Shown here: positions 1 through 64,000 of the stretch, one piece after another
How positions within the stretch are numbered: the first letter of the stretch is position 1
How the letters are laid out: each line of letters begins with the position of its first letter
Source of the DNA: a virus
Lineage: Duplodnaviria > Caudoviricetes
Strand: one strand, 5' to 3'
Virus record (IMG/VR): IMGVR_UViG_3300021255_004000
Coordinates: 32,001-96,000 of that record
Length of the DNA: 64,000 nucleotides
Notes under the pieces: model-generated
The model's database searches: none
What the model was told of the DNA's origin: nothing
The model's input: the letters and a program-made list of their open reading frames with translations, nothing else
Translations under genes and position numbers: made by a program

Positions 1-237
1 ATTAAGACAGAGAACGGTGACTTCAGATTTGTTTGTCCTGTTTGTAAATGTGATGATCCTGATAAGCAACTTGTAACACGCCGCATCTGTGGTTATATGG
101 GAGTTGTAAATGCGGGTAATGTAAACAAAGGACGAGGTGATGATATTTACAATCGTTGTTTGCATCTTGACAGTGAAAGCAACATTCGTTATGTAAATCA
201 CACAAAACCAATTCCTAAAAATTGTTTATGTTCTTAA
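1..237 (+). CDS. nrdD: Anaerobic (class III) ribonucleotide reductase large subunit, C-terminal part (5' truncated by window)
   Basis: Frame 1 reads ...CPVCKCDD...VTRRICGYMG...: CxxC zinc motif plus glycyl-radical RxCGY loop; nrdG follows. Confidence 0.9.
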   Translation: MKTENGDFRFVCPVCKCDDPDKQLVTRRICGYMGVVNAGNVNKGRGDDIYNRCLHLDSESNIRYVNHTKPIPKNCLCS

Positions 238-256
238 AATGAAACAAGCATAAAAA

Positions 257-284
257 TACCCGCTCGAAATTGAGCGGGTTTTAT
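257..284. terminator. Bidirectional intrinsic terminator
   Basis: ACCCGCTC-gaaatt-GAGCGGGT hairpin with A/T tracts between convergent genes. Confidence 0.75.
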
Positions 285-285
285 T

Positions 286-1098
286 TTATTTACCGTTTTT
301 ACTGTTTAAGTACTTCATTATGTGATTTTCCAATTTCCACATATCGCAGTAAAGACAATCATCAGATAAGATGTAATTTAAGTATGGCAAAACCTGCTCT
401 GGAAGTCCACACCAGTTAGCAGTCTTTAATGCAAGTTCCGCATACTCATCATACAATATGTCCTCGTCTTTGCTTTCACAAGCACTCATATTGTAAACAA
501 AGCGGCGGACGAACTGTCTTAATTCAACAGAAAGACGAACTCTTGTATCTTCACGAAGTGTGTTTTTTGAACTTTGAGCGTCTTCATTCAAAATCTTATC
601 AAAAAGTGCGTTTTTATTTTCACCATATAATTCATTGTACATTCTGTTAAGTCCTTCTATTTTGTAAATCAATTCATAAGTATCTTCTTCACCAAGAGCA
701 TCAACTCTTTCAAGCGTCATTGTTTCATAGGGGCTTAATTCCCAATGTTTGATTTCAGCAATGTCTGCATCGCTTGACAAAACTTTTACAACAAGACGAG
801 CTTCATCAACATTTACATAAGCATCAAGAACTGATGTATCTGGACAAGTTGATAAGTCAAGATTGTCGTTTACAAAGTCTTCAACGCTGTCAGCTTTTCC
901 ATAGCATCCTGCTGTGTCACGATGATCTGCAAGATCAAAGCCCATTCCTTCATAGCCTGAATAATCATTATCTTCGCTGTCATTGCCTTTGAAACAAGCA
1001 ATCACAAACTTTTCAAAAGCATTTGGATTTGTCCAAAAAGCATCAGGCGGGTCAAAGCCAAATGCAACAGGACCTCTATAGTTTTCTGCCATTATCAT
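286..1098 (-). CDS. Hypothetical acidic protein
   Basis: 270-aa ORF with AGGAG RBS. Confidence 0.7.
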   Translation of the reverse strand: MIMAENYRGPVAFGFDPPDAFWTNPNAFEKFVIACFKGNDSEDNDYSGYEGMGFDLADHRDTAGCYGKADSVEDFVNDNLDLSTCPDTSVLDAYVNVDEARLVVKVLSSDADIAEIKHWELSPYETMTLERVDALGEEDTYELIYKIEGLNRMYNELYGENKNALFDKILNEDAQSSKNTLREDTRVRLSVELRQFVRRFVYNMSACESKDEDILYDEYAELALKTANWCGLPEQVLPYLNYILSDDCLYCDMWKLENHIMKYLNSKNGK

Positions 1099-1134
1099 TT
1101 CTCCTGTTAATATAAAATTAGTAAAGAGGATTCT

Positions 1135-1617
1135 ATGGGAAACTACTCAGTCATTAAAGAGTTTTGTACTTCCAACGGCCCAGGCGTCCGTACCTCAATA
1201 TATTTGAGCGGTTGTAACATTCATTGTAAAGGATGTTTTAACTATGATGCTTGGGACTTCACTTCAGGTGAACCTGTCACAGAAGAAGTAATCAATCAAC
1301 TTATTAAGTCGATTGAGCCTGAGTTCATTCAAGGCATTTCTATTTTAGGTGGAGAGCCTATGGATGTAAAAAATCAAGCAACAACACTTGAAATCATAAA
1401 AGCAGTGAAGAAAGCTTACGGTGACAAAAAAGACATTTGGATTTGGACAGGCTATGAAATTGATAGAAACCTGCCGCATACACCTTCAACAAAACAGATA
1501 CTTCGTAATGTAGATGTTATCGTTGATGGCCCTTTTGTCATTGAAGAACAAGATGTAAAACTGCCTTATATGGGCTCAAGAAATCAACGCGTACTTCATA
1601 AAGGCGTTGATTTCTAA
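1135..1617 (+). CDS. nrdG: Anaerobic RNR activating enzyme (radical SAM)
   Basis: NGPGVR...SGCNIHCKGCFN (CxxxCxxC), LGGEP, VDGPF, GSRNQR. Confidence 0.95.
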   Translation: MGNYSVIKEFCTSNGPGVRTSIYLSGCNIHCKGCFNYDAWDFTSGEPVTEEVINQLIKSIEPEFIQGISILGGEPMDVKNQATTLEIIKAVKKAYGDKKDIWIWTGYEIDRNLPHTPSTKQILRNVDVIVDGPFVIEEQDVKLPYMGSRNQRVLHKGVDF

Positions 1618-2030
1618 ACATTTGGTTGTTCTTTGGAAACAACTTTGTTTGGTCCGTCTTCAGTCCAAACCCACAAGACAAGATCTGGGTCGATTGCAAC
1701 ATCATAAACAGCGTTTGGCGCATTTGCTTCGGCATCTGCTGACCAAACCTCACCAGCCTGTGTCTCATCTGGGATTTTGTGACTGTGACTTGAAAATGAT
1801 GAGTCACCAGAGCCACCGCCCACAGACTCTGTTGGCAACTCCTTCCAAGCGCCTTCTTTAGGCTTATAGTAAACAGTTGCGTTTTCTTTGTTAAACTTTT
1901 CCTTTGCATCACGCAAAGATACCATCTTAGTAAGTTGAAACTTATAAGGATTTTCAGCATCTAAAGGCTGTGCACCATCATCGAGAGTTTGAATAAATGT
2001 TTTATATGCGTCTTTGAAATCAACACCCAT
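1614..2030 (-). CDS. Hypothetical protein
   Basis: 138-aa ORF; ACTAA motif just before ATG. Confidence 0.6.
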   Translation of the reverse strand: MGVDFKDAYKTFIQTLDDGAQPLDAENPYKFQLTKMVSLRDAKEKFNKENATVYYKPKEGAWKELPTESVGGGSGDSSFSSHSHKIPDETQAGEVWSADAEANAPNAVYDVAIDPDLVLWVWTEDGPNKVVSKEQPNV

Positions 2031-2095
2031 ATCAGTTAGTCACAGAATGTTAATATAAATAAAGACATACTAGATAATATCAATTTGGAGGATAT

Positions 2096-3370
2096 ATGAG
2101 TTATTTTGGAAAGGTAAGATGGGCAGCATTCCAGCCACTCATTGGCGGCTGCGATATAGGCGCTGAAAAGTCATTTGGCTGTAAACCTACTTGTGTTATC
2201 GACTATGATGGCGTCGCAAACTCTGATCTTTACCTCAACTATATGGCAAATGTCAAAAAGACACCATTAAAACATTTTGTAATTGATGGCGGAGCCTATT
2301 CACTTGCAAAAGACTTGAAGAAAGATGAAGATGGAAATCCTATTTACAGTTGGTCAGATCCTGAACTTCAGAATCTTGATGTTGTTGTAGGCGTTCCTAT
2401 TTGTGCAGGTCTTTCTTCAGCAAACACACAAAACAGTTCATCATCAAAGATGGGCCGCGGTTCTGATGCTATGCAGAACAACAATATGTTGGGTATGCTA
2501 GACATTACACTGAACACAATCAAACCGAAAGTTTACATTTTTGAAAACGCTTACAAGCTTGCAACTCCACTTGGTGCAGGCATTAAAGAAAAGTTGATTA
2601 AACTTGCAAATGAAGCAGGCTACGCAACAAACATCGTTAAGGTAAACACAATCAACCACGGCTTGCCACAGAATCGTACTCGTACTTTCTTTGTTGCTTA
2701 CCGTGGAGATGTTGCTCCTTTGATGACATATGAACCAACACCTTGTCCAACAATTATGGATGTTCTTGAAGGCTTGCCACCTCAGCAGTCAGCATTCCAA
2801 GAAAGAAGCTCTGACGACGGTTGGATTCAGTACTTGAAAGATAAGTGGGGTCCAAATTACCGCGAAGAGTGGGCAAAACACGCAAGCGCTGCTGACTTTG
2901 TCGCCGATGAATGTGGCGATATGGAAATGGCAAAGAAGTACTTTGACGAAAAAGGTAAGAAGATTATCGACTATTGTATCAGCAAGAAAGCTCAGGGCAA
3001 AGGCTGGATGTCAGGTGCTCCACTTTACTATGGTCCTTCAAAACTTCCTTCATTGTATGGCCGCTCAATGGGTCGTTGTTGGCATCCTACTGAAGAGCGC
3101 GGATTCTCATTGCGTGAATGTATGCGTTTGATGGCAATGCCTGATGACTTTGAATGTCCGCCAAAAGGAAAGGCTGGTATGATTGGTCAGAATGTTCCTG
3201 TATGTACTGCAGCTTACTACACAAATCAGGTTTTGAAATATCTTGACGGCGAGTTGAAGATGTCCGAACAGAAAAATGTTGAACAGGATTTCTGCTCAAC
3301 TGGAGCGATTAGGAAAGAAGCAAAGTTAAAGCCTTTACCTAAGACAGGATTTGCTGCAATACTGAAATAA
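2096..3370 (+). CDS. DNA (cytosine-5)-methyltransferase, divergent
   Basis: Catalytic GVPIC, FENA (motif VI), LPQNRTRTF (VIII), RECMRLM (IX), GQNVP (X); atypical motif I FQPLIGG. Confidence 0.8.
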   Translation: MSYFGKVRWAAFQPLIGGCDIGAEKSFGCKPTCVIDYDGVANSDLYLNYMANVKKTPLKHFVIDGGAYSLAKDLKKDEDGNPIYSWSDPELQNLDVVVGVPICAGLSSANTQNSSSSKMGRGSDAMQNNNMLGMLDITLNTIKPKVYIFENAYKLATPLGAGIKEKLIKLANEAGYATNIVKVNTINHGLPQNRTRTFFVAYRGDVAPLMTYEPTPCPTIMDVLEGLPPQQSAFQERSSDDGWIQYLKDKWGPNYREEWAKHASAADFVADECGDMEMAKKYFDEKGKKIIDYCISKKAQGKGWMSGAPLYYGPSKLPSLYGRSMGRCWHPTEERGFSLRECMRLMAMPDDFECPPKGKAGMIGQNVPVCTAAYYTNQVLKYLDGELKMSEQKNVEQDFCSTGAIRKEAKLKPLPKTGFAAILK

Positions 3371-3438
3371 ATTAAAATAACAATAAAGATTAAGTCGGAA
3401 ACCTATGTGGTTTCCGATTTTTTTTTCAACTAAATTAT

Positions 3439-4092
3439 ATGAAAGTTATAATTACAAATGATTCATTGGACAGCTTATTAAGCGTACAAATAAGCACAAA
3501 CGGCGGACAGAGCTATTCTACATATAGTGTTAGCTCTCTTAAAGATGGCTTAACATTTGACTGTAGTCCTAAAGACTTAAAAGTCATTTGTGATGTAAAC
3601 ACATTGAAGTATATTCAAGTTCTTGCTGATGGCGAAAAAGCAAGCAGCAGTGACATTGACTTAAGCAACTACATAAAGATTAAAGACATTTATGTTGATC
3701 TTTATAAAAATACTTATTATGGCAGCAAAGATCTTTCTGATGAGGAAAGACGCAAGTTATCAGACCTTGAACGAATGATGTATGATAATAAAGATTATAG
3801 GTTTTATTGTAATGGTGAAGGTTTTGAACCTGAAATGTGTAGTAAAGATTTGAGAGTTGCTCCTGCTGAAGTAGATGATTATTGGAATTCTGGAATTAGT
3901 TTTGATTATGATTTTCACAATTCTTGGCGTTCAAATAACGGCTACTATTATTACTTCATAAATAATGAAGATATTTTAATTGATGCACCTTATTTTAATC
4001 TAATATGTCCTGATTGTTATGGGTATATTGATGATAACACCAACCATAAGTTTTTGATAAATGAAAGAATTCACTTTATTAAACATTTCTAA
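3439..4092 (+). CDS. Hypothetical protein
   Basis: 217-aa ORF, AT-rich 3' half. Confidence 0.6.
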   Translation: MKVIITNDSLDSLLSVQISTNGGQSYSTYSVSSLKDGLTFDCSPKDLKVICDVNTLKYIQVLADGEKASSSDIDLSNYIKIKDIYVDLYKNTYYGSKDLSDEERRKLSDLERMMYDNKDYRFYCNGEGFEPEMCSKDLRVAPAEVDDYWNSGISFDYDFHNSWRSNNGYYYYFINNEDILIDAPYFNLICPDCYGYIDDNTNHKFLINERIHFIKHF

Positions 4093-4837
4093 TTACATAG
4101 AAAATCCTATAGCAAACTTTTGTATATCTAAGTATGAACACAAAAAGATTTATACTCTTGATGATGTAATGCCAGATATACAAAAGTTGAAGCATTCAAA
4201 ATATATTTTAGAACATAATTGTGGAATGTCTTTATTAGGGGATCAACTCAGATTATATCTTGCATCCAAGCAAGACAACTTTTTATATGTTGATGCAGAC
4301 TGCTACATACCTGATTTTTCAGAAATATTAAGTCATAAAAACTGCACTTGTTACGATGACTTCGGAAGAATAAATAACGGCACATTCTTTTATTCACAAC
4401 ACGACTGTGAGTTTAACAATTACTACTTAAACTTATATGATAAAGTACCTGAAAGAGACTACAGACTTTATAACACAGACTTTTTCAGAAAATATCCTTA
4501 TAAGTTGGATTTAAAAAACAAAAAGTCAGGTGATATGGATTTAATTAAAGTAAAGTATCATCATTTTATGATAAGCAAGTTTTATTATTTCAAAAAGTTT
4601 TATCCTAATGTTGATACAATTTATTATATAAAAGAGCCACATCCACTCTTTAGTGTTCCTAGTGTTTATTGGAGAATGTTTGAAGATTATAAATCTTTCA
4701 TTATGAATACTGCAAACGGGAAAGTTTGGCATTACAACACAGTGAATTGTTTAATACCACAAAATGACTTGATAAGACTCTTTAAAGAGCAAATGAATTA
4801 CACATATCAAAAACAATTAAAATATGTTGAAATGTAA
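4061..4837 (+). CDS. Putative DxD glycosyltransferase-like protein
   Basis: DQLRLYLA...FLYVDADC resembles the GT32-type DxxR...YxDxD signature. Confidence 0.5.
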   Translation: MKEFTLLNISNYIENPIANFCISKYEHKKIYTLDDVMPDIQKLKHSKYILEHNCGMSLLGDQLRLYLASKQDNFLYVDADCYIPDFSEILSHKNCTCYDDFGRINNGTFFYSQHDCEFNNYYLNLYDKVPERDYRLYNTDFFRKYPYKLDLKNKKSGDMDLIKVKYHHFMISKFYYFKKFYPNVDTIYYIKEPHPLFSVPSVYWRMFEDYKSFIMNTANGKVWHYNTVNCLIPQNDLIRLFKEQMNYTYQKQLKYVEM

Positions 4838-4866
4838 AAAAGGCGAGCAGTTGCTCGCCTTATATT

Positions 4867-5427
4867 TTAAGCAAAGTTTTTTATCGCTTCAATAATCTCT
4901 TCGTCTGAGCGTGAACCATCAACAACAGTCCACTTTCCATCTTTGGAAATTGCTTTTGACTGACCACTTAAAACACAAAGTTTTGCAGGTGGCTCATTCC
5001 CAGTTGCTTCTTTCCAAAGTCTTTCAACTTTAGCAAATGGCGTCTCGGCTTTTGCACCTGCATCAGCAGCAACAGAAACATCTTCACTGAAATCATCAAT
5101 GTCGTCCCACTCAGATGGACTGTCTGCTGTTTCAATAGTCATATTATATTTATCACCGTTATCATAACGGAAAACAGCTGAAGTTGAGCCTTCAGAGAAT
5201 GCGTCAGCAACTGCATCATCGATTTCAAGAGTGTTTGTAATAGCACCACAGTCTTTCAACCAACTTCTTAAAACTCCAGTAGCTTCATCGTATGGGATTT
5301 TCTGAATCATATCAAGTGATACATCTTCAGAATCTGAACCAAGGTACTCGCCGCTTCCTGTTGCATAGCCCCAGAGAGTATCCTCTCCATCATCTGCCAT
5401 ATTAAATCTAAAATATTTTGTTTGCAT
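4867..5427 (-). CDS. Hypothetical protein
   Basis: Start moved to MQTKYF (GAGG RBS). Confidence 0.65.
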   Translation of the reverse strand: MQTKYFRFNMADDGEDTLWGYATGSGEYLGSDSEDVSLDMIQKIPYDEATGVLRSWLKDCGAITNTLEIDDAVADAFSEGSTSAVFRYDNGDKYNMTIETADSPSEWDDIDDFSEDVSVAADAGAKAETPFAKVERLWKEATGNEPPAKLCVLSGQSKAISKDGKWTVVDGSRSDEEIIEAIKNFA

Positions 5428-5437
5428 CTTGTCCTCT

Positions 5438-5980
5438 TTATTTTTTGATTTGTCTATTTGACTCCCAAGATGTTTCCTGAGCAAGCTGCTCAAGATAAAT
5501 ATCAAGGTCATTATTGATACGAGCAATAGCAGTAAGGTACAATTTCATTTCATTCTGAGCACGAACGATCATTTTGAAATATGTATCTTTCTGTCCTTCA
5601 GCAACATCATACAAACTTTTTACCTGCTCAATTCTTTGGTTGTCTGCACGCATTGCGTCAAGATCATAAGCACCAGCAGAAGAAGCAAAAACGCCAGGAA
5701 GATTGTATGTACCACCGTTGTTTGCCTTTGAGTACTTTGCAACGATGTCGCTTTTCTCAACAGACAAGTCAACATAATCAGTAATTGAATCACGGTAAAG
5801 TGATACAGCAGATTTAAGAGAGTCGATTTCTTTCAAACATTTTTCAATGTTATCCTTAAGGCCAGTTCTAAGCGCTTCAATTACTTTTTGATTCTTTTCA
5901 TCAATATTCTGAACAGCATATCCTTCTTTCAAAGGCTGATGTTCACAAGCAATGATTTCATCGAAGTTTTCTTTATTCAT
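5438..5980 (-). CDS. Hypothetical coiled-coil protein
   Basis: Start MNKENF overlaps the upstream stop. Confidence 0.65.
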   Translation of the reverse strand: MNKENFDEIIACEHQPLKEGYAVQNIDEKNQKVIEALRTGLKDNIEKCLKEIDSLKSAVSLYRDSITDYVDLSVEKSDIVAKYSKANNGGTYNLPGVFASSAGAYDLDAMRADNQRIEQVKSLYDVAEGQKDTYFKMIVRAQNEMKLYLTAIARINNDLDIYLEQLAQETSWESNRQIKK

Positions 5981-7220
5981 CTTTATTCTCCTCGTCATCT
6001 TCAATATCACTGAAATCAAACTTATCAGCTTCAGAATCGAAGTCTTCAAGTTCGTCCTCAGAAACTTCCTGACCGCCGCTTACAATCATATCACTTGACA
6101 TTGTTTCAAAGCCGTTCCAAGTTGAGTTGTTTGCTTTTGCGTCAGCGTATGTAAACATATCAACTACTTCGTCAGAAAGATCATCTCCGTTATTTTCTTC
6201 TCCATCACGAGGTCCAAGGTAATCTGCAGCTTCTGATGCAGCATCAATATAATCAGCTTCCATAGGCTGGTCAAGAATTGCACGAGCAGCGTTTTTGTAA
6301 TTGATTTCTTTATTCCAAAAGTGGATGTAATCAGAGATAACAGGATCTTCGCTTTCAATATCTTTAAGTGCGTCAATAAACTTTTCTCCGCGGTCCTTAA
6401 GATAATCAACAAATGCAGGCCAAGTAATTGCTTCTTCAGAAACAACTTCCCATTCACCAGCATCACCTGTTTCAACAAATGATTTTATATCGGATATATT
6501 TGCAACTTTTTCACCAGCAGCAATAGCAATTTCTGCTATATCATCTGCTTCAGCAAGTGCTTCATTGTAAAGTTCTTCAGTAATTGCGTGGATTTTATCA
6601 AACTCAGTTCCTGAAGCGTGCCAATGCATAAACTTCAAATCGTTTGCAAAAAGATTGGCGAACATTGCAGCTTTTGCAATATTTCCAATATCTTTTTCTT
6701 CAACATCAGTTGTTTCTGTTGAGGTATCATCGTTGATGTCTGATGTTGAAAGGTCTTCCTCATTTTCGATAAGTTTCAAGAATGAGCCTTTTGGCAAAAC
6801 TCCTCCGTCTTCATCAATACGAAGCAAAAAGCCTTTCTTACCTTCAAGAATTGTTACTCCTTTTACAGGTGACTTAATAACTGTCAACTGAGGAGTAGGC
6901 TGTCCTTCAGGGATTTGTCCATTTGCTTGAATGTGTTTTGGGAATTCTGCAAGTTCAGCCGCTGCCACTTCAGGTACAACATAATTGTCAGAAAAAGAAT
7001 GAGAGAGTTTTGGGTCTTTTCTTTGATAGCGGACTGTCTTATAATTTGGATTGACTTCCTTAACTTCAAAGCCAGAGTTTTCAAGTGTTTTCTGAGCTTG
7101 AGGTTGGCTGTCTTGTTGAATTATGATTTCTTCCACAGACATTCCTGCAGGAGGCACAAAACCTAAAGCCTGCAAAAAGTTGGGGATAGTCAAATTGTCA
7201 CTGTTACTAACTAAGAACAT
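5973..7220 (-). CDS. Acidic protein with internal Dps/ferritin-like domain
   Basis: LKFMHWHASGTEFDKIHAITEELYNEALAEADDIAE matches the Dps HW...H...DxxxE ferroxidase pattern. Confidence 0.6.
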   Translation of the reverse strand: MFLVSNSDNLTIPNFLQALGFVPPAGMSVEEIIIQQDSQPQAQKTLENSGFEVKEVNPNYKTVRYQRKDPKLSHSFSDNYVVPEVAAAELAEFPKHIQANGQIPEGQPTPQLTVIKSPVKGVTILEGKKGFLLRIDEDGGVLPKGSFLKLIENEEDLSTSDINDDTSTETTDVEEKDIGNIAKAAMFANLFANDLKFMHWHASGTEFDKIHAITEELYNEALAEADDIAEIAIAAGEKVANISDIKSFVETGDAGEWEVVSEEAITWPAFVDYLKDRGEKFIDALKDIESEDPVISDYIHFWNKEINYKNAARAILDQPMEADYIDAASEAADYLGPRDGEENNGDDLSDEVVDMFTYADAKANNSTWNGFETMSSDMIVSGGQEVSEDELEDFDSEADKFDFSDIEDDEENKDE

Positions 7221-7259
7221 TTGTATTCCTCTTATATAGTTAGTAACAGCGATATGATT

Positions 7260-8021
7260 TTAATAAATGTTTGAAAGTGTTTTGATTTCGTTATCAAATA
7301 TCTCTTTAATTCCACGCATTTCACGGTGATAATCTTTAGGAGATATCTCCAAGTTTTTACAGATGGTTGCAACAGAGTCACGCTTCCCATCTCCAAACTT
7401 TGCACGAGTATTCCAAATCTTTACCTGTGTTGCATTGAAGCGCTTTGTCAAGCAGTTGTTTACAGCAGCCCAGAAAATCTTTTTCTCTGTCTGTTCTTCA
7501 TAGACTTTTTCTGGAGAGTTTGTTGTCAACTCATCAACAAGTAATGCAGCCTTGTTTTGAGTAAGATACTGACTTGAGTCGCCGTGCAAATCATTGCTGC
7601 CACTTGCCTGATTGTAGTCGGTAAGCATTTCATTTTTTGACTGTTCAATCAACTGCTTTGTGCGGTCACGATTGTAAGTCATCAAATAGCCCCAGTAAGC
7701 AGCATAAAATGTCCAAGTTCTTTTGCCCTGCTTGTTTGTCTTTTTTGGAATCTTTTCAAGTTTGATACTGTCCATAGCTTTTACAAGTTCAGAGTAAACA
7801 TCTGCTTCATAACTTTCAGTGATGTCGAAAATCTGATCTGTTGTAAAGTATGTCTTTTCGAGACGATGAACAAGATCCCACTTCATTTTGTGAGCAAGAT
7901 CAATGTACTGATTGTATGTCTGTTGCTGAAGTTCAACAATCTTTTTTGTGTCGCCTCTCTCCTTTGCAGTTACATAGTCAACTGCCATTTGATAATCATA
8001 AAAATCTTTAGCTTGCGCCAT
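7260..8021 (-). CDS. Putative phage sigma factor (sigma70-family-like)
   Basis: Region-2-like TFYAAYWGYL, SPEKVYE linker, C-terminal HTH (SVATICKNLEISPKDYHREM). Confidence 0.55.
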   Translation of the reverse strand: MAQAKDFYDYQMAVDYVTAKERGDTKKIVELQQQTYNQYIDLAHKMKWDLVHRLEKTYFTTDQIFDITESYEADVYSELVKAMDSIKLEKIPKKTNKQGKRTWTFYAAYWGYLMTYNRDRTKQLIEQSKNEMLTDYNQASGSNDLHGDSSQYLTQNKAALLVDELTTNSPEKVYEEQTEKKIFWAAVNNCLTKRFNATQVKIWNTRAKFGDGKRDSVATICKNLEISPKDYHREMRGIKEIFDNEIKTLSNIY

Positions 8022-8511
8022 CTTCTGTTCCTCCAAGATTGATTGTGACTTCTACAAGACGACTGTTTATCCAGCCATCTTTGTATTCACATGCACAATC
8101 GAATCCTTTGAGTTTCAGAAGGATAACAATCATTTTTCCAAGTTCAATAACGTCCTCTTCAGGAACGATATTTTCCTCAGTTTTCTGAACAACATCGACC
8201 TCTTCATAATGGTCTAATTTGTCTTTTCCTTTTCTGTCTTTTGCATAAACAGGAACTCTTTCTTTCCACTTTTTCTCCACAGGAACTTTTTTCATATTGA
8301 CATAGCCTTCAAGATAGAAGTCATCTTCATTTTCATTGTCAAAGCTAACGGTTAAACCGTTTGGAGAACGAATCATTTTACAAGCGCTTCTTGTGATTGC
8401 TGCATCAAGCTCTTTCAAAAGAGTGTTGTACTCAGGGTGGTCATTGAAAAACTTTTCAACAATCGACCAAGCATTGTTTCTGATGTCAGTTGCTGTGCAA
8501 AAATCAAACAT
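8008..8511 (-). CDS. Hypothetical protein
   Basis: 167-aa ORF coupled to neighbours. Confidence 0.65.
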   Translation of the reverse strand: MFDFCTATDIRNNAWSIVEKFFNDHPEYNTLLKELDAAITRSACKMIRSPNGLTVSFDNENEDDFYLEGYVNMKKVPVEKKWKERVPVYAKDRKGKDKLDHYEEVDVVQKTEENIVPEEDVIELGKMIVILLKLKGFDCACEYKDGWINSRLVEVTINLGGTEDGAS

Positions 8512-8711
8512 TACTCAGCCTCCTCAACAAAAAAGCACTGTGGATTTTCTGCATAATACTCGTATGCAGCAAAAGCTTTATCGCCATAAACTTCATAAGC
8601 AGACTTGCCGTAAGCTTTTTCAACAAGAGCCTCAAAATCTGACCAAGTGAACTCTTCAGCAAATGCAGCGACACTCAAAGACATCAAAATTGCAACGATA
8701 AGCTTTTTCAT
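8511..8711 (-). CDS. Small secreted protein
   Basis: MKKLIVAILMSLSVAAFA-EE signal peptide; GAGG RBS. Confidence 0.6.
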   Translation of the reverse strand: MKKLIVAILMSLSVAAFAEEFTWSDFEALVEKAYGKSAYEVYGDKAFAAYEYYAENPQCFFVEEAE

Positions 8712-8727
8712 TTTTAACCTCGGATTT

Positions 8728-8756
8728 AATATAAAAGAAAAACCAGGGAAGTTCAA
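8728..8756 (-). promoter_or_regulatory. Early-type promoter TTGAAC-N17-TATATT
   Basis: One of 10 copies with an exact 17-nt spacer. Confidence 0.7.
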
Positions 8757-8783
8757 TTTTCCCTGGTTGTTGAAAACTGTTGC

Positions 8784-9092
8784 TTAAGCCTCAACATTTA
8801 CAGTTGCGGTTTTTGCAGCCTTTGTTGCTTTCTTTGCTTTAGGAGCCTTTGCAACAGGAGCAGTCTTTTCTGAGTTGATTACGAGAAGAGTTTTGCCGTT
8901 TGCCATCGGGAAGCGAGAAAGTCCTTCGCGGTCAACTGATGTGTTGATGTAGTTTTTGTACAAGTTGTAGCGGCTTACTCCGAGCTCTGCTGCAGCTTCC
9001 TTGAGGGTAAGGTCATTTTTGTAGTTTCCTGAACCTTCCTGAATTGCGAGTGCTGTGTTGAACTTGCGAACGATCTTAACTGTCTTTGCCAT
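8784..9092 (-). CDS. Small HTH DNA-binding protein with basic K/A tail
   Basis: LTLKEAAAELGVSRYNLYK HTH; KAPKAKKATKAAK tail; GGAGG RBS. Confidence 0.65.
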   Translation of the reverse strand: MAKTVKIVRKFNTALAIQEGSGNYKNDLTLKEAAAELGVSRYNLYKNYINTSVDREGLSRFPMANGKTLLVINSEKTAPVAKAPKAKKATKAAKTATVNVEA

Positions 9093-9165
9093 ATTAGGCC
9101 TCCTTTGTTGTTGCGGATCTTTTCCTTTCCGCTTTTTGTTGGTTTTTTGTCGGTTTGACAATAAT

Positions 9166-9194
9166 AATATAAAAGACCTGATGCAAAAGTTCAA
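9166..9194 (-). promoter_or_regulatory. Early-type promoter TTGAAC-N17-TATATT
   Basis: Conserved repeat. Confidence 0.8.
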
Positions 9195-9214
9195 AAAATA
9201 TGAAAAATTTTCCC

Positions 9215-9242
9215 ACTTTTTTAGCTATATGGGACAATATAA
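9215..9242 (+). repeat. 28-bp perfect repeat ACTTTTTTAGCTATATGGGACAATATAA, copy 1
   Basis: Identical at 30676-30703 (+) and 59861-59888 (-). Confidence 0.9.
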
Positions 9243-9294
9243 AATATAATGAAAAATGGAATTATTTTACTAATTCTATTATAAGAGGATAGTA

Positions 9295-12200
9295 ATGTTA
9301 TCAACAAAGCAAAAATCTGACTTGTTATTTAAGCATTATCTTGGTGCAGGTTCTACTCGTGATAATCGTGAGTTTTTCGAGGAAGCAATTAAGTCTTCTT
9401 TTGTTGTAAGACCTGACCAGTTATGGACTTATTCTGATAGAATTCCTGATGGTACTGAAGCCACAGGTGGAAAGGACAACATTGAGTACATTATCAATAT
9501 GGGCCTTGATGGAAATGACCCGATCTTTTACCATTACATTAGCGAAGATCAAGATAAAGTTCCACTTGTAAAGAGATACATCGACTTGCCTCTTACAATG
9601 ATTGACAAAGGAACTGACAATGCATTCTTGATTGCTGATGAAGATGGAAATCAAATTAAAGACATCATTCCTTTCAACTATTGTGAAGAGTATTACAACT
9701 ATGTTCTCAAGACTGCTGATGGTAAACGCATTCCTTTTGGTGTAGGTGACTGGAATGTTGATACATACTCAGGTATCGTTACTTTCTATGGTGAATTGCC
9801 TGATGGTGTAGATCACGAACATCCGCCTTTAATATCTTTTTACCAGTACATTGGTGGTAACGGATTCCGTCAAGATACTTATGGTTATGATGGTGCAATT
9901 CTTCCTCTTGATAATGTTGAAATTGCTGCAGGTTCTTGTGCGATAACAAATGGTTCTGAAGGTAGAACTCTTTATGAACATATTGTTGATAAAGCAAACG
10001 AAATCCAAAATGACTTCGTTGATGTATTTGGTTGGGACGGCGCAGACAAAAATGAAGGTATTGCTCTTTCATTTGAGAAAATAATTCCTCTTACTTATAC
10101 ATCAAATCAGGATGCAGTTAAAGGTTATGACCAAGCATCTAATTCTGAAATTGGTACATTGCTTTCAAACAAGACAACCAACTTTGAAGCAGATGACAAC
10201 TATGAAATCGTATTTGCTTCTCAGAAACTTGACCCAACTGCTGCTTACAGAATTGAAATTGCTGAAGGTGTTGCAACAGGATTTGAGAATGATGTTGCTC
10301 AAGATCCTGTAAACATTACAGGTAACGAATGGGGACTTTACAAAGTTTGGTTAAATGACCACGCTTTTGTTGTACTTAAAGTTAAAAATCCTGAAGATGA
10401 AACATTGACATTTACAGTTTCATCAAAGAACAAAGTAATTACTGCTTTGCTTTTGTATTGGAGCGACCAAGACAAACAGTATCAGCCATTCCTTCCAAAA
10501 GAGGACTTGCTTGGTAATTTTGGTTTCCCAGTTGTTACTATCAACGGTCGTTTACCTCCATCTGTTCAGTTGGGTACTGCTGCTCTTGCAACATTCTCAG
10601 ATGTTATTACACCTGATTATTATGGTCCTCGTACATTTGCAGTTGTTATCGCAAACGAAGATGGGACTGATGTAAAGTCAGCTGATTACATTGTAAAGAA
10701 CAAAGAAGATTGGTATCTTAATGACATTCTTGAACAGATTAAAACAAAATATGGAAAAGACCTTAAAGGTACAATCTATTTAAGAGCAGGCCATTATATC
10801 ACAAATGGTGACCTTGACATTTCAATGTTCACAAATGCAATTATCGAAGGTGACCATTTTGCGACAACAATCGATCTTGGTGGACACGCTTTGATAGTTA
10901 AACCTGAAGAAGGAAAGATTGCTGAACTTTGCCACACAAAACTTGCTAATGTAGGTAGTGTTGATATTTCTGCAAAAGGTATCGCAATTCTTTCAGATTT
11001 GGATCTTTCAGGTGTTGACATTGAACTTGAAGCTTATAATTCAGGTAAAGTGCTTGTTCGTTCGGTTTCTGCAAACAATGTTCATATCTTTGGTGAACAG
11101 GATGCTGAACTTCCAAATGTTGACATCAAGAGTTCTTACCTCAACAAAGTTACAGTTGAAAAGAACAAAACATATTTGAGCAATAACACAATTAACGAAG
11201 TTTCTGTAGCAATTCCTCCTGCTGATACAGAAGACAACACGATGGTACTTCGTGGAAATGTTATCAACACTTTGGCAACAAAGTATGATGACTTGTTTAT
11301 TGACAACAATATGATCTTCCGCTATAAAGGCATTGCAGGTTCTGCTGCTAATCAGATTCCTGTAGGTACACCTAAAGATCATACAGTTTTGAACAGTAAT
11401 AAAGATGAGTTGACAACTACAGGTCGTTTCCCTATTTTCAGTAAGGACGACTTCTTGCATATGAAATATGCAGAGTTTGCTTCACCATTCAATTACAACA
11501 AAACAGAAAATATAATTGAACTCCTTTATGATACGGGCGTTCTTAAAATAGTTGATGGTAAACTTACAACAGTTATTAAGTCTGACAGAATTGCAATGTC
11601 AGAGGTTGTGTTTGACCGTCACGAAAACTCTGAACTTGACCCAGTAATTTATAACAACTCACATACATTAAATGATGTATTCAAACACATTTATATGTGG
11701 AAGGCAGACCTTGATCCTAACGGTAAAGTACCGCTTCAGGAATTGCCTGACAGTGTCGCTTATGGTGGTTTGTTATTCGTTGGTACTTGGTCATTTGTAA
11801 ATAACAGTGGTAAATATCCAACTTTCAATGATGCACAAATAAGTTTCAGTGAAGACAAAGTTGTAAATGAATTACAACCTGGTTGGTTCTTCATCGTTTC
11901 AGAAGCTGTTGATACATCTGATACAGATGCAGACAATGATACACCAGTTGCAGAACAAATTGCTGAAGATGGTGTTAAGTTTACTGCTGGTGACTGGGTA
12001 ATTTATGAAGGTAAAGAAAAAGCCACAAAGACAGTCGATTGGTCAAAAGCTGTTACATTCAGAATTGGTGATTATATCATCACTAACAAGAATATGCTTG
12101 CAACTCTTGGACAGACTGATATTTTCCAAATCCTTACTGCTGATACAATCGACAGTTTTGATGATGAAACAAACGGCGGTGTTGTAATTAAGAAAGGTAT

Positions 12201-14154
12201 TGTTTCAACAACACTTAATGCAGTTGAAGAAGTTGCAAATGTTTTGAAGAAAGACTTTGACATTACAACTCTTGAACTTGACTGTACATATAACACAACT
12301 GAAGGTAAAGCAAAGTGGGTAAAGATTGACCGTGCATATTCTGATCCAACATACTCACCTTTACCATATTATGCAAAGGTACCTGAGGTTGAAAACCTTG
12401 ATTGGTATTGGAAAAAGAACAGAAAAGGCGGTGCTCTTGACTTAAGCGGCGATACAATTATTGAAGCTTTTAAGAAAGTAAACGATGAGTTGAGAAAGTT
12501 GCAGCCTAAGAAACCAATGTACATTGGTTCTGTTCCTTTTGAAATGATGAAAGAATATGACACTGTTTCTTACAGAAATTACAGAAATGGTGTTATGGGT
12601 TCTGTTGTTACTCGTCTTGATTCTTCAAAAGTAAAATCTTTTGATACTCAAACAAGATGCTTACCTGACGGCACAAGAACATATCAAGAATTGATTTTCT
12701 TTGGTGATGAAGCAAAACTTACAGTAAATGTTGACAACACTGAGTATGAGTTTATTGTAGGTGTTGATAAGCCTGCACAGGAACAAGGACCTGTATATGT
12801 ATCAAAAGCAACAGAGGCAATGACATATGCAGATCACGGCGAAGGTTACTGGCAAGGTATTTATATCGTTGTAAAGAATGATAACCTCAAAGATGGTGTA
12901 CATACTGTTCACGCAACAATCGACGATGTTAAAGTTATATATGATGATAAGACAGATACTTGGCAGTTCCAAAACGATTATGCAGGTTCTTCAAATGTTG
13001 TTACATACAACACATTTACACCATACTTCCCAGCAAGCGTTGTAAAAGTTGATAAGACTTATGTAGGTATTGCTGAAGTTCCTATTGCAGATTTGGCAAC
13101 CGCTGATATGTGTTCAGGTATTCGCAAAATAAACCTTGCAAACTTCAAGAAGATTTCAGGTATTGAACTTCGTCTTGACAAAATATATAAAGATTGGAAT
13201 GTGCCTGCTGAAAAACTTGCTGAAGTTAAAGTTCTTTTGAATGATGACCCAGAAAAAGTACTTTGTGAATCAACTGTTGCTGATGATTATATCGAACTTG
13301 AAGACTCTGGCGATGGCGTATATCAGAACTTGCATTTGGAAAACTTTGAAATCCCAGTTACTTATGAAAACAAAGATGACATCTTGCCTTATTCAACAAC
13401 TTTGGATTTCTACATTACAGTTTATGACTTGTACAATGAGCCACACGAGATAAAGTTTTACTCATACACAGGTGTTCGTTTCGACCCAACAACAGAAGAT
13501 GAAAGATGTAAAGCAGGTAACCTTGATGAAAACTCTTCTTTCAAGGATCTGCCTAATTCATTCGGCGGTCTTTGGTATTCATCAGCAACTTGTGTTGAAG
13601 AACTTACAAAGATTGGTGAACTTGTTGATGGAAAGCCTGTAGGAGTTTATCAGCAGCCACAAGAAACATACTGGGTTGGCACAGGTTCACCTGCTCCTTT
13701 CAATCCAAAAACAAGTTGGAAAGGACATCAGTATGGCGAAGACTTCTATGGTGTTGCTTGTTTCAACATTGGCCACATCGAAGATGCAACAGGATTTGTG
13801 TTCAAAATTGAAGGTCTTGAAAAAGACTTGAAGAATTATACATTTGATAAACTCAGCGGTTCTACTAATGATGTTATTCTTCAGGTTTGTCTTGTTGACC
13901 CTGATGAACTTGAACACGCAAATGCAAAAGTTACTGCATTCCTTGATGCTGATAATCCTTATGATGGCTTCACACCTGTAAAAGAGAATGTATTTGAAAC
14001 ACCAGTTATGTATGCGGGTAACTCAACTGCAACTGAAAAGCGCGTTACATTCGGCCGTAATAAGATACTTTCTGGTGATGTATATGTTCGTATTGGTATC
14101 AAAAAGGATTCAGGACTTCGCTTTACAGGAATTAAGTTGGTAGAGGAAATATAA
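9295..14154 (+). CDS. Large virion structural protein (baseplate/tail-fibre-like)
   Basis: 1619 aa, beta-rich; shares the KADLDxNGKxPL...GxL.F.G.W module with downstream genes. Confidence 0.6.
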   Translation: MLSTKQKSDLLFKHYLGAGSTRDNREFFEEAIKSSFVVRPDQLWTYSDRIPDGTEATGGKDNIEYIINMGLDGNDPIFYHYISEDQDKVPLVKRYIDLPLTMIDKGTDNAFLIADEDGNQIKDIIPFNYCEEYYNYVLKTADGKRIPFGVGDWNVDTYSGIVTFYGELPDGVDHEHPPLISFYQYIGGNGFRQDTYGYDGAILPLDNVEIAAGSCAITNGSEGRTLYEHIVDKANEIQNDFVDVFGWDGADKNEGIALSFEKIIPLTYTSNQDAVKGYDQASNSEIGTLLSNKTTNFEADDNYEIVFASQKLDPTAAYRIEIAEGVATGFENDVAQDPVNITGNEWGLYKVWLNDHAFVVLKVKNPEDETLTFTVSSKNKVITALLLYWSDQDKQYQPFLPKEDLLGNFGFPVVTINGRLPPSVQLGTAALATFSDVITPDYYGPRTFAVVIANEDGTDVKSADYIVKNKEDWYLNDILEQIKTKYGKDLKGTIYLRAGHYITNGDLDISMFTNAIIEGDHFATTIDLGGHALIVKPEEGKIAELCHTKLANVGSVDISAKGIAILSDLDLSGVDIELEAYNSGKVLVRSVSANNVHIFGEQDAELPNVDIKSSYLNKVTVEKNKTYLSNNTINEVSVAIPPADTEDNTMVLRGNVINTLATKYDDLFIDNNMIFRYKGIAGSAANQIPVGTPKDHTVLNSNKDELTTTGRFPIFSKDDFLHMKYAEFASPFNYNKTENIIELLYDTGVLKIVDGKLTTVIKSDRIAMSEVVFDRHENSELDPVIYNNSHTLNDVFKHIYMWKADLDPNGKVPLQELPDSVAYGGLLFVGTWSFVNNSGKYPTFNDAQISFSEDKVVNELQPGWFFIVSEAVDTSDTDADNDTPVAEQIAEDGVKFTAGDWVIYEGKEKATKTVDWSKAVTFRIGDYIITNKNMLATLGQTDIFQILTADTIDSFDDETNGGVVIKKGIVSTTLNAVEEVANVLKKDFDITTLELDCTYNTTEGKAKWVKIDRAYSDPTYSPLPYYAKVPEVENLDWYWKKNRKGGALDLSGDTIIEAFKKVNDELRKLQPKKPMYIGSVPFEMMKEYDTVSYRNYRNGVMGSVVTRLDSSKVKSFDTQTRCLPDGTRTYQELIFFGDEAKLTVNVDNTEYEFIVGVDKPAQEQGPVYVSKATEAMTYADHGEGYWQGIYIVVKNDNLKDGVHTVHATIDDVKVIYDDKTDTWQFQNDYAGSSNVVTYNTFTPYFPASVVKVDKTYVGIAEVPIADLATADMCSGIRKINLANFKKISGIELRLDKIYKDWNVPAEKLAEVKVLLNDDPEKVLCESTVADDYIELEDSGDGVYQNLHLENFEIPVTYENKDDILPYSTTLDFYITVYDLYNEPHEIKFYSYTGVRFDPTTEDERCKAGNLDENSSFKDLPNSFGGLWYSSATCVEELTKIGELVDGKPVGVYQQPQETYWVGTGSPAPFNPKTSWKGHQYGEDFYGVACFNIGHIEDATGFVFKIEGLEKDLKNYTFDKLSGSTNDVILQVCLVDPDELEHANAKVTAFLDADNPYDGFTPVKENVFETPVMYAGNSTATEKRVTFGRNKILSGDVYVRIGIKKDSGLRFTGIKLVEEI

Positions 14155-14157
14155 TTT

Positions 14158-15006
14158 ATGGATAAGAAGTACACATCTAATGTTGAAGACAAAAGATTAA
14201 ACATTGAAGAGCAACCTACAATGGGTCAGCATATTCTTCCCCAGCAAATCTGGAGAGATGGTGCTCTTATCCCCGGTTCACCTGATGATGTAAAGTTTAA
14301 GTCACCTGAACTTATTGATGGTGTTGCTGTTCAAACATCTTACTTTAATGATGGACAAACTGTTCATCAGCTTATACAGAAAATAAATCGGTTGCCACTT
14401 ACAAAAGTAAGAGGAACAAAAAATGTTTACTTCAATGAAGAGTTGAAAAACATAATCGGACGCGAGTTTGACAATGATCCAACTGATAAAAAGAAAAGTT
14501 GGCAGTACATCATTTATTCAAGTAAAGGTGAACTTGCTTATGGTCTTGGTGATCCAATAGTTGATGTTGCAACAGGCCACTTGTTCTTCCGAAATAAAGA
14601 TTTCGTTGAAGCAATCGATTCTGATGAGTCATTTTATATAACATTTTATAAGTATGTTGGTCGCTTCGGCTTTATGGGCTCAGGTGACAATGAACAGGAT
14701 GCATACGGCGGTCTTGACTTGCCTTTCCGTGATGATATAAAACATTTCAAAGATGCTGACAATGATAACCGCACAGCAACAATTCAACTTGAAGGCGCTG
14801 AAGGAAATACAATTTATGTGTTGCCAAATGCTGCAGAAGTTTATAATGATGGTAATGTTGTTATTGATGAATATGGAAAGTCAACTTCAATCAACAAGAA
14901 CTTAGGTACTGTTATGCTTCAGGAAAACTATCAGGAGATCGATTGGAACATTGGCTGGCATAACGGTGGAGTGTGGTTGCCTGATGGGACCGTTAGGAAG
15001 AACTAA
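14158..15006 (+). CDS. Virion structural protein, related to N-terminus of 9295-14154
   Basis: Shared GxG..VD..xG...F, FYxYxG motifs. Confidence 0.55.
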   Translation: MDKKYTSNVEDKRLNIEEQPTMGQHILPQQIWRDGALIPGSPDDVKFKSPELIDGVAVQTSYFNDGQTVHQLIQKINRLPLTKVRGTKNVYFNEELKNIIGREFDNDPTDKKKSWQYIIYSSKGELAYGLGDPIVDVATGHLFFRNKDFVEAIDSDESFYITFYKYVGRFGFMGSGDNEQDAYGGLDLPFRDDIKHFKDADNDNRTATIQLEGAEGNTIYVLPNAAEVYNDGNVVIDEYGKSTSINKNLGTVMLQENYQEIDWNIGWHNGGVWLPDGTVRKN

Positions 15007-15023
15007 TTATCTAAGAGGATAAG

Positions 15024-18008
15024 ATGGCAGCAAAGATTCAAGTAGCAAGAGGTGACTTAGTAGGTAAACAAAGTGAAAAGCCTTTAGTACCTGCTGAATT
15101 ATTTTGGCAAGCAAGAACCTCTGATGATAACAATAAAGATGATTCATATGCAAAATGGGACGAAGGTACTTTATACATAGGCCGTCCTTCTTTGAATATG
15201 AAGAAGATAGCTGAAAAGCCTATCCCTATTGCAGGAGCAAGAACATACTTTTCAGTTGTTCCAAGAGGATACTTATCAGAAGAGTCATCAATAGCAGATC
15301 CTATTTTCAAACACGCAAGTGTAGGTGACCTTTATATTTTTGCAAATGACGCTAAAGAAGGCCAGTTCCATAATGTTGATGACTTCCGTAAAGATGACCT
15401 TTTACTCATTCTCGATATAGGCGAAAGCAATAAATCTCCTTACACAGGTGAAATAATCAATCAGTCATTGATTAAGTACAAAAGAATCAATTCTTCTGGT
15501 GGTTACGCTGATGATGTTTATTTTACTCAGAACGGTAAAGAAGACGGAGACAAATGGGCTGGTTTTGATGCAACAAATGTTCAGGACGCATTGCTTGAAC
15601 TTAACTGGGAAAAAGGACAGTATTGTGGCACAATCGGCTCAAACGCTCAGATTCCTGTATTCCCAAAAGTTGTAATTGGCGGTGTGTATCTTGTAACAGC
15701 TGACCAACTTGCTTTCAACACAGGCATTGAAGGAAAAGAGTTTTCACCTGATAAAGGCGACTTCGTATTCTGGAGACAGCCTGTAAACACTGACCCAACA
15801 TCAGGTTACTGGGTACAGATTCCTAGTGGTTATACAAATGCTGATGAAATTGATTATTATGACCACGATGACGATGTTGACCTTTACATCAGCAAGTTGT
15901 TCTCAACATTCACAGATGATCATAAAACTCATTTCAAAGAAAGCAGCAGCAATGTTCGTGAAATGCTTGACTTCTTGATGGCAGAAAAAGCCCAACTTGA
16001 CGAGCAGGGAAAAATCCCATTATCACAGATGCACGACACAGTTCTTGGTGCTTTGCAGTTTCGTGGCGTTTGGAATCCACTTAAAACAGATATTAAAATC
16101 GAAGATAACTTAGATACAGTTGACGGTAAACAATATGTAAAAGAAGGCAATGAGTCAATAGTAAATCCTTTGCCAATGTTGAAAGAATATACTGATGGTG
16201 ACACAACGGGAATTACATATCAAGGTCTTAATGACGGTGATTATTATGTTGTTCAGACACAGGACGATGTTCTTAACCTTCAATACAAGTTTTATAATGT
16301 TGACTTTGAGTTGAACACTGGAGACTGGATTGTTTGGCAGTCTTCACAAGTTGAAGATACTACTTCTGATGGCACAATCCACACAAATGGCTTCTGGAGC
16401 AAAATTGACAACACAGACCGCATCTCTGCAATGCAGTACAAAATTGATGTTTCAAACAGAAACAACTTCTTTGTAACACGCGCTGTTGATGAAAGCATTT
16501 TGACTTTAGTTGGTACTCCTAAACTTGTAGGACAGAATAAAATTGGTCTTGAGTTCCTTGGCAACAACACAGTTGCAATTACAGGCCGCGGACTTATTGA
16601 CCAACTTGAATATGAAAACCCATTACCAAACTTCCTTGTAAGATATGATAATGCAACTGGTACAGTAAAGAACTCATTCATTGAGGAAATTGGCGGTCAG
16701 TATGACAATCTTCCAAACAATGAAAGAACTGACCACATCAAGGACATCAATTCAGACAACTTGACTTTGATACATTCAAATCTTCAGGTTGGTGATGTTA
16801 ACGAAGTAAGACATCAAAAAGTTTTCGGTAACATTACTTTGGCTCCTCATATTACAACATCTCTCGATAAAGTTACTTGGGAGAAATCTGTGTTCCAGTT
16901 TGAGGTTGATGCTACAGATGAAGATGGTAAAATCAAACGCCGTACTGTAAGTCTTGTTGCGCCAAGCGGACTCCGTAATGATTTGGGCTATGGTGTAAAC
17001 GAAGACATTGCTGATGTTGAAACAAACATCATTCTTCCTGAGCATACATCAACTTTAGTTGGTAAACTTGCAGGCGTTGAGTTTGAAGAAACGCGTCTTC
17101 TTAAGTCAACAACTGAAGGTTACGCTGAAAGTACATCAATCGAAGAACATATCAATGCGGAAGATTCGACTGAAAACTATCACGACAGCATTCATAATAT
17201 CATTGAGTTCCATTCACAGGTTTCTGCACCAATTCAAAACTCTTATGAGTACTACTTTGGTGATTGGAACACATCTGAAGAAGGCGCTTATTATGATAAT
17301 GACGACTTCGATGAAAATGGTAAACTTGCAAGAAAGTGGGCAAAAGAATTCTTTAGCGCACGCCTTGTAAAAAATACACATCAGATAAACAGCAACATAA
17401 CTGTTATGTTACCAACGAAGAGCGGCTCTTTGATTACAGAAGAGTTTGTTCAGGATTTGCTCGGTAAAGACGACGATACTTATTTGACAATGTTTGGTGT
17501 TTCAAAAGTACTTGACACTGGCAATAAGATGAACACTTTGCAGAAGTCGCCTTTGAGACAGATTCAGAATGCACTTCGTACTCGTTTGCTTGCTTCAAAA
17601 GTTGAACGCGAGAATGAAGAAGAAAAAGCAAATCAGCAGCAAATCATTGCAGAAGCAACTGCTGATGAACTTGCTCCTTCAAGAGATGATGGCACATTCA
17701 AGCCTACAACTGATGTAAAGGTTGCAGATACAGTTATTGAAAATGACCTTGTCGCAGGTGTGTTTAATGAAGATGGTTCTATCAAAGAAAAGAAGTCAAT
17801 CTTTGCAACTCGTGCATTGGGTGTTTCTGACCCAGATTATGGTACAGGAATCATTCAGGCAGCAAGACAAAACTTCCCTGATGCAGAACAGTACTTTGAC
17901 CCAGTTACAGGTGAACCTACTGTCCCTACTGATGTTGTGGTTGATATGCCAAATGAAAGCGGCGTAATGTTGACAAGCAACTCAGTTATTTCAGGCGGCG
18001 TTTGGTAA
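15024..18008 (+). CDS. Tail fibre/structural protein
   Basis: IQVARG start, KAQLDEQGKIPLSQM module, GGVW end. Confidence 0.6.
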   Translation: MAAKIQVARGDLVGKQSEKPLVPAELFWQARTSDDNNKDDSYAKWDEGTLYIGRPSLNMKKIAEKPIPIAGARTYFSVVPRGYLSEESSIADPIFKHASVGDLYIFANDAKEGQFHNVDDFRKDDLLLILDIGESNKSPYTGEIINQSLIKYKRINSSGGYADDVYFTQNGKEDGDKWAGFDATNVQDALLELNWEKGQYCGTIGSNAQIPVFPKVVIGGVYLVTADQLAFNTGIEGKEFSPDKGDFVFWRQPVNTDPTSGYWVQIPSGYTNADEIDYYDHDDDVDLYISKLFSTFTDDHKTHFKESSSNVREMLDFLMAEKAQLDEQGKIPLSQMHDTVLGALQFRGVWNPLKTDIKIEDNLDTVDGKQYVKEGNESIVNPLPMLKEYTDGDTTGITYQGLNDGDYYVVQTQDDVLNLQYKFYNVDFELNTGDWIVWQSSQVEDTTSDGTIHTNGFWSKIDNTDRISAMQYKIDVSNRNNFFVTRAVDESILTLVGTPKLVGQNKIGLEFLGNNTVAITGRGLIDQLEYENPLPNFLVRYDNATGTVKNSFIEEIGGQYDNLPNNERTDHIKDINSDNLTLIHSNLQVGDVNEVRHQKVFGNITLAPHITTSLDKVTWEKSVFQFEVDATDEDGKIKRRTVSLVAPSGLRNDLGYGVNEDIADVETNIILPEHTSTLVGKLAGVEFEETRLLKSTTEGYAESTSIEEHINAEDSTENYHDSIHNIIEFHSQVSAPIQNSYEYYFGDWNTSEEGAYYDNDDFDENGKLARKWAKEFFSARLVKNTHQINSNITVMLPTKSGSLITEEFVQDLLGKDDDTYLTMFGVSKVLDTGNKMNTLQKSPLRQIQNALRTRLLASKVERENEEEKANQQQIIAEATADELAPSRDDGTFKPTTDVKVADTVIENDLVAGVFNEDGSIKEKKSIFATRALGVSDPDYGTGIIQAARQNFPDAEQYFDPVTGEPTVPTDVVVDMPNESGVMLTSNSVISGGVW

Positions 18009-18047
18009 GAATAATTAAAACATATACTAATTTATAAGAGGATTAAA

Positions 18048-20207
18048 ATGGATACAAAACACTTTAACAACATAAAGATTGCTCGTGGTACTCGTGCTAA
18101 ATGGTTAGCAGGTGCAAAGCCATCTTATGGCGAAATGTTCTATGATAAAAACACCAAAGGTGTTTACATCGCAATTCCAAATGCTGATGCTGAAAATGGA
18201 ATTGATCTTAAACGCTTTGGTGGTTTTGACTCAGTAGTTCTTAAAGGAACAATTCAGGCATCCAACTTTGCGAATATTTGTAAAATTGCAGAACCTGGTG
18301 ATGCATATATTGTAACAGGTGCAATCAATGTTGTACAGCCTGAAATTACATTTGACAATAAGGGTAATGTTTTAAGAAACACAACAAGCGTAAGAACTTA
18401 CGACGATTACTTTAAGAACGGTCAGGTAATTATTTTTACAAGTGAAGATGTTTCAAACATTCCAAATGCATACATCTTCAATGAATCTGAAATTGCTGCA
18501 AATCCTGAAGGCGCAAAAGGTATCGTTACTTTGGCAGGTACTGCTGAAGCTGCTGACCTTGAATATGATCCATCATTGACAGAAGTTGCTTCTGACAAGG
18601 GAATGGGCACAGGTAAAGCAATCACTGATGTACAGACAGCTCTTGATGCTCTTTTCAATGAAAAGATGGAGTTCATCGGCTCATTCAATGAAATAACAAT
18701 TACAGCAACAGACAACCTTACTGATGCTGACAATTATACTCCTGCAACAGCTGCAGATAAAGCTTGGGCAATCATTGCAAAGCAGAAGCAGTTGCTTATG
18801 GGTCAGTCCATTGTTTACTCAGGTCCTACATCAAAGATTACAACTGTAGATGGTGATGTTACAGTCAGAACAAACACAATGATTGTAAATAACGCAGGCG
18901 TTATTTATACAATTCCTCTTGGTGCTTCTGAAGCTCGTGATATTGCATATACTCCTTCTGGTGATCTTAAAACAGATGAGTCTGTTCCAACATTTACAAC
19001 TGTTCAGACAGACGGTACAATCGTTCAGTTAACTGAAGATCAGATTGCAACTGTACAGCACGCATTGGACTACTTGCACCAGAATAAAGCTGACTTGAAC
19101 AGCAATGGTAAGTTGCCACTTTCACAGATGCCATCAACAATGATTGGTGCTCTTCAGTATGTTGGTACTGTTAAGATTGACGATGATGTAACATCTTTGA
19201 CAGTTGCAGAATTGGCTGGTTTGATGCGTTCTGCAAAAGAAGGTGGAGATTCTTGGGAAACAGAAACTGATAGCAAGGAAGGAAACAAGAAAGCTCAGGC
19301 ATATGAAAACCTTGACTCTGGTGACTATGTAATTATCTCAATTCCACTTTCAACAACTGACGGTGAAGATCACAAACTTTCAAGACAGATTTCAGTTCTT
19401 GATGGTAAAACTGAAGTATTCAAACTCAGCAACGGCGATCACGTGATTGTGAACAAAGCTGATGAAGATGGATATGTGTTTGACCGTCTTGATACATCTG
19501 CTGCTGTTGATGCTATCAACGAAATCATCGGTTCAGTTGAAATCGTTGATAAAGAAAGACTTGTTCCTGAGTCATTCAACGAAGATGGTACAGCAACATC
19601 TGCAACTATTCAGGAAACACAGATTACAACTGATGCAGCAACTCACACAATCAGAGTTGAAGCACCAAACGCCGTTCTTGAAAGCAAAGCAATCCCTGCT
19701 CACAACTTGTCACAGGCTGGCGGCAACCGTTCATTAGTTGAGTCTGACTTGTTCGTAAACGATACAAAGCACAGCTCAAACTACAAAACTGGCGACGATA
19801 AAACACACAACACTGAAATCATCGGAAAGAAGAAAGATGGTACACAGGTTACTGTTGAACTTCCAAACAAAGATGGTATGCTTCAGGTTATCGGCGAAGG
19901 TAACGGTACAAAAGATGTTCTTCCTAAGTTCGATGAAGACGGATCTTTAATCGACTCTGAAGTATCTCAGACAAACGATGCAACAACAGGAAACGGTACA
20001 TTCCACCTTGGCGAAAACTTTGACATCAACTATGATGAACTTGCAAAACTCTTGCAGTATCTTCGCGGAACTGTTAAGATTACTCGCTTGTTCGACCACG
20101 ACGATGCAAACATCAATTCTGAATCACAAACTGCTCGTACACACGATGAAAACACACTTGTTGTACTTGACGAGGATTCTGCTATTGATGGCGGTGAATG
20201 GGAATAA
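18048..20207 (+). CDS. Tail fibre/structural protein
   Basis: IKIARGT...GEMFYD start, KADLNSNGKLPLSQM module, IDGGEW end. Confidence 0.6.
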   Translation: MDTKHFNNIKIARGTRAKWLAGAKPSYGEMFYDKNTKGVYIAIPNADAENGIDLKRFGGFDSVVLKGTIQASNFANICKIAEPGDAYIVTGAINVVQPEITFDNKGNVLRNTTSVRTYDDYFKNGQVIIFTSEDVSNIPNAYIFNESEIAANPEGAKGIVTLAGTAEAADLEYDPSLTEVASDKGMGTGKAITDVQTALDALFNEKMEFIGSFNEITITATDNLTDADNYTPATAADKAWAIIAKQKQLLMGQSIVYSGPTSKITTVDGDVTVRTNTMIVNNAGVIYTIPLGASEARDIAYTPSGDLKTDESVPTFTTVQTDGTIVQLTEDQIATVQHALDYLHQNKADLNSNGKLPLSQMPSTMIGALQYVGTVKIDDDVTSLTVAELAGLMRSAKEGGDSWETETDSKEGNKKAQAYENLDSGDYVIISIPLSTTDGEDHKLSRQISVLDGKTEVFKLSNGDHVIVNKADEDGYVFDRLDTSAAVDAINEIIGSVEIVDKERLVPESFNEDGTATSATIQETQITTDAATHTIRVEAPNAVLESKAIPAHNLSQAGGNRSLVESDLFVNDTKHSSNYKTGDDKTHNTEIIGKKKDGTQVTVELPNKDGMLQVIGEGNGTKDVLPKFDEDGSLIDSEVSQTNDATTGNGTFHLGENFDINYDELAKLLQYLRGTVKITRLFDHDDANINSESQTARTHDENTLVVLDEDSAIDGGEWE

Positions 20208-20225
20208 ACCTTTTAGGTTGAAATA

Positions 20226-20250
20226 AAAAGGCGGGCAAAAAGCCCGCCTT
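20226..20250. terminator. Terminator of the AAGGCGRGC hairpin family
   Basis: AAGGCGGGC-aaaaa-GCCCGCCTT. Confidence 0.75.
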
Positions 20251-20267
20251 AATTTATTTATTGGCAC

Positions 20268-20555
20268 TTATCTGTTCTGTTTGAAAATTCCCAAACTCGG
20301 GATTTCAAATTCTCCCATAGGAACGCCACACCAAGTATGCTCAACAACCTTGTAGCCGTCTCTCTTGTCCTTCTCAAGTTCCTTTGAAAAGATTTCTTCT
20401 TTTCGTTCCTTTGCCCAAATAAAAAGTTTGGCAAACTCGCTCATAGGTACTTGGTGGCCTTTATTGACCATAGACTGCAGTTCGTTTATACCTGTTTTTA
20501 ATGTCTGATTGATAAGTGCCTCATCAGTCATATCCCTTACTTCAGATTCCATCAT
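20268..20555 (-). CDS. Hypothetical protein
   Basis: 95-aa ORF with AAGGAG RBS. Confidence 0.6.
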   Translation of the reverse strand: MMESEVRDMTDEALINQTLKTGINELQSMVNKGHQVPMSEFAKLFIWAKERKEEIFSKELEKDKRDGYKVVEHTWCGVPMGEFEIPSLGIFKQNR

Positions 20556-20608
20556 ATTTGAACTCCTTAAAACTAAGCGGAAGTATTTCTCAACTTCCGC
20601 CTTTGTTT

Positions 20609-22684
20609 TTATCTTACATTGATTACTTTCATCTTCTGTGCAGCGATTTCTTCGCGTTTGTTTGAAGCAGAGCTTATCAAAGCCTGTCCGCCATCAAAAC
20701 CGCCCCAGCAAACAGCGAATGTATCACCCTTAATTCCTGCGAGTTCTTCAGCCCAGTCTCCCAAGCAGTCCTCGAAGTCGGAGATTACGCAAAGTTTGTC
20801 CTGTTCAGATTTCAAGTACTTTTCCTTTGCATAACGGATTCCACGAGCGATTGATGTACCGCCACCACAGCAGATTGCTTCAAGGTTTGATCTTTTCAAA
20901 GGAAGGTCATCAACAAGGCGAGTGTCCCACAAGATGATTCTTGACTTTGTACCAAACTTTGATTTGTATTTAAGTACTTCAGAAAGAAGTGCCTTAACCA
21001 ATTCAATGTTAACCGAACCTGAAACATCGATTAAAGCAACCAAGTTTCCAGGGCGGTATTCCTCAACAGTTGTAATGCGTGTTCTCATTACACCGCCTGA
21101 AGTTTTACCGCGGTTGTAGTTGTACAGCGGATCCTGACGATCTCTCTGAACAGTTTTGCCGATACAGTTTCTCTCAATGAACTTGAGAACAGATTTGTCA
21201 AGGCGCATTGTAGGAGTTGCATCAACCAAGTTTGTTGACTCTCCATCACCAGGAGCGCTCCAGTCATCTGCATCATCTCCGCCTGAACCTGAAGCAGCAA
21301 CCGCTGCCTGACCCTGCTGACCATTTTCTGCATTTCTGCGGTCCTCAGCAGCCTGAGCCATTGCCTGTGCAAGTTGATTGCCTTTGTCACCGTTCTGAGC
21401 ATTTGCTTTGACAACTGAAGCCTTCATCTTGTTTCCGTTTCCGTTGTTTCCGTTTCCCTGCTCAGGCTTTCCTTTGCCGTCGCCTTTTACTTTTGACTTT
21501 CCGCCTTTACCAGCTTCGTCCTGTCCTTTATCGCCGTTCTTGCCGTTGCCATTCTGATCTTTACCGTTTCCGTTCTGACCATCCTGACCCTGCTGATTTC
21601 CGTTGTTTCCTGACTGGCCCTGCTGATTGCCGTTCTGTCCGTTTTGGCCGTCCTGACTGTTGTTTCCGCCTTCGCCATCTTTTGATTTGTGGTTGAAGAT
21701 TGAAGTTGGGTCATCTTTCAAGCCGTTGTTATTATTCTGCTGCTGAGAATTGTTTCCCTGCTGCTGTTGATTTCCACCCTGAGAGTTTCCTCCCTGCTGA
21801 CCGCCACCTGACTGCTGTCCGCCAGCCTGCGAACCACCCTGAGATGAACCCTGGCCTTGTCCCTGGCCCTGACCTGACTGACCCTGCTGTCCAGACTGAC
21901 CTGACTGTCCGCCCTGCTGCTGACCATTCTGTCCCTGCTGTTGCTGAGCCTGCTGTCTCTGCATCTCATCAACCTGTTCATTGAGTTTGTCCATAAACTC
22001 ATTAGGCTGAGTAAGAATCAAGTGGAGATATCCCATCCAAGTCAAACCGTTAGGGAAGCCGAAGTCTGAAGGATGAACTCCGCGAGAGAACTTGTGGATT
22101 TCATCAGGCTTTTCTTCCATCCATTTTTCGATTGACTGAAGTTGTTCTTCGTTTGCGTAAGAAATAAAGCGGGCAAGCGCAGCATCAGAAATTCTTTCGC
22201 GAACTTCCTCAAAGTCCTTTGCTTCAGGCCAGTACTTACCGTTGATTTCAAGGTCCTGGGTAATGTTGCGGATCATATGAATGAAGCTTTCAGAAACATC
22301 GTCCTCTTCATTTCCTTCCATTTCAATATGTTCGCGGAACTTAGGCCATTTTGACTTGATCTGTCGTGAGGCCTGCATATCTTTGTACCAGTTGTCTTTG
22401 AAGTGCTGCAGTACACAATGTCCTGCCTCGTGCATCATCAACTGTTCTTTTGCAAGGCCGTTTGCTGCATCTGTTGCAAAAATATTGTAAACTCCAGAAG
22501 CTGTCTTACAAGAGCAGCCAGGAGCCATTGTCATAGGATCTTCCATTTCTTCCCAAACCAAGGTATTCATCTGATCCATAACTTCTTCGTAGTTTGGGCT
22601 GTGAATTGGGTCGAGGTGAGGAATGCGAGCAAGGAGTTCTGCTTTCTTTTGCTGCATTTCAAGTTCTTCCATAATTTCCTCCAT
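20609..22684 (-). CDS. Metallopeptidase-like (HExxH) plus vWA protein with Q/G/N-rich linker
   Basis: HEAGH; MIDAS DVSGS, GGGT, SD; ~200-aa low-complexity linker. Confidence 0.8.
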   Translation of the reverse strand: MEEIMEELEMQQKKAELLARIPHLDPIHSPNYEEVMDQMNTLVWEEMEDPMTMAPGCSCKTASGVYNIFATDAANGLAKEQLMMHEAGHCVLQHFKDNWYKDMQASRQIKSKWPKFREHIEMEGNEEDDVSESFIHMIRNITQDLEINGKYWPEAKDFEEVRERISDAALARFISYANEEQLQSIEKWMEEKPDEIHKFSRGVHPSDFGFPNGLTWMGYLHLILTQPNEFMDKLNEQVDEMQRQQAQQQQGQNGQQQGGQSGQSGQQGQSGQGQGQGQGSSQGGSQAGGQQSGGGQQGGNSQGGNQQQQGNNSQQQNNNNGLKDDPTSIFNHKSKDGEGGNNSQDGQNGQNGNQQGQSGNNGNQQGQDGQNGNGKDQNGNGKNGDKGQDEAGKGGKSKVKGDGKGKPEQGNGNNGNGNKMKASVVKANAQNGDKGNQLAQAMAQAAEDRRNAENGQQGQAAVAASGSGGDDADDWSAPGDGESTNLVDATPTMRLDKSVLKFIERNCIGKTVQRDRQDPLYNYNRGKTSGGVMRTRITTVEEYRPGNLVALIDVSGSVNIELVKALLSEVLKYKSKFGTKSRIILWDTRLVDDLPLKRSNLEAICCGGGTSIARGIRYAKEKYLKSEQDKLCVISDFEDCLGDWAEELAGIKGDTFAVCWGGFDGGQALISSASNKREEIAAQKMKVINVR

Positions 22685-22694
22685 TTACAGTAAT

Positions 22695-22723
22695 AATATA
22701 AAAGACTTCTGTCAAAAGTTCAA
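22695..22723 (-). promoter_or_regulatory. Early-type promoter TTGAAC-N17-TATATT
   Basis: Conserved repeat; ATG lies 10 nt downstream (probably leaderless). Confidence 0.75.
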
Positions 22724-22794
22724 AAATTCTTAAATTATTTTGAAATAAAAAACGGGAAACAATTCTCAGTTTCCCGTTCTTTTATCTGCTTTAT

Positions 22795-23034
22795 TTAGGC
22801 GCGGCGACCGCGTGTAATCTGCAGGAATGTGTCGATTGTAACAGGCTGGTATGTCTGATCTTTGATAACATAAACCCGTTCAATTTCTGACTGTGAAAGA
22901 ACTTTGGAAATATCTCCTTCCACATAGAATGTTCCTTTGCGGAAACCTGCGGAAACAACTTCGTTTCCTCTTGCATATTTTGAACCTGTTCTCGGCTTAA
23001 CGTTGATGTAGTAATCCATCTTTAATCTTCCCAT
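22795..23034 (-). CDS. Hypothetical protein
   Basis: 79-aa ORF with AAGGAG RBS. Confidence 0.6.
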   Translation of the reverse strand: MGRLKMDYYINVKPRTGSKYARGNEVVSAGFRKGTFYVEGDISKVLSQSEIERVYVIKDQTYQPVTIDTFLQITRGRRA

Positions 23035-23096
23035 AATTATCTCCTTAAAAATTGGTTTTCAAATTATTCCCAGGGACAAGCCCTGGGATTTTTCGA

Positions 23097-24470
23097 TTAG
23101 GCAGAGAACTCTGCGTAGAACTTGTAGTTCTCGAGAACTTTTTCCATTCCCTGCTGAGCGATTTCAACTTCAGGATTCTGTGGAAGAGCCTGAGTGATAC
23201 GGATCAACTGTTCAACGGCAGTTATATCAGCAGTAAGTTTTGCAAAGTTTACAGCGCGTGTTTTTTCATCAACTCCCTGGCCGACCAGAGCAGTCAAAGT
23301 TTCGTGCGGATTTTTGTCAGCGTAGGTCTGCATAATCTGTGTGTAGATTTCTCCCAAACCTTTGCGTGTATCAACCGCATTTGCGTGAGTTCCGTCAAGG
23401 AACAGGCTGAGTTTTGCAACCTTATCTGCGATAGAAGTTACACCCTGGAAAATGTCCTGACCGCCAATTACAGGAGCCTCACCAGACTTAAGTCTCTTAA
23501 GAACCTGACGAGTTCTTTCCTGAACTGCTTTGAGGTAGCTCCGTGTTTGATTAACATCCTCGAAGGAACCTGTACCTGCACCAATCAAACCCTGCACCAT
23601 CTTGTCGATGAACTGATTGCGTTTAGGATTGAGCGGTACATCGAGCGCAGCACAAGCCCACATTGCTCGCTGCATATATTCGTAAGTACGGCCAGAAATG
23701 AAGTTGTAAACTTCTCCAGTTTCGCTGAAGTTTCCTTCAAACATTTCAGCAAAGTTTTTGTTTTTGATGTCAAGCATTCCCTTGCCAGAGTCTCTTTCGT
23801 TTGCATAGCATTCGAAGATTTCCATCATCATATTTTTGACTTCGGCACGAGCATTCTTTTTGAAAGCTTCAGTCATTATCGGGAAAGGATCCTTGAACTC
23901 AGGCCAGTCCGCAATGCGTTCATTTTCATCCTGAGAGAACTCATCAAGGAAGTCCATATAGTTGTCAGGACAAAGGTTGATAACGCAGAAGCGGTTGAGT
24001 GAAGGCGAAGTAATATCGCAGTAAGAAGGCAGGTTGTCTTTGAAGTTACCTGCGGAAATAATTACGCAGTCATCAGGAAGAGTGTTTCCGTTTCCGATTG
24101 TGCGTTCGAAGATCAAGCGGTACAAAGCACCCTGCACCAAAGAAGGACAAACAGAAAGTTCGTCGATAAACAAGATACAAGGAATACCTTCCTTCTGCTT
24201 TTCAAGAATTGTCTGATACCAAGTAGGGTTCTTAGTTGTCAAACATTCCTTTCCAGGCTCGTTAACCTGAAAACCAAGGATTTCGTTATTTTCAAATCCT
24301 GAACCGATGAGTGAAACGACGTGATATCCATAGTGCTCGCCGATCTCATTTACAATCGAGGTTTTTGCCAAACCTGGGTTAGAAAGCAAGAGCATCGGTA
24401 CCTTGTTTTCTGTCGCACGAGTTACCTCAAAAGCTGTAATGATGGTATCTCTGATCTTATTTGTTCCCAT
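23097..24470 (-). CDS. MoxR-like AAA+ ATPase
   Basis: SNPGLAKT Walker A, LFIDE Walker B, SAGN sensor, LNRF; next to the vWA gene. Confidence 0.85.
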   Translation of the reverse strand: MGTNKIRDTIITAFEVTRATENKVPMLLLSNPGLAKTSIVNEIGEHYGYHVVSLIGSGFENNEILGFQVNEPGKECLTTKNPTWYQTILEKQKEGIPCILFIDELSVCPSLVQGALYRLIFERTIGNGNTLPDDCVIISAGNFKDNLPSYCDITSPSLNRFCVINLCPDNYMDFLDEFSQDENERIADWPEFKDPFPIMTEAFKKNARAEVKNMMMEIFECYANERDSGKGMLDIKNKNFAEMFEGNFSETGEVYNFISGRTYEYMQRAMWACAALDVPLNPKRNQFIDKMVQGLIGAGTGSFEDVNQTRSYLKAVQERTRQVLKRLKSGEAPVIGGQDIFQGVTSIADKVAKLSLFLDGTHANAVDTRKGLGEIYTQIMQTYADKNPHETLTALVGQGVDEKTRAVNFAKLTADITAVEQLIRITQALPQNPEVEIAQQGMEKVLENYKFYAEFSA

Positions 24471-24516
24471 ACTATCCTCCGTGGGTTACTTTGTTTTGTT
24501 TTATTGTTACAGTAAT

Positions 24517-24545
24517 AATATAAAAGTAACTTGCGGAAAGTTCAA
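24517..24545 (-). promoter_or_regulatory. Early-type promoter TTGAAC-N17-TATATT
   Basis: Conserved repeat. Confidence 0.8.
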
Positions 24546-24597
24546 AAAATTTTTGAAAATTCCGCATTTTTTTTAATTATTCTGCCATACTCGCTGA

Positions 24598-25200
24598 TTA
24601 AGCTTTAGGGACAATTTCGTTTATCAACATTGAGTTGTTTTCATTGAAGAAAACATCACCAGCTTCCTGCAAAGTTGCAAACTCGCCGCTGCGGTATTTC
24701 TTCAAGAAAATAACCAAGTTTTTATTGTACTTGAAACGGAACTGAGAAGTCGGAACTGTTTCGTCCTTGTTCATAGGTACCCGTTCCATTATAACAATGT
24801 TCTTCCAAAGAATAACTTTGTCAATTCTCCAAAGCTTCTGAGACTTAATTCGTCTTTCATACTTTGGAAGTTCTTTTATCGACTTTCCGCTTTCAACCAT
24901 TGTTGCAAGTTCCTGAGGAGTCAACTGATGTTCCTCATACTCAGTCTCAATTAAAAGTGGATAATGTCGAGGCTTGATGTACTCCTTGATGTCGTGAATA
25001 AACACCTGTGGGTCCTTTGTAAAGTCCCACGGAAAGAAGTACTCGTTTCCAGTGTTCTTATGAATAATAAAAACGCCATCTTGTCCGTTTTGTGATGCAG
25101 TTCTTGTTGCAAGTACACACGGACATTTTTCACAGAAGCTAATCAACTTCTTCATAGTTGTTTGCTTCCATTTATCTCCGTTGAAGTTTTCAGCTATCAT
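24598..25200 (-). CDS. Hypothetical protein
   Basis: 200-aa ORF. Confidence 0.65.
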   Translation of the reverse strand: MIAENFNGDKWKQTTMKKLISFCEKCPCVLATRTASQNGQDGVFIIHKNTGNEYFFPWDFTKDPQVFIHDIKEYIKPRHYPLLIETEYEEHQLTPQELATMVESGKSIKELPKYERRIKSQKLWRIDKVILWKNIVIMERVPMNKDETVPTSQFRFKYNKNLVIFLKKYRSGEFATLQEAGDVFFNENNSMLINEIVPKA

Positions 25201-25494
25201 TTAGGCCTCGCTTGAGTTTTCAGCTGCAACTCCGCCATCAATAAGTACACACAAAGTGAAGAAGTCTTCTGATGCAGCAGCAGGATCGTCCTGTTCCCGT
25301 ACTTCCTTCCAGTACTTGTATGCCTTTGCAATGTCTTTCTTATTTGCTTCGTGGCCCTGAGCGAAACCTTTCTGTCTTTCAGCAATATCAGCCTTAATCA
25401 TCTTAATCTGAGACTGAAGTGCGTCAGCTTTTTCTTCAAGAGCCATCTCTGCTTCAAACTCGCCAACCAATTCATTGTAAGATACATTTGTCAT
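25201..25494 (-). CDS. Small coiled-coil protein (possibly DsbA/GapR-like DNA-binding)
   Basis: 97-aa helical ORF; weak resemblance only. Confidence 0.45.
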   Translation of the reverse strand: MTNVSYNELVGEFEAEMALEEKADALQSQIKMIKADIAERQKGFAQGHEANKKDIAKAYKYWKEVREQDDPAAASEDFFTLCVLIDGGVAAENSSEA

Positions 25495-25507
25495 TTCAAT
25501 TCACCTC

Positions 25508-25927
25508 TTAATTTGATTTCTTTTCTTTTGCTTCCTGATCTCTTACTGCTCTTTTTGCTGAGCTGTAAATGTTGAAAGCAACTTTTTCCCAAGCCTTCAA
25601 AGCTGAAAGCGGGTCAAGGAATAAGCCGATAGAAATATCGTTTACTCTCCAAGCGATTTCTTCTGTCTCTTTGCCATCTTCACCACGATGAACTTTCTTT
25701 GCAAGTTCGTAAGTGCCATCTTCGTTTTCAAGAACAACTTCTGCGTACTTTGCCCATACACCTTTGCTGTTCCCTGGCTGCTTTACATATTCGTCAAAGA
25801 CAAACTTTTCGATAGAAGTTCTGCCACAACCATTGTCATATACAGCAGAATAAAGAACATCGCCTTTTTTAAGGTCTTTCATAATGTCTCTGTCAATTCC
25901 ACTTTTTATGCCTGTGTTTGTTCGCAT
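25508..25927 (-). CDS. Hypothetical protein
   Basis: 139-aa ORF. Confidence 0.6.
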   Translation of the reverse strand: MRTNTGIKSGIDRDIMKDLKKGDVLYSAVYDNGCGRTSIEKFVFDEYVKQPGNSKGVWAKYAEVVLENEDGTYELAKKVHRGEDGKETEEIAWRVNDISIGLFLDPLSALKAWEKVAFNIYSSAKRAVRDQEAKEKKSN

Positions 25928-27033
25928 CTTTTCTTCTCCTCTTGTAGCAACGCTACAGTATCATTTATCAATTTTTCATTGACAAGAATATCTTTTGAAT
26001 TATCAAGCCAATGAGCTTTTCTACATTGTTCAACTGTTCGTCCTGTTTTTACAGGAATGTCACCAACATCCTTTACACCTTGGTCGTGAAACGGCGGTAC
26101 AACAAACTTCCAATCTCTTTTGATAGGAGCTTCTTTTAATGATTCCATCAACCGTCTTAATGAAAGCCAACCTGCCAAATCATTGTCGATTATGTATGTA
26201 AAGTCAAACTGTTTTAAGAAGTATCTTTGTCTTTCAGAGATTGACGCTCCGAAAACTGCAGTTGAGTTCTTTGTGTTAAAGAAACTGTCAGTGCGAAGCA
26301 CAGCAAGATCCATAATGCCTTCAACAAAGTAAAGTCTTCTTGAACTGTCGAGTTTATCAATATCGTAAAGAGTTGATGTTGAAGCGCCTCTTGGATATAT
26401 ACATTTCTTGTATTCGTGTTCGTCAGGATTCAGTCCTTTGCGGCGCAACATATTGTAGTAATATTCTTTACCATAAATGTCACGGCCTTCACAAGAAAGT
26501 AACTTACCTCTTTCATAAATTGGAATTACAAGACGCTTTGTGAAATAAACCATCTGATCTTTATTGTTTGGCTCAAATGTATCAAAAGAGCGTGCCATTG
26601 TTGCAAAAGACATACGCATTGACTTTGCAACAGAGACAGGAATGCATCTTTGCATTAAGTACTTGCAAACATCAGGATCTTTATCAACTGGGATAAAAGC
26701 TCCATCAAGTGCGATATGAACATCAGGTGTTGCTGATAAATCTTCTTTGACTGTTTCTTTGAAAGGATTTACAAAAGTCGCTTCATCTTGAGCTTCCCAT
26801 TTTATACCAAGCTCTTTATTGATTGAATGTCCTGTTATCTCACGAAAGAGACCTCTCAACTTTCCGTTATAACCGCAACTGAAGCAGTGGCAAAGACCTC
26901 TATCTAAGTCAACAGAGAATGAAGGATGTTTATCTGTATGAAAGGGACAATGTCCCATAGTTGAATTGTGCTTGACATTTTTAGATATGTCAAGCCTTAA
27001 AACGATTTGTTCGTTAATCTCTCTTTCAGTCAT
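25906..27033 (-). CDS. DnaG-type DNA primase
   Basis: CPFHTDKHPSF...CFSCG CHC2 zinc finger; TOPRIM VEGIMD and IDNDLAG. Confidence 0.9.
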   Translation of the reverse strand: MTEREINEQIVLRLDISKNVKHNSTMGHCPFHTDKHPSFSVDLDRGLCHCFSCGYNGKLRGLFREITGHSINKELGIKWEAQDEATFVNPFKETVKEDLSATPDVHIALDGAFIPVDKDPDVCKYLMQRCIPVSVAKSMRMSFATMARSFDTFEPNNKDQMVYFTKRLVIPIYERGKLLSCEGRDIYGKEYYYNMLRRKGLNPDEHEYKKCIYPRGASTSTLYDIDKLDSSRRLYFVEGIMDLAVLRTDSFFNTKNSTAVFGASISERQRYFLKQFDFTYIIDNDLAGWLSLRRLMESLKEAPIKRDWKFVVPPFHDQGVKDVGDIPVKTGRTVEQCRKAHWLDNSKDILVNEKLINDTVALLQEEKKRCEQTQA

Positions 27034-27065
27034 TTAGCATTTATACCTGAAATTATATTAACAGC

Positions 27066-27575
27066 TTAGTATGGTCTGTAACCTCTTTGTATTCTTTGTC
27101 CGTAAACAACTGTTGCTGCATATTTGTTTCCAGCGACGATGTTGTTATCAGAACCTCTTCGAAGTTCAGGCTTTACAAAACTGTTTAGCGTGTCGAAGTA
27201 TTTTTCTCGAAGAGCATCATCAGTCTCTCCATTTTCTTTTGCTTTTTGAATGTCATTGTGAAGCTGCTTCAAATTGAGAACACCTTCTTCAGAATTGATG
27301 TTCAATTTTCTTACAGAGTTTTCACAACGGTCAATAACATAATAACATCCGTATGTTTCACAACAGTTCTTTACAATCGTTCCTGCTTTCTCATCCATTG
27401 TTCCTTCAATGATTTTGATAAACTTTGGAATGTTTGTGTACAGTTTTATTGTACCATCATCAATGATAACACGAACATTATTCTTGTTTGGATTTGGACA
27501 AAAAATAAGAAAGAAGAAATCGCTCAGAAGTTCTTCTGTTGTCAACATCTTTTTTGGTTGAATTTCATCACTCAT
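27066..27575 (-). CDS. Hypothetical protein
   Basis: ORF, start MSDEIQ after AGGA. Confidence 0.6.
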   Translation of the reverse strand: MSDEIQPKKMLTTEELLSDFFFLIFCPNPNKNNVRVIIDDGTIKLYTNIPKFIKIIEGTMDEKAGTIVKNCCETYGCYYVIDRCENSVRKLNINSEEGVLNLKQLHNDIQKAKENGETDDALREKYFDTLNSFVKPELRRGSDNNIVAGNKYAATVVYGQRIQRGYRPY

Positions 27576-27692
27576 TTTATAAGTCCTAATTCTTTTGCTG
27601 GGCAATCCTTGTCACAGTCCTCACAAAAACAGTCTGGACAACCTTCATCATTTTGTTTCTTCTCTTTTTCTTCAGTGGTCTTTTCCGCTTTA

Positions 27693-29057
27693 TCAAGCAT
27701 TGCTTGAAACATTTCCTTTTCTGAAACTTCCATAATATGTACCTACCTTATCGTACATATAATTAGCGGCTTCAGCAATAATCGAAGCAATGTCACATTC
27801 TTTATCATAATAGAATTCATCATAAATGTTGTAAGCAGTTATGCCCATCTGTTTCAACTTCCAAACAACATAAAGTTCCAAATAACTTTCAAAATAAAAC
27901 ACTGATGAGGAATGATCTTTTCCCTCAAGGTCCTCACAAATGTTGTAAAGCTTTTTCCAATCTTCAAACATTGCAGGCTTTACAACAGTCAGCCATCTTT
28001 CATAAGCTTCACCACTTGGGTACTTTGCTTTAATCAAATCAGAATTAGAGAAACAAAACTCTGAAAATGATTTGTCAGCGGACTTACCAAAACGCAACCG
28101 CATATGAACAGACTTCATATATTCACGAGGAAGATTAAGACCTGAACGATCTGCCATTTCCTGATAAAAGTCAAAGTCACGGTCCATCCACTCGCCTGTT
28201 GACATTAAATGACTTATACGAGGAACAGCAGACTTAATATCATAACGATACTTCAACCCATTTTGCTGACACCAGACAGTACGATCTGTTTCTCTTGCTT
28301 CATCATTTTCTGTTGCAATATATTTTGAATAGGCGCGGCCTGTAATTTTATTTCCTTCACACTTAAAACGAAGACGCTTTTTGTTATACTCGGACTTGTC
28401 TTCATTATATTCATCAAGCATTCTTTTGAAATCAGAAATTGTTCCTTTTGTGAAGTCAACAACTGCTTGCTTATCAAAATTATCCACAAGCTTATTATTG
28501 AACTGTGTAAGGCCACTTCTTATTGTTTGTTTTTGTTTCTTATTGAACACTTCAACTGTAATGTTGTCGGCAATATCAACAACGGTGTTTGCTGTGGGCT
28601 TGTCTTCGTGTTCTTCAAGATATTTTTGATATTCGTGCGGAAATGATTTTATAATTCCGAGTTGATTAAGACCATAAAGTTTACAAAAGTTTTCATCACC
28701 GTGGCCGAACTGATAGTGTTTATTGATAACATAAATGATTCCACAGTTCTTCATTCCTTTTATCCAATTTGACTGTTGCATACCTGAAATATCAAGGCCT
28801 GCTTTAAGGAATGTATCTTTTGTGAAGTAGATTCCGTGGTTCTGTTTTACATCTCCAATGTTGTAAGAAGATGCAAGAAAGAACATAAGCTCCTTCAATT
28901 TTTTCAATCGCTCTTCAACCTTCAGCTTCAAAGGAAAGTGTTCGATTAAATAATCATCAGTATAAATCTGACCTGAGTATGTCATTATCTCAAGACGCTG
29001 TTTATTTCTTTCAACATCTTTGTCATACTCATTCTTGATAAGAGCATTTAAGTCCAC
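27693..29057 (-). CDS. Putative minimal family-A polymerase-palm protein
   Basis: Motif A-like YDIKSAVPRI, B-like REYMKSVHMRLRFG, C-like NIYDEFY. Confidence 0.45.
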   Translation of the reverse strand: MDLNALIKNEYDKDVERNKQRLEIMTYSGQIYTDDYLIEHFPLKLKVEERLKKLKELMFFLASSYNIGDVKQNHGIYFTKDTFLKAGLDISGMQQSNWIKGMKNCGIIYVINKHYQFGHGDENFCKLYGLNQLGIIKSFPHEYQKYLEEHEDKPTANTVVDIADNITVEVFNKKQKQTIRSGLTQFNNKLVDNFDKQAVVDFTKGTISDFKRMLDEYNEDKSEYNKKRLRFKCEGNKITGRAYSKYIATENDEARETDRTVWCQQNGLKYRYDIKSAVPRISHLMSTGEWMDRDFDFYQEMADRSGLNLPREYMKSVHMRLRFGKSADKSFSEFCFSNSDLIKAKYPSGEAYERWLTVVKPAMFEDWKKLYNICEDLEGKDHSSSVFYFESYLELYVVWKLKQMGITAYNIYDEFYYDKECDIASIIAEAANYMYDKVGTYYGSFRKGNVSSNA

Positions 29058-29081
29058 AATTATAACCTCTATGGAATTATA

Positions 29082-29492
29082 TTAACCTTTTACAAAAAAA
29101 GAAGCCAACATATTTTCTGTTCGACTTTGATGATTTGGTGTACCGTAGTCAGGCTTTTCAAATAATTCATAAACGCCTAATACGATGCGGTTTGGATCTC
29201 CGCCTCTGTCATAAATGTTATCCCTTATTTTGATAAGTTCTTCATCATTTACAGGAATCTCAATTGGGTCAAACTTAAAGCAAGATGTATGTCCATTGCT
29301 TCTTGTATAAGTAATCTCTTCATCTTTTTCTTCAAGAAAATAAACTTCTGAGAAGAAGTCTCTCAAGTGAGCAACTCTATCATTTGCAGCTTGAAAGAAT
29401 GCTTCTTCATCAGCGAAACCCATATCTTCCATTATGTATCGGGGAGTTTTTGACACCAAACTTTTCAATTCATTAAAAGTGATGTCTTTCAT
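29082..29492 (-). CDS. Hypothetical protein
   Basis: 136-aa ORF. Confidence 0.6.
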   Translation of the reverse strand: MKDITFNELKSLVSKTPRYIMEDMGFADEEAFFQAANDRVAHLRDFFSEVYFLEEKDEEITYTRSNGHTSCFKFDPIEIPVNDEELIKIRDNIYDRGGDPNRIVLGVYELFEKPDYGTPNHQSRTENMLASFFVKG

Positions 29493-29502
29493 TTACACCG
29501 CC

Positions 29503-29943
29503 TTATGTTCTGTCAACCATACGACCAAGCGGGTCAGTAGTAAACTCTGTGTTTGCGATTGCTGCCATATCAACATCAACACCGCCAAACTTAGTTTTGT
29601 TTCCTTCTTTGAAAGTAGACTTCCAGTCAAAGGAGTCAGGATTGTTTTCTGGTGTAAGAAGATCAGTAAAACCACCAAGGTCAACACCATAATCTTCCTG
29701 TTCCTGAACGCGCTGCTGTCTCTGTGCAGGGCGTGGGGCCGGAGCTGATTCTTCGATTGAGTCAAAAGAGAACTCAACATCATCATCGCCGTTTATTATT
29801 GATGTAAGTGCTGTATTTACTTTTTTAAGCTGTTTCAAAATTGGCATAACCTGCAACTGGGCAGCTTCACCAGTTTTGATTGCTTTCATCAAGGCAGCTC
29901 CAACTTTTGTAAGTTCCTGCTGCGCTAATTCCAACTGTGCCAT
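29503..29943 (-). CDS. Hypothetical protein
   Basis: 146-aa ORF, GAGG RBS. Confidence 0.65.
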   Translation of the reverse strand: MAQLELAQQELTKVGAALMKAIKTGEAAQLQVMPILKQLKKVNTALTSIINGDDDVEFSFDSIEESAPAPRPAQRQQRVQEQEDYGVDLGGFTDLLTPENNPDSFDWKSTFKEGNKTKFGGVDVDMAAIANTEFTTDPLGRMVDRT

Positions 29944-30033
29944 AAGTCACCTCTATATGTATATTAACAATTTAGTCAGAAATCACAAAAGGTACCCAGA
30001 CGGGTACCTTCAACTTATTCACATGATTTTTGA

Positions 30034-30582
30034 TTAAAATGTTGCGATGATTTTTTCAAGGCGAGCAACGCAAGCAGGATTTACACCGTTGAAAGTTGCT
30101 TTCCAATTTGTTTTCTTTACCTTCTGGAAGCGAGCCTTCATCCAAGCATAGCGTGTAGGATTCCAAATTGAAAGGAGGTGTGGGTTTGAAAGGTAAAGGC
30201 GGAATGTTTCTGCGAAAACTTCGCGGTTATTAGGCTCGTAGTTGCTAACGCTTCTTTCGCCCATTGGGATTGTTTCCCAGTTGAAATAATGTTCGTGAAT
30301 GTAGTGACCAACCTCGTGAAGGATTGCCCCGTAAATTGTATCATCAATTACATTGTAGCGAGCAGATTTTTCATTGTCGAAAATTGTGTTTCCAGGGACA
30401 ACTGCAACCACATCTGTTCCGTGAGTGTAGTAGCCTTCTCTTTTGTAGTTGCAAGCTCTTTTCTCAATCGAAAGTTTTGGAACAGCGTAACCGTTCAACT
30501 GGCAGAAACGAACAACAAGGGCCTTTGCTTCGTCCTTCATAATTTCCTTCATCTGTGCCTTGTTCGTGATTACAACTGCCAT
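30034..30582 (-). CDS. Zincin-like (HExxH) protein
   Basis: LHEVGH...EVFAETF; early promoter upstream. Confidence 0.65.
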   Translation of the reverse strand: MAVVITNKAQMKEIMKDEAKALVVRFCQLNGYAVPKLSIEKRACNYKREGYYTHGTDVVAVVPGNTIFDNEKSARYNVIDDTIYGAILHEVGHYIHEHYFNWETIPMGERSVSNYEPNNREVFAETFRLYLSNPHLLSIWNPTRYAWMKARFQKVKKTNWKATFNGVNPACVARLEKIIATF

Positions 30583-30615
30583 ATTTGTTCCTCCTTGTCG
30601 GTTGTTTACAATAAT

Positions 30616-30644
30616 AATATAAAAGACTCGTGCACGAAGTTCAA
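30616..30644 (-). promoter_or_regulatory. Early-type promoter TTGAAC-N17-TATATT
   Basis: Conserved repeat. Confidence 0.8.
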
Positions 30645-30675
30645 AAATCTAATGATAATTTTTCAAACTTTTGAG

Positions 30676-30703
30676 ACTTTTTTAGCTATATGGGACAATA
30701 TAA
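30676..30703 (+). repeat. 28-bp perfect repeat, copy 2
   Basis: Identical to 9215-9242. Confidence 0.9.
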
Positions 30704-30885
30704 TAATAGGAAATTGAAGGATTTATTTATATTTGGAAGTGTTTCTTTTTGAAAAGTTCATACTAAATAAATATATGGAAAGACCGCTAACCGTGGAAAG
30801 CGGACACCATTATAATTCATTATAATGTGTAAGTTTGACATAAATGCTAATTGAAAAGTCGAACAACACGAGGAGATTAAACATA

Positions 30886-32013
30886 ATGATTAGATTTACA
30901 GAAGCTGTAAAACAGTATTCAGAAGAGAAGAAGGCAAGAGGAATGTCTTCTGTAGTTACAGGTAAAGAATTGGCAAAGATTCGCCAGCTTTACAAAGAAG
31001 GCAAGTTCAACGAAGAAACTGAACCTGGAAAGAAAGAAGACGACAAGAAAGAAGAGATGACTGAAGCTCAGAAAGCTGAGTATAACAAAACTCTCGAAGA
31101 ATTCCGTGTATACAAAGAAAGCAAAGGTCTTGGCCGTGGCGTTTCAACAAAGCAGAAGAAAATGATCGAAAGAACAATTCTTTGCGGCACAATGACTGCT
31201 CCTGTTTCTCTTGACGAAAACGAAAAGACAATTATCGCTGGTCCTTCAACAAAAGTTGAAGAAGGTAAAGAAACAAAAGCTGAAACAAAAGTTCAGGAAA
31301 ATAAAGAACTCGACAAGAAAGCAATCGTTGCTTCTATCCGCGAAGCTCGCAAGCAGGTTTTCAATGCAAAGAGACTTTTGCAGGAAAATGACTTGATGGG
31401 TGCTGCTGATGCAACACAGGCTGCTGGTGATGCAATCAACTCTGCAGATGCTGCAATCGCTCCTGCTGCTGAAGGTGCTGTTCCTCAGAACATCGTTGAC
31501 GCTGTTTCTGCTATCAAGACATCAGTTGATGATCTTGCAACACAGTGTGGTATTGAATCACCTGTAGATACTGCTGCCGATCCTAACGCAGGTGTTCCTG
31601 CTGTTGATGGTACAATGCAGGATCCTAACGCTGGTGCTGTTGACCCTAACGCTGCTGCCGCAGGTGCTGGTGCTGTTATGGAAAGCACAAAGCTTGACGC
31701 TGCTAAAGCTCGCCTTGCAAAACGCGAAGCTATGTTGAAGAAAGTTCAGGAAGGAACTGATGGTCAGGACGCAATCACACAGGCTATTGCTGCAATGACA
31801 AATCCTCAGGAATTCCACGATATTGACAAGAAAGATTCAGAAGAATTGGTAAAACCAACAACAAAGAAATCTCCTGAAGCTGCAAACACTTGGCCTACTG
31901 TAAAAGGTACATACAAGGAATCAGTTACAGAAAAAATGATTTCTGACCGCATCGCTGAATCTGAAAACGCTTGGGACTTCAATCGTATCCTTCGCGAAGG
32001 CATTCTCGGCTAA
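30886..32013 (+). CDS. Probable head scaffold/internal protein
   Basis: Helical, many L/I-x-E sites; AGGAG RBS before ATG 30886. Confidence 0.5.
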   Translation: MIRFTEAVKQYSEEKKARGMSSVVTGKELAKIRQLYKEGKFNEETEPGKKEDDKKEEMTEAQKAEYNKTLEEFRVYKESKGLGRGVSTKQKKMIERTILCGTMTAPVSLDENEKTIIAGPSTKVEEGKETKAETKVQENKELDKKAIVASIREARKQVFNAKRLLQENDLMGAADATQAAGDAINSADAAIAPAAEGAVPQNIVDAVSAIKTSVDDLATQCGIESPVDTAADPNAGVPAVDGTMQDPNAGAVDPNAAAAGAGAVMESTKLDAAKARLAKREAMLKKVQEGTDGQDAITQAIAAMTNPQEFHDIDKKDSEELVKPTTKKSPEAANTWPTVKGTYKESVTEKMISDRIAESENAWDFNRILREGILG

Positions 32014-32072
32014 TAACACAGGTAGGCGCAAGCCTACCTTTAATTGAAGAACAATCAATAGGAAGGATATAA

Positions 32073-33755
32073 ATGAGCGATTTAGTAACAAAAGATACAC
32101 CTTCAATTCTCGACTCAGAGGATATGGTAGGTGAAGCAAAGCAGGTTATAGATGCTGTTCCTACTGCTGATATTGAAGGAATGCACTCTCCTGAAGAACT
32201 TGCTGAAGCAAGAAACACTTTCTGGAAAGCATATCTTACAAATGGAACAGAACTTCAGGAAGGCAATTTTAACATTGGTTCTTTCTTAAAGAATTACATT
32301 CAGACACACGGTAATGCTGACCTTGATGGAATTATTGCTGCACTTCCTGATGAAAAAGCAGGTCTTTACTACAAGACTCACACAGATGCTCTTCAGCAGA
32401 AAGTAAATGAAATGGTTGCAAAACTCGGCGCACAGGGAACTCCTGTAAACGCAGAACCTCCAAAGCCATTCAGTGTTGATGATTTGACAAACGACTTGGC
32501 AAAGGAACTTGCTGGAAGCGAAGATGAGGTTGACGCTGTTCTTACAGCTGCTGATTCTGCTCAGGATAAGTTTGATACAATCCGCTCTGTAGCAAGAACA
32601 ATTCTTCAGGGTAAAGGTATTAAACACCACGCTTTCATCTACGGTGACCCTGGATGTGGTAAGACATTCTCAGTTAAGGAAGCAATGAAATATGACTTCC
32701 CTAAAGGACCACTTGCAAGAAAAGGATACTCAATTGAGTTTAACGCAGGTGATATTGGTAAAGCTGCATCAGCAATCGTTGCTTTCTTCTACAAAAACAG
32801 ACAGAAAAAAGTAATCATTCTCGATGACTGTGACTCATTCGTTCTTTCAAAGGACCAGGCTATTCAGAACCTTCTTAAAGGTATGTTGGACTTGGACAAC
32901 ACTGAAAAGAACCCTAAGATGATTACAGTTGCTCCACAGATTCGTAAACTTGCATCAAAGATTATTGCTGCAGACAATGAAGCACTTGAAGAAGGTGTTG
33001 AGGTTGAAATCAATCAGAACGCTCTTCGTGAAGGCCGCCTTGCTGTTTCAGTAAACGGTGAAGAAGTTTACAATGAAGAAGCTTCTGCTGAAGATCTTGC
33101 ACAGTTCAAACTTGAAGAAGCTGCTCCTGCAAAGAAAGCAATTCGTGAACACACAGATTATTCTGGACTTGGACTTCTTTTCGAAGGCACAGGTGATGAT
33201 GACGAATGGGAAGATATGTCAGAAGATGATGCTGAAGTTGCTGCTCAGTTCGCTGAACTTGACAACGAAGATCCTGAACAGATTCCTCCAAAATGGCGCT
33301 TCGCTTCAAGATTGATTATGATTTCAAACTTGAAGAAAACTGACTTGAATGACGCTGTACTTTCTCGTACACTTTCATACGAGTTGCGCTTGACTCAGGA
33401 AGAGTTTATGGCTCGTCTTGCTCAGATCTTGCCACATATGTTGACAGATGTTGAAACAGAAGATTCAGCTGAAGTTGTTGAATATGCTAAGGAAGCTGCT
33501 TACGCATACTTGCTTGCTGCTGTTGAACTTGCAAACAAAGGCGGCTCAGTTGGTGGTAAACCTGTTCGTATCGTTGGTAAGCTCCAGTTCCGTATTATCG
33601 CAGAACTTGCTGGTAAATGGATGCAGCGTGCTGACGACTACGCTACAAAGAACAACATTGATGTTAGTGACCGTCTTGCATTGGATAGCATTAACAACGC
33701 AATCAAGAGAAAGTTCTTTATGTATGATGTTATGCCATCATTGATTATCGACTAA
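32073..33755 (+). CDS. AAA+ ATPase with acidic insertions
   Basis: GDPGCGKT, IILDDCD, ISN sensor, LSR arginine finger. Confidence 0.8.
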   Translation: MSDLVTKDTPSILDSEDMVGEAKQVIDAVPTADIEGMHSPEELAEARNTFWKAYLTNGTELQEGNFNIGSFLKNYIQTHGNADLDGIIAALPDEKAGLYYKTHTDALQQKVNEMVAKLGAQGTPVNAEPPKPFSVDDLTNDLAKELAGSEDEVDAVLTAADSAQDKFDTIRSVARTILQGKGIKHHAFIYGDPGCGKTFSVKEAMKYDFPKGPLARKGYSIEFNAGDIGKAASAIVAFFYKNRQKKVIILDDCDSFVLSKDQAIQNLLKGMLDLDNTEKNPKMITVAPQIRKLASKIIAADNEALEEGVEVEINQNALREGRLAVSVNGEEVYNEEASAEDLAQFKLEEAAPAKKAIREHTDYSGLGLLFEGTGDDDEWEDMSEDDAEVAAQFAELDNEDPEQIPPKWRFASRLIMISNLKKTDLNDAVLSRTLSYELRLTQEEFMARLAQILPHMLTDVETEDSAEVVEYAKEAAYAYLLAAVELANKGGSVGGKPVRIVGKLQFRIIAELAGKWMQRADDYATKNNIDVSDRLALDSINNAIKRKFFMYDVMPSLIID

Positions 33756-33806
33756 CTTGAAAAGTTGAAATAAATAAAGGCGAGCTTTTTGCTCGCCTTT
33801 TGTTTT

Positions 33807-34127
33807 TTATTTATCTTTTTCAAACTCTTCAAACGGGAGTTCGGGTTGCTTTGGCTCAGGGTCTCCTATAATAGGAACGAAGCCAATTTTACCAACTTGA
33901 CCTGTTTCCTGAAACTTCATAAGAAGTTCATTCAAACAAGCAATGCAGTAACAGTTTCTATCAAGAACTTTGTTACCTCTTATATCAACTCGAGTTGTTT
34001 CAAACTTTACTGCACTATCGGTAATATCGCCGTGTTTTGAGCAGAAAATTGCAATCTTTTTTAATTCCTTTCCTGCAGGGATTGTAATTGTGTTGAGACT
34101 CTGATAGCTTCTTTTGCTTTCTTCCAT
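33807..34127 (-). CDS. Hypothetical protein (possible Zn-binding)
   Basis: CxxH...CxxC. Confidence 0.55.
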   Translation of the reverse strand: MEESKRSYQSLNTITIPAGKELKKIAIFCSKHGDITDSAVKFETTRVDIRGNKVLDRNCYCIACLNELLMKFQETGQVGKIGFVPIIGDPEPKQPELPFEEFEKDK

Positions 34128-34435
34128 TCTGAATAATCCTCATCAATCATATATTTGCCATCTTTTTCAAAGGCGCCTTCTTTCTTCATTTGCTTATATT
34201 CTTTTGGAGTAAGTTCAACATATTCTTGGCCTTCGTGTTCTTTATAAAATTGTTCACGACTTTTTTGCATATCGTTTAACAACTTCAAAGACCAAAAATA
34301 AACTGTTGTGTATATTCCTACAACAATAAGATATGCAGGAATAAAGATAAAAGGATTCTTTGTCAATAAGAACAAACTTGTGATGGCAATCACAATTAAA
34401 AGTCCTATAAAGAACCTGTTATTTATCTGATACAT
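34061..34435 (-). CDS. Membrane protein (2 TM)
   Basis: Two N-terminal hydrophobic segments. Confidence 0.6.
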   Translation of the reverse strand: MYQINNRFFIGLLIVIAITSLFLLTKNPFIFIPAYLIVVGIYTTVYFWSLKLLNDMQKSREQFYKEHEGQEYVELTPKEYKQMKKEGAFEKDGKYMIDEDYSEWKKAKEAIRVSTQLQSLQERN

Positions 34436-34853
34436 CTCTCTCCATTAAAGCAATTTCAAGCTTCTGAATGCCAATCTTGATTTTGTCATAATCAATTTCA
34501 TTACCAAAAAGAATTACATCTTTAGGTAAGTCACCTGCTTTAATAAGCTCGTAAATGTAATGTGGCGCATACCCAACTGCTTCATCGTGTGTTCGGCAAA
34601 TCATTGGTGATGCAAACTCAAAAGGAATAACAGTTTCCTTCTTAAGTAAACCAACTTTTACAGTACGCTTATAAATAATTCTTACCTGCCAATACTCTGT
34701 CTTGAGTCGTTCAGCAGGTTTTGCAATGGCTTGTCCATACTGAAATAAGTCAGAACCTGGGACCTGCCATTCCTTCATTCTTTGACTACTGTTTACCATC
34801 ATTACTCCTGCGTTAACTGCTTTTTCACTATGTATTTTATGGGTTGCTCCCAT
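34419..34853 (-). CDS. Hypothetical protein
   Basis: 144-aa ORF coupled to groEL. Confidence 0.6.
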   Translation of the reverse strand: MGATHKIHSEKAVNAGVMMVNSSQRMKEWQVPGSDLFQYGQAIAKPAERLKTEYWQVRIIYKRTVKVGLLKKETVIPFEFASPMICRTHDEAVGYAPHYIYELIKAGDLPKDVILFGNEIDYDKIKIGIQKLEIALMERDVSDK

Positions 34854-36562
34854 TACTGAATATCTCCATAGCTGAAGTCTGTTCTTTCAGATATTTCATC
34901 ATTTGCTGTCAAACTGATGTTTTCAAGTTCATCAGTTATGATACATTCTGTTGTAATAAAAATGCCTGCAACTGAAGTTGAATAAGCGAGTGCTGTCTTT
35001 TCAACTTTTACTGGGTCAATGATACCTGCTTTGAACATATCTTTTTCAATGCGTTCAGCTTTTGCATCATATCCATATTCTTTTTTACTGTTGTGTTCAA
35101 TATCAGAGATAATGTAAGCATAATCAGTTGATACTGATTGAATAATCAATGTTGCTGGAATGCGGCAAATATCAAGCATCATTTCATAGCCTGCACGATA
35201 TGAATCATTTGGATAGTCGCGAATCTCATTGCGAAGGTCTCTTGCTGCCTTCAATAAAGTACAACCACCGCCTGGGACAATGCCATCAGAAATAGCTGCT
35301 TGTACTGCGTGAATTGCATCTTCATAGCGGTCTCTTAATTCTTTAATACGAGTTGCAGATAAACCACCAACATAAATAGTTGCCATACCGCCAGTAAGAC
35401 GAGCAATACGCTTACGCATAACTGATATTTCTTCCTCAGAGATTCCCAAGTTTTTGTCTGCCTGTCCTTTTTTGATTTCTTCTTCAATTTCATCTGCACG
35501 AGCTTGAATAGCGTCATCGTCACCAGCTCCGCCTTGAAGAATTGTCTTAAACTTTGAAGATGAAATGCGTTCACATCTACCAAAAGGACCTGCATCCTTC
35601 TGATCTTCAATCTTCTTCATTTCAGTTACAAAATCTTTAATGTCGTCAGGATGTTCCACAACTTTTGTACCCAACATAACTGCAAGATCTTTCAACTGCT
35701 CTTCCTGATTATATGCTCCAACACCAGGTGCACCAATACAAGCAAACTTGCACTGTCTTGTAACAACCATATTTACACACATTGAAACAACTGCTTCATC
35801 ATACTCAGGAGCAATCATTACAATGTTTCTGCCTTTTGCAATACAGTAATTCAAGATGTCTTTCAAGTCTTCAAGAACAGGAGAGAAACCAAGAATTAAA
35901 ATGTTTGCATTTTCAAGTTCAAACTTTTCAGTTCTTTTATCTGTTGCAAAGCGGCCATCTTCAATTCCTCTAGGGAACTCAAGCCCATCAGTAAACTCAA
36001 TAGTTGTTTCTTTTGATTTTGTATGAGAATCCTGAAGGTCAACGATACCGCCTTCGCCAATCATTGAGAATGCCTGATGTACAACGCCACCAACAACTGG
36101 GTCATTGTTAGCAGAAATTGTTGCGATTGATAAAATGTCTTTATCACTTCTTACAGACATCTTGTAATTATCAATCTTTTCAATTAAGTCAGCACAAGCA
36201 GCATCCATACCTTTCTGTAGCTCTGTTGGCTGCTTTCCTGCAGCAACAAGTTTAACACCTGCTTTACACATTTCTGACGACAAAAGAACTGTCGTTGTCG
36301 TACCGTCACCAGCAACTGCGTTTGTATTTTCGGCTGCCTCTTTAATCATTGAAGCGCCTGTATTCATATAAGGATTTGAAAACTTAATTTCACGAGCAAC
36401 TGATACACCGTCTTTCGTGATAACAGGATGTGAAGTGCGTCTATCAAAACAAACATTGCGTCCTCTAGGACCTAATGTTGAAATAACTGCTTGTTCGAGG
36501 AGTGAGATACCTTCAAGCATCTTATCACGAGCTTCACTACCAAAGAGTAATCGTTTACCCAA
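34853..36562 (-). CDS. groEL: Phage GroEL-like chaperonin
   Basis: TLGPRGRNV, ITKDGVSVA, GDGTTT, GIVPGGG, GIIDP; TTG start after GGAGG. Confidence 0.95.
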   Translation of the reverse strand: MGKRLLFGSEARDKMLEGISLLEQAVISTLGPRGRNVCFDRRTSHPVITKDGVSVAREIKFSNPYMNTGASMIKEAAENTNAVAGDGTTTTVLLSSEMCKAGVKLVAAGKQPTELQKGMDAACADLIEKIDNYKMSVRSDKDILSIATISANNDPVVGGVVHQAFSMIGEGGIVDLQDSHTKSKETTIEFTDGLEFPRGIEDGRFATDKRTEKFELENANILILGFSPVLEDLKDILNYCIAKGRNIVMIAPEYDEAVVSMCVNMVVTRQCKFACIGAPGVGAYNQEEQLKDLAVMLGTKVVEHPDDIKDFVTEMKKIEDQKDAGPFGRCERISSSKFKTILQGGAGDDDAIQARADEIEEEIKKGQADKNLGISEEEISVMRKRIARLTGGMATIYVGGLSATRIKELRDRYEDAIHAVQAAISDGIVPGGGCTLLKAARDLRNEIRDYPNDSYRAGYEMMLDICRIPATLIIQSVSTDYAYIISDIEHNSKKEYGYDAKAERIEKDMFKAGIIDPVKVEKTALAYSTSVAGIFITTECIITDELENISLTANDEISERTDFSYGDIQ

Positions 36563-36579
36563 AATAAACCTCCAATTTA

Positions 36580-36966
36580 TTATTTAGTCAGCTTTTCAAT
36601 TTCTGAGTCAAACGCCTGTCTTTCATCAGACAAGTCCATATAGTGTTTTGCCGCTGTCTTTGTACCTGCGTCCAAAGCGTGTTCTTTGACTTTGTTTTTA
36701 ATTGCTTCATATCTTTCTTGAACTTCATCAAGTTCAGCTTTGATACTTGCTTGTATTTCAAGCAATTTCAACTCTTCTTGAAAGCCTTTACAATTTTGTT
36801 TGCACTTTAAGCGGAAAACTCCGCCTTCAGAGTATTGTTCTTGCTGACTGCCACAGAATGGACAGTATGTGTGTTCATCATCTTCATAGTATTGAATTGC
36901 AGATATTCTTGCACGGGTACCTGCAGTAAATACTTGTCTTTGAATGTATTCTTTAGGATCGTTCAT
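36580..36966 (-). CDS. Hypothetical Zn-ribbon/coiled-coil protein
   Basis: CPFC...CxxxC then coiled coil. Confidence 0.55.
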   Translation of the reverse strand: MNDPKEYIQRQVFTAGTRARISAIQYYEDDEHTYCPFCGSQQEQYSEGGVFRLKCKQNCKGFQEELKLLEIQASIKAELDEVQERYEAIKNKVKEHALDAGTKTAAKHYMDLSDERQAFDSEIEKLTK

Positions 36967-37031
36967 ATTGATATATTAACTATAAAGGCAACCTTCATTA
37001 GGTTGCCTACTTTTTAATTCTGACTTTTTAA

Positions 37032-38087
37032 TTATCTGTTTTTACTTCTTATTAAGTTTACCTTAATCATTTTTACTTGTTCAGCAAGATTGAGAACTGC
37101 ACCCTGAGTATCTTCAGATTCACGAATTGCTTTTGCAGCGTCTCCGCCAAACTTTCTTGCAAGATGTTCAACAAGTTCATTGCCAAAGCCAATCTCATCA
37201 TAAGACAAAGTGTTCAACTCATCTTCAAACTCATTGTCAACATCATTTGATATGTCAGAATATGTTACGCCGTAAAGATCATATTCATCATTTTGTTCTT
37301 CGGTTGTTACATCATCATCTTCCCAGTCAAGGTCATCCTGTGAAAGATCATTGTACATATTTTCTGCTTCTTCTTTTGCAATTTCAAACTCAGTTTGCAA
37401 GCGGTCAATAATCTTTTCTTTAGGCTCGCCATTTTCAATCATATCCATACAGTCTTCAACTGCATCTTCACGATGGTCAGGACCCATTCCATAATCAGTT
37501 GTTGGCTGTAAATATTCAGCATCTTTGCCAAACTCAACTTCCATTTCTTTCAAAATGTTTTCTTGAATTGCTTTATTATTGAACAACTTTTCAGGAGCAA
37601 TGCCCTTAATATTAAGATTCTCTCCTAATTTTTTATTATCATCGTCGCTGTTTTCTTTTTTGTATTTTTCGAGAGCATCGTCCTGCTTAATGTTGCCTGC
37701 ATCAATTTCTTGTTCAAGAGATTGTCCAATGATCTTACTTTTAATTGTTGACTGAAGTTCATCACTGTCAGCTTTCTGAGCATCACTGTCCAAAGCTCTT
37801 AACTGGTCTGTCAAAGCCTTTGAAACTTTATCTTCATCGTGTGCATCAGTAATTGCAGCAAGGTCATATTCACCAAGAATATCACCAATCTTCTGTTCTA
37901 TATCTTCTTTAATTAAGCGGCCAACTCTTTTGACAAGTTTAAGTTCAGACAACTTTATTGCCTTGTTGTTACTATTAACAACATACTTAATGCCGTTGCG
38001 AGACTTTACATATCCTTCAAAAATCTCATCTTTCTTTGTATAAGCTGAAATCTCTTGTCCCTCTTGATACTTTGAAAGTCCTATCAT
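37032..38087 (-). CDS. Acidic hypothetical protein (possible head internal protein)
   Basis: 351-aa ORF, LxE sites. Confidence 0.6.
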   Translation of the reverse strand: MIGLSKYQEGQEISAYTKKDEIFEGYVKSRNGIKYVVNSNNKAIKLSELKLVKRVGRLIKEDIEQKIGDILGEYDLAAITDAHDEDKVSKALTDQLRALDSDAQKADSDELQSTIKSKIIGQSLEQEIDAGNIKQDDALEKYKKENSDDDNKKLGENLNIKGIAPEKLFNNKAIQENILKEMEVEFGKDAEYLQPTTDYGMGPDHREDAVEDCMDMIENGEPKEKIIDRLQTEFEIAKEEAENMYNDLSQDDLDWEDDDVTTEEQNDEYDLYGVTYSDISNDVDNEFEDELNTLSYDEIGFGNELVEHLARKFGGDAAKAIRESEDTQGAVLNLAEQVKMIKVNLIRSKNR

Positions 38088-38107
38088 TATATATCCTCGT
38101 TATCTAA

Positions 38108-38926
38108 TTAGTTGTTGAAATGTTGATAACAAAGATCGAGACATTTCTTAAATCTTTCTTTTGGACGATACGCTGGAAGCTTATTTTTGCCATAAAGTCC
38201 TTTATTGCAACTTTCATCAGGTGGCAACATTCCATTCATTAAGAAGAATGAGTTGCGATAATTATTATACCAAACACCGTTCCAACCATAAAACCAATAA
38301 GGATTTCTTTTTGTGTAAAAGCCATAACCAACATTATAAATTATGTACATTTCAGTCCAAGAAGTTGCAACTGTTCTGAATTGACTGAAATACCAAGTAC
38401 CAACATCAATATTGACATAAATGTTGTACATATCTTCAAGAGTGTACTTTGTGTTATGTACTTTATTATAATCTTCAATAGCATAAGAAGAAACCTGCAT
38501 TAAGCCTTTGCAGTTAAAGCAAGAGCTTGCTTTATAGTTTACCATCATTACATTTGAGGATGTAATATCTTCAGTTCTATGCTTACCACTTTCTGTTGCG
38601 ATAATTGCATAAATAACATAATGGGGTATTTGATACTTAGCTGATGCAAGATTAACTGCGTGAGCAATATCAACTGCATATTCTTCCTGACATATTGCAA
38701 TCGACTTCTCAAGTACTGTAGGAATTACAACTTCAATTGGTTTTTCATCAAGTTCTTTTTCGATTGATGTTTGTGGTGGAATTTTTTGCTTTGCATAAAC
38801 TTTTGAACACAAGCAGCCTATCAATAAAAAGACTGCAGCCCAAATAATTATACAAGCAATTCTGAGTACTTTTACATAACTTTGGGACTCTGCAGGCATT
38901 TCACCACATAAATTTTTACTAAACAT
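38108..38926 (-). CDS. Lytic transglycosylase (SLT) with N-terminal TM anchor
   Basis: AIIATES, GLMQV, YNVG motifs. Confidence 0.85.
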   Translation of the reverse strand: MFSKNLCGEMPAESQSYVKVLRIACIIIWAAVFLLIGCLCSKVYAKQKIPPQTSIEKELDEKPIEVVIPTVLEKSIAICQEEYAVDIAHAVNLASAKYQIPHYVIYAIIATESGKHRTEDITSSNVMMVNYKASSCFNCKGLMQVSSYAIEDYNKVHNTKYTLEDMYNIYVNIDVGTWYFSQFRTVATSWTEMYIIYNVGYGFYTKRNPYWFYGWNGVWYNNYRNSFFLMNGMLPPDESCNKGLYGKNKLPAYRPKERFKKCLDLCYQHFNN

Positions 38927-38935
38927 TTTAGCCTC

Positions 38936-39376
38936 TTACCACCAAGACATTACATCTTTTTTCTTGGTGTCCTCTTTTTGTTCGGCCATTGCGTGATAAA
39001 GATCTTCATAATCAATGTCTTCATCATATGACCAAGTTTTCTTATAGCGAACCCTAACCCACCAATACCATTGTTCATTTTGGGTCATAGGCTTATTTGT
39101 TAAAGGGTGAATAAGATTATCAAGATGAGTATGATGCCATCTGCACATACAGTAAACATTTGTTGGATCATAAGTCAATGTTACATTATTACCAACAGGA
39201 AGAACATGTGCGTGATCTATTTGTTGCAACATTTGATAAGGTGGACTTAACTCTTCTTGTTGTTTAACCTCCGATGGCAAAAGAATTGCACAACATCTGC
39301 AAAATCGTTGGTCACGAACATCAACTATTGCTTTTGTCTTTTGCCATTCAGCGTCTTCTGAACTTCTTCTATGCAT
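38936..39376 (-). CDS. HNH-like nuclease
   Basis: RD..CRCC...DHAH...N..CMCRWHH. Confidence 0.6.
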   Translation of the reverse strand: MHRRSSEDAEWQKTKAIVDVRDQRFCRCCAILLPSEVKQQEELSPPYQMLQQIDHAHVLPVGNNVTLTYDPTNVYCMCRWHHTHLDNLIHPLTNKPMTQNEQWYWWVRVRYKKTWSYDEDIDYEDLYHAMAEQKEDTKKKDVMSWW

Positions 39377-39794
39377 TTTCTTTAAAGTAGAAATACGGAC
39401 TTACATCAGTATCTTTTTCAAATCCAAGTTTTGTATAAAAGCCTTCGTTTTTGTCTTCTGCATACAATGTTACATAAGGCATTGAACAATACTCTTTCAT
39501 AAACTCATTTAATACTAAAGAACCGAATCCTAGTCTACGATAATTTATATTAACTTCGAAAGAAGAAATATGATCAGAATTGAAAGATTCTTCTTTGCGG
39601 AATCCAATAACAGCCATAGGAACAACACCATCTTCTGTTTCATATTCAGCAACGCACCACTTTATCCATTCATCATCAAGATAGCAGGGGTCTTTTTCAA
39701 ACTGCTCCATAACAAGTTCAAAGCAAGTTGTCAGACCCTGCTCAAAATAGTATGCAAGGAACTCCTCACAAGTATTGAAAAACTTAAAGTTCAT
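39369..39794 (-). CDS. GNAT acetyltransferase
   Basis: V...YRRLGFGSLVL and FYTKLGF motifs. Confidence 0.8.
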   Translation of the reverse strand: MNFKFFNTCEEFLAYYFEQGLTTCFELVMEQFEKDPCYLDDEWIKWCVAEYETEDGVVPMAVIGFRKEESFNSDHISSFEVNINYRRLGFGSLVLNEFMKEYCSMPYVTLYAEDKNEGFYTKLGFEKDTDVSPYFYFKENA

Positions 39795-40288
39795 TATTTG
39801 ATACCTGCCTCACCAAGTACTTTTTGGATTGACTTGAAGAACCAATCAAGCTCACTCGGTTTTACTTTTGCAAAGCCATTTACTTCAGGTCTTTCTCTTC
39901 CATAGCCATCTGTAAATGTTGAATCACAATGTAGTGTTTTAAGATCTGGGATTTCAGTAACAAGTCTGAACAAGTGGATGTTTTTGTAAGATGTATACTT
40001 AAACTCCCCAAGATCCTCAATCTTATCTTTGAACTGAGACGCATCGAAGCCAGTCTCTTCACGACATTCACGAATTGCTGCATCAACTGCATCTGCATCT
40101 GTTGTGTTCAAATGTCCTTTTGGTAAGTCATAAGTTGTCTTACCCCAACCTTTTCCTGTAGAGTGACAAGCAAGTATTTCACCTGCTTCATTTTGAACTA
40201 TTAAAGCACAAGATATTTCCTTTCCATCATTTGAAAGAACATATTGTTCATCTTCACCTTCAATAAGTTTGAATAAGCTTTCCTTCAT
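39794..40288 (-). CDS. Nudix hydrolase
   Basis: LPKG...AAIRECREETG Nudix box. Confidence 0.9.
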   Translation of the reverse strand: MKESLFKLIEGEDEQYVLSNDGKEISCALIVQNEAGEILACHSTGKGWGKTTYDLPKGHLNTTDADAVDAAIRECREETGFDASQFKDKIEDLGEFKYTSYKNIHLFRLVTEIPDLKTLHCDSTFTDGYGRERPEVNGFAKVKPSELDWFFKSIQKVLGEAGIK

Positions 40289-40327
40289 AATATAATTAGT
40301 CATACTAATCAATAATGGAGGACCAAA

Positions 40328-41125
40328 ATGAGAAAAGAAAACGGTCTTATTATTTTTGAATGTGACAAAGACGAAAATGGAAAAGAGATTCTCAACTCAT
40401 CACAGAGAAACAATCAACTTGTTTGGCCATCAGTAAAGAGTAAGCCAAAAGCACAGTATCGAACAGATTGGTCGAATATGTGTAATGTAACATCAATGGT
40501 AATGGGTCTTGAATATGCAGGCTTTACATTCCCAGACGGACCTTACAATCAGCCTGAAGACAACCTTGGCCTTTTCATTTTGACAGACAAAGAGCTTCTT
40601 GAGAAATGGAAGAAACAAGCCCCTGCACAATATGACTTATTCGTCAAGTCTCAGGATGGAAAACTTACAAAAGACCAAGTTAACAAGTATCTTTACTTCC
40701 CAACAGAGTTGCACGACTATTTGAGCTTAGGCGTAAATAGATGGCTTGGTACAAGAGCGACAAAGTTTACAACATCGTTAAGTTTTAAGAAGTTTCTTGA
40801 ACTTGAGATGGTTTTTGGAAACTCGCCTATTGTAATTTCAACAACTTTTGGGGGCTTTGGTCATATTGTTTGTTGCACAGGTGTTGCATATAAAGATGGA
40901 ACTGTGTTCAGCGATAAAGAAGAACTTCCAGGACCTACACCTGAAGGTATTTATGTTGATGATCCTTGGGGAAAGTACAACCCAGCTACAAATAAGTATG
41001 ATGCTCCTAATGGTGGCAATGACATATTTATTCCTTGGGATGTTGTTGTAAAGAGGGTTAAACCTGCCAACTCAGAAGATGTAAAATGGATGCATTTGTT
41101 CTATCACGGACTTGCAGCAGTATAA
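40328..41125 (+). CDS. Peptidase C39-like cysteine peptidase
   Basis: MCNVTS, GHIV, VDDPWG triad pattern. Confidence 0.7.
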   Translation: MRKENGLIIFECDKDENGKEILNSSQRNNQLVWPSVKSKPKAQYRTDWSNMCNVTSMVMGLEYAGFTFPDGPYNQPEDNLGLFILTDKELLEKWKKQAPAQYDLFVKSQDGKLTKDQVNKYLYFPTELHDYLSLGVNRWLGTRATKFTTSLSFKKFLELEMVFGNSPIVISTTFGGFGHIVCCTGVAYKDGTVFSDKEELPGPTPEGIYVDDPWGKYNPATNKYDAPNGGNDIFIPWDVVVKRVKPANSEDVKWMHLFYHGLAAV

Positions 41126-41160
41126 ATTAAAAAGGCGGGCAATTTGCCCGCCTTACTTTT

Positions 41161-42549
41161 TTACTTTAACAGATTTTTAATGTTTGCAATCAGAATTGCC
41201 TTGTCAGTTTTTCCGTTGTTTACCTGATCTTTATGGGCAACTTCCAGAGCCTTGCGGAACTTTTCACTTGGCTTGAAACCTAAAGCAATCAGATCATCAC
41301 CAGTTACAATAGGTGCAGGAATTGGCTGACCAATTAAGCTTACAATTTTTGGAGAAGCCAGAGCTTCGTCTAAAGGCATTTCTTCATCGTCAGCAGCAGT
41401 TTTGATACAACCATCGCTGTCGCTTCTGCACAGCTCGCACAGTAAGTCGAAGTCAGGCAGATTCAGAATACTCATAATTGCAAACTTTTTATCCAGCAGG
41501 CCTAACTGATGCATCTTCATATGATTTGCAACTAAGCCTTCAACACGATGAGCTGTTGCACAATCTAATCTTAAGTCTCTCAGGAACTTGTAAGCAATAG
41601 GAGCACCAACTTCTGCGTGATCTTTAACTGCAGGGAAACCATTTTTGCTTAAGCCATTTTTGCGGCCTGAAGCAGGCTTTCCACAGTCGTGCAGAATTGC
41701 GCCCATTATGAAAACGAAACGGTCAATTTCATTTTCAATTTTAGGAGCACGAGCAACTGCAGCTTTTACAACCAGCATTGTGTGGTTGAAAACATTGCCT
41801 TCACTGTGCCATTTTGGGTTCTGCTCGCAAGTTTTCATATCTTCGAAAATCTCAGTTAAGTGAATTGCATCGAAGATTCCCATTCTTCTCATAATTTCAA
41901 AAACTTCCATTGTGAAGTCTTTACCGCCAAAAGTTTTGATTAACTCAGCACATTGTCTTTCAACAGAAACATCAGCAAAAACAACTTCAGGTGTTATTTT
42001 GTTGATGTGTGCCTCGATTGCAGCAACATCCTTTTCATTTGCCTTGAAGCCTTTTGAAGCAACAAAGCGAACATATCGGAAGATTCTTAAAGGATCTTCA
42101 GTGATGCGGTCAACTGCGTTTCCAACAAAACTTAATGTGTTTGATTTGATGTCAGCAATACCACAACCTGTTGGGTCGATAATGTTTCCATCTTTATCTT
42201 CGTACAAAGAGTTTACTGTAAAATCTCTGCGGAAAGCATCATCTTCAATTTTGTTTGAAAACTTGATTGTGGGATGGCGGCCTCTTGTCAGGTCAGAACG
42301 CCAAGTTGCAATTTCAACCTGTTCACCATTGATGATTGGCATTGCAACTCCGTACAAGTTTGCTTTTCTTGTTTCTGTAACACCAAAGATTTTGTTGATC
42401 TCATCAGGTGTTGCATTTGTTGAAATATCATAATCGTGAGGAGTTCTTCCAGTCAGTTCATCACGAACGCAACCGCCGACAAAGTAGGCCTTAAAACCAG
42501 CATTTTCAATAGGTGTAATAACTTTTTTGATAATTTCCTGCTTTGTCAA
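41161..42549 (-). CDS. cca: tRNA nucleotidyltransferase (CCA-adding, class II) with HD domain
   Basis: VGGCVRD, DYD, RRDFTVN, EDPLRIFR, H...HD; array tRNA genes lack an encoded CCA. Confidence 0.9.
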   Translation of the reverse strand: MTKQEIIKKVITPIENAGFKAYFVGGCVRDELTGRTPHDYDISTNATPDEINKIFGVTETRKANLYGVAMPIINGEQVEIATWRSDLTRGRHPTIKFSNKIEDDAFRRDFTVNSLYEDKDGNIIDPTGCGIADIKSNTLSFVGNAVDRITEDPLRIFRYVRFVASKGFKANEKDVAAIEAHINKITPEVVFADVSVERQCAELIKTFGGKDFTMEVFEIMRRMGIFDAIHLTEIFEDMKTCEQNPKWHSEGNVFNHTMLVVKAAVARAPKIENEIDRFVFIMGAILHDCGKPASGRKNGLSKNGFPAVKDHAEVGAPIAYKFLRDLRLDCATAHRVEGLVANHMKMHQLGLLDKKFAIMSILNLPDFDLLCELCRSDSDGCIKTAADDEEMPLDEALASPKIVSLIGQPIPAPIVTGDDLIALGFKPSEKFRKALEVAHKDQVNNGKTDKAILIANIKNLLK

Positions 42550-42571
42550 TTTGAACCTCCGTTACAAAAAT

Positions 42572-42600
42572 AATATAAAAGACTTGCACGGAAAGTTCAA
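42572..42600 (-). promoter_or_regulatory. Early-type promoter TTGAAC-N17-TATATT
   Basis: Conserved repeat upstream of cca. Confidence 0.75.
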
Positions 42601-43169
42601 ATATTATGCAAAAGTGGATGATTCTTTTTATAGTCGAACTTCAAGCCGTCCTTTACAATTTTGACGATTTCATCGTAGCCTTTTTCATTACCATCAACGA
42701 CAACAAATGGGATTTTATTGGATTCGAGAAACTTGGATGTTTTTCCATCTATCTCTTTAGCTTCGCCTTCAGTTTGATTTCTTCCGTTAGGATTATATGG
42801 CTTCACACGATTGATGACGAAGTTGAAGTTGAAACGATGATACTTTTCAAACTCTTCAAGAGATGCAGCTTTCAACATTGGCTGATCTTCTCTTGCGTAC
42901 AATGCACCAAGAGCAATAGGGCTATCAGTGATAATTACATCGACTTTGCCAAAGCAGCGGCTTATTTTGAAAGACTGCTTTCCTGTAATGTAAAATTGAT
43001 TTTTGAAAACTTCAGAGTTGTTTTCCCAAACTTTATCTTTTGCAAACTCAGAAACATATTCACAGTCAATACCTGCAAGTTTGAGTTTTGCAAAAACATA
43101 AGCGGCGCCTGTAGATTTTCCTGCGCCTGGGCCAGCGAAAAGATTTACAATAATTGTGTTTTTATCCAT
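42597..43169 (-). CDS. P-loop kinase (NadR/nucleoside-kinase-like)
   Basis: AGPGAGKST, EFAK, ITDSP. Confidence 0.75.
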   Translation of the reverse strand: MDKNTIIVNLFAGPGAGKSTGAAYVFAKLKLAGIDCEYVSEFAKDKVWENNSEVFKNQFYITGKQSFKISRCFGKVDVIITDSPIALGALYAREDQPMLKAASLEEFEKYHRFNFNFVINRVKPYNPNGRNQTEGEAKEIDGKTSKFLESNKIPFVVVDGNEKGYDEIVKIVKDGLKFDYKKNHPLLHNI

Positions 43170-43183
43170 AGTTGGATATTAAC

Positions 43184-43207
43184 AAAAAAGGTTGCTAAAA
43201 AGCAACC
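43184..43207 (-). terminator. Intrinsic terminator ending the tRNA array
   Basis: GGTTGCT-tttt-AGCAACC-TTTTTT on minus strand. Confidence 0.75.
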
Positions 43208-43212
43208 AATTA

Positions 43213-43295
43213 CGGAACCTGCGTGAGTCGAACACGCTCAACCCGAAGGTTGTACAGCTTAGCAGGCTGCTGCATTACCGTCCTGCCCAGATTCC
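43213..43295 (-). tRNA. tRNA-Ser(GCT)
   Basis: Cloverleaf, loop CTGCTAA, long variable arm. Confidence 0.9.
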
Positions 43296-43304
43296 AAAAT
43301 ACTT

Positions 43305-43379
43305 TGTGAGTGGCAGGAGTCGAACCCGCCTTCATCTGATCCGTAGTCAGAGGCACCAATTCCGATATACCACACTCAC
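43305..43379 (-). tRNA. tRNA-Arg(ACG)
   Basis: Loop CTACGGA. Confidence 0.9.
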
Positions 43380-43389
43380 ATAAAATATA

Positions 43390-43503
43390 GGCCTGTTGTA
43401 AATAGTGCAAGATTTTCAGTCTCGTGTGTCACCGTTTCACCTCATCAGGAAACCCTGATGGTGGGAGTCGAACCCACTTACGATAATAGGAACAACTTTT
43501 GCC
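43390..43503 (-). ncRNA. Y-like stem RNA copy 1 with circularly permuted tRNA-Phe(GAA)
   Basis: Order T-arm, acceptor hairpin, D-arm, anticodon arm inside the conserved stem. Confidence 0.8.
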
Positions 43504-43510
43504 TTATGAA

Positions 43511-43584
43511 AGCATCATATCGGATTCGAACCGACCCCTACTGCTTGGAGGGCAGTCGTGCTGAGCCGCTAACACTAATGATGC
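43511..43584 (-). tRNA. tRNA-Gly(TCC), C33
   Basis: Loop CCTCCAA; U73. Confidence 0.85.
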
Positions 43585-43597
43585 ATATTAAAGTTTT

Positions 43598-43671
43598 TGG
43601 GACCTCGAGGATTTGAACCCCGCACCCAGACATTATGAGTGTCGCGCTCTGACCCAATGAGCTAAGATCCC
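43598..43671 (-). tRNA. tRNA-CAT (probably Ile2, possibly Met)
   Basis: Loop CTCATAA; GGG acceptor. Confidence 0.8.
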
Positions 43672-43674
43672 ATA

Positions 43675-44050
43675 AAGATTACACAGTACTAAGAATCTGT
43701 ATCGAACGTCGTACTCGGCGGGATCCTTTTCACTGATGAAGTTGAGTGGCTACTGTGTATCACCATTGATATGACCTGCCGTGGGACACGGGCTTCATCA
43801 TCCTTTGAGCAGCAGTTTTGAGTGACGAGTTCAAAACTTTATTGCCTCTAAGTGCCGCAGGTTCTGTCAGTTGTTTGAGAAGGACAGCGTATGTTAGACG
43901 CTTCCTTAATTATTGTACACTTGGTACAACAATCTCTCGTGTTTCCCTTGTCTTTCAAATCAGGCGCAAGTAAGAAACAAAGCGTTATGGAACCACACAT
44001 AATTCACATCATTTGTTGAACTCATAACCCTAGAAATGCCAAAATCCCTA
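43675..44050 (-). ncRNA. Candidate large structured ncRNA (~370 nt)
   Basis: No credible ORF; many hairpins; TGTTAATATA motif just upstream. Confidence 0.45.
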
Positions 44051-44074
44051 TGTTTTTATATTAACATATTCAAG

Positions 44075-44147
44075 TCAGCCACCTGGGATTTGAACCCAGA
44101 ACCTAAGGATTAAGAGTCCCTCGCGCTAACCGTTGCGCCAGTGGCCG
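44075..44147 (-). tRNA. tRNA-Lys(CTT)
   Basis: Loop CTCTTAA. Confidence 0.9.
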
Positions 44148-44152
44148 ATAAG

Positions 44153-44223
44153 TGAGCGATACGGGAGTTGAACCCGTCTCAGCAGATTAAAAGTCTGCGG
44201 CAAAACCGATTTGCTAATCGCCC
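44153..44223 (-). tRNA. tRNA-Lys(TTT)
   Basis: Loop CTTTTAA. Confidence 0.85.
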
Positions 44224-44233
44224 GTAAATTGTT

Positions 44234-44306
44234 TGAGCTTGATGGGAATCGAACCCACGACCCACAGATTAAAAGTCTGTTGCTCTACCTATTGAGCTAC
44301 AAGCCC
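44234..44306 (-). tRNA. tRNA-Lys(TTT)
   Basis: Loop CTTTTAA. Confidence 0.95.
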
Positions 44307-44400
44307 ATAAGATACTCAAACAATTTAACAGGCTTTGTCTAAGGCAGCAATTACTGCTGCCACTTCCGCATTTCCTCTCATAATCATAATTTACTCCTTG

Positions 44401-44473
44401 AGATGAGGATGGGACTCGAACCCACCTGTAACAGTTTTGCAGACTGCTGCCTCACCAATTTGGCTACCTCATC
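44401..44473 (-). tRNA. tRNA-Cys(GCA)
   Basis: Loop CTGCAAA, U73. Confidence 0.9.
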
Positions 44474-44484
44474 ATAATTTTATT

Positions 44485-44556
44485 TACCGCGTGAAGGAGT
44501 TGAACCTTCCTAAGCCGTCTTGTAAGGGCGGTGCACAACCGATGTACCAACGCGGT
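44485..44556 (-). tRNA. tRNA-Val(TAC)
   Basis: Loop CTTACAA. Confidence 0.85.
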
Positions 44557-44566
44557 ATAAAGTTGA

Positions 44567-44649
44567 CGGAAGCGACAGGAATCGAACCTGCGACCTTTTT
44601 AGGGGAGACTGTTTTCAAGACAGTTTGATGCGCCAACCAACTCGCTTCC
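44567..44649 (-). tRNA. tRNA-Ser(TGA)
   Basis: Loop CTTGAAA, long variable arm, G73. Confidence 0.85.
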
Positions 44650-44657
44650 AAATGTAG

Positions 44658-44730
44658 GGTGCCCATCGGGATTCGAACCCGACCCTGAAGATCCACAATC
44701 TGCCGTGCTAACCGCTAACACTATGGGTAC
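44658..44730 (-). tRNA. tRNA-His(GTG)
   Basis: Loop TTGTGGA, C73; no encoded G-1. Confidence 0.85.
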
Positions 44731-44732
44731 AT

Positions 44733-44805
44733 TGCTGAAGGCAGGATTCGGACCTGCTACATCTGCCTTATGAGGGCAGCGTTCAACCGTATGAACTTCT
44801 TCAAC
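44733..44805 (-). tRNA. tRNA-Met(CAT)
   Basis: Loop CTCATAA; T-loop TCCGAAT. Confidence 0.8.
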
Positions 44806-44812
44806 ATAATAG

Positions 44813-44883
44813 CCCAAACTCAGGGATTTGAACCCCGGCTAGATGATCTTCAGTCACCTGTGCTACCGCTACACCAAGTTTGG
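44813..44883 (-). tRNA. tRNA-Phe(GAA)
   Basis: Loop CTGAAGA; atypical G37 and G73. Confidence 0.75.
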
Positions 44884-44888
44884 ATATC

Positions 44889-44962
44889 TGTGGCATCGGG
44901 GATTCGAACCCCGAAAATTTGCGTTCTTAGCGCAACAAGTATGCCAGTTCCATCAATGCCAC
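44889..44962 (-). tRNA. tRNA-Leu(AAG), short variable loop
   Basis: Loop CTAAGAA; Leu-type D arm, 5-nt variable region. Confidence 0.8.
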
Positions 44963-45570
44963 AAAAGTGTATTAGTTCGTTCATCGTATCTAATAAAGAT
45001 ACAATGAAGTCTACTTTTAATGTAGTCCTCTCTGGCTTTATCTTTCATCTTTCCTTTAACAGAATTGTGATAGCCTTTCTTTTCATCATATTCAAAAGCA
45101 ATGTTCAATTCTTTGTCATAGCCATCAAGGTGATATGGTCCAACACAAACTTCTCCGCCATTCATAGCGTGTTGTAAATGCCAACCATATTTTGCGTTCA
45201 GCTCATCAATGAACTTACAAGCATTTTCATTATAATTGCAATAGTTACCAAGATTGTGTCTTTTCCGCATCATCTCAGCAAGTTTTGCTCTTGTTTCAGG
45301 CGTATGAGTGTGGCCTTTCTTAATCTCACGATTAGGATTCAGTCCACAGTATCTCATATGTTGTGTTTTTGACTCCTTATTATTGAAGATTCTTCCGCAA
45401 AAGTCACAAAAACAAGTTTCTTTTCTATGAAGAGACCTTCCCAAGGAGTCAAGTCCTTGTTCTAATCTTTTTTCACAAGTTTTCTTATGTTCAAAATAGT
45501 TTCTTCTACCTTGAACAACACAACCACAATATTCACATTTCCAATTTTGAGCGTTTTTGTATGTTTTCAT
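44953..45570 (-). CDS. Homing-type endonuclease (Zn fingers, NUMOD3-like, Vsr/PD-(D/E)xK)
   Basis: CEYC, CDFC, HTPETRAKL, LDGYD...FEYDE; 3' end overlaps tRNA-Leu. Confidence 0.75.
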   Translation of the reverse strand: MKTYKNAQNWKCEYCGCVVQGRRNYFEHKKTCEKRLEQGLDSLGRSLHRKETCFCDFCGRIFNNKESKTQHMRYCGLNPNREIKKGHTHTPETRAKLAEMMRKRHNLGNYCNYNENACKFIDELNAKYGWHLQHAMNGGEVCVGPYHLDGYDKELNIAFEYDEKKGYHNSVKGKMKDKAREDYIKSRLHCIFIRYDERTNTLLWH

Positions 45571-45622
45571 ATCAATTAGTAAAGATTGGAAGACACACTT
45601 AACATCTCAAACCCATATTAAC

Positions 45623-45692
45623 AAAAAAGGCAACTCCTAAGAGCCGCCTTGAAAGATTTGTAAACTGTTTCTGCTTACAACTTCAAGGCTCT
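45623..45692 (-). promoter_or_regulatory. Attenuator 3: antiterminator/terminator
   Basis: Terminator AAGGCGGCTC-ttag-GAGTTGCCTT-TTTT; its 5' arm can instead pair with GCCTTGAAG spanning the leader stop. Confidence 0.8.
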
Positions 45693-45811
45693 AATACGAA
45701 ATGTTTTCCAAAGAGAGAACGAAGGACCATCTTCGAACACATACCGCATCCCAATACGAAACTAACAAATGAGGAATGTTTAACTATGTTCGACATCTTT
45801 GAAAAATTCAT
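45683..45811 (-). CDS. Leader peptide 3 (42 aa) MNFSKMSNIVKHSSFVSFVLGCGMCSKMVLRSLFGKHFVLEP
   Basis: AAGGA RBS; composition matches downstream tRNAs. Confidence 0.8.
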   Translation of the reverse strand: MNFSKMSNIVKHSSFVSFVLGCGMCSKMVLRSLFGKHFVLEP

Positions 45812-45893
45812 ATTCGTCAATCCTTAGCTATCAGGTTGCTACCCAAAATGTTTTTTCTTATTGAATAGTTAGTAAACAATTCAATAAAGTAAG

Positions 45894-45966
45894 TGGACCT
45901 ACCGAGCATCGAACTCGGACCTCAGGATTGCAGATCCCGTATGCCAGCCATTAACACCTTAAGCCC
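45894..45966 (-). tRNA. tRNA-Ala(TGC), C33
   Basis: Loop TCTGCAA; G3:U70. Confidence 0.85.
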
Positions 45967-45971
45967 ATAAA

Positions 45972-46092
45972 AATCTTCTGTTTATCCGCGAAGGTTGTTA
46001 CCAACTCTTCTTTCCTCTTGGAGGAACTGCTTTGTTTATTCTCCCGCTCCCGCATAACGCGTCGGTGTTGCGTTAGGAATTCACAGAAGATT
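45972..46092 (-). ncRNA. Candidate structured small RNA
   Basis: 10-bp closing stem AATCTTCTGT/ACAGAAGATT with internal hairpins. Confidence 0.45.
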
Positions 46093-46094
46093 AG

Positions 46095-46167
46095 TGGACC
46101 GTAGGGGAGTCGAACCCCTCTTTCCAGCGTGCAAAGCTGGAGTACTAAGCCGATATACGAACAGCCC
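46095..46167 (-). tRNA. tRNA-Ala(TGC)
   Basis: Loop TTTGCAC; G3:U70. Confidence 0.9.
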
Positions 46168-46174
46168 AAAATTA

Positions 46175-46260
46175 AAAGCGGGTTGTAAAAATTTCGCCGC
46201 AATGACGAAATATTGGAGTCGAACCAATAATTTCCGTTTAATAGGAACAACCTTTGCTTT
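46175..46260 (-). ncRNA. Y-like stem RNA copy 2 (T-arm plus acceptor-like hairpin)
   Basis: AGC-AAA-GGTTGT-TCCTA...ATTGG-TTCGACT-CCAAT...ACAACC-C-GCT. Confidence 0.75.
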
Positions 46261-46261
46261 A

Positions 46262-46333
46262 TTCCTCTGCTAGGATTCGAACCCAGAACAACTGATCCAG
46301 AGTCAGCAGTGTTACCAATTACACCACAGAGAA
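46262..46333 (-). tRNA. tRNA-Gln(CTG)
   Basis: Loop CTCTGGA. Confidence 0.9.
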
Positions 46334-46334
46334 G

Positions 46335-46406
46335 TCGGACGAGAAGGAGTTGAACCTTCGAAATCTCGGTCCCAGGCCGAGTGACATACCGCTTGCCGAC
46401 CGTCCG
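46335..46406 (-). tRNA. tRNA-Pro(TGG), C33
   Basis: Loop CCTGGGA; C1:G72, A73. Confidence 0.85.
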
Positions 46407-46414
46407 AAAATGAA

Positions 46415-46486
46415 AGCACCTGAAGGGAGTTGAACCCTCGCCTCAGCCTTGGCAAGGCCGCGTACTAGCCGTTATACTACAAGTAC
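46415..46486 (-). tRNA. tRNA-Gly(GCC)
   Basis: Loop TTGCCAA. Confidence 0.9.
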
Positions 46487-46495
46487 ATAAAATAT

Positions 46496-46570
46496 TGGGG
46501 TGGGTGGAATTGAACCACCGTGTAACCAACTAACCTTTCTGCGGTTTATCAGACCGAGGGTATACACCCC
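46496..46570 (-). tRNA. D-armless tRNA-Ile(GAT)-like RNA
   Basis: Acceptor GGGGTG/CACCCC, CGGT-CTGATAA-ACCG, long variable region, canonical T arm, no D stem. Confidence 0.6.
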
Positions 46571-46587
46571 ATTGTGTTTCAAGTTTT

Positions 46588-46660
46588 CAGGTGCGGAGAG
46601 ATTCGAACTCCCACCGACGGACTTGGAAACCGTAATGCTAAACCTTTACACCACGCACCT
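46588..46660 (-). tRNA. tRNA-Trp(CCA)
   Basis: Loop TTCCAAG; A1:U72, G73. Confidence 0.8.
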
Positions 46661-46668
46661 ATAAATCA

Positions 46669-46721
46669 TTAAAGGCTCAACTTTTAGTTGAGCCTGTAAA
46701 ATCCAAATTTTACTAGGCTCA
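46669..46721 (-). promoter_or_regulatory. Attenuator 2: antiterminator/terminator
   Basis: TGAGCCT-a-GTAAAAT-ttgg-ATTTTAC-AGGCTCA competes with AGGCTCAAC-taaaa-GTTGAGCCT. Confidence 0.8.
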
Positions 46722-46853
46722 CTTGATCTGCCACTGTCCTGAAATTGGGGCAATAGCTGCAACTGGTGCAAAGCCGGCGAAAGAAACTGGAAGACTAATG
46801 TGGCCGGCAAGTTTTACTGACTTAACTGATTTACAAACCATCATTGCTTTCAT
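46719..46853 (-). CDS. Leader peptide 2 (44 aa) MKAMMVCKSVKSVKLAGHISLPVSFAGFAPVAAIAPISGQWQIK
   Basis: AGGAG/AAGGA RBS, TGTTAATATA motif upstream; stop TGA begins the antiterminator arm. Confidence 0.8.
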   Translation of the reverse strand: MKAMMVCKSVKSVKLAGHISLPVSFAGFAPVAAIAPISGQWQIK

Positions 46854-46958
46854 ATTGTCCTTTCTCCTATAATTTTATATTAACAACTTTTCAGAAGTTT
46901 CTGAAAAATTATTTTCAATATTTAGTTAGTACAGTTGCAAAAACTGTAAGAGTTTTAA

Positions 46959-47040
46959 TCGGCCAGGAGAGACTCGAACTCTCAATCCACACGGCGTCCG
47001 ACCTTAATTCGGATGTGTATACCAATTCCACCACTGACCG
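46959..47040 (-). tRNA. tRNA-Leu(TAA)
   Basis: Loop ATTAAGG, long variable arm. Confidence 0.85.
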
Positions 47041-47047
47041 AACAAAA

Positions 47048-47230
47048 TTAACTATCCTTTAAGTATGCAACAGTTTTTCCATTTTCAAACATTTCTTGTT
47101 GAAGTTTGGAAATCTTGTTGTAAAGATCTTGGCAAATGCCTTTTGATCTTCCACTTAAATGGAAGCGTGCCATATGTCCTAGCACGAATGCAAGTTCTTG
47201 CAATCTCTCGTTATCGAGTTTGATTGTCAT
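47048..47230 (-). CDS. Small hypothetical protein
   Basis: AAGGAG RBS before MTIKLD. Confidence 0.55.
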   Translation of the reverse strand: MTIKLDNERLQELAFVLGHMARFHLSGRSKGICQDLYNKISKLQQEMFENGKTVAYLKDS

Positions 47231-47275
47231 ATAGACTCCTTGCACCACCAATTTTTTAATGAAATTGGAAACATT

Positions 47276-47342
47276 GGCGAGCTGTAGCAAATATACATTA
47301 ACAGTGTATTGCCTCATCGGCGTAATAGGAACAACTTATGCC
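47276..47342 (-). ncRNA. Y-like stem RNA copy 3 displaying an Asn(GTT) anticodon stem-loop
   Basis: GGC-ATA-AGTTGT-TCCTA...ATACA-CTGTTAA-TGTAT...ACAGCT-C-GCC. Confidence 0.75.
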
Positions 47343-47351
47343 TAACATGTG

Positions 47352-47433
47352 TGGCCGCAGGAAGTTTTGCCATCTCTTCGTCCCCCGACTTACAAGGTCG
47401 GTGCTCTTAGGGCAGTCTGAGCTACATTTGGCC
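47352..47433 (-). pseudogene. Aberrant tRNA-Thr(TGT)-like element
   Basis: D arm and CCGAC-CTTGTAA-GTCGG intact; T loop and acceptor non-canonical. Confidence 0.5.
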
Positions 47434-47434
47434 T

Positions 47435-47740
47435 TTGCTGCATCATAAAAAGACAACGCAGCGAAATCCGAAGTTTTTCTTTCAGTTGCCACAACCAAGT
47501 ATTTTTCAACCCACGTCTCATTAAGACAACCTACACTGGAGCTTTTGGTAAAACTTTCTACCCATATTCATCATACGGTAACCATTGTAAAGGCCTTTAT
47601 GCTTGTTCCGCCAGGCTCCCCGCTGACCAAGCTGATGTCTCGGTAATTTTTCATACCAGCCTCACCTTGGGCTCATACTTCCTTTCCCCAAGTACTCTTA
47701 GGTTTTCACGCGACCTAAACTATCCCACGAGTTTGAAAGA
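47435..47740 (-). ncRNA. Candidate large structured ncRNA (~300 nt)
   Basis: GC-richer than coding DNA, many hairpins, no credible ORF. Confidence 0.4.
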
Positions 47741-47751
47741 GTTTGCTTTCT

Positions 47752-48054
47752 CTAGTAATAACACCACCATTTGATACGACAAGTTTCACTGTCGAAGCAT
47801 TCAGTAAGAATGTTATCAATTTCCTCTTCCGTTGTATCAATATTAACAGATTTCAGTCTGCTTCTGATAAGTCCACGAGAATCTTTTTTCTTCTCGGAAC
47901 GGTCTCCTTTCATCGCACGGCGAGCGTAACGATCACAAGGATTTCCCCAACGGAACCAGAATCTTCGAGCTTCCTGTGTACCGCGTCTTGCGGTATATTC
48001 ACCGTAGCTGAAGTTTGCCTTATAAAAGGCGCTCTCGCAATAATCATTTAACAT
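47752..48054 (-). CDS. Small basic hypothetical protein
   Basis: AGGAG RBS; 100 aa. Confidence 0.6.
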   Translation of the reverse strand: MLNDYCESAFYKANFSYGEYTARRGTQEARRFWFRWGNPCDRYARRAMKGDRSEKKKDSRGLIRSRLKSVNIDTTEEEIDNILTECFDSETCRIKWWCYY

Positions 48055-48251
48055 CTAGTGTATCTCCTACACTATCCGTAAGTCATACGCGATCCTCCTA
48101 TTATAGCATCATCGTTCACAGGATCGAACTGCAACCGTACAGACCTTTAGAGCCTATCCGTTTTACCCCACACAGGGCGATGTTGCTTATGGTTGAACGA
48201 GATGGCAACAACATTACTTGTACACCAACGTCATCTGCTATAAAACTAAGA

Positions 48252-48333
48252 TGGGCCAAAGGAGAGTCGAACTCCTAATCCTTTCGGCGACTGCTTTTGA
48301 GGCAGTTGCGTATACCAGTTCCGCCATTAGCCC
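48252..48333 (-). tRNA. tRNA-Leu(CAA)
   Basis: Loop CTCAAAA, long variable arm. Confidence 0.9.
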
Positions 48334-48339
48334 AAATGA

Positions 48340-48412
48340 TTGCGGGAGGTGGACTCGAACCACCGACCTTCGGGTTATGGGCCCGATAAGCTGCCAACTG
48401 CTCTATCCCGCG
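48340..48412 (-). tRNA. tRNA-fMet(CAT), C33
   Basis: C1:A72 mismatch, GGG/CCC anticodon stem, loop CCCATAA. Confidence 0.9.
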
Positions 48413-48427
48413 ATGTAACATGTGTTT

Positions 48428-48503
48428 TGACGCTGACAGGACTCGAACCTGCGACACCGAGCTTAGAAGGCTCGTGTTCTTATTCCAGCTGAACTACAGC
48501 GCC
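48428..48503 (-). tRNA. tRNA-Arg(TCT)
   Basis: Loop CTTCTAA. Confidence 0.9.
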
Positions 48504-48685
48504 ATATTGAAAGTACTTTATACGTCGGACCAGTCCGTTCAGCTTTCGCCTAGGGAGTTTCGAGGCTCCCACCTACGCATATCAACTTTCTGTGTGCTTT
48601 TCGGGCTTCTTCTACTAAGCACTTAAACTTTCAGTTCTGCTAGAAACCAAAGTTCTTGACGTTCTCTCTAGCAATGAGAACCGTA

Positions 48686-48760
48686 TAGCTGTTGCAGGAG
48701 TCGAACCTGCTATCGTAAAGGATATGAGCCTCACATATTGAACCGTTCTACCCAACAGCG
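48686..48760 (-). tRNA. tRNA-Met(CAT)-like, initiator-like variant
   Basis: Loop CTCATAT; 1:72 mismatch; weak D stem. Confidence 0.65.
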
Positions 48761-48767
48761 ACGTACA

Positions 48768-48891
48768 AAAAGACGAGTTGTATTATTCGTGCTCTAACCG
48801 CTGAGCTATCCGCCCACGAACGAGCGGAGTTGGATTCGAACCAACGACCCCGTGCTTAAAAGGCAACAAATAGGAACAACTTATGTCTTTT
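48768..48891 (-). ncRNA. Y-like stem RNA copy 4 with circularly permuted tRNA-Lys(TTT)
   Basis: TGC-CTTTTAA-GCACG, T arm, acceptor hairpin, D arm, then CG, all inside the conserved stem. Confidence 0.85.
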
Positions 48892-48893
48892 AG

Positions 48894-48966
48894 CGGTGTA
48901 TGCGGGAATCGAACCCGCCATCTCCTGCGTGACAGGCAGGCGAAATAGCCGATATTCAAATACACC
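48894..48966 (-). tRNA. tRNA-Asp(GTC)
   Basis: Loop CTGTCAC, G73. Confidence 0.9.
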
Positions 48967-49175
48967 AAATAAACAAACCACCTTCCAAACGGAACGCCCG
49001 ATACTTGATCTTAATGTCCGCACTTATCCAAGAGTTTCATTTCGCGCGAGAAACTCTCGGGGGTTAGGGAGCTACAGGTGCCTAGGCTTACTACGATTAA
49101 GCCAACAAATGCGAGCTCGTCTCACAAAGGTTTGTACTTTTTGCCAACTTCTGTCTAGAATGAAGTTGAAAGTAG

Positions 49176-49263
49176 TGGGCCGAGAGGGAGTCGAACCCCC
49201 GATGTTTGCCGTAAAGGTGACGGATTTACAGTCCGCTGACTTCGCCACTGGTCACACCGACCC
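49176..49263 (-). tRNA. tRNA-Tyr(GTA)
   Basis: Loop CTGTAAA, long variable arm. Confidence 0.9.
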
Positions 49264-49329
49264 ATAAAATTGATGGCCGTGCTCATCACACATTTACAAC
49301 ATCGTTTCGAGCAATGTTACCATCAAGTA

Positions 49330-49402
49330 AGCTACTTGTAGGACTTGAACCCACAACATCCTGATTACAGGTCAGGCGCTCTACCATTGGAGCTAAAGTA
49401 GC
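49330..49402 (-). tRNA. tRNA-Thr(TGT), C33
   Basis: Loop CCTGTAA; G1:C72, C2:G71. Confidence 0.85.
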
Positions 49403-49558
49403 ACAATAAAAGATAAATTACATTTTTTCTTTCCATACATCTTTCATTCTAATTTGTCCGCGGTCACTGAACGAAGAAGATGGTTGTATTAGATGTTCTA
49501 TAACTTTTCGGGGCCTTAAGCCCGTATTGAGTGTTTCAACATCAGTCTCTTATCTTTA

Positions 49559-49631
49559 AGCCGCCTGAGGGATTTGAACCCACAACATCCGCATTACAGG
49601 TGCGGCGCTCTACCATTGGAGCTAAGGAGGC
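49559..49631 (-). tRNA. tRNA-Thr(TGT), C33
   Basis: Loop CCTGTAA; paralogue of 49330-49402. Confidence 0.85.
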
Positions 49632-49634
49632 ATA

Positions 49635-49706
49635 CAGTTCCGAAAGGAGTCGAACCTTCGTTCTCTGGATGAAAACCAGATGGCCTAGCCGTTAGCCGAC
49701 GGAACC
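49635..49706 (-). tRNA. tRNA-Glu(TTC)
   Basis: Loop TTTTCAT. Confidence 0.9.
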
Positions 49707-49787
49707 AAAAACTGTGAACTACTTCTAAGACTGGACGGAAGTATAGCAGCTCGTTCAAAAGATATATTGACTTTCAAACTTTTGTCT

Positions 49788-49872
49788 CGTATCAGGCAGG
49801 GCTCGAACCTGCGATGGGCTTTCGCTCGGCAGATTAACAGTCTGCTGTCTTCGACCACTCGACCACTGATAC
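49788..49872 (-). tRNA. tRNA-Asn(GTT) with long variable arm
   Basis: Loop CTGTTAA, G73, class-II-like body. Confidence 0.85.
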
Positions 49873-49879
49873 ATATTTA

Positions 49880-50431
49880 TTATGTTAAAAAGATTTTTAC
49901 TTCTTCTATAAAGATTTTAGGATTATTGAAAATATCTTTCCAAGATTTTCTCAATTCTTTCCATCCTTCTTCATTCAGAAGTTTATCTTTCTGAACATCT
50001 CTTTCTTTTTGCTCTTGAAATCTTTCGTGTTGTTCACCATCAATTTCAACGCAAAGTTTTTTGTCAGGCCAAGCAAAGTCCAAAGAAAACCTATGAAAAG
50101 GAACTTCTCTGTAATAATCTTTATCAATTTCTTGACCAAATTCATTTCTCATCATTGTAATAAACCACTCCTCAGGATATGAAGGTTTATTATTCCAACG
50201 ACAATCTCCAATGTTATGAGCTCGACCTTCAGCGTGAGCTTTTTTCATCGAAGCAGAAATCTTTTGTCTAACATCATCCGACATTGTATGTCCGCAATGA
50301 TCCTTCAACTTCTGTCTTGTTTCTTCTGACAAAACAGGTTTTTCTTTTCCAAGAGCTTTAGCCTTAGTATATTGATTTGTACCGTGGCCTTTTCTTGCGT
50401 GCATTGCATCGTACCATTTTTGACTTTTCAT
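49880..50431 (-). CDS. Homing-type endonuclease (NUMOD3-like plus Vsr/DUF559-like)
   Basis: SEETRQKL, SDDVRQKIS repeats; LDFAW...VEIDGEQH...D..L...GW. Confidence 0.8.
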   Translation of the reverse strand: MKSQKWYDAMHARKGHGTNQYTKAKALGKEKPVLSEETRQKLKDHCGHTMSDDVRQKISASMKKAHAEGRAHNIGDCRWNNKPSYPEEWFITMMRNEFGQEIDKDYYREVPFHRFSLDFAWPDKKLCVEIDGEQHERFQEQKERDVQKDKLLNEEGWKELRKSWKDIFNNPKIFIEEVKIFLT

Positions 50432-50519
50432 ATCAATTAGTACGGTCCTCCGCTCTACATGTGTCCCTATCGTCGGAACCTATTGTCAACATCTTATCGT
50501 CGGTCCCTATTGTCGGTAG

Positions 50520-50593
50520 CGGGATATGCGAGCATCGAACTCGCGACCTCTAGCGTGACAGGCTAGCGTGGTAGCCAACTCCACCAATACCCC
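50520..50593 (-). tRNA. tRNA-Asp(GTC)
   Basis: Loop CTGTCAC. Confidence 0.9.
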
Positions 50594-50807
50594 AAAATTG
50601 TAGGTATAAGAAACCTTTTGCAAGGAAAGGAATTACCCGTATGCCTTTTACCAGCCAACAACTTGTTCAGTAGTTCCATTTCTGTTATCTGACCAATAGT
50701 GTTTCTACTGGCTCTGACAAGTTATCAACCAAGGATTCGAACCTTCCACCGAACGATACCACGAGGTGGCAGCAACCAAGCTGTTATTTTATTCCGTTTA
50801 ACGTTCT

Positions 50808-50880
50808 TAGATCTTGCGGGGATCGAACCCACTCCTCCACCTTGAAAGGGTGGCGACTCAACCTTTTTGTCCTAAGATCC
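50808..50880 (-). tRNA. tRNA-Glu(TTC)
   Basis: Loop CTTTCAA. Confidence 0.85.
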
Positions 50881-50935
50881 ATATTTGAAGTTTCCTTCTT
50901 TTGTTGTAAACCTTTTGTATCGGTTTTACAGAAAT

Positions 50936-50964
50936 AATATAAAAGAAGTTTTTTCAAAGTTCAA
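50936..50964 (-). promoter_or_regulatory. Early-type promoter TTGAAC-N17-TATATT upstream of tRNA block 1
   Basis: Conserved repeat. Confidence 0.8.
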
Positions 50965-50999
50965 AAATTTTTATTTTTTTGCAATTTTTGTTATAAAAC

Positions 51000-51061
51000 A
51001 AAAAAGGCAAACCTTCATCGGTTTGCCTCAGGGAAACATTTCTCAGTTCTCTAAGGCAACC
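51000..51061 (-). promoter_or_regulatory. Attenuator 1: antiterminator/terminator
   Basis: Terminator AGGCAAACC-gatgaa-GGTTTGCCT followed by a T tract; GGTTGCCTTAG (leader end and stop) pairs with CTGAGGCAAACC. Confidence 0.8.
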
Positions 51062-51173
51062 TTGTATCTTCATTATAATCGTATTCATCTGTAGTGATAG
51101 CAGTTCTAACATCATTATTCAATAATGATCTTGTTGTGAGAACTTCTGCTGTCAATGAATACAATGAAGTCAT
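51051..51173 (-). CDS. Leader peptide 1 (40 aa) MTSLYSLTAEVLTTRSLLNNDVRTAITTDEYDYNEDTRLP
   Basis: AAGGAAGG RBS, ACTAAT motif upstream; composition matches downstream tRNAs. Confidence 0.8.
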   Translation of the reverse strand: MTSLYSLTAEVLTTRSLLNNDVRTAITTDEYDYNEDTRLP

Positions 51174-51267
51174 TTTTAATAGCCCTTCCTTAATATATTT
51201 CAATTAGTACAACCCTTAAAAATGTAAGAGTTGTAATTTGTTCCTCGTATATTTATATTAACAGATT

Positions 51268-51867
51268 TTAGTCTTCTGCTGTAGGAATTTCAATTCCAAA
51301 CAGTTTTGATAACTTATCTTTCCAATTAAGGAAATCATCGTTATGGCCGCCATCTGCATAATAAGTTACACCGTCATAAATCTTATCATAATTTGATAAG
51401 AAAGCTTTACAGAACTCTTCGTTCTCAGGATCGCCATCGCTGGCAGTATCATAAAGCTCGTCAATAAGTGTATCAAGCTTCTCAATGCAGTTTGCTGCTG
51501 CTTCATAGTTTGTCCAAACTCTTGAGAGAATTTGGAATAAACTTATCAACTTCATAAACTTATGCTTCAAAGCATCTGTTTTGATTACATCATACATATC
51601 AGAAAGTTCGCCGCCTACAATAACTGGGACGCCATTCAATCTTTCAAATGCGTGACATAATTCGTGTGCAACATATTTAGGCAAGTCCTCTTTGGAAACT
51701 TTTTTCCAAACAGAAATACTCTTTTCTGAAATGTTGTACTTTGCTTTCATTCCTGTGTAGTCAAAGTCGACAACATTTATAGAAACACTTGGACACGGAA
51801 TACCTGCATCCTCAAGCTTATCAAGCAAATTGTCTAAACACGCCTGTGCATCTTCTTGTTTAATCAT
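51268..51867 (-). CDS. Zincin-like (HExxH) protein
   Basis: VAHELCH; AGGAG RBS. Confidence 0.6.
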   Translation of the reverse strand: MIKQEDAQACLDNLLDKLEDAGIPCPSVSINVVDFDYTGMKAKYNISEKSISVWKKVSKEDLPKYVAHELCHAFERLNGVPVIVGGELSDMYDVIKTDALKHKFMKLISLFQILSRVWTNYEAAANCIEKLDTLIDELYDTASDGDPENEEFCKAFLSNYDKIYDGVTYYADGGHNDDFLNWKDKLSKLFGIEIPTAED

Positions 51868-52035
51868 AAACGGTACTCCTAATATTTAGTTATAGGAGAA
51901 AGAGTTCTCGCCGGTTTTAATTTCTCAAACTACAGCCCCGCTACCTGCATTCGATTTTTGCAAGCCATACGAGTAGCATCACTGCTGCGAGGTTGATGGG
52001 ACTTTCACCCATAGTGACGTTTAACGAACTCCTAA

Positions 52036-52124
52036 TTCGGAAGGCGGGATTCGAACCTGCACGACGCTGATATGCGTCACCAGAATCAAAGTCTGGGGAG
52101 ATACCAATTACTCTTTACTTCCGA
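52036..52124 (-). tRNA. tRNA-Gln(TTG) with long variable arm
   Basis: Loop CTTTGAT; GACGC-atatca-GCGTC extra arm. Confidence 0.7.
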
Positions 52125-52244
52125 GTAAAATAGTTTTCTCACTCTTGTTTGCAACGCGACGCAAGATTCCAATAGGTGGACATATCCGATATTCCTATTA
52201 TACGGAAGGCCCTTAAGCGCATCTACTGCCGCGAGAAAACTATA

Positions 52245-52576
52245 GGTGAACCAAGGACTTGAACCTTGCCGTTACTCCAGCCTTGCGAGCTTCACGGATC
52301 CAACAGTGTCCACCATCATTATAAGTGCAGTCGGGAATTGAACCCGCTCTCAGCTGGCGTGATCCGCGTGGGACGAAGCCGTGCCTTTTTCCTTCATCGC
52401 ACTTAACAAGCCTTACGGATTGCTCCTGCTTGTAATGGAGTCTTAGAGGTTTGACTGCCAACCTTTAGAACATAGAGGATTCGAACCTCAGTTTCTGAGC
52501 ATACTACACTCAGCGTTCTAGACCCTGCCCTACTTTGCTGTGCACTGCTTTTTCGAGCTTTCGAACTAATGTTCTC
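52245..52576 (-). ncRNA. Three tRNA-like RNAs with acceptor and T arm but non-canonical interior
   Basis: T arms CAAGG-TTCAAGT-CCTTG, CGGG-TTCAATT-CCCG, GAGG-TTCGAAT-CCTC, each with paired ends. Confidence 0.55.
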
Positions 52577-52706
52577 CTTTGACGGTATCAACTTCATCCT
52601 GCGTCGTCATATACAGGCCTTTACCATCCGGTGCTTCCAGCGGTTGAGTATAACTCCTCATATTTCCCGTTCTCTGTGTAGCCATCTACGTTGAAGTTGT
52701 CAAATA

Positions 52707-52779
52707 TAGTTCCTACGGGGCTTGAACCCATTTTTCGAGCTTGAGAGGCTCGCGAATTAGCCAGTTATTCGAAGGAACC
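52707..52779 (-). tRNA. tRNA-Glu(CTC)
   Basis: Loop CTCTCAA. Confidence 0.85.
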
Positions 52780-52784
52780 AAAAA

Positions 52785-53015
52785 TTACATCTCAGGAATA
52801 AGCGTGCCATCTTTTAACCAAGCTTTTGGAGTAAAGTTTGGCATAGGCTGTAATGTTTCAAAAGACCACCAAGCATTATCATTTTTATCCCAAAGACCAT
52901 AACCAATGCCTTTTGAACCATCACTGTTAAAACCTACAAGAAGAACGACACCTTGATCTTTCCCTGCTTCCAAGTCAAAATTCCAAGTTGCTTCAACTGT
53001 TACTGTCTTTGCCAT
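52785..53015 (-). CDS. Small hypothetical protein
   Basis: GGAGG RBS, early promoter upstream. Confidence 0.65.
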   Translation of the reverse strand: MAKTVTVEATWNFDLEAGKDQGVVLLVGFNSDGSKGIGYGLWDKNDNAWWSFETLQPMPNFTPKAWLKDGTLIPEM

Positions 53016-53047
53016 ACTCGCCTCCTTGTTTGCGTTTTGACAATAAT

Positions 53048-53076
53048 AATATAAAAGAATGTTTGAAAAAGTTCAA
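53048..53076 (-). promoter_or_regulatory. Early-type promoter TTGAAC-N17-TATATT
   Basis: Conserved repeat. Confidence 0.8.
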
Positions 53077-53149
53077 AAATTCTTAAATATTTTTCAAAAA
53101 AAAATACCTGCAGCAACAGCCACAGGTATTATATTAACACTTTAGGCTA

Positions 53150-54337
53150 TTACTGTTGAACCTGCTGTTGAGCTTGCTCCAAAGCTAAGTTTGGATTTTC
53201 CTGAGCAACCTGAATTGCCTGAGCAACAACATCAGGATTGATATTTGCACCAAGCTGATTTCCATATCTTTTATAGAAATTAAGAGCTGCACCAACATTC
53301 TTACAGCGAATTGCTGCTGCTGCGAGAATCATATTCTCGACTCCATTATGATTTTGGAAGAACTGTGGAAGATCATTTCGAAGTCCCTGCTCGCCCTGTG
53401 CATTTGCCTGACCTAAGAACTTGGAAATATAATTTACCAATTCTTTAGCTCCTGCATCAGTACCATCAAAATTGTTAAGTTGCTTTACGATTGCATTTGC
53501 AGTCATATTAGCAGAAGCTTCGTTCATTTGAATAAGACTTTCAAAGAAGTTGGTTTTCTCATCTTTAGCAGGTTTAGCAGCTTCAAGGATTTCATTAAAC
53601 AAACTTTCTTTGAAGCCAAGCTTCTGAAGAATTGAAGATTTTGCTTGTGGCTGCGCAGCAGTTGGCATTACAGTTCCAGTGTTGTTATCAACAACCTGAG
53701 CATTCTTGTTCATTGACATATCAGGCTTTTCAGGAGACCAATCCTGCATTGCTGCTTTTTCTTTTGCTGGAGCAGCAGCGTAAGCTTTCTGAAACTTGTC
53801 AACACGAGCAGCTGCGGCAGGAGACATTGAGTTCTTTGCTGCAACTGGGTTAGCCCAAGCAGTTTTATCAGGTCCCATAGGAACGCCTACATAAACACCT
53901 GTTTTATCAACTTCTGCCTGTCCTCTTCCGTTAGGCCCTGGTGTTATATCACGAATGCCTTTGTTAGCAAGATCACCAGCAAGAGCGCGGCCTGATGCTT
54001 CGCCGTTTGCATACTGCATTGTTCCGCCAATCTGTGCTTCACGAATGTTTACTGACCAGTTCTTTTCGATTTTTGGAAGTATTCCTCTTACCCATCTCAT
54101 CAAACTGTTAAACTGTTCAGGATTTTCTGTTGGATGTTCTTCATCAATCTTTCCTGCGATGTATTCAACAATTCCTATATCTGGGTCATTTACGCCTGCG
54201 TCAACATCTTCGCAATATCTGCCATACCAAAAGTCAACATCAGCTTCAAGACCATCATAAGAATCAAAAAAGTTTCCTTCGCGGAAAGTATCATATGCAT
54301 ATCCTCTGTTAAGGAGGTCCTCAATCATCTTTTCCAT
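53150..54337 (-). CDS. Probable head internal protein
   Basis: ACTAAT motif; IRE, FKES, ILEA, MNEA putative cleavage sites. Confidence 0.55.
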   Translation of the reverse strand: MEKMIEDLLNRGYAYDTFREGNFFDSYDGLEADVDFWYGRYCEDVDAGVNDPDIGIVEYIAGKIDEEHPTENPEQFNSLMRWVRGILPKIEKNWSVNIREAQIGGTMQYANGEASGRALAGDLANKGIRDITPGPNGRGQAEVDKTGVYVGVPMGPDKTAWANPVAAKNSMSPAAAARVDKFQKAYAAAPAKEKAAMQDWSPEKPDMSMNKNAQVVDNNTGTVMPTAAQPQAKSSILQKLGFKESLFNEILEAAKPAKDEKTNFFESLIQMNEASANMTANAIVKQLNNFDGTDAGAKELVNYISKFLGQANAQGEQGLRNDLPQFFQNHNGVENMILAAAAIRCKNVGAALNFYKRYGNQLGANINPDVVAQAIQVAQENPNLALEQAQQQVQQ

Positions 54338-54389
54338 TAAAATGTCCTCTTATAAATTAGTAAAGGCGAGCAAAAAGCCCGCCTTATAT

Positions 54390-54938
54390 TTATTTTATAA
54401 GTTTGTCAAAATAATACAGTTTCCACGGAACAAGAACGATTCGCCCATCTTTACTGTGATATGGTGTATGATAATGGCCCGTTATGTAACGATGTTTGTG
54501 ATGACTTTCAATATACTTGCGTATCTTTACAGTTTTATATGCATCAGGCTCTGCCTTTCGTATTTTTGGCTTAAAATGATTTATTGTTTTATTGAACCAA
54601 TCAGGCGTTTTATGTCCGTGTTCAAGCAGCCAAGTTTTATCCTTTACAAGGATTTTAACACCATCATAATCAGAAATGTTTGGGTCATTGTTTCCTTTAA
54701 CATAAACAGCGTTTCTTTTTGCAAGTTGTTTCATCAAAGACGCGTGGTGCAAATAAAGATCTTCTCTTTTGTAATGTGGTTGAATAAAGTCACCAAGAAT
54801 GATCACTCCATATTCTTTAGGAGCTTCTTTCAGTTCATCAATAAGTTTTTGTTCTTCAGGCCAACAGTGCATACTGCTTAAATGCAAGTCTGCAACAATC
54901 AACCATTTTGTACTGTCTGTCCAAAAGTAATGTTTCAC
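54390..54938 (-). CDS. Calcineurin-like metallophosphoesterase
   Basis: ADLH, LGDF, GNND, HGH, GHYH. Confidence 0.85.
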   Translation of the reverse strand: MKHYFWTDSTKWLIVADLHLSSMHCWPEEQKLIDELKEAPKEYGVIILGDFIQPHYKREDLYLHHASLMKQLAKRNAVYVKGNNDPNISDYDGVKILVKDKTWLLEHGHKTPDWFNKTINHFKPKIRKAEPDAYKTVKIRKYIESHHKHRYITGHYHTPYHSKDGRIVLVPWKLYYFDKLIK

Positions 54939-55405
54939 TTTAATACATATCCTTCGTCTGTGTTATAAACTCTGATAACATCAACGCCTTTGTCAAGAAG
55001 ATACTGACCTAAAGCGCTTGCATTATCTTGCCATAATCTGCGTTTTTGTTTGATATTTGTATCGTCTTCTCTGCCGCGCTTTTTGAAGTCAACATACTGT
55101 CTCTTATCGTGCATCCACATAACAGAAACATCATAGTTGTTCAATCGTTTCAAAACTGCTTCTGCTTGTTCAACATCCTTAAAAGCATTATCAAGAATTA
55201 CGGTGTTCTCAAAATGTTCAACTTCAAGAAGATGGTTAATCGTATTGGCAAGTACTTCAGGACTAACACGAACACCATCAAACTTCTGCTGTCGAAAATA
55301 ATCTCCTAAGTGAATGACACTACAAGGAAACATTCTTTTCAAATGATGTTCAATAAAATGCGACTTGCCGCTATAACATTGTCCCACAAGACAGATAATT
55401 TTCAC
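54935..55405 (-). CDS. P-loop (NMP/polynucleotide) kinase-like protein
   Basis: GQCYSGKS, HLGD, RGREDD lid. Confidence 0.7.
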   Translation of the reverse strand: MKIICLVGQCYSGKSHFIEHHLKRMFPCSVIHLGDYFRQQKFDGVRVSPEVLANTINHLLEVEHFENTVILDNAFKDVEQAEAVLKRLNNYDVSVMWMHDKRQYVDFKKRGREDDTNIKQKRRLWQDNASALGQYLLDKGVDVIRVYNTDEGYVLK

Positions 55406-55662
55406 GATACTCGACTCTCCATTTCAAATTGTTCTCTTTGTTTGAAGATTGGCATTTCAAAGAATCGCTCAACATATTGTACTGCTGACTGCAAAGTATA
55501 ATAATAGTTTGTAATTTCAGACTTATCTTCGCTGCCATCACCTTTTGTAATTTTTACTTGCCACTGTACAAGCTTAGGTTTGTCTGTCGGCTCAACAAAA
55601 GCAACAAAGTCAAGGCCTGTGTAAATTAAGCAATTTTCTTTAATATGCCAATGATCATTCAT
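55402..55662 (-). CDS. Hypothetical protein
   Basis: Coupled ORF. Confidence 0.5.
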   Translation of the reverse strand: MNDHWHIKENCLIYTGLDFVAFVEPTDKPKLVQWQVKITKGDGSEDKSEITNYYYTLQSAVQYVERFFEMPIFKQREQFEMESRVS

Positions 55663-55835
55663 TTTCCATCGTCCTCGCAAATTGATTGCTCAAGCTTGAT
55701 AGCAATTACATCTTTGCTATCACAAACATCACTAATATGATAATCATTACCATAGCGATCACGAATAACCACCTCCGCATTAGGATGTTTTGAAACAATC
55801 GTCCCAAGCTTAATTAACAACTCATTTGCATTCAT
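55659..55835 (-). CDS. Hypothetical protein
   Basis: Start MNANELL after GAGG. Confidence 0.5.
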   Translation of the reverse strand: MNANELLIKLGTIVSKHPNAEVVIRDRYGNDYHISDVCDSKDVIAIKLEQSICEDDGK

Positions 55836-56412
55836 TCTTGTGTTCCTCATATTTGTCAGGACCAGTGTAAGCTTCGAGCATCTTTTCTGTAACAATTTTG
55901 TGTTCTTTGTAAAGGAAATTGAACCAAGATGATGTTGTACTTGGAATAAGTTTTCCTTCAACCTTAAACCAATAAGGCCAATCGGTACCTTTTAATACCA
56001 GCGGCTTCTGTTCTGTTTCAACTGCTTTTTTAATCTTTTTCAAATCTTCAGGCGATACATAATAGTCACCGTGATAAATATGATAGTACTTTACATCCAA
56101 GACGCCAATAAAGTTTTGATAACTTTCTTTGAGCGGAACAAATCCCAAAGCATCAAGTTCACTTTTCAAATAGTATTCATAATTTGAATTGTAGCCTCTT
56201 AGTATGAAGCGTTTCTCTTTCTTGTCCCAATTGTGGGATTCTGTTTCTTCATAATATTCTTCAAGACCTGGGATGTTATGATTCCAAAGTTGAACAAACT
56301 TTTCTTTGAGTTCTTTGTTTGCTTCTGTTTCTTTTTCATACTCGCCGTAAAGGTCGTGACCTTGCATTTTTCTGATTACAAAAGTATCATAATCTTTCTT
56401 CTTTCCAAACAT
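55822..56412 (-). CDS. Hypothetical protein
   Basis: 196-aa ORF, AAGGAG RBS. Confidence 0.65.
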   Translation of the reverse strand: MFGKKKDYDTFVIRKMQGHDLYGEYEKETEANKELKEKFVQLWNHNIPGLEEYYEETESHNWDKKEKRFILRGYNSNYEYYLKSELDALGFVPLKESYQNFIGVLDVKYYHIYHGDYYVSPEDLKKIKKAVETEQKPLVLKGTDWPYWFKVEGKLIPSTTSSWFNFLYKEHKIVTEKMLEAYTGPDKYEEHKNECK

Positions 56413-56422
56413 ATTGACTCCT

Positions 56423-56719
56423 TTAGTCTATATTAACTTTGCGGTCATATTTCATACCCCATTTTATAACTTTTTTGCAATTCTTCCAATAAAGACTTGT
56501 ACAAGAAAATGTAACACAATCTTTTGGAAGTTGTGATTCACTGTCAGTGTAAATCGGATTGAAAGCAACAACAACGCCCATATATTTCATTGTCTTGTGA
56601 AAATGATACACAGGTCTTTTTGAAAAGAAACATTGAAGTGTTTCGTGGCATTTTGTGTTGCCTATCCAATAAACAACTTCAACAGTTTCCCAAGCAGCTT
56701 TCTTGTCGTACTTAGTCAT
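56423..56719 (-). CDS. Hypothetical protein
   Basis: Coupled ORF, GAGG RBS. Confidence 0.55.
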   Translation of the reverse strand: MTKYDKKAAWETVEVVYWIGNTKCHETLQCFFSKRPVYHFHKTMKYMGVVVAFNPIYTDSESQLPKDCVTFSCTSLYWKNCKKVIKWGMKYDRKVNID

Positions 56720-56897
56720 TTGTCACCTCAATTCCCAAATGTTTTAACATCAAGCGGCAGCCCCAAGAAAATGTTTTGAAACGAGATGGATCCATCTGAT
56801 GTTCTTTTTGATAATCTTTTTCCCATTTCTCACCTTCTCCTGTCCAAAGGTCACAGACAAGATTTTGAAAATCTGCAACATTCATTTTCTCAGGCAT
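56712..56897 (-). CDS. Hypothetical protein
   Basis: Start MPEKMN after AAGGAG. Confidence 0.5.
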   Translation of the reverse strand: MPEKMNVADFQNLVCDLWTGEGEKWEKDYQKEHQMDPSRFKTFSWGCRLMLKHLGIEVTND

Positions 56898-57918
56898 TCT
56901 TTTTCTCCTTAAGTAATGGACATTTGTCACCACATACATTGCAAGTTTCCTGAATATCCATTGCCCCGAAAAGATTTATGTGAGCAGAACATTGTGTTCT
57001 TTGTTTTTCTTTCTTTGCGATAATCGGATCTTCTTCCTCGTGAGCTTCCCACCAATCATTTGCAATTCCATTCACAAGTTTTGCAACTCGCCATTTCTGA
57101 CACTCATCTTCAACATCTTCAACGGTTGGCATCTTGATATGTTCACTGCGGGAAAGCATACACTCTGTTGAAATATCAAAACCTTCTTTCAGTGCAAGTG
57201 TGTAACCAATGATTGCGTTCAATTCATCATAACCATTTACAGCATCAGTAAGCAGAGGACCCATTGCACAAATGCGTCTTGTTCCTAAAATGTATTTGTA
57301 AATTGGAAACTCAGAAATTGGGACATGCCCGAATGCTTCGATTTGATAGTCAAGAATTGTTGCATCACTGAACTTATCATAAAAGTCGCAAGCAACTCTC
57401 AATTCATCGATTGTAAGTTTATTTGCTTTTTCACAAGCGCCCGGGCGAAGAGATGTACCCAAAAAGATTGTGTGTACGCCGCAGTCATATGCATAAAGAA
57501 CAAGTTCACTGAAGTTTTTGTAAAATGGATTTTCCCACTGATCATCTTTTTCAATTTGTTCACGAAGGAACTGACCACCGCGGGAATTGATAACATATCC
57601 GCTTCTTTCTGCTTCACGAATAAGATAAGCAGGTGTAATATGAAAAGTCATTGCTTTTACACCATAAGACGCCTGCCGTTTGATTGTATCTTTGATGTCT
57701 TCTTCAAAAAGAATACTTTCATAAATCGGCGCAGAACAAAGAATGACATTTTTGCCAACTTTGTCCCGAACGGATTCCCAAAGAGCTTTCACTCTTGGTT
57801 TGTCAACTGAAATAACACTGACATAATCGATGTTGTACTTGGAAGCGAGCTCGAGTTTTTTCAACTCATCTGTAAATGATTGCTCGGGATATGACAACCC
57901 AATGTTTAATTTAAGCAT
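56890..57918 (-). CDS. ThiC-like non-canonical radical-SAM protein
   Basis: SRGG, LRPG, GHVP, GPLLTD...GYD, EHIKMP, C-terminal CNVCGDKCP. Confidence 0.75.
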   Translation of the reverse strand: MLKLNIGLSYPEQSFTDELKKLELASKYNIDYVSVISVDKPRVKALWESVRDKVGKNVILCSAPIYESILFEEDIKDTIKRQASYGVKAMTFHITPAYLIREAERSGYVINSRGGQFLREQIEKDDQWENPFYKNFSELVLYAYDCGVHTIFLGTSLRPGACEKANKLTIDELRVACDFYDKFSDATILDYQIEAFGHVPISEFPIYKYILGTRRICAMGPLLTDAVNGYDELNAIIGYTLALKEGFDISTECMLSRSEHIKMPTVEDVEDECQKWRVAKLVNGIANDWWEAHEEEDPIIAKKEKQRTQCSAHINLFGAMDIQETCNVCGDKCPLLKEKKNA

Positions 57919-57930
57919 TTATTGCTCTCC

Positions 57931-58119
57931 TTAGTGTGAAATATGTTTGTCTACATATTCAAGATTGAGATGATTTTCAACAACACCAACTTGAACATTC
58001 AAGAGGTCATTGTACAATGAATGCATTCTCAAACATCGTTCAATGCACTGCAATTCATTGTAGTCAAGCTTTTCTTGATTCTTTATTTTGTCAAAAAGTT
58101 TCTGCTCCCAATCACCCAT
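57931..58119 (-). CDS. Hypothetical protein
   Basis: 62-aa ORF, GAGGAG RBS. Confidence 0.5.
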   Translation of the reverse strand: MGDWEQKLFDKIKNQEKLDYNELQCIERCLRMHSLYNDLLNVQVGVVENHLNLEYVDKHISH

Positions 58120-58276
58120 TCAACAGCTCCTCAGCTCTCTCAACTGCTTTTGTATAACTTTTACTCTGATTAAGAGTTTCAACAATATGTTTTGGAAGAG
58201 CTTCATTTAACGCAAGAAGTACTCCTGCAAATAAAGCTCTGTCCTCAACAAGTTGAACAACATCATAGTCCATTGC

Positions 58277-59512
58277 TCACTCCTCAGTACCATCAGTCAT
58301 CTGCATACCCATAAGGTGCAAAGTATCACGGTACAGTGTTCTTGAGTTTTTACCCTTTTCAATGAAAGCATCAAAAAGTTCATCAGCTTTCTTTCCATAA
58401 AGTTGTTTGAACAAAGCAGCATCTTCTGGAAAATCTTCATTCACTGAAGTGTAGAACTCTTTCTTATCTGCATACTTTGCTGCGATTACTGTGTTGACAT
58501 ATTCAACTTTTTCTTCAAGCCATTTACGGTACAGCTGAACATTGTGAGAGATTTCCTCAACACGAGCTTTTACTTTTGGATCAGCAGCGCAAAGGTCATC
58601 AACTTCATTCATACAGTAATATTTGAACAAGCGGTTGTCACCGAAGTCTTCGCCTCTTGACTCAAACTTTACGCGAATGTAATCATCGATTTTGACTTTT
58701 ACACGGTTGAAATATTTATCACATACAACAACGCCTTCACCGTTATCTTTTACATTCCAACCTGCAAGTACATCAAGCATTTCCTTTGCGGATTTGAAGT
58801 TGTACATCTTTGGAGTTTCAAAAGGAAAATGGAATCTTTCTTTTGCTTCAGTGAAAGTTATTTCATCGCCACTTGGCATACGGAAACCAATAAGCCAAAG
58901 TTTTGCATCTTTTACCAAGTCAGTGTGAATTCTGTTCCAAGGTGACTCCAGTTCAAACATTGCTGTTGAACCTTCAGGCATTCTTTTTGCCCATTCACAA
59001 TCAGAGAAAAGGAAACCATCTGAGAAGAAAGCTGATGAAACGTCATTCTTTAATGCCCGCAAAAGAACATCAGACATATTGTTCAATCTTGGCAAGCCTG
59101 GGACATAATCAACAGGAGCGCCTTTCTCATTCTCAGTAATCACACGACCGTTTGACATCCAATAAACATTGCCGTGCCATTTGAACGCTTTGAAAATCCA
59201 GCCGTCACGCTTGTGGGAAACCCAAGCAGAATCCCAGTCAATGTCAGCAGCAACGCCTTCATCTTTGTAATTCCAAAACTTTGTGAATGGAGCACAGATG
59301 ATTTCACCTGTAGTTTTGTCAATTACAGTACCACGACACTGACACATTATATCAAAGATTTCCTTGTCATCAGGCATATCCATAAGATTGTACATAAGTA
59401 CAACCCAGTTGCGGCCTTCAACAGGATAAATGGATTTCATATTTGGTCTGAGGATTTCTTCCCAATTTGGATTTGATTTTACGAAGTTTTCAAGTTTCTC
59501 AAAGTGTTTCAT
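58277..59512 (-). CDS. T4 Rnl1-type RNA ligase
   Basis: CRG...PFTKFWN, HKRDG (motif I), FELESPWNRI, EGVVV, RVKVK. Confidence 0.85.
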   Translation of the reverse strand: MKHFEKLENFVKSNPNWEEILRPNMKSIYPVEGRNWVVLMYNLMDMPDDKEIFDIMCQCRGTVIDKTTGEIICAPFTKFWNYKDEGVAADIDWDSAWVSHKRDGWIFKAFKWHGNVYWMSNGRVITENEKGAPVDYVPGLPRLNNMSDVLLRALKNDVSSAFFSDGFLFSDCEWAKRMPEGSTAMFELESPWNRIHTDLVKDAKLWLIGFRMPSGDEITFTEAKERFHFPFETPKMYNFKSAKEMLDVLAGWNVKDNGEGVVVCDKYFNRVKVKIDDYIRVKFESRGEDFGDNRLFKYYCMNEVDDLCAADPKVKARVEEISHNVQLYRKWLEEKVEYVNTVIAAKYADKKEFYTSVNEDFPEDAALFKQLYGKKADELFDAFIEKGKNSRTLYRDTLHLMGMQMTDGTEE

Positions 59513-59534
59513 TTATGATACCTCCGTATAAATA

Positions 59535-59768
59535 TTAACAAACTTCTTTAAGGAAGTCGAACTTGATAAGATTTTTATAAGATGTTCCTGATGAACCTGA
59601 TCCTTTTGCAATTTTCAAAGGAAGTTCACCATTCTTGTGAATAATTGCATTTCCTTTAGGAGATTCTTCAACACCAAAAACTTCTCCTTCTTTAAGTTCA
59701 ATCGATGTAAACTTGCCTTCCTGACGGCCATAGATGATCCAATTTGAAGTTGTTTTGAATGTTTTCAT
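59535..59768 (-). CDS. Small hypothetical protein
   Basis: AAGGAG RBS, early promoter upstream. Confidence 0.6.
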   Translation of the reverse strand: MKTFKTTSNWIIYGRQEGKFTSIELKEGEVFGVEESPKGNAIIHKNGELPLKIAKGSGSSGTSYKNLIKFDFLKEVC

Positions 59769-59798
59769 AATTTGCTCCTTTATCTGATTTACAAAAAT

Positions 59799-59827
59799 AA
59801 TATAAAAGATTTACATTAAAAGTTCAA
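59799..59827 (-). promoter_or_regulatory. Early-type promoter TTGAAC-N17-TATATT
   Basis: Conserved repeat; upstream of the RNA ligase gene run. Confidence 0.8.
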
Positions 59828-59860
59828 AAATTATAATAAATTATCCTTGTATTCTTATTA

Positions 59861-59888
59861 TTATATTGTCCCATATAGCTAAAAAAGT
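59861..59888 (-). repeat. 28-bp perfect repeat, copy 3 (inverted)
   Basis: Reverse complement of 9215-9242. Confidence 0.9.
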
Positions 59889-59905
59889 CATTTTGACATT
59901 TTCTG

Positions 59906-60115
59906 TCAATCTGTCAACCATTTCTTTTTTGCCCATTTTTTGCCTTCTTCTATTGAGTTGACAATTTTTGTGTCAATTAAGTTTGCGCCGCCCATAACCC
60001 ATACTTCATATTTAGGACTGTTCTTTCTTTGACAAATTGAAATAATAAAGCCATCATCTTCTTCCCAATACCAAGCTTTCAACTTTTTATCATATTCCCA
60101 CATATCTTTTCCCAT
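59906..60115 (-). CDS. Small hypothetical protein
   Basis: 69-aa ORF. Confidence 0.5.
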   Translation of the reverse strand: MGKDMWEYDKKLKAWYWEEDDGFIISICQRKNSPKYEVWVMGGANLIDTKIVNSIEEGKKWAKKKWLTD

Positions 60116-60164
60116 AAAAAAACCCGAGAATTAAATCTCGGGTTCTCGATCTATTTACTGTCAA

Positions 60165-62066
60165 TTACTCAACAAGTTTAATAAGGTCGTTTTTGCTCAT
60201 CTGAGTAAGGTCAATGTCAGGCTCATCTTCAACAAACTCAAAACCTGCGGCAGCAAGTAAGTCGTTCAACTTGATGTAGCTGTTTGCTTTTACCTTGCCC
60301 TGTGCTTCAATAATTTTCATCATTGAAACAGAAGGCACTCGTGCAGCACCAGCTTCCATATCTGACATAAAGATTTTGCCATCTTCAATTTTTGCAACAA
60401 CCTTTTGACCATAAGTATCGTGCTGAAGTTCTGCTTCAAACACAATCTTGTTTGGGTCAACCATCGCGTCTTTAGCGCTATATCTGCGGTTCATTCTGTC
60501 CATATTTGCTTTGTCTGGGTCAACAGCAACGAAAAGTTTGAACTTTGAATGCTCATCTCCTGAGAACTTGTTGATTGAAATTACACCATCAGGAGCGCCC
60601 TTTCCGATGTAAATACATTCGGCAGCTTCAGGATTTGCGCTTGTCATATCACCAGAGTAGATGATCTTGCCATACTTACCACCGTGATAGTCGCCGTTCC
60701 AACCATAATGCTGGCCTGTCTTGCTGACATAATGAAGGTCATAGTCTCTTACGCCCCATTCATCACGCCAGTAAATGCCGAATACATTGTCCTTCTCTGC
60801 GAGAGGAATTGCAGTACCCATAGGATAGTTGCCAACAAAGTTCTTTTCAGAAGTTGGAATTGTCAACTCAAGACCCTTAGGAAGTTTGATTCTTGTTGGT
60901 CTTTCGAGAACAACATCATTTCCTTCAGCATCTTTTGTTGTAACCTTTGTGATGGCTTTCTTTGCCAAGTTGTTGATGTATGAGTCCTTAAGGATTGCAT
61001 ACAACTCAGCAAGGTACTTTTCATCACAAGAAGCCTGATAACCTTCGCGAACGAAAGTCTTTCCGTTTCTGATTACAAACATACGGCCTTTAACATCCTG
61101 ACCGTTCACGCGTTCCATAATGCCCTGCATAAGCTGACCTTTCTTGAAGGCAGTCAAAGAATCAACTTTTTCTGCTGCTTCTTTAAGATAAGCGTCCTGC
61201 TGACCTTCAGGATTGAAACATCTTTCCCAGAAACCAATCTTCATTGGCTTGTGGTTCTTAACAGCCAACTTACGAATGTGGTTGATTGTTGTATGTGTTT
61301 CAGCGCATTTCATTGCAAGAATAAGCGGCTTGTAACGATAGAAGATAGTTGACAGAGCAACATCTCTTTCGCTCAAGATCTTGTTCAAGTCTTTCTTCTG
61401 CTTTGCAGGCAATGCAGCAACCAAGCTTTTGATACGAGCGATTGACTCTCTTGACTTAACAAGCATTGCTGTGTCCTGTGTCAAAAGATACATAACAACA
61501 CGCAATACTGAAATTGGCTGCTTAGGGTATGCGCCCATCTGAACAGCGAAGATAGCCTGAGCTTCTTTGTTTGCAATTTCATCAACATCAACTTTGTTCA
61601 AGAAGTCATAATCTTTGATGTAGTCCATCAAAAGCTGAAGTGTCTTTTCGTTGATTGCAATGCCTGACTTCAACATTCCGTAGCACTCTTCGAAGATTTC
61701 ATCTTCTGTTGCAGGAAGAATGACTTTGTACTTTTTGTACTCGATTACAGGCGGTTCATCGTTCGGAACATAGCCGTTGCCTTCCTGAGTATGGCCTGTA
61801 CCATAAGTTGAAGCATAATGCATCCACTGGTCAAAAGCGAGCTCGAGGCGATCCTTTGATACAACATCTTCAAATGTTTTGTAGAAAGTTGAGTTTGGAT
61901 TGTAAGTCTCATTCTCGAGAAACTTTACAATTTCTTTGCTTCCGCAGCAATCTGGGTGGACAAGGTAACCTGCCTTCATAGCCTTTTCGTTTACTGCTTT
62001 GAATGTTGCAAGGTCACAAGTACAAGAAGGAGCTTTGTTAAAAAGCTGAATAAGTTTCCAGTTCAT
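60165..62066 (-). CDS. ROT/TROVE-like helical protein with C-terminal TerD-like domain
   Basis: N-terminal NSTFYK...DQWMHYASTYG, helical middle, TerD-like FGIYW...DYDLH...YSGDMTSA...AAECIYI. Confidence 0.6.
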   Translation of the reverse strand: MNWKLIQLFNKAPSCTCDLATFKAVNEKAMKAGYLVHPDCCGSKEIVKFLENETYNPNSTFYKTFEDVVSKDRLELAFDQWMHYASTYGTGHTQEGNGYVPNDEPPVIEYKKYKVILPATEDEIFEECYGMLKSGIAINEKTLQLLMDYIKDYDFLNKVDVDEIANKEAQAIFAVQMGAYPKQPISVLRVVMYLLTQDTAMLVKSRESIARIKSLVAALPAKQKKDLNKILSERDVALSTIFYRYKPLILAMKCAETHTTINHIRKLAVKNHKPMKIGFWERCFNPEGQQDAYLKEAAEKVDSLTAFKKGQLMQGIMERVNGQDVKGRMFVIRNGKTFVREGYQASCDEKYLAELYAILKDSYINNLAKKAITKVTTKDAEGNDVVLERPTRIKLPKGLELTIPTSEKNFVGNYPMGTAIPLAEKDNVFGIYWRDEWGVRDYDLHYVSKTGQHYGWNGDYHGGKYGKIIYSGDMTSANPEAAECIYIGKGAPDGVISINKFSGDEHSKFKLFVAVDPDKANMDRMNRRYSAKDAMVDPNKIVFEAELQHDTYGQKVVAKIEDGKIFMSDMEAGAARVPSVSMMKIIEAQGKVKANSYIKLNDLLAAAGFEFVEDEPDIDLTQMSKNDLIKLVE

Positions 62067-62089
62067 TTAAGAACCTCTTAAAAAGTAAC

Positions 62090-62145
62090 AGGCGGGTTGT
62101 AATTTGAAAAACTTTCATATTCCTTGTTAGGAACAACCGTTGCCT
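62090..62145 (-). ncRNA. Y-like stem copy 5, in the 5' region of the ROT-TerD gene
   Basis: GGC-AAC-GGTTGT-TCCTA...ACAACC-C-GCC ending 24 nt before ATG. Confidence 0.75.
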
Positions 62146-62152
62146 TAAATAG

Positions 62153-62420
62153 TGGAATGGGAAGGAGTCGAACCTCCCTAGACAATACATTACTGTACCG
62201 TCTTAATTTCGTGCAGCATCTGATTACTGATGTGAGGTCTTTGCAGTCTTACCTATCAGCCTTTCATAGCAACACCCGACCCTTAGCTTGCTTTCAGTGG
62301 CCTGCATACCCCCTAATAACAAACCCAATCGGAATGCCCAAAGTCTTACTCTGGATTCCACTTTTAGCTAGAAGATACTTGTTCGCGGCCAACGAACTTC
62401 TCTCTAGTCCCGTTCACTCC
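62153..62420 (-). ncRNA. ~270-nt RNA with tRNA-like 3' end (tmRNA-like layout)
   Basis: GGAGG-TTCGACT-CCTTC T arm and CCATTCCA end; possible 5' GGAGTG partner. Confidence 0.45.
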
Positions 62421-62757
62421 ATAATATTTTTGCGTTTCCCCAACTTCCAACCTGAACAGTCTCTAACTGTTCAACTTTGAAAGGAGCAGTGGCCGAACCA
62501 ACTCTGGAAACAACAAGTTCAAAGTTTTTGTATTTTGTTTTAAGACTTTTTGTTATAAGCTTTTTTACATTGTTGTAAAGTTTCTGATTGTAGTCATTCT
62601 TTCTGCCTTTGTTAAGCATTGTGTAATGAACAACAGCAGTTTTCTCTTTTGAAAGGTCTGGGATTCTCAAGTCAGGTCGTTTCCCGGGCTTAAGTTCAAC
62701 ACCGTAGATTTCGCCGTTATAATTGCAGCTTACAACCCAATGATTCTGTAGAATCAT
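62404..62757 (-). CDS. Hypothetical protein
   Basis: GGAGG RBS before MILQ. Confidence 0.55.
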   Translation of the reverse strand: MILQNHWVVSCNYNGEIYGVELKPGKRPDLRIPDLSKEKTAVVHYTMLNKGRKNDYNQKLYNNVKKLITKSLKTKYKNFELVVSRVGSATAPFKVEQLETVQVGSWGNAKILWSERD

Positions 62758-62785
62758 AAAAACCTCCAAAAGATAATGTTTAGCA

Positions 62786-62916
62786 GAGCGGGAATTATTG
62801 AAACCCGTCCTCGGCGGCTTCTCCCCAGCTAGGGAAAGTGTAGCAATCCACTCGCATCCTAAGATGCCCTAGCACTGAAGTATAATTTGCGTTAAGATAG
62901 GAACATTCCTATGCTC
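62786..62916 (-). ncRNA. Y-like stem RNA copy 6 with multibranch cargo
   Basis: GAGC-ATA-GGAAT-GT-TCCTA...ATTCC-C-GCTC. Confidence 0.65.
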
Positions 62917-62927
62917 AGTAAACATGG

Positions 62928-62979
62928 TCGGCGAGAAGTAAAACAAATCCCGATTGTAAATAGGAACCTCTTATGCCGA
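62928..62979 (-). ncRNA. Y-like stem RNA copy 7 (minimal)
   Basis: CGGC-ATA-AGAGGT-TCCTA...ACTTCT-C-GCCG with compensatory changes. Confidence 0.7.
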
Positions 62980-63012
62980 TATTTTATTTAGTTTTAATTG
63001 TCAAAAAGTAAC

Positions 63013-63255
63013 CTACTTTTCAACAAGTGAAACTCTCTGTTTGTGGGCGTCAAAAGTAACAATTAAGTTTGAGTTGGCAACATCATCCTCAATGTCGATT
63101 GGCGTTCCTGCAGCAGTTGAAAGAACCATAATTGTCAAAAGATCTTCAACATCTTTCTTGAGCTCCTGTCGAACCCAACGATTTCCGTTCTTGCGAACCC
63201 AGAAAACTGGACCATCAGAAGTGTTCTCAACTTCAACTTTATATTTATCCATCAA
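63013..63255 (-). CDS. Hypothetical protein
   Basis: GGAGG RBS. Confidence 0.55.
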   Translation of the reverse strand: MMDKYKVEVENTSDGPVFWVRKNGNRWVRQELKKDVEDLLTIMVLSTAAGTPIDIEDDVANSNLIVTFDAHKQRVSLVEK

Positions 63256-63266
63256 GGTCCTCCAAA

Positions 63267-63560
63267 TTAACGGTAGTTTTTTGCAATCTCAATAGCAACA
63301 TTCATTGCATTTATATCGACAAACCAATCCTGTCCTAAGTCAAGACAGAGCGGAACACCGTGTTCGAACTCAGCGATTGAGTCGATTCCATAAGAATATG
63401 TAGGCTGTCCTTTGTCCCAATCACTGCCATCATTCTTTGCATATTTGCGGTCGATGAAAAGAATTGTCTTTCCATAGCCCCAACAAGCTTCGTCCTGAAC
63501 GCGGATTCCCCAGCGCGGTGTACAAGGAATGAAGTTTTCAATGATTGTTGGTTCTGCCAT
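63267..63560 (-). CDS. Hypothetical protein
   Basis: AGGAGG RBS, early promoter upstream. Confidence 0.65.
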   Translation of the reverse strand: MAEPTIIENFIPCTPRWGIRVQDEACWGYGKTILFIDRKYAKNDGSDWDKGQPTYSYGIDSIAEFEHGVPLCLDLGQDWFVDINAMNVAIEIAKNYR

Positions 63561-63594
63561 AATTTATTCCTCCTTTACGGCGTTTTACAGTAAT

Positions 63595-63623
63595 AATATA
63601 AAAGACGCCGTTAAGAAGTTCAA
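63595..63623 (-). promoter_or_regulatory. Early-type promoter TTGAAC-N17-TATATT
   Basis: Conserved repeat. Confidence 0.8.
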
Positions 63624-63883
63624 TTTTCAAAAGCAGAAATTGATAATTTTTTCAACAAAATCCATTCCTCTACTTCAATTCGCCAAAATCCTGATAAGTC
63701 ACGATCTCTTGGACAGTCAAGATTCATATAAAACTTTTTCGTATCAGTACGATAATAAACGATTTGGAACTCAGTCTTTCCTGTGATAGAAGTACCAAGT
63801 ATCAAATACATTCCTGTTTCAGGCGGCTCTGTACAAGACATAGAATTGGGAACTTTTTCGTTTTCAAAAACGCTTAATTCCAT
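63620..63883 (-). CDS. Hypothetical protein
   Basis: 87-aa ORF. Confidence 0.55.
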   Translation of the reverse strand: MELSVFENEKVPNSMSCTEPPETGMYLILGTSITGKTEFQIVYYRTDTKKFYMNLDCPRDRDLSGFWRIEVEEWILLKKLSISAFEN

Positions 63884-64000
63884 TCGCTTTCATCCGATAA
63901 TTCAACAGCTTCCACAAGATTATTTGCTGCGTGAACGAGACATTCAGCATCATATGTTCTTGTTTTTGCACGCATAATTTGTTCAATCAACTTTCTTACA

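What the first reader, a model, noticed from the sequence alone, without database searches (positions are those of the whole stretch)
45623..45875. Attenuator 3 (Phe/Ser/Lys/Met/Val/His/Cys/Gly sensor)
38 of 42 residues match the block 44962-43213 tRNAs. A, D, Q, T, W and Y are absent, and the block has no tRNAs for them. The single Arg codon is CGT (tRNA ACG) and the single Ile codon is ATA (tRNA CAT/Ile2). The non-matching terminal EP codons form the antiterminator arm. An endonuclease gene with its own promoter motifs sits between the terminator and the tRNAs and may partly bypass control.
Basis: partly seen in the sequence, partly recalled or inferred. Interest (0 to 1): 0.82.

Follow-up and report, generated by a model that had tools for sequence, protein, structure and literature searches.

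The report
Leader-peptide attenuator before phage tRNAs
In a roughly 290-kb gut phage, a 42-codon mini-gene is spelled almost entirely in codons read by the 14 tRNA genes behind it and ends inside a hairpin that competes with a transcription stop signal. It probably lets more transcription into those tRNA genes when ribosomes decode those codons slowly, a control that is textbook for amino-acid operons but that I could not find published for tRNA genes.

Summary
On the minus strand there is a Shine-Dalgarno site, a 42-codon ORF (45811-45683), a hairpin holding the stop codon (45689-45646) and an intrinsic terminator (45650-45621). Together they precede tRNA block 3 (44963-43212).

- **Codon match:** 38/42 residues, and 29-36/42 codons, match the block's tRNAs. 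No 42-codon stretch of the window's real proteins reaches this, and only 1-2 of 217 small ORFs do.
- **Repeated design:** it is the third of three units of the same design. Each leader is about twofold enriched in its own block's codons.
- **Conservation:** relatives from gut metagenomes keep the ORF, ribosome site, hairpin and terminator, with compensatory changes. The codon bias persists although the peptide is only 54% identical.
- **Co-variation:** where tRNA-Ser(UGA) lies in another block, leader 3 drops from six TCN codons to none.

I read it as a ribosome-stalling transcription attenuator (about 0.55).

Caveats:
- The hairpin ties up only 5 of the 10 nucleotides of the terminator's 5' arm, and the terminator fold is the more stable one.
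- A promoter-like motif follows the terminator.
- Recent losses of block tRNAs left the leader unchanged.
- There are no expression data.

Earlier AI notes of this scan report similar units on other phage DNA. I found no publication.

The parts
45893..45966 (-). tRNA-Ala(tgc), the last gene of tRNA block 2. It is the upstream neighbour, and read-through transcripts from the leader-2 promoter would enter leader 3 from here.
   Evidence: ARAGORN and Rfam tRNA, 37.7 bits
45857..45888 (-). A+T-rich hairpin whose loop carries the motif TACTAACT (45874-45867). It may be a promoter or processing signal of unknown kind.
   Evidence: Fold. The motif occurs 11 times in the window against 4.5 expected, mostly 4-30 nt before start codons.
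45821..45825 (-). Shine-Dalgarno site (AAGGA), 9 nt before the ATG.
   Evidence: Sequence. An equivalent site is kept in L104, L106 and L122.
45683..45811 (-). Leader ORF 3: 42 codons plus TGA.
   Evidence: The codon match to block 3 is 29-36 of 42. The ORF is kept in all related loci that hold this stretch.
45646..45689 (-). Antiterminator hairpin (9 + 8 bp). Its 5' arm holds the last base of GAG, the CCT codon and the TGA stop. Its 3' arm ends in AAGGC, the first 5 nt of the terminator's 5' arm.
   Evidence: RNAfold with and without a ribosome mask. 91.5% of cells are paired and 4 pairs changed on both sides across 8 sequences.
45621..45650 (-). Intrinsic terminator: 10-bp stem, 4-nt loop (45650-45627) and six U (45626-45621).
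   Evidence: Terminator scan. 92.5% of cells are paired and 2 pairs changed on both sides.
45615..45623 (-). TGTTAATAT promoter-like motif overlapping the end of the U tract. It could drive the downstream genes independently of the attenuator.
   Evidence: 12 copies in the window against 0.8 expected, most of them before genes. In relatives without the insertion it lies 7 nt before tRNA-Leu.
44953..45570 (-). Inserted 205-aa ORF with a zinc-finger N-terminus. It is probably a homing-endonuclease-like mobile gene, but the nuclease family is not assigned. It is preceded by TACTAATT (45581-45574).
   Evidence: Pfam gives only weak hits. It shares a short motif with the DUF559 ORF. It is present in the window, L112, L115 and L117 and absent from the other relatives.
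43212..44963 (-). tRNA block 3, with 14 genes: Leu(aag), Phe, Met(cat), His, Ser(tga), Val, Cys, Lys(ttt) x2, Lys(ctt), cat (probable Ile2), Gly(tcc), Arg(acg), Ser(gct). A second TGTTAATAT lies inside it at 44066-44058.
43190..43207 (-). Terminator that closes block 3.
46673..46853 (-). Sibling unit 2 (context only): leader ORF 46853-46719 and terminator 46695-46673, directly before tRNA-Trp.
51004..51173 (-). Sibling unit 1 (context only): leader ORF 51173-51051 and terminator 51029-51004, before the Glu/Asp/Asn/Thr/Tyr block.

Best explanation
Leader 3 is a ribosome-mediated (leader-peptide) transcription attenuator placed in front of phage tRNA block 3.

**Shown by the sequence and by comparison:**
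- A translatable 42-codon ORF with a Shine-Dalgarno site.
- A stop codon lying in the 5' arm of a conserved hairpin.
- A 3' arm of that hairpin that shares 5 nt (6-7 nt in the second lineage) with the 5' arm of a conserved intrinsic terminator.
- A codon content biased to the codons that the downstream tRNAs read.

**Inferred mechanism:**
- RNA polymerase arrives from upstream, probably from the leader-2 promoter through block 2, or from a start near 45874.
- If the ribosome translates the leader quickly, it reaches the stop codon and covers or melts the hairpin's 5' arm. The whole terminator then folds and transcription stops at 45626-45621.
- If the ribosome stalls at one of about 36 upstream codons because a matching charged tRNA is scarce, the hairpin forms first. 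Scarcity could come from a mismatch between host pool and phage codon usage, from host tRNA decay, or from an anticodon nuclease.
- The hairpin then holds the base of the terminator stem. More polymerases read on into the Leu/Phe/Met/His/Ser/Val/Cys/Lys/Ile2/Gly/Arg tRNA genes.
- The new tRNAs relieve the stall and close a negative feedback loop.

The unit is one of three modules of the same design in this phage. In this window the control is probably partial, because the overlap is short and a promoter-like motif and a mobile ORF lie between terminator and tRNAs.
For: 1. **Anatomy:** Shine-Dalgarno site, ORF, hairpin with the stop codon, and a 10-bp terminator with six U.
2. **Codon match to the block:** 29/42 strict and 35/42 lenient. 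This compares with 0 of 13,374 protein windows and 1-2 of 217 small ORFs.
3. **Three units, own-block enrichment:** own-block matches are 27/40, 11/44 and 29/42 against proteome frequencies of 0.36, 0.13 and 0.32. All off-diagonal cells are depleted except leader 2 with block 3.
4. **Order kept in relatives:** the order leader 1, block 1, leader 2, block 2, leader 3, block 3 is kept in the 12 of 13 related loci examined that hold leader 3, as far as each contig reaches. They come from contigs of up to about 300 kb.
5. **Second lineage:** its leader 3 is only 54% identical and has indels. It still keeps frame, start and ribosome site, with 34/47 strict and 38/47 lenient own-block codons.
6. **Positions that differ between the two lineages:** 17/23 and 19/28 codons (strict) are still in the set.
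7. **Covariation:** the antiterminator has 4 pairs changed on both sides and the terminator 2. Both beat all slid controls. One double change (C-G to U-A) arose within the close lineage.
8. **Synonymous choice follows the block:** Leu is TTR in leader 1 and CTY in leader 3. Arg is AGR in leader 1 and CGY in leader 3. Own-set codons number 15/20 against 9.5 expected (P about 0.01), and P is 0.04 and 0.003 in two other lineages.
9. **Serine shift:** leader 3 has 6 TCN + 1 AGY codons where tRNA-Ser(UGA) is in block 3. It has 0 TCN + 3-4 AGY where that tRNA is in block 2 (Fisher 0.015-0.03).
10. **Ribosome masking:** masking a ribosome at the stop codon gives the full terminator. A ribosome stalled 6 codons upstream gives the full hairpin plus a truncated 5-bp stem set 3 nt from the U tract.
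11. **Sibling units without a bypass:** in unit 2, and in unit 1 of the second lineage, no promoter-like motif lies between terminator and first tRNA. Those tRNAs can be reached only by read-through.
Against: 1. **Weak exclusivity:** only 5 of 10 nt (window type) or 6 of 8-9 nt (second lineage) of the terminator's 5' arm are tied up. The fold with the full terminator is 1.7-5 kcal/mol more stable. The estimated refolding barrier is about 2 kcal/mol, against 6-7.6 for unit 1.
2. **Possible bypass promoter:** a TGTTAATAT motif (12 copies against 0.8 expected) lies right after the terminator. A second copy lies inside block 3 at 44066-44058. Block 3 may therefore be transcribed without passing the attenuator.
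3. **No short-term co-evolution:** close relatives that lost His, Ser, Val, Cys and Lys tRNAs (L109), or other members, keep a 98-100% identical leader.
4. **Diffuse sensing:** the leader spreads over 11 amino acids without runs of one codon, so the response to a single scarce tRNA may be small.
5. **Non-matching codons:** two conserved Asn codons, and in the second lineage 4-5 Asn and 2 Thr codons, do not match the block.
6. **Few independent events:** there are only two deep lineages, so each comparative signal rests on few independent events.
7. **Missing data:** there are no transcript or ribosome data, and the host and the transcribing polymerase are unknown.
Confidence: 0.55

Rival explanations
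1. The ORF is an independent small phage gene. It would encode a 42-47-residue Cys-containing hydrophobic or basic peptide of unknown function, with its own terminator and a 3' stabilising hairpin. Block 3 would be driven by its own promoter directly after the terminator, and the codon match would be a by-product of peptide composition.
For: - A TGTTAATAT motif follows the terminator, as it does at 43184-43176 behind the terminator of block 3.
- The N-terminal and C-terminal peptide segments are conserved.
- Gene callers predicted the homologous ORF in the second lineage.
- The refolding barrier between hairpin and terminator is low.
Against: - The peptide evolves faster (54% identity, with indels) than the neighbouring enzyme (75%) yet keeps its codon bias.
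- Synonymous choices (Leu, Arg, Gly, Ser) follow the downstream isoacceptors, which a peptide function does not predict.
- The hairpin always contains the stop codon and always overlaps the terminator, and compensatory changes keep both.
- Two further units share the design while their peptides are unrelated.
- There is no family hit in Pfam or PHROGs, and only one other cluster among 1.84 billion representatives.
Confidence: 0.2
2. The unit is a translation-coupled terminator that reports general translation capacity, not the supply of particular tRNAs. That capacity could mean ribosome availability, host shut-off or the infection stage. Alternatively the unit simply insulates block 2 from block 3.
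For: - The leader uses 14 different amino acids and has no runs of one codon.
- With no ribosome at all, the nascent fold is the hairpin.
- The leader stays unchanged when block members are lost.
Against: - The codon content is far from the proteome average and differs among the three leaders in step with their blocks.
- The Ser TCN to AGY shift tracks the position of tRNA-Ser(UGA).
- A general sensor needs no such bias.
Confidence: 0.12
3. The conserved hairpin plus terminator is an RNA processing or 3'-end stability element of the tRNA precursor transcripts. The ORF would be untranslated and fortuitous.
For: - The stretch folds better than shuffles (z -3.86).
- Helices are conserved with covariation.
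- Most public gene calls skip the window-type ORF.
Against: - The frame, ATG and Shine-Dalgarno site are kept across indels totalling multiples of three, in two deep lineages and all variants.
- The codon bias persists at diverged positions.
- There is no Rfam family here.
Confidence: 0.08

Closest known systems
Multivalent leader-peptide attenuators of enterobacterial amino-acid operons (ilvGMEDA leader with Leu/Val/Ile codons; thr leader with Thr/Ile codons). Textbook knowledge, recalled, not tested here.
   Same: - A short translated leader rich in several kinds of regulatory codons.
- An intrinsic terminator before the regulated genes.
- An alternative hairpin that competes with the terminator.
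- The position of the lead ribosome decides which fold forms.
   Different: - The regulated genes are tRNA genes of a phage, not biosynthetic enzymes.
- About 11 amino acids are sampled without codon runs.
- There is no separate protector (1:2) hairpin, so the untranslated state favours read-through.
- The overlap with the terminator is only 5-7 nt.
- No sequence or structure match to the Rfam leader families was found in 42500-53500.
trp, his, pheA and leu operon leaders (Rfam RF00513, RF00514, RF01859, RF00512)
   Same: The logic is the same: a stall at codons for a scarce charged tRNA prevents terminator formation.
   Different: - Those leaders sense one amino acid through tandem codons and use four RNA segments.
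- None of these families scored in the Rfam search, even at E <= 1.
pheST leader peptide attenuator and T-box riboswitches, which control the tRNA-charging machinery (recalled)
   Same: They couple the state of a tRNA pool to transcription read-through of genes of the translation apparatus.
   Different: - pheST regulates a synthetase, not tRNAs.
- T-boxes bind uncharged tRNA directly and need no ORF.
- No T-box hit was found here.
- In this phage the product of the regulated genes is itself the sensed molecule.
Phage tRNA gene clusters such as that of T4, and tRNA arrays of large phages used to offset host tRNA loss or anticodon nucleases (recalled)
   Same: - A phage tRNA array interspersed with homing-endonuclease genes.
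- tRNA repair and maturation genes nearby: a CCA-adding enzyme at 42549-41161, and an Rnl1-type ligase in the relatives.
   Different: I know of no described leader-peptide control of such arrays. Five full-text searches found none.
Leader-plus-terminator units before tRNA blocks noted by this scan in other phages (AI notes e1-4038560, e1-3450869, e1-5618163 and others; unpublished and unchecked by me)
   Same: The described design is the same: a mini-ORF mirroring the downstream tRNAs plus an antiterminator and terminator.
   Different: They lie in unrelated genomes, and I made no sequence comparison. They are leads, not evidence.

Membership tests
Leader-peptide (ribosome-mediated) transcription attenuator, as a mechanistic class | A short ORF with a ribosome-binding site and start codon, conserved as an ORF | tested here: met
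   AAGGA lies 9 nt before the ATG. The ORF has 42 codons. Frame, start and Shine-Dalgarno site are kept in all loci holding the stretch, across indels.
Leader-peptide (ribosome-mediated) transcription attenuator, as a mechanistic class | The leader is enriched in codons whose decoding reports the regulated pathway | tested here: met
   29-36 of 42 codons are read by block-3 tRNAs, compared with 0 of 13,374 protein windows and 1-2 of 217 small ORFs. The bias is kept in the diverged lineage and at diverged positions. Ser codons shift with the tRNA's location.
Leader-peptide (ribosome-mediated) transcription attenuator, as a mechanistic class | An intrinsic terminator between the leader and the regulated genes | tested here: met
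   A 10-bp stem, 4-nt loop and six U at 45650-45621. It is conserved, with 2 compensatory pairs.
Leader-peptide (ribosome-mediated) transcription attenuator, as a mechanistic class | An alternative helix that is mutually exclusive with the terminator | tested here: inconclusive
   A conserved hairpin shares 5 of 10 nt (window type) or 6 of 8-9 nt (second lineage) with the terminator's 5' arm. The terminator fold is more stable, and the computed barrier is only about 2 kcal/mol.
Leader-peptide (ribosome-mediated) transcription attenuator, as a mechanistic class | Geometry: a ribosome at the stop codon blocks the antiterminator, and a ribosome stalled upstream leaves it free | tested here: met
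   The stop codon lies in the hairpin's 5' arm in both lineages. Masked folds give the full terminator in the first case, and the full hairpin with a truncated terminator in the second.
Leader-peptide (ribosome-mediated) transcription attenuator, as a mechanistic class | No independent promoter between the terminator and the regulated genes | tested here: not met
   In the window lineage, the over-represented motif TGTTAATAT lies at 45623-45615, and again at 44066-44058 inside the block. The motif is not intact in the second lineage. Whether it is an active promoter is unknown.
Leader-peptide (ribosome-mediated) transcription attenuator, as a mechanistic class | Read-through rises when the cognate charged tRNA is scarce | not testable with these tools
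   No expression data could be obtained.
Rfam leader families (Trp, His, Leu, Thr and Phe leaders) and T-box | A match to the family covariance model | tested here: not met
   cmscan of 42500-53500 at E <= 1 found only tRNAs and weak unrelated hits. Nothing fell in 45600-45900.

The most novel reading that the evidence does not exclude
The three leaders form a modular, codon-programmed supply circuit for phage tRNAs. Each block of tRNA genes would be opened only when the codons it serves are decoded slowly. Leader 2 also samples block-3 codons because transcription must pass it to reach attenuator 3. Such a circuit would let a giant phage sense, codon family by codon family, a mismatch with the host tRNA pool or an attack by host anticodon nucleases. 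It would answer with exactly the replacement tRNAs, as a demand-driven counter-defence with built-in negative feedback.
Probability: 0.4. Interest if true: 0.9.

Novelty: new variant of a known kind. Interest (0 to 1): 0.75.

Why it matters
Phage tRNA genes are usually treated as constitutive cargo that adjusts codon supply or replaces tRNAs destroyed by host defences. If these leaders work as attenuators, several things follow.

- The phage measures decoding speed on a defined set of codons and switches on the matching tRNA genes.
- Classical attenuation would extend from amino-acid operons to tRNA genes themselves.
- The unexplained block structure of large phage tRNA arrays would have an explanation.
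- The units would be compact, portable sensors of codon-specific translation stress.
- The idea is directly testable with reporter fusions and cell-free coupled systems.
- The leader's codon list predicts which host tRNAs are limiting or attacked during infection.

Tried and rejected
- **Phage GenBank records:** a search with the 1.2-kb stretch hit only tRNA or endonuclease fragments in unrelated phages.
- **IMG/VR:** there was no relative of the neighbouring CCA enzyme and no match to the terminator. A leader-start motif scan found 95 matching stretches. BLAST of the 80 fetched as loci gave only 21-26-nt hits at the motif itself, so they look like chance matches.
- **Metagenome-contig scan:** a tRNA-Leu(aag) pattern returned only the contig already held.
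- **Word-indexed protein search:** the leader peptide found nothing.
- **Own genome:** the window's own genome is not held, and records behind ENA loci cannot be searched as handles.
- **Distant relative:** a distant CCA-enzyme relative (46% identity) is not next to a tRNA array, so it gave no comparison.
- **Long-range pairing:** the minimum-energy fold of 45895-45600 pairs the 5' untranslated stretch with the terminator. I rejected this pairing because the upstream partner is not conserved in the second lineage.
- **Spacer inside block 3:** the 385-nt spacer 44057-43673 folds no better than shuffles (z -0.81), and I saw no fourth leader there.
- **Nuclease family of the 205-aa ORF:** it could not be assigned.

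Full report
**What is there**

The window is part of a large phage genome. It carries 35 tRNA genes on the minus strand between 52780 and 43212. A CCA-adding enzyme (42549-41161) and a P-loop kinase-like gene lie next to them.

Close relatives of the CCA enzyme and of the small ORFs occur on contigs of 281-313 kb. These come from gut metagenome assemblies, and some record names say gut or pig gut. No close relative is in the phage GenBank collection or in IMG/VR.

The finding lies between tRNA-Ala (45966-45893) and a block of 14 tRNA genes (44963-43212). Read on the minus strand, it consists of:
- an A+T-rich hairpin with a TACTAACT loop (45888-45857);
- a Shine-Dalgarno site (45825-45821);
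- a 42-codon ORF (45811-45683);
- a two-part hairpin (45689-45646) whose 5' arm contains the last base of the Glu codon, the Pro codon and the stop codon;
- a terminator with a 10-bp stem and six U (45650-45621).

No Rfam family matches the stretch.

**Is the observation right, and is it more than chance?**

- The peptide lacks A, D, Q, T, W and Y, and the block has no tRNA for them.
- 38 of 42 residues have a tRNA in the block.
- The one Arg codon is CGT, and the block has Arg(acg).
- The one Ile codon is ATA.
- The second cat-anticodon tRNA of the block (43672-43597) sits where several relatives have a tRNA-Ile(tat). That fits a role in reading ATA.

At codon level, 29 of 42 codons match with strict wobble and 35 with four-box reading by U34. 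None of 13,374 sliding 42-codon windows in the 42 long ORFs of the window reaches this. Only 2 (strict) or 1 (lenient) of the 217 ATG-ORFs of 30-60 codons do, the leader included.

**The unit is one of three**

The same anatomy occurs at 51173-51004 and at 46853-46673. Matches of each leader to blocks 1, 2 and 3 (strict wobble) are:

| Leader | Block 1 | Block 2 | Block 3 | Codons |
|---|---|---|---|---|
| 1 | 27 | 2 | 5 | 40 |
| 2 | 3 | 11 | 20 | 44 |
| 3 | 9 | 1 | 29 | 42 |

Proteome frequencies of the three codon sets are 0.36, 0.13 and 0.32. Each leader is therefore about twofold enriched in its own block's codons. It is depleted in the others, except that leader 2 is also enriched in block-3 codons.

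That exception makes sense if polymerases must pass attenuator 2 to reach attenuator 3. This is an inference. In units 1 and 2 the end of the ORF likewise lies in a helix that competes with the terminator.

**Comparative evidence**

Through exact look-ups of neighbouring proteins and of the leader peptides, I fetched 13 related loci for the comparison. Of these, 12 hold leader 3.

Every locus whose contig reaches that far keeps the order leader 1, block 1, leader 2, block 2, leader 3, block 3. The exception is L108, where leader 3 and the front of block 3 are deleted together.

Nine loci are 98-100% identical in the leader-3 stretch. L118 is slightly more distant. L104, L106 and L122 form a second deep lineage whose CCA enzyme is about 75% identical.

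In that lineage the leader-3 peptide is only 54% identical, and it is 46-47 residues long because of indels. It nevertheless keeps:
- the frame, the ATG and the Shine-Dalgarno site;
- the hairpin containing the stop codon;
- the terminator.

On an alignment of eight distinct sequences, the hairpin is 91.5% paired, with four pairs changed on both sides. The terminator is 92.5% paired, with two such pairs. Both exceed all slid controls. One C-G to U-A double change arose inside the close lineage.

The codon bias survives the divergence.
- L104 has 34/47 strict and 38/47 lenient matches to its own block 3.
- At the alignment positions where the two peptides differ, 17/23 (window) and 19/28 (L104) codons are still in the set. 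The binomial P is 4.5e-5 to 0.04, depending on the background.

**Codon-level tests that separate RNA or tRNA logic from peptide function**

For amino acids whose isoacceptors are split between blocks, the leaders prefer the codons of their own block.
- Leu is TTR in leader 1 and CTY in leader 3.
- Arg is AGR in leader 1 and CGY in leader 3.
- Gly is GGC in leader 2 and GGA in leader 3.

Own-set codons number 15 of 20 against 9.5 expected (P about 0.01). In two other lineages P is 0.04 and 0.003.

The clearest contrast concerns serine. In lineages with tRNA-Ser(UGA) in block 3, leader 3 has six TCN and one AGY codon. In L104, L106 and L122 that tRNA is not in block 3, and in L104 and L122 it sits in block 2. 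There leader 3 has no TCN and three or four AGY codons, read by the remaining Ser(gct) (Fisher 0.015-0.03). This is one evolutionary contrast.

**Mechanism, and its weak points**

With a ribosome placed at the stop codon, the predicted fold is the complete terminator. With a ribosome stalled six codons upstream, the fold changes. It becomes the complete hairpin plus a 5-bp remnant that no longer abuts the U tract.

About 36 codons lie far enough upstream for a stall to leave the hairpin free. Of the five that do not, the last three are non-matching (TTA, GAG, CCT). This is my geometric estimate, using a footprint of about 12 nt beyond the A site.

This unit is nevertheless the weakest switch of the three.
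- The hairpin sequesters only 5 of the 10 nucleotides of the terminator's 5' arm (6 of 8-9 in the second lineage).
- The terminator-containing fold is more stable by 1.7-5 kcal/mol.
- The computed refolding barrier is about 2 kcal/mol, against 6-7.6 for unit 1.

Any effect must therefore be kinetic, and probably modest.

Second, the motif TGTTAATAT occurs 12 times in the window against 0.8 expected, mostly in front of genes. One copy overlaps the end of the U tract (45623-45615), and another lies inside block 3. In relatives without the inserted ORF it lies 7 nt before tRNA-Leu. Block 3 may thus have its own promoter. The motif is degenerate in the second lineage.

Third, the 205-aa ORF 45570-44953 is an insertion found only in the window, L112, L115 and L117. 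Its nuclease family is unassigned.

Fourth, close relatives that lost several block-3 tRNAs keep the same leader.

**Comparison with what is known**

The design works like the multivalent leader-peptide attenuators of enterobacterial ilv and thr operons (recalled textbook knowledge). It matches none of the Rfam leader families or the T-box.

It lacks a protector hairpin. It regulates tRNA genes, whose products are the very molecules being sensed.

Five full-text searches found no description of leader-peptide control of tRNA genes or phage tRNA arrays. That is only weak evidence of absence.

Earlier AI notes of this scan describe the two sibling units in this window and similar units in unrelated phages. 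I treated them as leads. I re-derived the sibling units myself and did not examine the other genomes.

**Verdict**

It remains unproven without expression data.

I put 0.55 on a codon-sensing attenuator, 0.20 on an independent small gene with a plain terminator, 0.12 on a non-specific translation-coupled element, and 0.08 on an untranslated RNA element.

Noticed in passing
window 46044-46073 (minus strand), between the two tRNA-Ala genes; also L104:16833, L109:7784, L118:7650, L106:614, L122:8804: A 30-nt element is kept with 0-5 mismatches in every lineage. It is identical between lineages whose proteins are about 75% identical. There is one copy per genome, 100-290 nt upstream of leader 3. 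It has no Rfam match and its function is unknown. It could be a protein-binding or promoter site, or a homing target.
   Followed up: partly
window, 12 sites (for example 51263-51255, 46885-46877, 45623-45615, 44066-44058, 43184-43176): The motif TGTTAATAT occurs 12 times against 0.8 expected. It usually lies 7-48 nt before start codons and is often followed by an A-rich stretch. It is probably a phage promoter class. It precedes leaders 1 and 2 and follows the terminators at 45650 and 43207.
   Followed up: partly
window, 11 sites (for example 51209-51202, 46931-46924, 45874-45867, 45581-45574, 50442-50435): The motif TACTAAYT occurs 11 times against 4.5 expected, 4-30 nt before many start codons. 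It lies directly before both endonuclease-like ORFs and is present upstream of all three leaders. It may be a second promoter-like or processing signal.
   Followed up: partly
window 43597-43672 (minus strand); L111:9544-9619, L116:9792-9867, L104:18642-18716: The slot between tRNA-Lys(ctt) and tRNA-Gly(tcc) holds a cat-anticodon tRNA in some genomes and an unrelated tRNA-Ile(tat) in others. This suggests that two different solutions for reading ATA have been swapped at one position.
   Followed up: partly
L108 (7136-9200), L109 (8245-8851), L113 and L116, compared with window 43212-46000: The tRNA array is highly polymorphic among near-identical phages. L108 lacks leader 3 and the first ten tRNAs of block 3. 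L109 lacks His, Ser, Val, Cys and Lys tRNAs. Different mobile ORFs (GIY-YIG, DUF559, HNH, zinc-finger types) sit at different inter-tRNA sites.
   Followed up: partly
window 46495-46571 and 48686-48760 (minus strand): Rfam scores two further tRNA-like genes (32.9 and 37.3 bits) that ARAGORN does not call. At the first position, ARAGORN calls tRNA-Ile(gat) in L114 and L122. That would add the four ATT/ATC codons of leader 2 to its own-block match.
   Followed up: partly
window 48788-48852 (minus strand): There is a weak match to the Y RNA-like family YrlA (32 bits against a threshold of 69) inside the tRNA array.
   Followed up: no
window 53076-53048, 50964-50936, 42600-42572 (minus strand): Three copies of the same sigma-70-like promoter (TTGAAC, 17 nt, TATATT) are present. 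One lies between terminator 1 and the first tRNA of block 1 in the window lineage but is absent from L104. Attenuator 1 may therefore also be bypassed here.
   Followed up: no

What the first reader, a model, noticed from the sequence alone, without database searches (positions are those of the whole stretch)
46669..46890. Attenuator 2 (Ala/Gly/Pro/Ile/Gln/Trp sensor) with a nested second signature
Residues 26-43 match the adjacent block (Trp, Ile, Gly, Pro, Gln, Ala, Ala) at 15 of 18 positions; both Gln codons are CAG and all Pro codons are CCA. All other residues (M, K, V, C, S, L-CTT, H, F) are amino acids of the next block downstream, and D, E, N, T, Y and R are absent. The stop TGA is the first three bases of the antiterminator arm TGAGCCT. 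No other promoter motif lies between this terminator and tRNA-Trp, making it the cleanest test case, although its U tract is weak. The two-part leader may reflect an ancestral single attenuator for blocks 2 and 3 (inference).
Basis: partly seen in the sequence, partly recalled or inferred. Interest (0 to 1): 0.85.

Follow-up and report, generated by a model that had tools for sequence, protein, structure and literature searches.

The report
Leader-peptide attenuator before phage tRNA genes
In an uncultured giant rumen/gut phage, a 44-codon mini-gene written only in the amino acids of the tRNA genes behind it ends inside an RNA hairpin that competes with a transcription stop signal, so it probably lets transcription run into those tRNA genes when ribosomes decode slowly, a control published so far only for amino-acid operons.

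Summary
On the minus strand, window 46853-46719 is a Shine-Dalgarno-led 44-codon ORF. Residues 26-43 hit the next tRNA block (Trp, Ile, Gly, Pro, Gln, Ala) at 15 of 18. Residues 2-25 hit the block after it at 19 of 24. D, E, N, T, Y and R, the amino acids of the upstream block, are absent. Its UGA is the first three bases of a 14-bp hairpin whose 3' arm is the 5' arm of a terminator hairpin ending 12 nt before tRNA-Trp.

The unit recurs in three phage clades. In each, the hairpin starts at the stop codon while its inner stem differs in sequence and length. Where tRNA genes changed block, leader-2 codons mostly followed (Arg AGR, Cys, Gln CAA/CAG, Leu CTY). Two sister units in the same array share the design.

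Caveats:
- The U tract is weak.
- CAG and CCA usage is not diagnostic.
- Single variants do not avoid the "forbidden" residues.
- A whole-leader self-versus-cross-genome score showed no tracking.
- Nothing is shown experimentally.
- The "ancestral single attenuator" idea has no support.

I found no paper describing this control. This scan has noted the same kind of element before: twice in this genome and in at least eight other phage genomes.

The parts
46924..46950 (-). Promoter-like element: CTTACA (46950-46945) then TGTACTAACT (motif TACTAAYT at 46931-46924)
   Evidence: TACTAAYT occurs 11 times in the window against 4.5 expected. It lies upstream of all three leaders and of seven ordinary genes. 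One RNA-library contig ends at 46917, 7 nt downstream of the motif. That is a weak hint only.
46877..46884 (-). Second promoter-like motif GTTAATAT, 24 nt upstream of the ATG
   Evidence: 16 copies in the window against 2.3 expected, mostly about 20 nt upstream of start codons or directly after terminators. Which motif drives the leader is not known.
46858..46868 (-). Shine-Dalgarno region AGGAGAAAGGA
   Evidence: Read from the sequence. Kept in all relatives, including clades X and Y.
46719..46853 (-). Leader ORF 2: 44 codons plus TGA. Codons 2-25 are mostly block-3 amino acids; codons 26-43 are mostly block-2 amino acids.
   Evidence: There are 33 peptide clusters of 39-44 aa in metagenomes.
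46689..46721 (-). Antiterminator hairpin UGAGCCU-a-GUAAAAU uugg AUUUUAC-AGGCUCA. Its first three bases are the stop codon.
   Evidence: dG is -15.1 kcal/mol, z about -6 against shuffles. It forms first in prefix folds. A 14-17 bp hairpin starting at UGA is present in all three clades, with different inner stems.
46673..46695 (-). Terminator hairpin AGGCUCAAC uaaaa GUUGAGCCU. It shares 46695-46689 with the antiterminator.
   Evidence: dG is -14.3 kcal/mol. All cells pair in 8 distinct sequences, with one C-G to U-A double change.
46661..46672 (-). Weak U tract UUAAUGAUUUAU, running into the 5' end of tRNA-Trp
   Evidence: Not called by the terminator scan. Clade X has UUUUUUGAUUU at this place.
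45893..46661 (-). Gated tRNA block 2: Trp(cca), Ile(gat), Gly(gcc), Pro(tgg), Gln(ctg), Ala(tgc) x2
   Evidence: ARAGORN and Rfam. The ARAGORN call of Arg(cct) at 46204-46280 is not supported by Rfam.
45615..45874 (-). Sister unit 3 (promoter motif, leader MNFSKMSNIVKHSS..., antiterminator, canonical terminator). It follows block 2 with no terminator in between.
51000..51210 (-). Sister unit 1 (leader MTSLYSLTAEVLTTRSLLNNDVRTAITTDEYDYNEDTRLP, antiterminator, canonical terminator) before the Glu/Asp/Asn/Thr/Tyr/Arg/Met/Leu block

Best explanation
This is a ribosome-mediated (leader-peptide) transcription attenuator that gates a block of phage tRNA genes.

Proposed steps:
1. Transcripts from the promoter-like motifs just upstream, and read-through transcripts from further upstream, carry a 44-codon ORF.
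2. If ribosomes translate it quickly, the lead ribosome reaches UGA. It then covers the 5' arm of the antiterminator, about 15 nt, which is roughly its downstream footprint. The shared strand AGGCUCA pairs with GUUGAGCCU instead, and RNA polymerase stops before tRNA-Trp.
3. If the ribosome lags at codons whose charged tRNAs are scarce, the antiterminator forms first and transcription runs on. The codons concerned are Ala, Ile, Pro, Gly, Gln and Trp near the end of the ORF, and Lys, Ser, Val, Met, Leu, His, Phe and Cys earlier in it.
4. Read-through transcripts cover Trp-Ile-Gly-Pro-Gln-Ala and continue to attenuator 3 and block 3.

The likely signal is decoding capacity for the very tRNAs the unit controls, that is, product feedback on tRNA supply.

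Shown: the ORF, its conservation, the two exclusive helices and their conservation, the composition match, and RNA-library contigs that span the unit.

Inferred: translation of the ORF, termination at the hairpin, and the response to tRNA supply.
For: 1. Anatomy. A Shine-Dalgarno-led ORF has its stop codon as the first 3 nt of a -15.1 kcal/mol hairpin. The 3' arm of that hairpin is the 5' arm of a -14.3 kcal/mol terminator stem 12 nt before tRNA-Trp. Prefix folds give the antiterminator first.

2. Conservation with change.
- In seven distinct sequences of three clades the hairpin begins at U of UGA.
- It is 14-17 bp long and its inner stem is rewritten between clades: GUAAAAU/AUUUUAC, UAUAAAA/UUUUAUA, UAUAGAACA/UGUUUUGUA.
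- One C-to-U change in the shared strand is matched by G-to-A in the terminator arm and tolerated as G-U in the antiterminator.

3. Composition. 15/18, 19/24 and 0/43 are each rare in the phage's own proteins: 35 of 13,807 windows, 0 of 12,857 and 4 of 12,857.

4. Two sister units in the same array share the design. Each is biased to its own block: 30/39 for leader 1 and 36/41 for leader 3. The leader-to-own-block match holds in three genomes.

5. Tracking across clades.
- Arg(tct) lies in block 2 only in clade Y. AGR codons occur in leader 2 only there (1, 2, 1 against 0 in five genomes).
- tRNA-Cys lies upstream only in clade Y. Leader 2 has no Cys there, against 1-2 elsewhere.
- Gln(ttg) goes with CAA and Gln(ctg) with CAG.
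- Loss of Leu(aag) goes with CTY falling from 2 to 0-1.
- In clade X, Ser(tga) moved out of block 3 and leader 3 lost all 6-7 TCN codons.

6. The leader region is better conserved than the tRNA it precedes: 7 of 52 variable columns in the hairpin region, against 46 of 72 in tRNA-Trp.

7. Contigs from four metatranscriptome studies bridge the leader, the terminator and tRNA-Trp. Array depth is far above that of the flanking coding DNA.
Against: - There is no experimental datum. The RNA data are contigs and cannot show 3' ends or regulation.
- The U tract is weak in this clade (UUUAAUGAUUU), so termination may be inefficient.
- The regulatory codons are scattered, with one Trp and two Gln, rather than in runs as in his or phe leaders. 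Sensitivity to any one tRNA should therefore be low.
- No protector helix (trp 1:2 type) was found, so an untranslated leader would read through.
- Codon-level specificity is weak. 9 of 43 codons are not read by any array tRNA under strict wobble. Relatives use CCC/CCT. The CAA/CAG switch follows genome-wide usage.
- Variant residues in relatives do not avoid D/E/N/T/Y/R: about 13 of 37 variant types.
- Leaders scored on their own genome's blocks do no better than on the window's blocks.
- Some tRNAs (Ala, Tyr) were not found in some loci although their codons stay. Leader 3 keeps two Cys codons in clade Y.
- The polymerase that reads the array, and whether translation is coupled to it in the host, are unknown.
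Confidence: 0.62

Rival explanations
1. A translation-coupled terminator switch without codon specificity. It reports only whether ribosomes are loading and following the polymerase (general translation capacity or phase of infection). On this reading the amino-acid bias of the leader has another cause or is inherited.
For: The three-segment design gives read-through whenever the ORF is not translated to its end. The regulatory codons are dispersed. Codon-level matching is weak. Variants do not avoid upstream-block residues. The self-versus-cross-genome score shows no tracking.
Against: Three leaders in one array have three different, complementary compositions that match their own blocks. This holds in three clades. 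Several codon changes follow relocated tRNA genes. A general sensor needs none of this.
Confidence: 0.15
2. The hairpins are RNA processing or stability signals for the tRNA precursor (for example RNase III, E or P entry sites, or a 5' cap-like stem), and the ORF is incidental to them.
For: The structures lie directly at the 5' end of tRNA-Trp. The U tract is poor for a terminator. Read-through RNA contigs exist.
Against: The two helices share a strand and cannot coexist. The 5' helix always starts at the stop codon of a conserved Shine-Dalgarno-led ORF. The sister units carry canonical terminators with long U tracts.
Confidence: 0.07
3. An ordinary small-protein gene (a 44-aa hydrophobic peptide with a function of its own) followed by its terminator. 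The complementarity at the stop codon and the composition match would be chance.
For: The N-terminal half and the motif SFAGF...GQW are conserved as peptide across clades. Gene callers predicted it in many assemblies.
Against: There is no Pfam match. Variation by codon position is 7, 9 and 13 columns, and synonymous counts roughly equal non-synonymous counts, so selection on the peptide is weak. The composition statistics and the stop-codon/antiterminator geometry are each improbable, and both are repeated in three units.
Confidence: 0.06
4. A nascent-peptide arrest leader (TnaC or SecM style). The conserved peptide stalls the ribosome in response to a small molecule or factor rather than to tRNA supply.
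For: Q-W lies 2-3 residues before the stop and SFAG is invariant in all clades. The rare GCC codon of that motif is conserved.
Against: A stall at or near the stop codon would cover the antiterminator arm and favour termination. The sister leaders share no such motif. The composition match is left unexplained.
Confidence: 0.05

Closest known systems
Multivalent leader-peptide attenuators of enterobacterial amino-acid operons (ilvGMEDA leader: Leu/Val/Ile; thr leader: Thr/Ile). Named from established knowledge; general mechanism as summarised in PMC1183508.
   Same: A short translated leader ORF is enriched in several amino acids related to the controlled genes. An intrinsic terminator competes with an antiterminator, and the position of the ribosome decides between them.
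   Different: The controlled genes here are tRNA genes, not biosynthetic enzymes. Six to fourteen amino acids are represented, mostly as scattered single codons. No protector (1:2) helix was found. The stop codon itself is the base of the antiterminator. The element is in a phage.
trp operon attenuator (trpL) of E. coli (established knowledge)
   Same: A ribosome at the leader stop codon blocks the antiterminator so that the terminator forms. A stall upstream frees the antiterminator. As I recall for trp, the terminator is also thermodynamically stronger than the antiterminator.
   Different: trp has four segments, so an untranslated leader terminates. Here there are three segments, so an untranslated leader should read through. 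trp senses one amino acid through two adjacent codons.
   Same: Leader-peptide attenuation applied to a gene of the decoding apparatus, so that the level of charged tRNA feeds back on the apparatus.
   Different: It controls a synthetase rather than tRNA genes, and senses a single amino acid with a run of Phe codons.
T-box riboswitches (Rfam T-box family)
   Same: A terminator/antiterminator switch that responds to tRNA status and controls translation-related genes.
   Different: T-boxes bind uncharged tRNA directly and need no ORF. No T-box or any other Rfam family matches 46662-46900.

Membership tests
Ribosome-mediated (leader-peptide) transcription attenuator | Short ORF with a ribosome-binding site in the leader, upstream of the controlled genes | tested here: met
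   A 44-codon ORF with AGGAGAAAGGA 5-15 nt before the ATG. It is conserved in 33 peptide clusters and three clades.
Ribosome-mediated (leader-peptide) transcription attenuator | Regulatory codons that correspond to the product of the controlled genes | tested here: met
   Met in an altered sense: the amino acids of the downstream tRNAs. The figures are 15/18 for block 2, 19/24 for block 3 and 0/43 for upstream-block residues. The match holds in three clades. Codon-level tracking is partial.
Ribosome-mediated (leader-peptide) transcription attenuator | Intrinsic terminator (G+C-rich hairpin plus U tract) between the ORF and the controlled genes | tested here: inconclusive
   A 9-10 bp hairpin of -14.3 kcal/mol is present and conserved. 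The U tract is UUUAAUGAUUU and fails the scanner. Clade X has UUUUUUGAUUU.
Ribosome-mediated (leader-peptide) transcription attenuator | Antiterminator helix that shares a strand with the terminator | tested here: met
   46721-46689 overlaps 46695-46673 in AGGCUCA. All cells pair in 8 sequences. The inner stem is rewritten between clades.
Ribosome-mediated (leader-peptide) transcription attenuator | Geometry in which a ribosome at the end of the ORF blocks the antiterminator | tested here: met
   UGA is nt 1-3 of the hairpin in every clade. The 5' arm is 14-17 nt, about a ribosome's downstream reach. The reach itself comes from established knowledge.
Ribosome-mediated (leader-peptide) transcription attenuator | Protector (anti-antiterminator, trp 1:2 type) helix that gives termination without translation | tested here: not met
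   Only a 5-bp GGCUU/GAGCC pairing is possible, and it is not kept in relatives. This feature defines the trp-type four-segment form, not attenuation as such.
Ribosome-mediated (leader-peptide) transcription attenuator | Read-through rises when the cognate charged tRNA is limiting | not testable with these tools
   This needs coupled transcription-translation or infected-cell assays.
T-box riboswitch | Specifier loop and conserved T-box sequence recognised by the Rfam model | tested here: not met
   cmscan at E up to 0.1 over 43000-53500 gives only tRNAs and weak unrelated hits, and nothing in 46662-46900.

The most novel reading that the evidence does not exclude
Giant phages run a tRNA homeostat. 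Each block of phage tRNA genes sits under product feedback through a mini-gene spelled in its own codons. The phage would then raise exactly the tRNAs that run short, for example after host shut-off or when defence nucleases cut host tRNAs. Phage tRNAs are known to counter such systems (PMC11555353, PMC11464382). Leader 2 would be a two-tier sensor: it opens for shortage of its own block and of the block behind it, because its transcripts also feed that block.
Probability: 0.4. Interest if true: 0.9.

Novelty: new variant of a known kind. Interest (0 to 1): 0.78.

Why it matters
Leader-peptide attenuation is a textbook mechanism, but as far as I could find it has been described only for amino-acid biosynthesis and a few related genes, never for tRNA genes. 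Five searches of the held library found no account of it.

If real, it would have these consequences:
- Phage tRNA arrays are regulated on demand rather than expressed constitutively.
- There would be a direct readout of what phage tRNAs are for: supply when decoding fails.
- tRNA arrays would be linked to the arms race around tRNA-cutting defence systems.
- It would offer compact, natural codon-specific sensors for synthetic biology.

This unit is directly testable. It has no promoter motif between the terminator and the first tRNA, and it has natural variants with a stronger U tract.

Tried and rejected
- DNA searches. A search of the phage collection found only tRNA hits. An exact scan of viral contigs with the terminator sequence found nothing. 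The CCA-enzyme search of viral contigs also found nothing. No whole genome is held for the window.
- Metagenome scan with the terminator pattern. It gave only two loci, both with the window's own peptide, so it is not a useful independent sample of ORF integrity.
- Ascertainment. Relatives were mostly found through the called peptide, so in-frame conservation of leader 2 is partly ascertainment and I do not count it as evidence.
- Read laying. All runs were contigs. They show no starts, ends or strand. The common contig ends at 45608-45611 coincide with a homing-endonuclease insertion in the window and say nothing about termination.
- Shuffle controls for the two helices are not significant, because close relatives vary little (71/500 and 500/500). 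The support comes from the distant clades folded one by one.
- Codon-level claims. CAG x2 has P about 0.48 given usage. CCA x3 has P about 0.05 and is not conserved.
- Self-versus-cross-genome scoring of whole leaders gave no signal.
- Leaders 2 and 3 show no similarity, so I rejected duplication or an ancestral fused attenuator as an explanation supported by data.
- Rare-codon enrichment is not significant for leader 2 as a whole (3 of 43, P 0.16). It is significant only for GCC among Ala codons (3 of 8, P 0.002).
- Pfam gives nothing for the peptide.

Full report
**Setting.** Window 43.2-52.8 kb carries about 36 tRNA genes, all on the minus strand.
- The DNA has no close relative among deposited phages or IMG/VR contigs.
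- Relatives occur in cattle, sheep and other gut metagenomes. Some are contigs of about 293 kb.
- Neighbouring genes include a CCA-adding enzyme, an AAA_28 ATPase and a T4-type RNA ligase 1.
I did not test that.

**The observation.**
- On the minus strand, 46853-46719 is an ATG-started 44-codon ORF preceded by AGGAGAAAGGA.
- Residues 26-43 (AGFAPVAAIAPISGQWQI) carry 15 of 18 residues from W/I/G/P/Q/A. These are the amino acids of the seven tRNA genes that follow: Trp, Ile, Gly, Pro, Gln, Ala, Ala.
- Residues 2-25 carry 19 of 24 from L/F/M/H/S/V/C/K, the amino acids of the next block.
- D, E, N, T, Y and R, which are specific to the upstream block, are absent.
- Against sliding windows of 38 long ORFs of the same window these values are rare: 35 of 13,807, 0 of 12,857 and 4 of 12,857. 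Binomial values are 2e-6, 3e-5 and 1e-8.
- The three blocks together partition all twenty amino acids, with Met and Leu doubled.

**The RNA switch.**
- The stop codon UGA (46721-46719) opens the hairpin UGAGCCU-a-GUAAAAU-uugg-AUUUUAC-AGGCUCA (46721-46689; -15.1 kcal/mol; z about -6).
- Its last seven bases start the terminator stem AGGCUCAAC-uaaaa-GUUGAGCCU (46695-46673; -14.3 kcal/mol).
- The stem is followed by UUAAUGAUUUAU and then tRNA-Trp.
- The two helices cannot coexist.
- Folding growing prefixes gives the antiterminator as soon as AGGCUC is made. The full sequence prefers the terminator plus the inner stem (-18.2 kcal/mol).
- No convincing upstream partner for the stop-codon arm exists, so this is a three-segment switch: untranslated RNA should read through.
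- A 7-nt complement to the terminator arm within 13 nt of the stop codon arises in 13 of 5,000 shuffles. The sister units give 26 and 7 of 5,000.

**Sister units.** Two further units in the array have the same order of parts. The order is a CTTAC...TACTAAYT motif, a Shine-Dalgarno sequence, a 40-42 codon ORF, a stop codon in or next to the antiterminator arm, and a terminator.
- Their terminators are canonical and were called by the scanner.
- Leader 1 has 30 of 39 residues from its block (E/D/N/T/Y/R/M/L).
- Leader 3 has 36 of 41 from its block.
- No terminator lies between block 2 and leader 3. Transcripts that pass attenuator 2 therefore reach attenuator 3. This gives a functional reason for block-3 codons in leader 2.

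**Relatives.** Peptide searches found 33 clusters of 39-44 aa. Fetched loci are syntenic. They fall into three clades:
- Clade W: the window and its close relatives.
- Clade X: L019, L025, L026.
- Clade Y: L020, L023, L024.

Within clade W:
- The promoter region, the first 21 codons and the hairpins are nearly invariant.
- The tRNA-Trp behind them comes in two very different versions: 46 of 72 variable columns, against 7 of 52 in the hairpin region.
- Variation by codon position is 7, 9 and 13 columns. Synonymous and non-synonymous codon differences are about equal. The peptide as such is therefore weakly constrained, above all in its second half.

Across clades:
- The hairpin always begins at U of UGA and ends in GG(C/U)UCA.
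- It is 14-17 bp long, with dG of -12.3 to -20.0 kcal/mol.
- Its inner stem differs in sequence and length.
- In L020 a C-to-U change in the shared strand is compensated by G-to-A in the terminator arm and tolerated as G-U in the antiterminator.
- Clade X has a proper U tract.

**Does the leader follow the tRNAs?** In all three clades each leader matches its own block best, and leader 2 matches blocks 2 and 3. Several tRNA genes have changed block, and leader codons mostly follow:

| Change in tRNA content | Response in the leaders |
|---|---|
| Arg(tct) in block 2 only in clade Y | AGR codons in leader 2 only there (1, 2, 1 against 0 in five genomes); AGR in leader 1 falls from 2-3 to 1 |
| tRNA-Cys in block 1 only in clade Y | Leader 1 gains a Cys codon; leader 2 loses its 1-2 |
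| Gln(ttg) instead of Gln(ctg) | CAA instead of CAG |
| Leu(aag) replaced by Leu(tag) | CTY in leader 2 falls from 2 to 0-1 |
| Ser(tga) moved to block 2 in clade X | Leader 3 falls from 6-7 TCN codons to none and uses AGY |

Misses:
- Leader 3 of clade Y keeps two Cys codons.
- GGR codons stay in leader 2 of clade Y.
- Ala and Tyr tRNAs were not detected in some loci although their codons remain.
- The CAA/CAG switch parallels genome-wide usage.
- A whole-leader self-versus-cross-genome score shows no gain.
- These are only two independent contrasts, so the tracking is suggestive, not proven.

- CAG is the phage's normal Gln codon (0.69).
- CCA (0.36) is replaced by CCC/CCT in close relatives.
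- Most relatives have Cys, not Gln, at position 42.
- Among variant residues in relatives, about 13 of 37 types are D/E/N/T/Y/R, equal to background. Exclusion of these residues is a property of the consensus, not a strict rule.
- Leaders 2 and 3 show no similarity.

**RNA data.**
- Contigs from four metatranscriptome studies span the leader, the terminator and tRNA-Trp/Ile: 46614-46917, 46462-46951, 46530-47339 and 46497-47046.
- Summed depth over the array is tens to hundreds. It is near zero over the flanking coding DNA in three of the runs.
- This fits transcription of the unit and some read-through. Contigs cannot show ends or regulation.

**Comparison with known systems.** The design is that of ribosome-mediated attenuation (PMC1183508 for the general scheme). 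It is closest to the multivalent ilv and thr leaders.
- It differs in its target (tRNA genes), in the number and scatter of regulatory codons, in lacking a protector helix, and in placing the stop codon at the base of the antiterminator.
- It is not a T-box: no Rfam family matches.
- Five literature searches found no description of leader-peptide control of tRNA genes.
- Papers on phage tRNAs that overcome tRNA-cutting defences (PMC11555353, PMC11464382) give a plausible selective setting.

**Earlier notes of this scan.** The scan already holds follow-ups of the two sister units here and of similar units in at least eight other phage genomes. One carries a later check that rated the bold reading at 30 in 100. 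I treated these as leads only. That check tempered my confidence.

**Verdict.** The attenuator reading is well supported by anatomy, conservation and composition, but untested. It is a new variant of a known mechanism. This particular unit has the weakest terminator of the three. It also has the best structural covariation and the interesting two-tier leader.

Noticed in passing
window, 16 sites, e.g. 46877-46884, 45615-45622, 43176-43183, 27055-27062, 59532-59539 (mostly minus strand): The motif GTTAATAT occurs 16 times against 2.3 expected. It usually lies about 20 nt upstream of a start codon or directly after a terminator's T run (TTTTTTGTTAATAT). It is probably a second promoter class beside TACTAAYT. 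One copy lies downstream of terminator 3, so block 3 may have a bypass promoter.
   Followed up: partly
window 46587-46661 against L001:10184-10259 and others: tRNA-Trp behind the conserved leader comes in two strongly different sequence types among close relatives, while the leader and hairpins are almost unchanged. This suggests modular exchange of tRNA genes by recombination at the conserved units.
   Followed up: partly
window 44953-45570 and 49880-50431 (minus strand); L019, L001, L006 and L015 at other places: Homing-endonuclease-like ORFs (DUF559/HNH/zinc-finger) are inserted at different points of the tRNA array in different relatives. Each has its own TACTAATT motif 4 nt before the ATG. 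In the window, one separates attenuator 3 from its tRNA block.
   Followed up: no
window 46805-46810 and 46775-46780 (minus strand, codons 16-17 and 26-27): The rare Ala codon GCC (3% of Ala codons) is used 3 times in 8 in leader 2. Two of these are in the self-complementary GCCGGC, which can pair to make a hairpin inside the ORF followed by UUU. This could be a pause site or a slow-decoding site. Only the second copy is kept in all clades.
   Followed up: partly
window 46168-46261 (minus strand): ARAGORN calls a tRNA-Arg(cct) that overlaps tRNA-Gln, and Rfam does not support it. The 94-nt gap between tRNA-Gln and tRNA-Ala is unexplained.
   Followed up: no
window 47212-47913: This stretch has the highest summed depth in the RNA-library contigs (up to 612 in one run). 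It has only an 89-aa ORF at its edge and no good ORF over most of it, so it may hold an abundant non-coding RNA.
   Followed up: no
L001:12437, L013:8047, L007:7405; L020:4045: At a lowered threshold ARAGORN reports a tRNA-like gene with a four-base anticodon (gtta) between tRNA-His and tRNA-Ser in close relatives. It also reports a tRNA with anticodon tta (reads UAA) in L020, where a sister locus has Leu(taa). Neither was verified.
   Followed up: no
L004:2614-2687 and L025:7350: In two relatives the block-2 tRNA-Pro has anticodon ggg instead of tgg. In L004 the only Pro codon of leader 2 is CCC.
   Followed up: partly

Follow-up and report, generated by a model that had tools for sequence, protein, structure and literature searches.

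A complete circularly permuted tRNA-Lys(UUU) in a phage tRNA array, most likely a tRNA look-alike of a widespread handle RNA family

Described systems and the anatomy of the Lys element

The split tRNA halves of Nanoarchaeum equitans are trans-spliced at a BHB motif, and the two-piece tmRNA derived from permuted ssrA genes fulfils its ribosomal role with its pieces unligated. In phage T4, Pnkp and Rnl1 repair host tRNA-Lys that has been cut in the anticodon loop by PrrC. The permuted and stem-interrupted tRNA genes described so far are all from archaea and algae and rely there on the BHB motif and EndA; our literature search found no report of permuted tRNA genes in bacteria or phages. In the permuted genes of Cyanidioschyzon merolae, other algae and Thermofilum pendens (PMC3978253; PMC3218864), the halves appear in reversed order, 3' before 5', with a short acceptor linker between them; no nucleotide is missing, and maturation proceeds through a circular intermediate.

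Y RNAs occur with Ro60 (Rsr) in bacteria and mycobacteriophages (PMC4201824; 10.1101/312249). The Ro60-binding motif in these RNAs is GNCGAAN0-1G, or GGUCCGA in animals, and the YrlA RNA of M. smegmatis is cleaved by RNase P and receives CCA in vivo (PMC4201824). The literature on jumbo phages describes only ROT/TROVE proteins with a tRNA-like partner, found in a small subset of these phages (PMC7824862).

The window analysed here is a 64,000-nucleotide stretch of phage DNA, the sequence of which is present in bovine and sheep gut sequencing runs. Its minus strand carries at least 35 tRNA genes, and between tRNA-Asp (48893-48966) and a tRNA reported by Rfam only (48686-48760) we identified a 124-nt element in which the order on the RNA is tRNA 3' half, GUUCGU, tRNA 5' half (Table 1). 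When the 5' half and the 3' half are rejoined (CG|UGC), ARAGORN recognises the resulting 72 nt as tRNA-Lys(ttt), in which the acceptor stem has 7 bp, one of them G-U, the anticodon stem CGUGC/GCACG has 5 bp and the anticodon loop has 7 nt. In genomic order, the element was called neither by ARAGORN nor by the Rfam tRNA model. The preliminary description of this DNA had proposed the same order of parts, the presence of every tRNA nucleotide and the CG/UGC junction, and was correct in all these details. The window contains a complete permuted tRNA in a phage.

The 124-nt RNA is predicted to fold at -40.6 kcal/mol (z = -3.28), a stability equalled by 0 of 200 shuffles, and its minimum free energy structure contains the closing stems, the T arm, the closed acceptor hairpin and the D arm. 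The flanks of the element, 21 nt and 14 nt long, pair mutually through S1 and H2, which are separated by AUA opposite a single C, and H2 is followed by UCCUA. This bulged stem, referred to here as the handle, adds 13 bp of pairing to the Lys element.

Table 1. Coordinates of the Lys element, of the other handle RNAs and of the relevant protein genes in the window, followed by the tRNA-bearing members of the handle family
Feature	Position	Strand	Details
Whole element: handle and circularly permuted tRNA-Lys(UUU)	48768-48891	(-)	124 nt; supported by sequence, fold, YrlA match and ortholog in L132
Handle 5' strand	48871-48891	(-)	S1 AAAAGAC 48891-48885, bulge AUA 48884-48882, H2 AGUUGU 48881-48876, UCCUA 48875-48871
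5' linker UUUGU	48866-48870	(-)	unconstrained; UCAAAU in ortholog
tRNA 3' half, nt 29-72	48822-48865	(-)	UGC; loop CUUUUAA; GCACG; variable loop GGGUC; T arm; acceptor 3' strand
Anticodon UUU	48860-48858	(-)	within 3' half
T arm GUUGG-UUCGAAU-CCAAC	48845-48829	(-)	
Acceptor 3' strand UCCGCUC	48828-48822	(-)	
Acceptor-closing loop GUUCGU	48816-48821	(-)	first G is the would-be discriminator base; GUUUCAU in ortholog
tRNA 5' half, nt 1-28	48788-48815	(-)	GGGCGGA, UA, D arm GCUC-AGCGGUUA-GAGC, A26, C27 G28
3' linker AAUAAU	48787-48782	(-)	
Handle 3' strand	48781-48768	(-)	H2' ACAACU 48781-48776, opposing C 48775, S1' GUCUUUU 48774-48768
Second handle RNA, permuted tRNA-like cargo	43389-43504	(-)	T arm, acceptor hairpin CAUCAGG-GUUU-CCUGAUG, D arm, intact anticodon arm CGAGA-CUGAAAA-UCUUG (GAA); break in variable region
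Handle RNA, cargo of T arm and 8-bp hairpin	46175-46260	(-)	no D arm
Handle RNA, 40-nt cargo	47276-47342	(-)	not tRNA-like
Handle RNA, 27-nt cargo	62090-62145	(-)	ends 24 nt upstream of the 633-aa ORF start codon
Handle RNA, 21-nt cargo	62928-62979	(-)	
CCA-adding tRNA nucleotidyltransferase	41161-42549	(-)	phrog_2244 2.7e-58
P-loop protein (AAA_28)	42597-43169	(-)	possibly polynucleotide kinase; weak assignment
Rnl1-type RNA ligase	58277-59512	(-)	phrog_562 3e-29; PF09511 34.6 bits
633-aa protein, candidate handle-RNA partner	60165-62066	(-)	N-terminal half helical repeats; residues about 420-580 TerD-like beta-sandwich
Complete permuted tRNAs			Lys UUU: this window, L081; Thr GGU: L108, L044; Thr UGU: L061; Asn GUU: L118, L128, L015, L095; Met CAU: L095; Pro UGG: L066
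Handle-interrupted normal-order tRNAs			Lys UUU: L131, L019; Thr UGU: L005; Glu UUC: L011; Gly UCC: L112, L093; Glu CUC: L038

The Lys element shares with the algal and archaeal permuted genes the upstream position of the 3' half, the short acceptor linker and the completeness of the tRNA. However, those genes have the BHB motif, EndA and a circular intermediate, whereas the phage element, from a virus of a bacterial host, has no BHB, and EndA was absent from 18 related records. Instead of the BHB geometry (3-nt bulge, 4-bp helix, 3-nt bulge), the Lys junction features a 7-bp stem, a 3x1 internal loop, a 6-bp stem and A/U linkers. As in the split tRNAs of N. equitans and in two-piece tmRNA, separately ended pieces are held by an extra helix, but neither of those systems is known to involve such a handle or a linked protein of this family. 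The T4 system likewise brings together an Rnl1-type ligase and tRNA-Lys(UUU) in an anticodon-cleavage conflict (context in PMC7824862); in the window, unlike in T4, the break is encoded in a phage gene and lies within the anticodon stem.

A close architectural match is YrlA, with its terminal stem serving as a protein handle and a tRNA-like domain in which the T arm is followed by the closed acceptor stem and then by the D arm. The Rfam YrlA model (RF02553) aligns with the Lys element at 32 bits (E = 1e-5; model positions 24-84 on 48788-48852) and with the second permuted RNA of the window (43400-43505) at 18.5 bits over model positions 1-114. Permuted elements in eight other phage loci score 37-48 bits, and nine of the 11 matches extend over the full model; the gathering threshold of 69 bits is reached neither by the Lys element nor by any of its relatives. 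The 7-bp acceptor stem is also that of M. smegmatis YrlA. In common with YrlA and other Y RNAs, the phage RNAs are encoded beside a protein gene on the same strand, often several together and some of them not tRNA-like (as YrlB), in phages and with a link to RNA ligases. There are also differences. The 5' strand of the Lys element, AUA-AGUUGU-UCCUA, lacks the Ro60 motif and resembles it only loosely (GU-UCC-UA compared with GGUC-C-GA). YrlA genes lie on the same strand as a TROVE/Ro60 gene and no more than about 4 kb from it; here, no TROVE gene was found among the 20 window ORFs scanned, the linked protein being composed of helical repeats and a TerD-like domain. Finally, the Lys element retains a complete anticodon stem-loop, making it a whole tRNA rather than a partial mimic.

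The tRNA directly downstream of the permuted Lys (48686-48760, minus strand) has a CAU anticodon-like loop. This tRNA and another at 46495-46571 (minus strand) score above the Rfam threshold (37.3 and 32.9 bits, respectively) and were missed by ARAGORN. Also inside the tRNA array is a 183-aa ORF (49880-50431, minus strand) with a DUF559/Vsr-like endonuclease domain, which may represent a homing-type nuclease.

The handle RNA family

The handle is a conserved bulged stem of the form ..GC/AUA/NNNNGU-UCCUA ... ACNNNN/C/GC.., that is, an S1 helix ending in GC, a 3-nt A-rich bulge opposite a single C, a 6-bp helix ending in G-U/A-C, and UCCUA. The Lys element conforms to this consensus with one mismatch, its S1 ending in AC rather than GC. 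With at most one mismatch allowed, the 5' motif GCAHANNNNGTTCCTA has eight matches in the window compared with 0.87 expected, and in a complete 424-kb IMG/VR phage the motif has 10 matches compared with none for a control pattern. Our scan of viral contigs identified at least 109 non-redundant handle RNAs in about 40 contigs. For the pairing test, in which pairing was not presupposed, a partner was defined as a perfect H2 complement followed by one base and then by at least 3 bp of S1; such a partner accompanies 109 of 150 non-redundant 5' motifs, compared with 13.6 when the flanks were shuffled. The handle RNAs contain 36 different H2 sequences, and the handle is a real covarying structure. 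At loose thresholds, Rfam matched no family to the handle-only RNAs.

Besides the Lys element, the window contains five handle RNAs, and a degenerate extra copy may follow the one at 62928-62979, at about 62830-62915. Ordinary tRNA finders miss or mis-call these RNAs, whatever their function. An example is the tRNA-Arg(cct) called by ARAGORN at 46204-46280 (minus strand), which overlaps a tRNA-Gln by 19 nt, is unreported by Rfam and coincides with the handle RNA at 46175-46260; this call is probably spurious, produced by the tRNA-like cargo.

The sequences enclosed by the handle, termed here the cargos, are bimodal in size. Among the 109 non-redundant handle RNAs listed, 69 have cargos of 17-62 nt, incompatible with a tRNA, and 40 have cargos of 71-133 nt, most of which are tRNA-shaped. 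This sets the phage motif apart from that of the algal and archaeal permuted genes, since it also encloses RNAs that are not tRNAs. At least 11 complete permuted tRNAs, in the window or on other phage contigs, can be rejoined to a canonical cloverleaf, with the break at nt 28/29 or 29/30. In further long cargos, the break lies within or adjacent to the anticodon loop or, as in 43389-43504, in the variable region; a few others are normal-order tRNA mimics, one of them with a GCAA tetraloop replacing the anticodon loop. Rejoining of cargos broken in or near the anticodon loop, such as those of L099 and L105 (called Val-GAC), gave ambiguous solutions; by eye these read as Leu(UAA) broken at 31/32, and they were left uncounted.

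In about 10 normal-order tRNAs, a handle with a loop-capped S1 (often GNRA) forms a 39-50-nt insertion after nt 28 or 29. Both forms, permuted and interrupted, represent circular permutations of one structure, namely a tRNA with a bulged helix emerging from the 5' strand of its anticodon stem. This shared structure suggests that the permuted genes arose from tandem interrupted ones, as in the model proposed for Cyanidioschyzon (PMC3978253). In C. merolae, too, one terminal motif marks both permuted and intron-containing tRNA genes, and tandem duplication of an interrupted gene is a plausible origin (PMC3978253).

The anticodon of these tRNAs turns over fast on a conserved body. Orthologous handle-interrupted tRNAs (L011 at about 1540-1650, L112 at about 3040-3150, L038, L071 and L093) carry UUC, UCC, CUC or AUC on a scaffold that also shows a compensatory T-stem change from U-A to C-G, and L005 and L056 combine one scaffold with UGU and AUU, respectively. 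The switched anticodons include ones with A34. Among the permuted tRNAs, the linkers that join the handle to the tRNA differ by 4-8 nt, and in the permuted copy of L069, ACCA is encoded after the acceptor 3' strand.

Several variants were observed in addition. On L130 and L133 (Ga0114931 contigs of 2.5-3.3 kb), a handle 5' strand precedes an ACCA-ending 3' half of tRNA-Lys(UUU), and the matching 5' half and handle 3' strand were not found on them; these may be split tRNA-like genes or truncated contigs. L002 (3190-3270) and L003 contain a tRNA-like sequence with the acceptor stem AGUCAGG/CCUGAUU and with AAUAAGGUUGUUCCUA at the position of the anticodon arm, possibly a handle-related variant, for which ARAGORN gave no call. 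The permuted tRNA-like cargos of L066 (about 9446-9607) and L074 (about 7402-7566) have acceptor stems closed by a structured insert of 45-48 nt.

The linked protein and the RNA-processing genes of the carriers

Two of the handle RNAs in the window (62090-62145 and 62928-62979) lie directly upstream of an ORF encoding a 633-aa protein, with the Lys element 11 kb away in the tRNA array. Homologs of this protein are encoded in 22 of 23 handle-bearing records and in all 12 of those that are at least 90% complete, including phages of 35-43 kb. In at least 20 loci, the homolog is directly downstream of the handle array, starting within about 30-300 nt and on the same strand wherever this was checked. 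This gene linkage points to the protein as a candidate partner of the handle. The family comprises more than 1,156 members, none of which has a name or a Pfam domain; in a set of 50,697 phage records, only three distinct phages, all of them cultured, encode the protein. In one of these, Synechococcus phage S-CRM01, the homolog g174 is located within the tRNA array and has five handle RNAs immediately upstream, including a permuted, tRNA-like one. As a cultured carrier, S-CRM01 makes the function of these RNAs testable at the bench. The 48-aa ORF annotated opposite this handle array, upstream of g174 (g173c; L138 2623-2769), is probably no real gene.

The 633-aa protein matched no Pfam, NCBIfam or PHROG family, and neither the protein nor its profile had a PDB sequence match. 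An AlphaFold model built from 21 homologs (pLDDT 80) predicts an N-terminal half of helical repeats and a C-terminal beta-sandwich, and in structure comparisons of the model, this sandwich matches TerD (3ibz, probability 1.0; 2qz7, Z 9.5). The identification of this protein as Ro60 is unsupported: Foldseek and VIA-align returned only TerD, for the C-terminal domain, and the match to Ro60 (1yvp; Z 5.2 over 66 residues) does not rise above helical-repeat noise. Structural matches to botulinum toxin (TM about 0.08) are meaningless, and a HEPN-type Rx4-6H motif around H272 was discarded with its arginine replaced by serine in 3 of 21 homologs. The TROVE/Ro60 domain (PF05731) was absent from the 20 window ORFs scanned and from 38 handle-bearing records, a set that includes 12 with a completeness of 90% or more. 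The ORF at 20609-22684 was also considered as a Ro60 candidate; its weak VWA match, accompanied by a Gly/Gln-rich region, does not support this.

The RNA ligase and CCA enzyme that had been attributed to this phage are both encoded in the window, the former an Rnl1-type ligase. Rnl1 and/or RtcB are present, alongside a CCA enzyme, in the larger phages of the family, including that of the window, and both ligases are present in G001 and G025. A ligase of their own is absent from 5 of the 12 complete handle-bearing phages. The complete 35-43-kb carriers of protein and handle RNAs have no Rnl1 or RtcB, and no tRNA genes were detectable within 2-13 kb around their arrays. EndA (PF01974) was absent from 18 related records, with archaeal controls positive. 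Between the RNA ligase gene and the tRNA array of the window lies a gene for a ThiC-family radical SAM protein (56890-57918, minus strand; PF01964, 5.5e-37).

Function of the Lys element

Based on these comparisons, the Lys element is most likely a tRNA look-alike of an undescribed RNA-protein particle and not an ordinary tRNA gene. In the specific form that we favour, with a rough probability of 0.55, it would be a Y-RNA-like tRNA mimic acting with the linked protein in a new RNP, probably in a conflict over tRNA damage and repair. The analogy with Y RNAs is architectural only, as the linked protein has no detectable TROVE/Ro60 similarity. A non-decoding tRNA-Lys look-alike had been the alternative offered in the preliminary description, and it proves nearer to the context: the ends of the tRNA enter a handle common to about 100 other small RNAs, which are mostly unable to encode a tRNA and are tied to one uncharacterised protein.

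The tRNA-Lys(UUU) body is opened between nt 28 and nt 29, with its ends running via the A/U linkers into the handle. The handle is the constant part of the RNA family, and the cargo the variable part, ranging from hairpins through normal-order mimics to complete permuted tRNAs. We predict that the handle binds the 633-aa protein in the way that the Y RNA stem binds Ro60, and that factors recognising tRNA would encounter an authentic tRNA-Lys shape and anticodon loop in the tRNA part. In a conflict over tRNA cleavage and repair, the RNA might conceivably be a bait or competitor for anticodon nucleases, such as the Lys-specific ones named in the preliminary description, or it may provide a platform beside the ligase and the CCA enzyme. 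RNase P may open the 7-bp acceptor hairpin and CCA may then be added, as in M. smegmatis YrlA; the handle would hold the resulting two-piece RNA together.

We favour this reading because the topology equals that of the YrlA tRNA-like domain and because a handle devoted only to maturation would be pointless in the 69 listed RNAs whose cargos have no tRNA to release. Some tRNA-like cargos even lack an anticodon loop. The linkage of the 633-aa homologs to handle arrays, including that of S-CRM01, argues in the same direction, as does the occurrence of protein and handle RNAs in small complete phages without nearby tRNA genes or a ligase. Anticodon switching on a fixed body, A34 included, would be odd for decoding tRNAs. 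In addition, the permuted Lys is redundant with two normal-order tRNA-Lys(UUU) genes of the window, both of which have A73, whereas the permuted copy would have G73. Other features weaken the reading and fit a precursor better. The 5-bp anticodon stem, the 7-nt loop with U33 and A37 and the retention of all tertiary-interaction bases go beyond known YrlA mimics, the break is always placed where one sealed nick restores a perfect tRNA, and the larger phages, including that of the window, encode Rnl1 and/or RtcB.

If they are mimics, these RNAs would constitute a Ro60-independent cousin of the Y RNA particle with a real tRNA-shaped cargo, a fast-changing anticodon and, in the Lys element, the anticodon arm included in the mimic, and they would bear directly on phage answers to tRNA-cleaving defences. 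The Lys element exposes a widespread phage RNA family, with more than 100 non-redundant copies, coupled to a nameless protein family.

The strongest competitor, although unlikely in our estimate, is that the element is a true permuted tRNA gene with the handle as the phage counterpart of the BHB signal, matured to a working tRNA-Lys(UUU). In this case, the handle would be removed by a nuclease, possibly the linked protein or one supplied by the host, and Rnl1 or RtcB would join nt 28 and nt 29, whether within a circular intermediate or once RNase P has opened the acceptor loop. Trimming of the 3' end and addition of CCA would complete the tRNA, and the handle insertions that resemble introns in normal-order tRNAs would undergo the same splicing. 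The completeness of the tRNA and its canonical rejoined form are consistent with this route. So is the position of the break after nt 28 or 29 in at least 11 permuted and about 10 handle-interrupted tRNAs, in which handle removal would leave a sealable nick in a perfect 5-bp stem. The motif common to permuted and intron-type forms, as in C. merolae (PMC3978253), the ACCA encoded in L069 and the preservation of all tRNA bases in an ortholog while its linkers drift also speak for a gene, as do the enzymes available: the window phage encodes a CCA enzyme and a possible kinase besides its Rnl1-type ligase, and G001 and G025 encode both Rnl1 and RtcB.

Against this route stand the absence of BHB geometry, the absence of EndA from 18 related records, the complete carriers without a ligase of their own, and the many handle RNAs with no tRNA to release or with tRNA-like cargos devoid of an anticodon loop. 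The anticodon switching, the redundancy with two normal Lys(UUU) genes and the prospective G73 are further difficulties, and with linkers of varying length a cut at a fixed distance is not obvious. No observation indicates the circular-intermediate route that the preliminary description had considered conceivable, and the RNA evidence, assembled contigs from six RNA libraries that cover parts of the tRNA array, is neutral on processing. These contigs are colinear only: contig X16 covers 48482-49182 colinearly with the DNA, and a back-joint at 48788/48865 is absent among the 15 listed of 26 joints, although contigs cannot exclude a joined form or demonstrate its absence. Contig X17 skips from 48765 to 48909 and appears to come from a relative in which different sequence separates the two tRNAs.

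Acting as a mimic and being matured are compatible, as the linked protein could be a processing factor. A broader proposal, which we regard as doubtful, is that bacterial phages run BHB-independent tRNA splicing and un-permuting, with the handle as a mark of both permuted genes and intron-like insertions at nt 28/29, the protein recognising the handle and directing its excision, Rnl1 or RtcB sealing the anticodon stem, and the supply of functional tRNAs being controllable or shielded from host anticodon nucleases. If the handle RNAs are precursors, they would represent a new tRNA splicing system.

A two-piece tRNA that works without ligation appears improbable. Here, RNase P would open the acceptor loop, the handle, or the stem left after trimming, would keep the halves together as in two-piece tmRNA, and the RNA would be charged and used on the ribosome or by an aminoacyl-tRNA-dependent enzyme. 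[quoted passage not shown] However, a helix of about 45 nt that exits the anticodon stem at nt 28/29 would be expected to clash with the 30S subunit, G73 is unusual for Lys, and the short-cargo members and the anticodon switching count against it as well.

Least probable by far is that the element resembles a tRNA by chance or is a functionless relic left by rearrangement of tandem tRNA-Lys genes. The same array does contain tandem Lys genes, spaced by 4-9 nt, which makes a duplication/deletion route conceivable, but the permuted copy is no recent duplicate of the three other Lys genes of the phage by alignment, with only loose similarity to the two tRNA-Lys(UUU) genes, and the design recurs with covariation in many unrelated phage contigs. 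The ortholog of the Lys element, on metagenome contig L132 (Ga0326514_10006736), has no changes in the 72 tRNA nt and none in 27 handle nt, and both handle strands are identical. All changes within the element are confined to two loops: UUUGU of the 5' linker is replaced by UCAAAU, and GUUCGU of the acceptor loop by GUUUCAH (interpreted as GUUUCAU). That the ortholog conserves every tRNA base and that the design recurs across many phages indicates that the Lys element is under selection and no relic.

Searches for further relatives by nucleotide sequence in 50,697 phage records returned matches to tRNA-Asp only and no close relative; an exact search of viral contigs for the junction and a locus search based on the CCA enzyme gave no match either. 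In L132, the 130 nt upstream of the element are identical to the window and the sequence after it is wholly divergent. Compared with 48600-48767 of the window, the minus strand of L132 is unrelated past the 3' end of the Lys element and continues with a different tRNA, placing a recombination breakpoint exactly at the element boundary.
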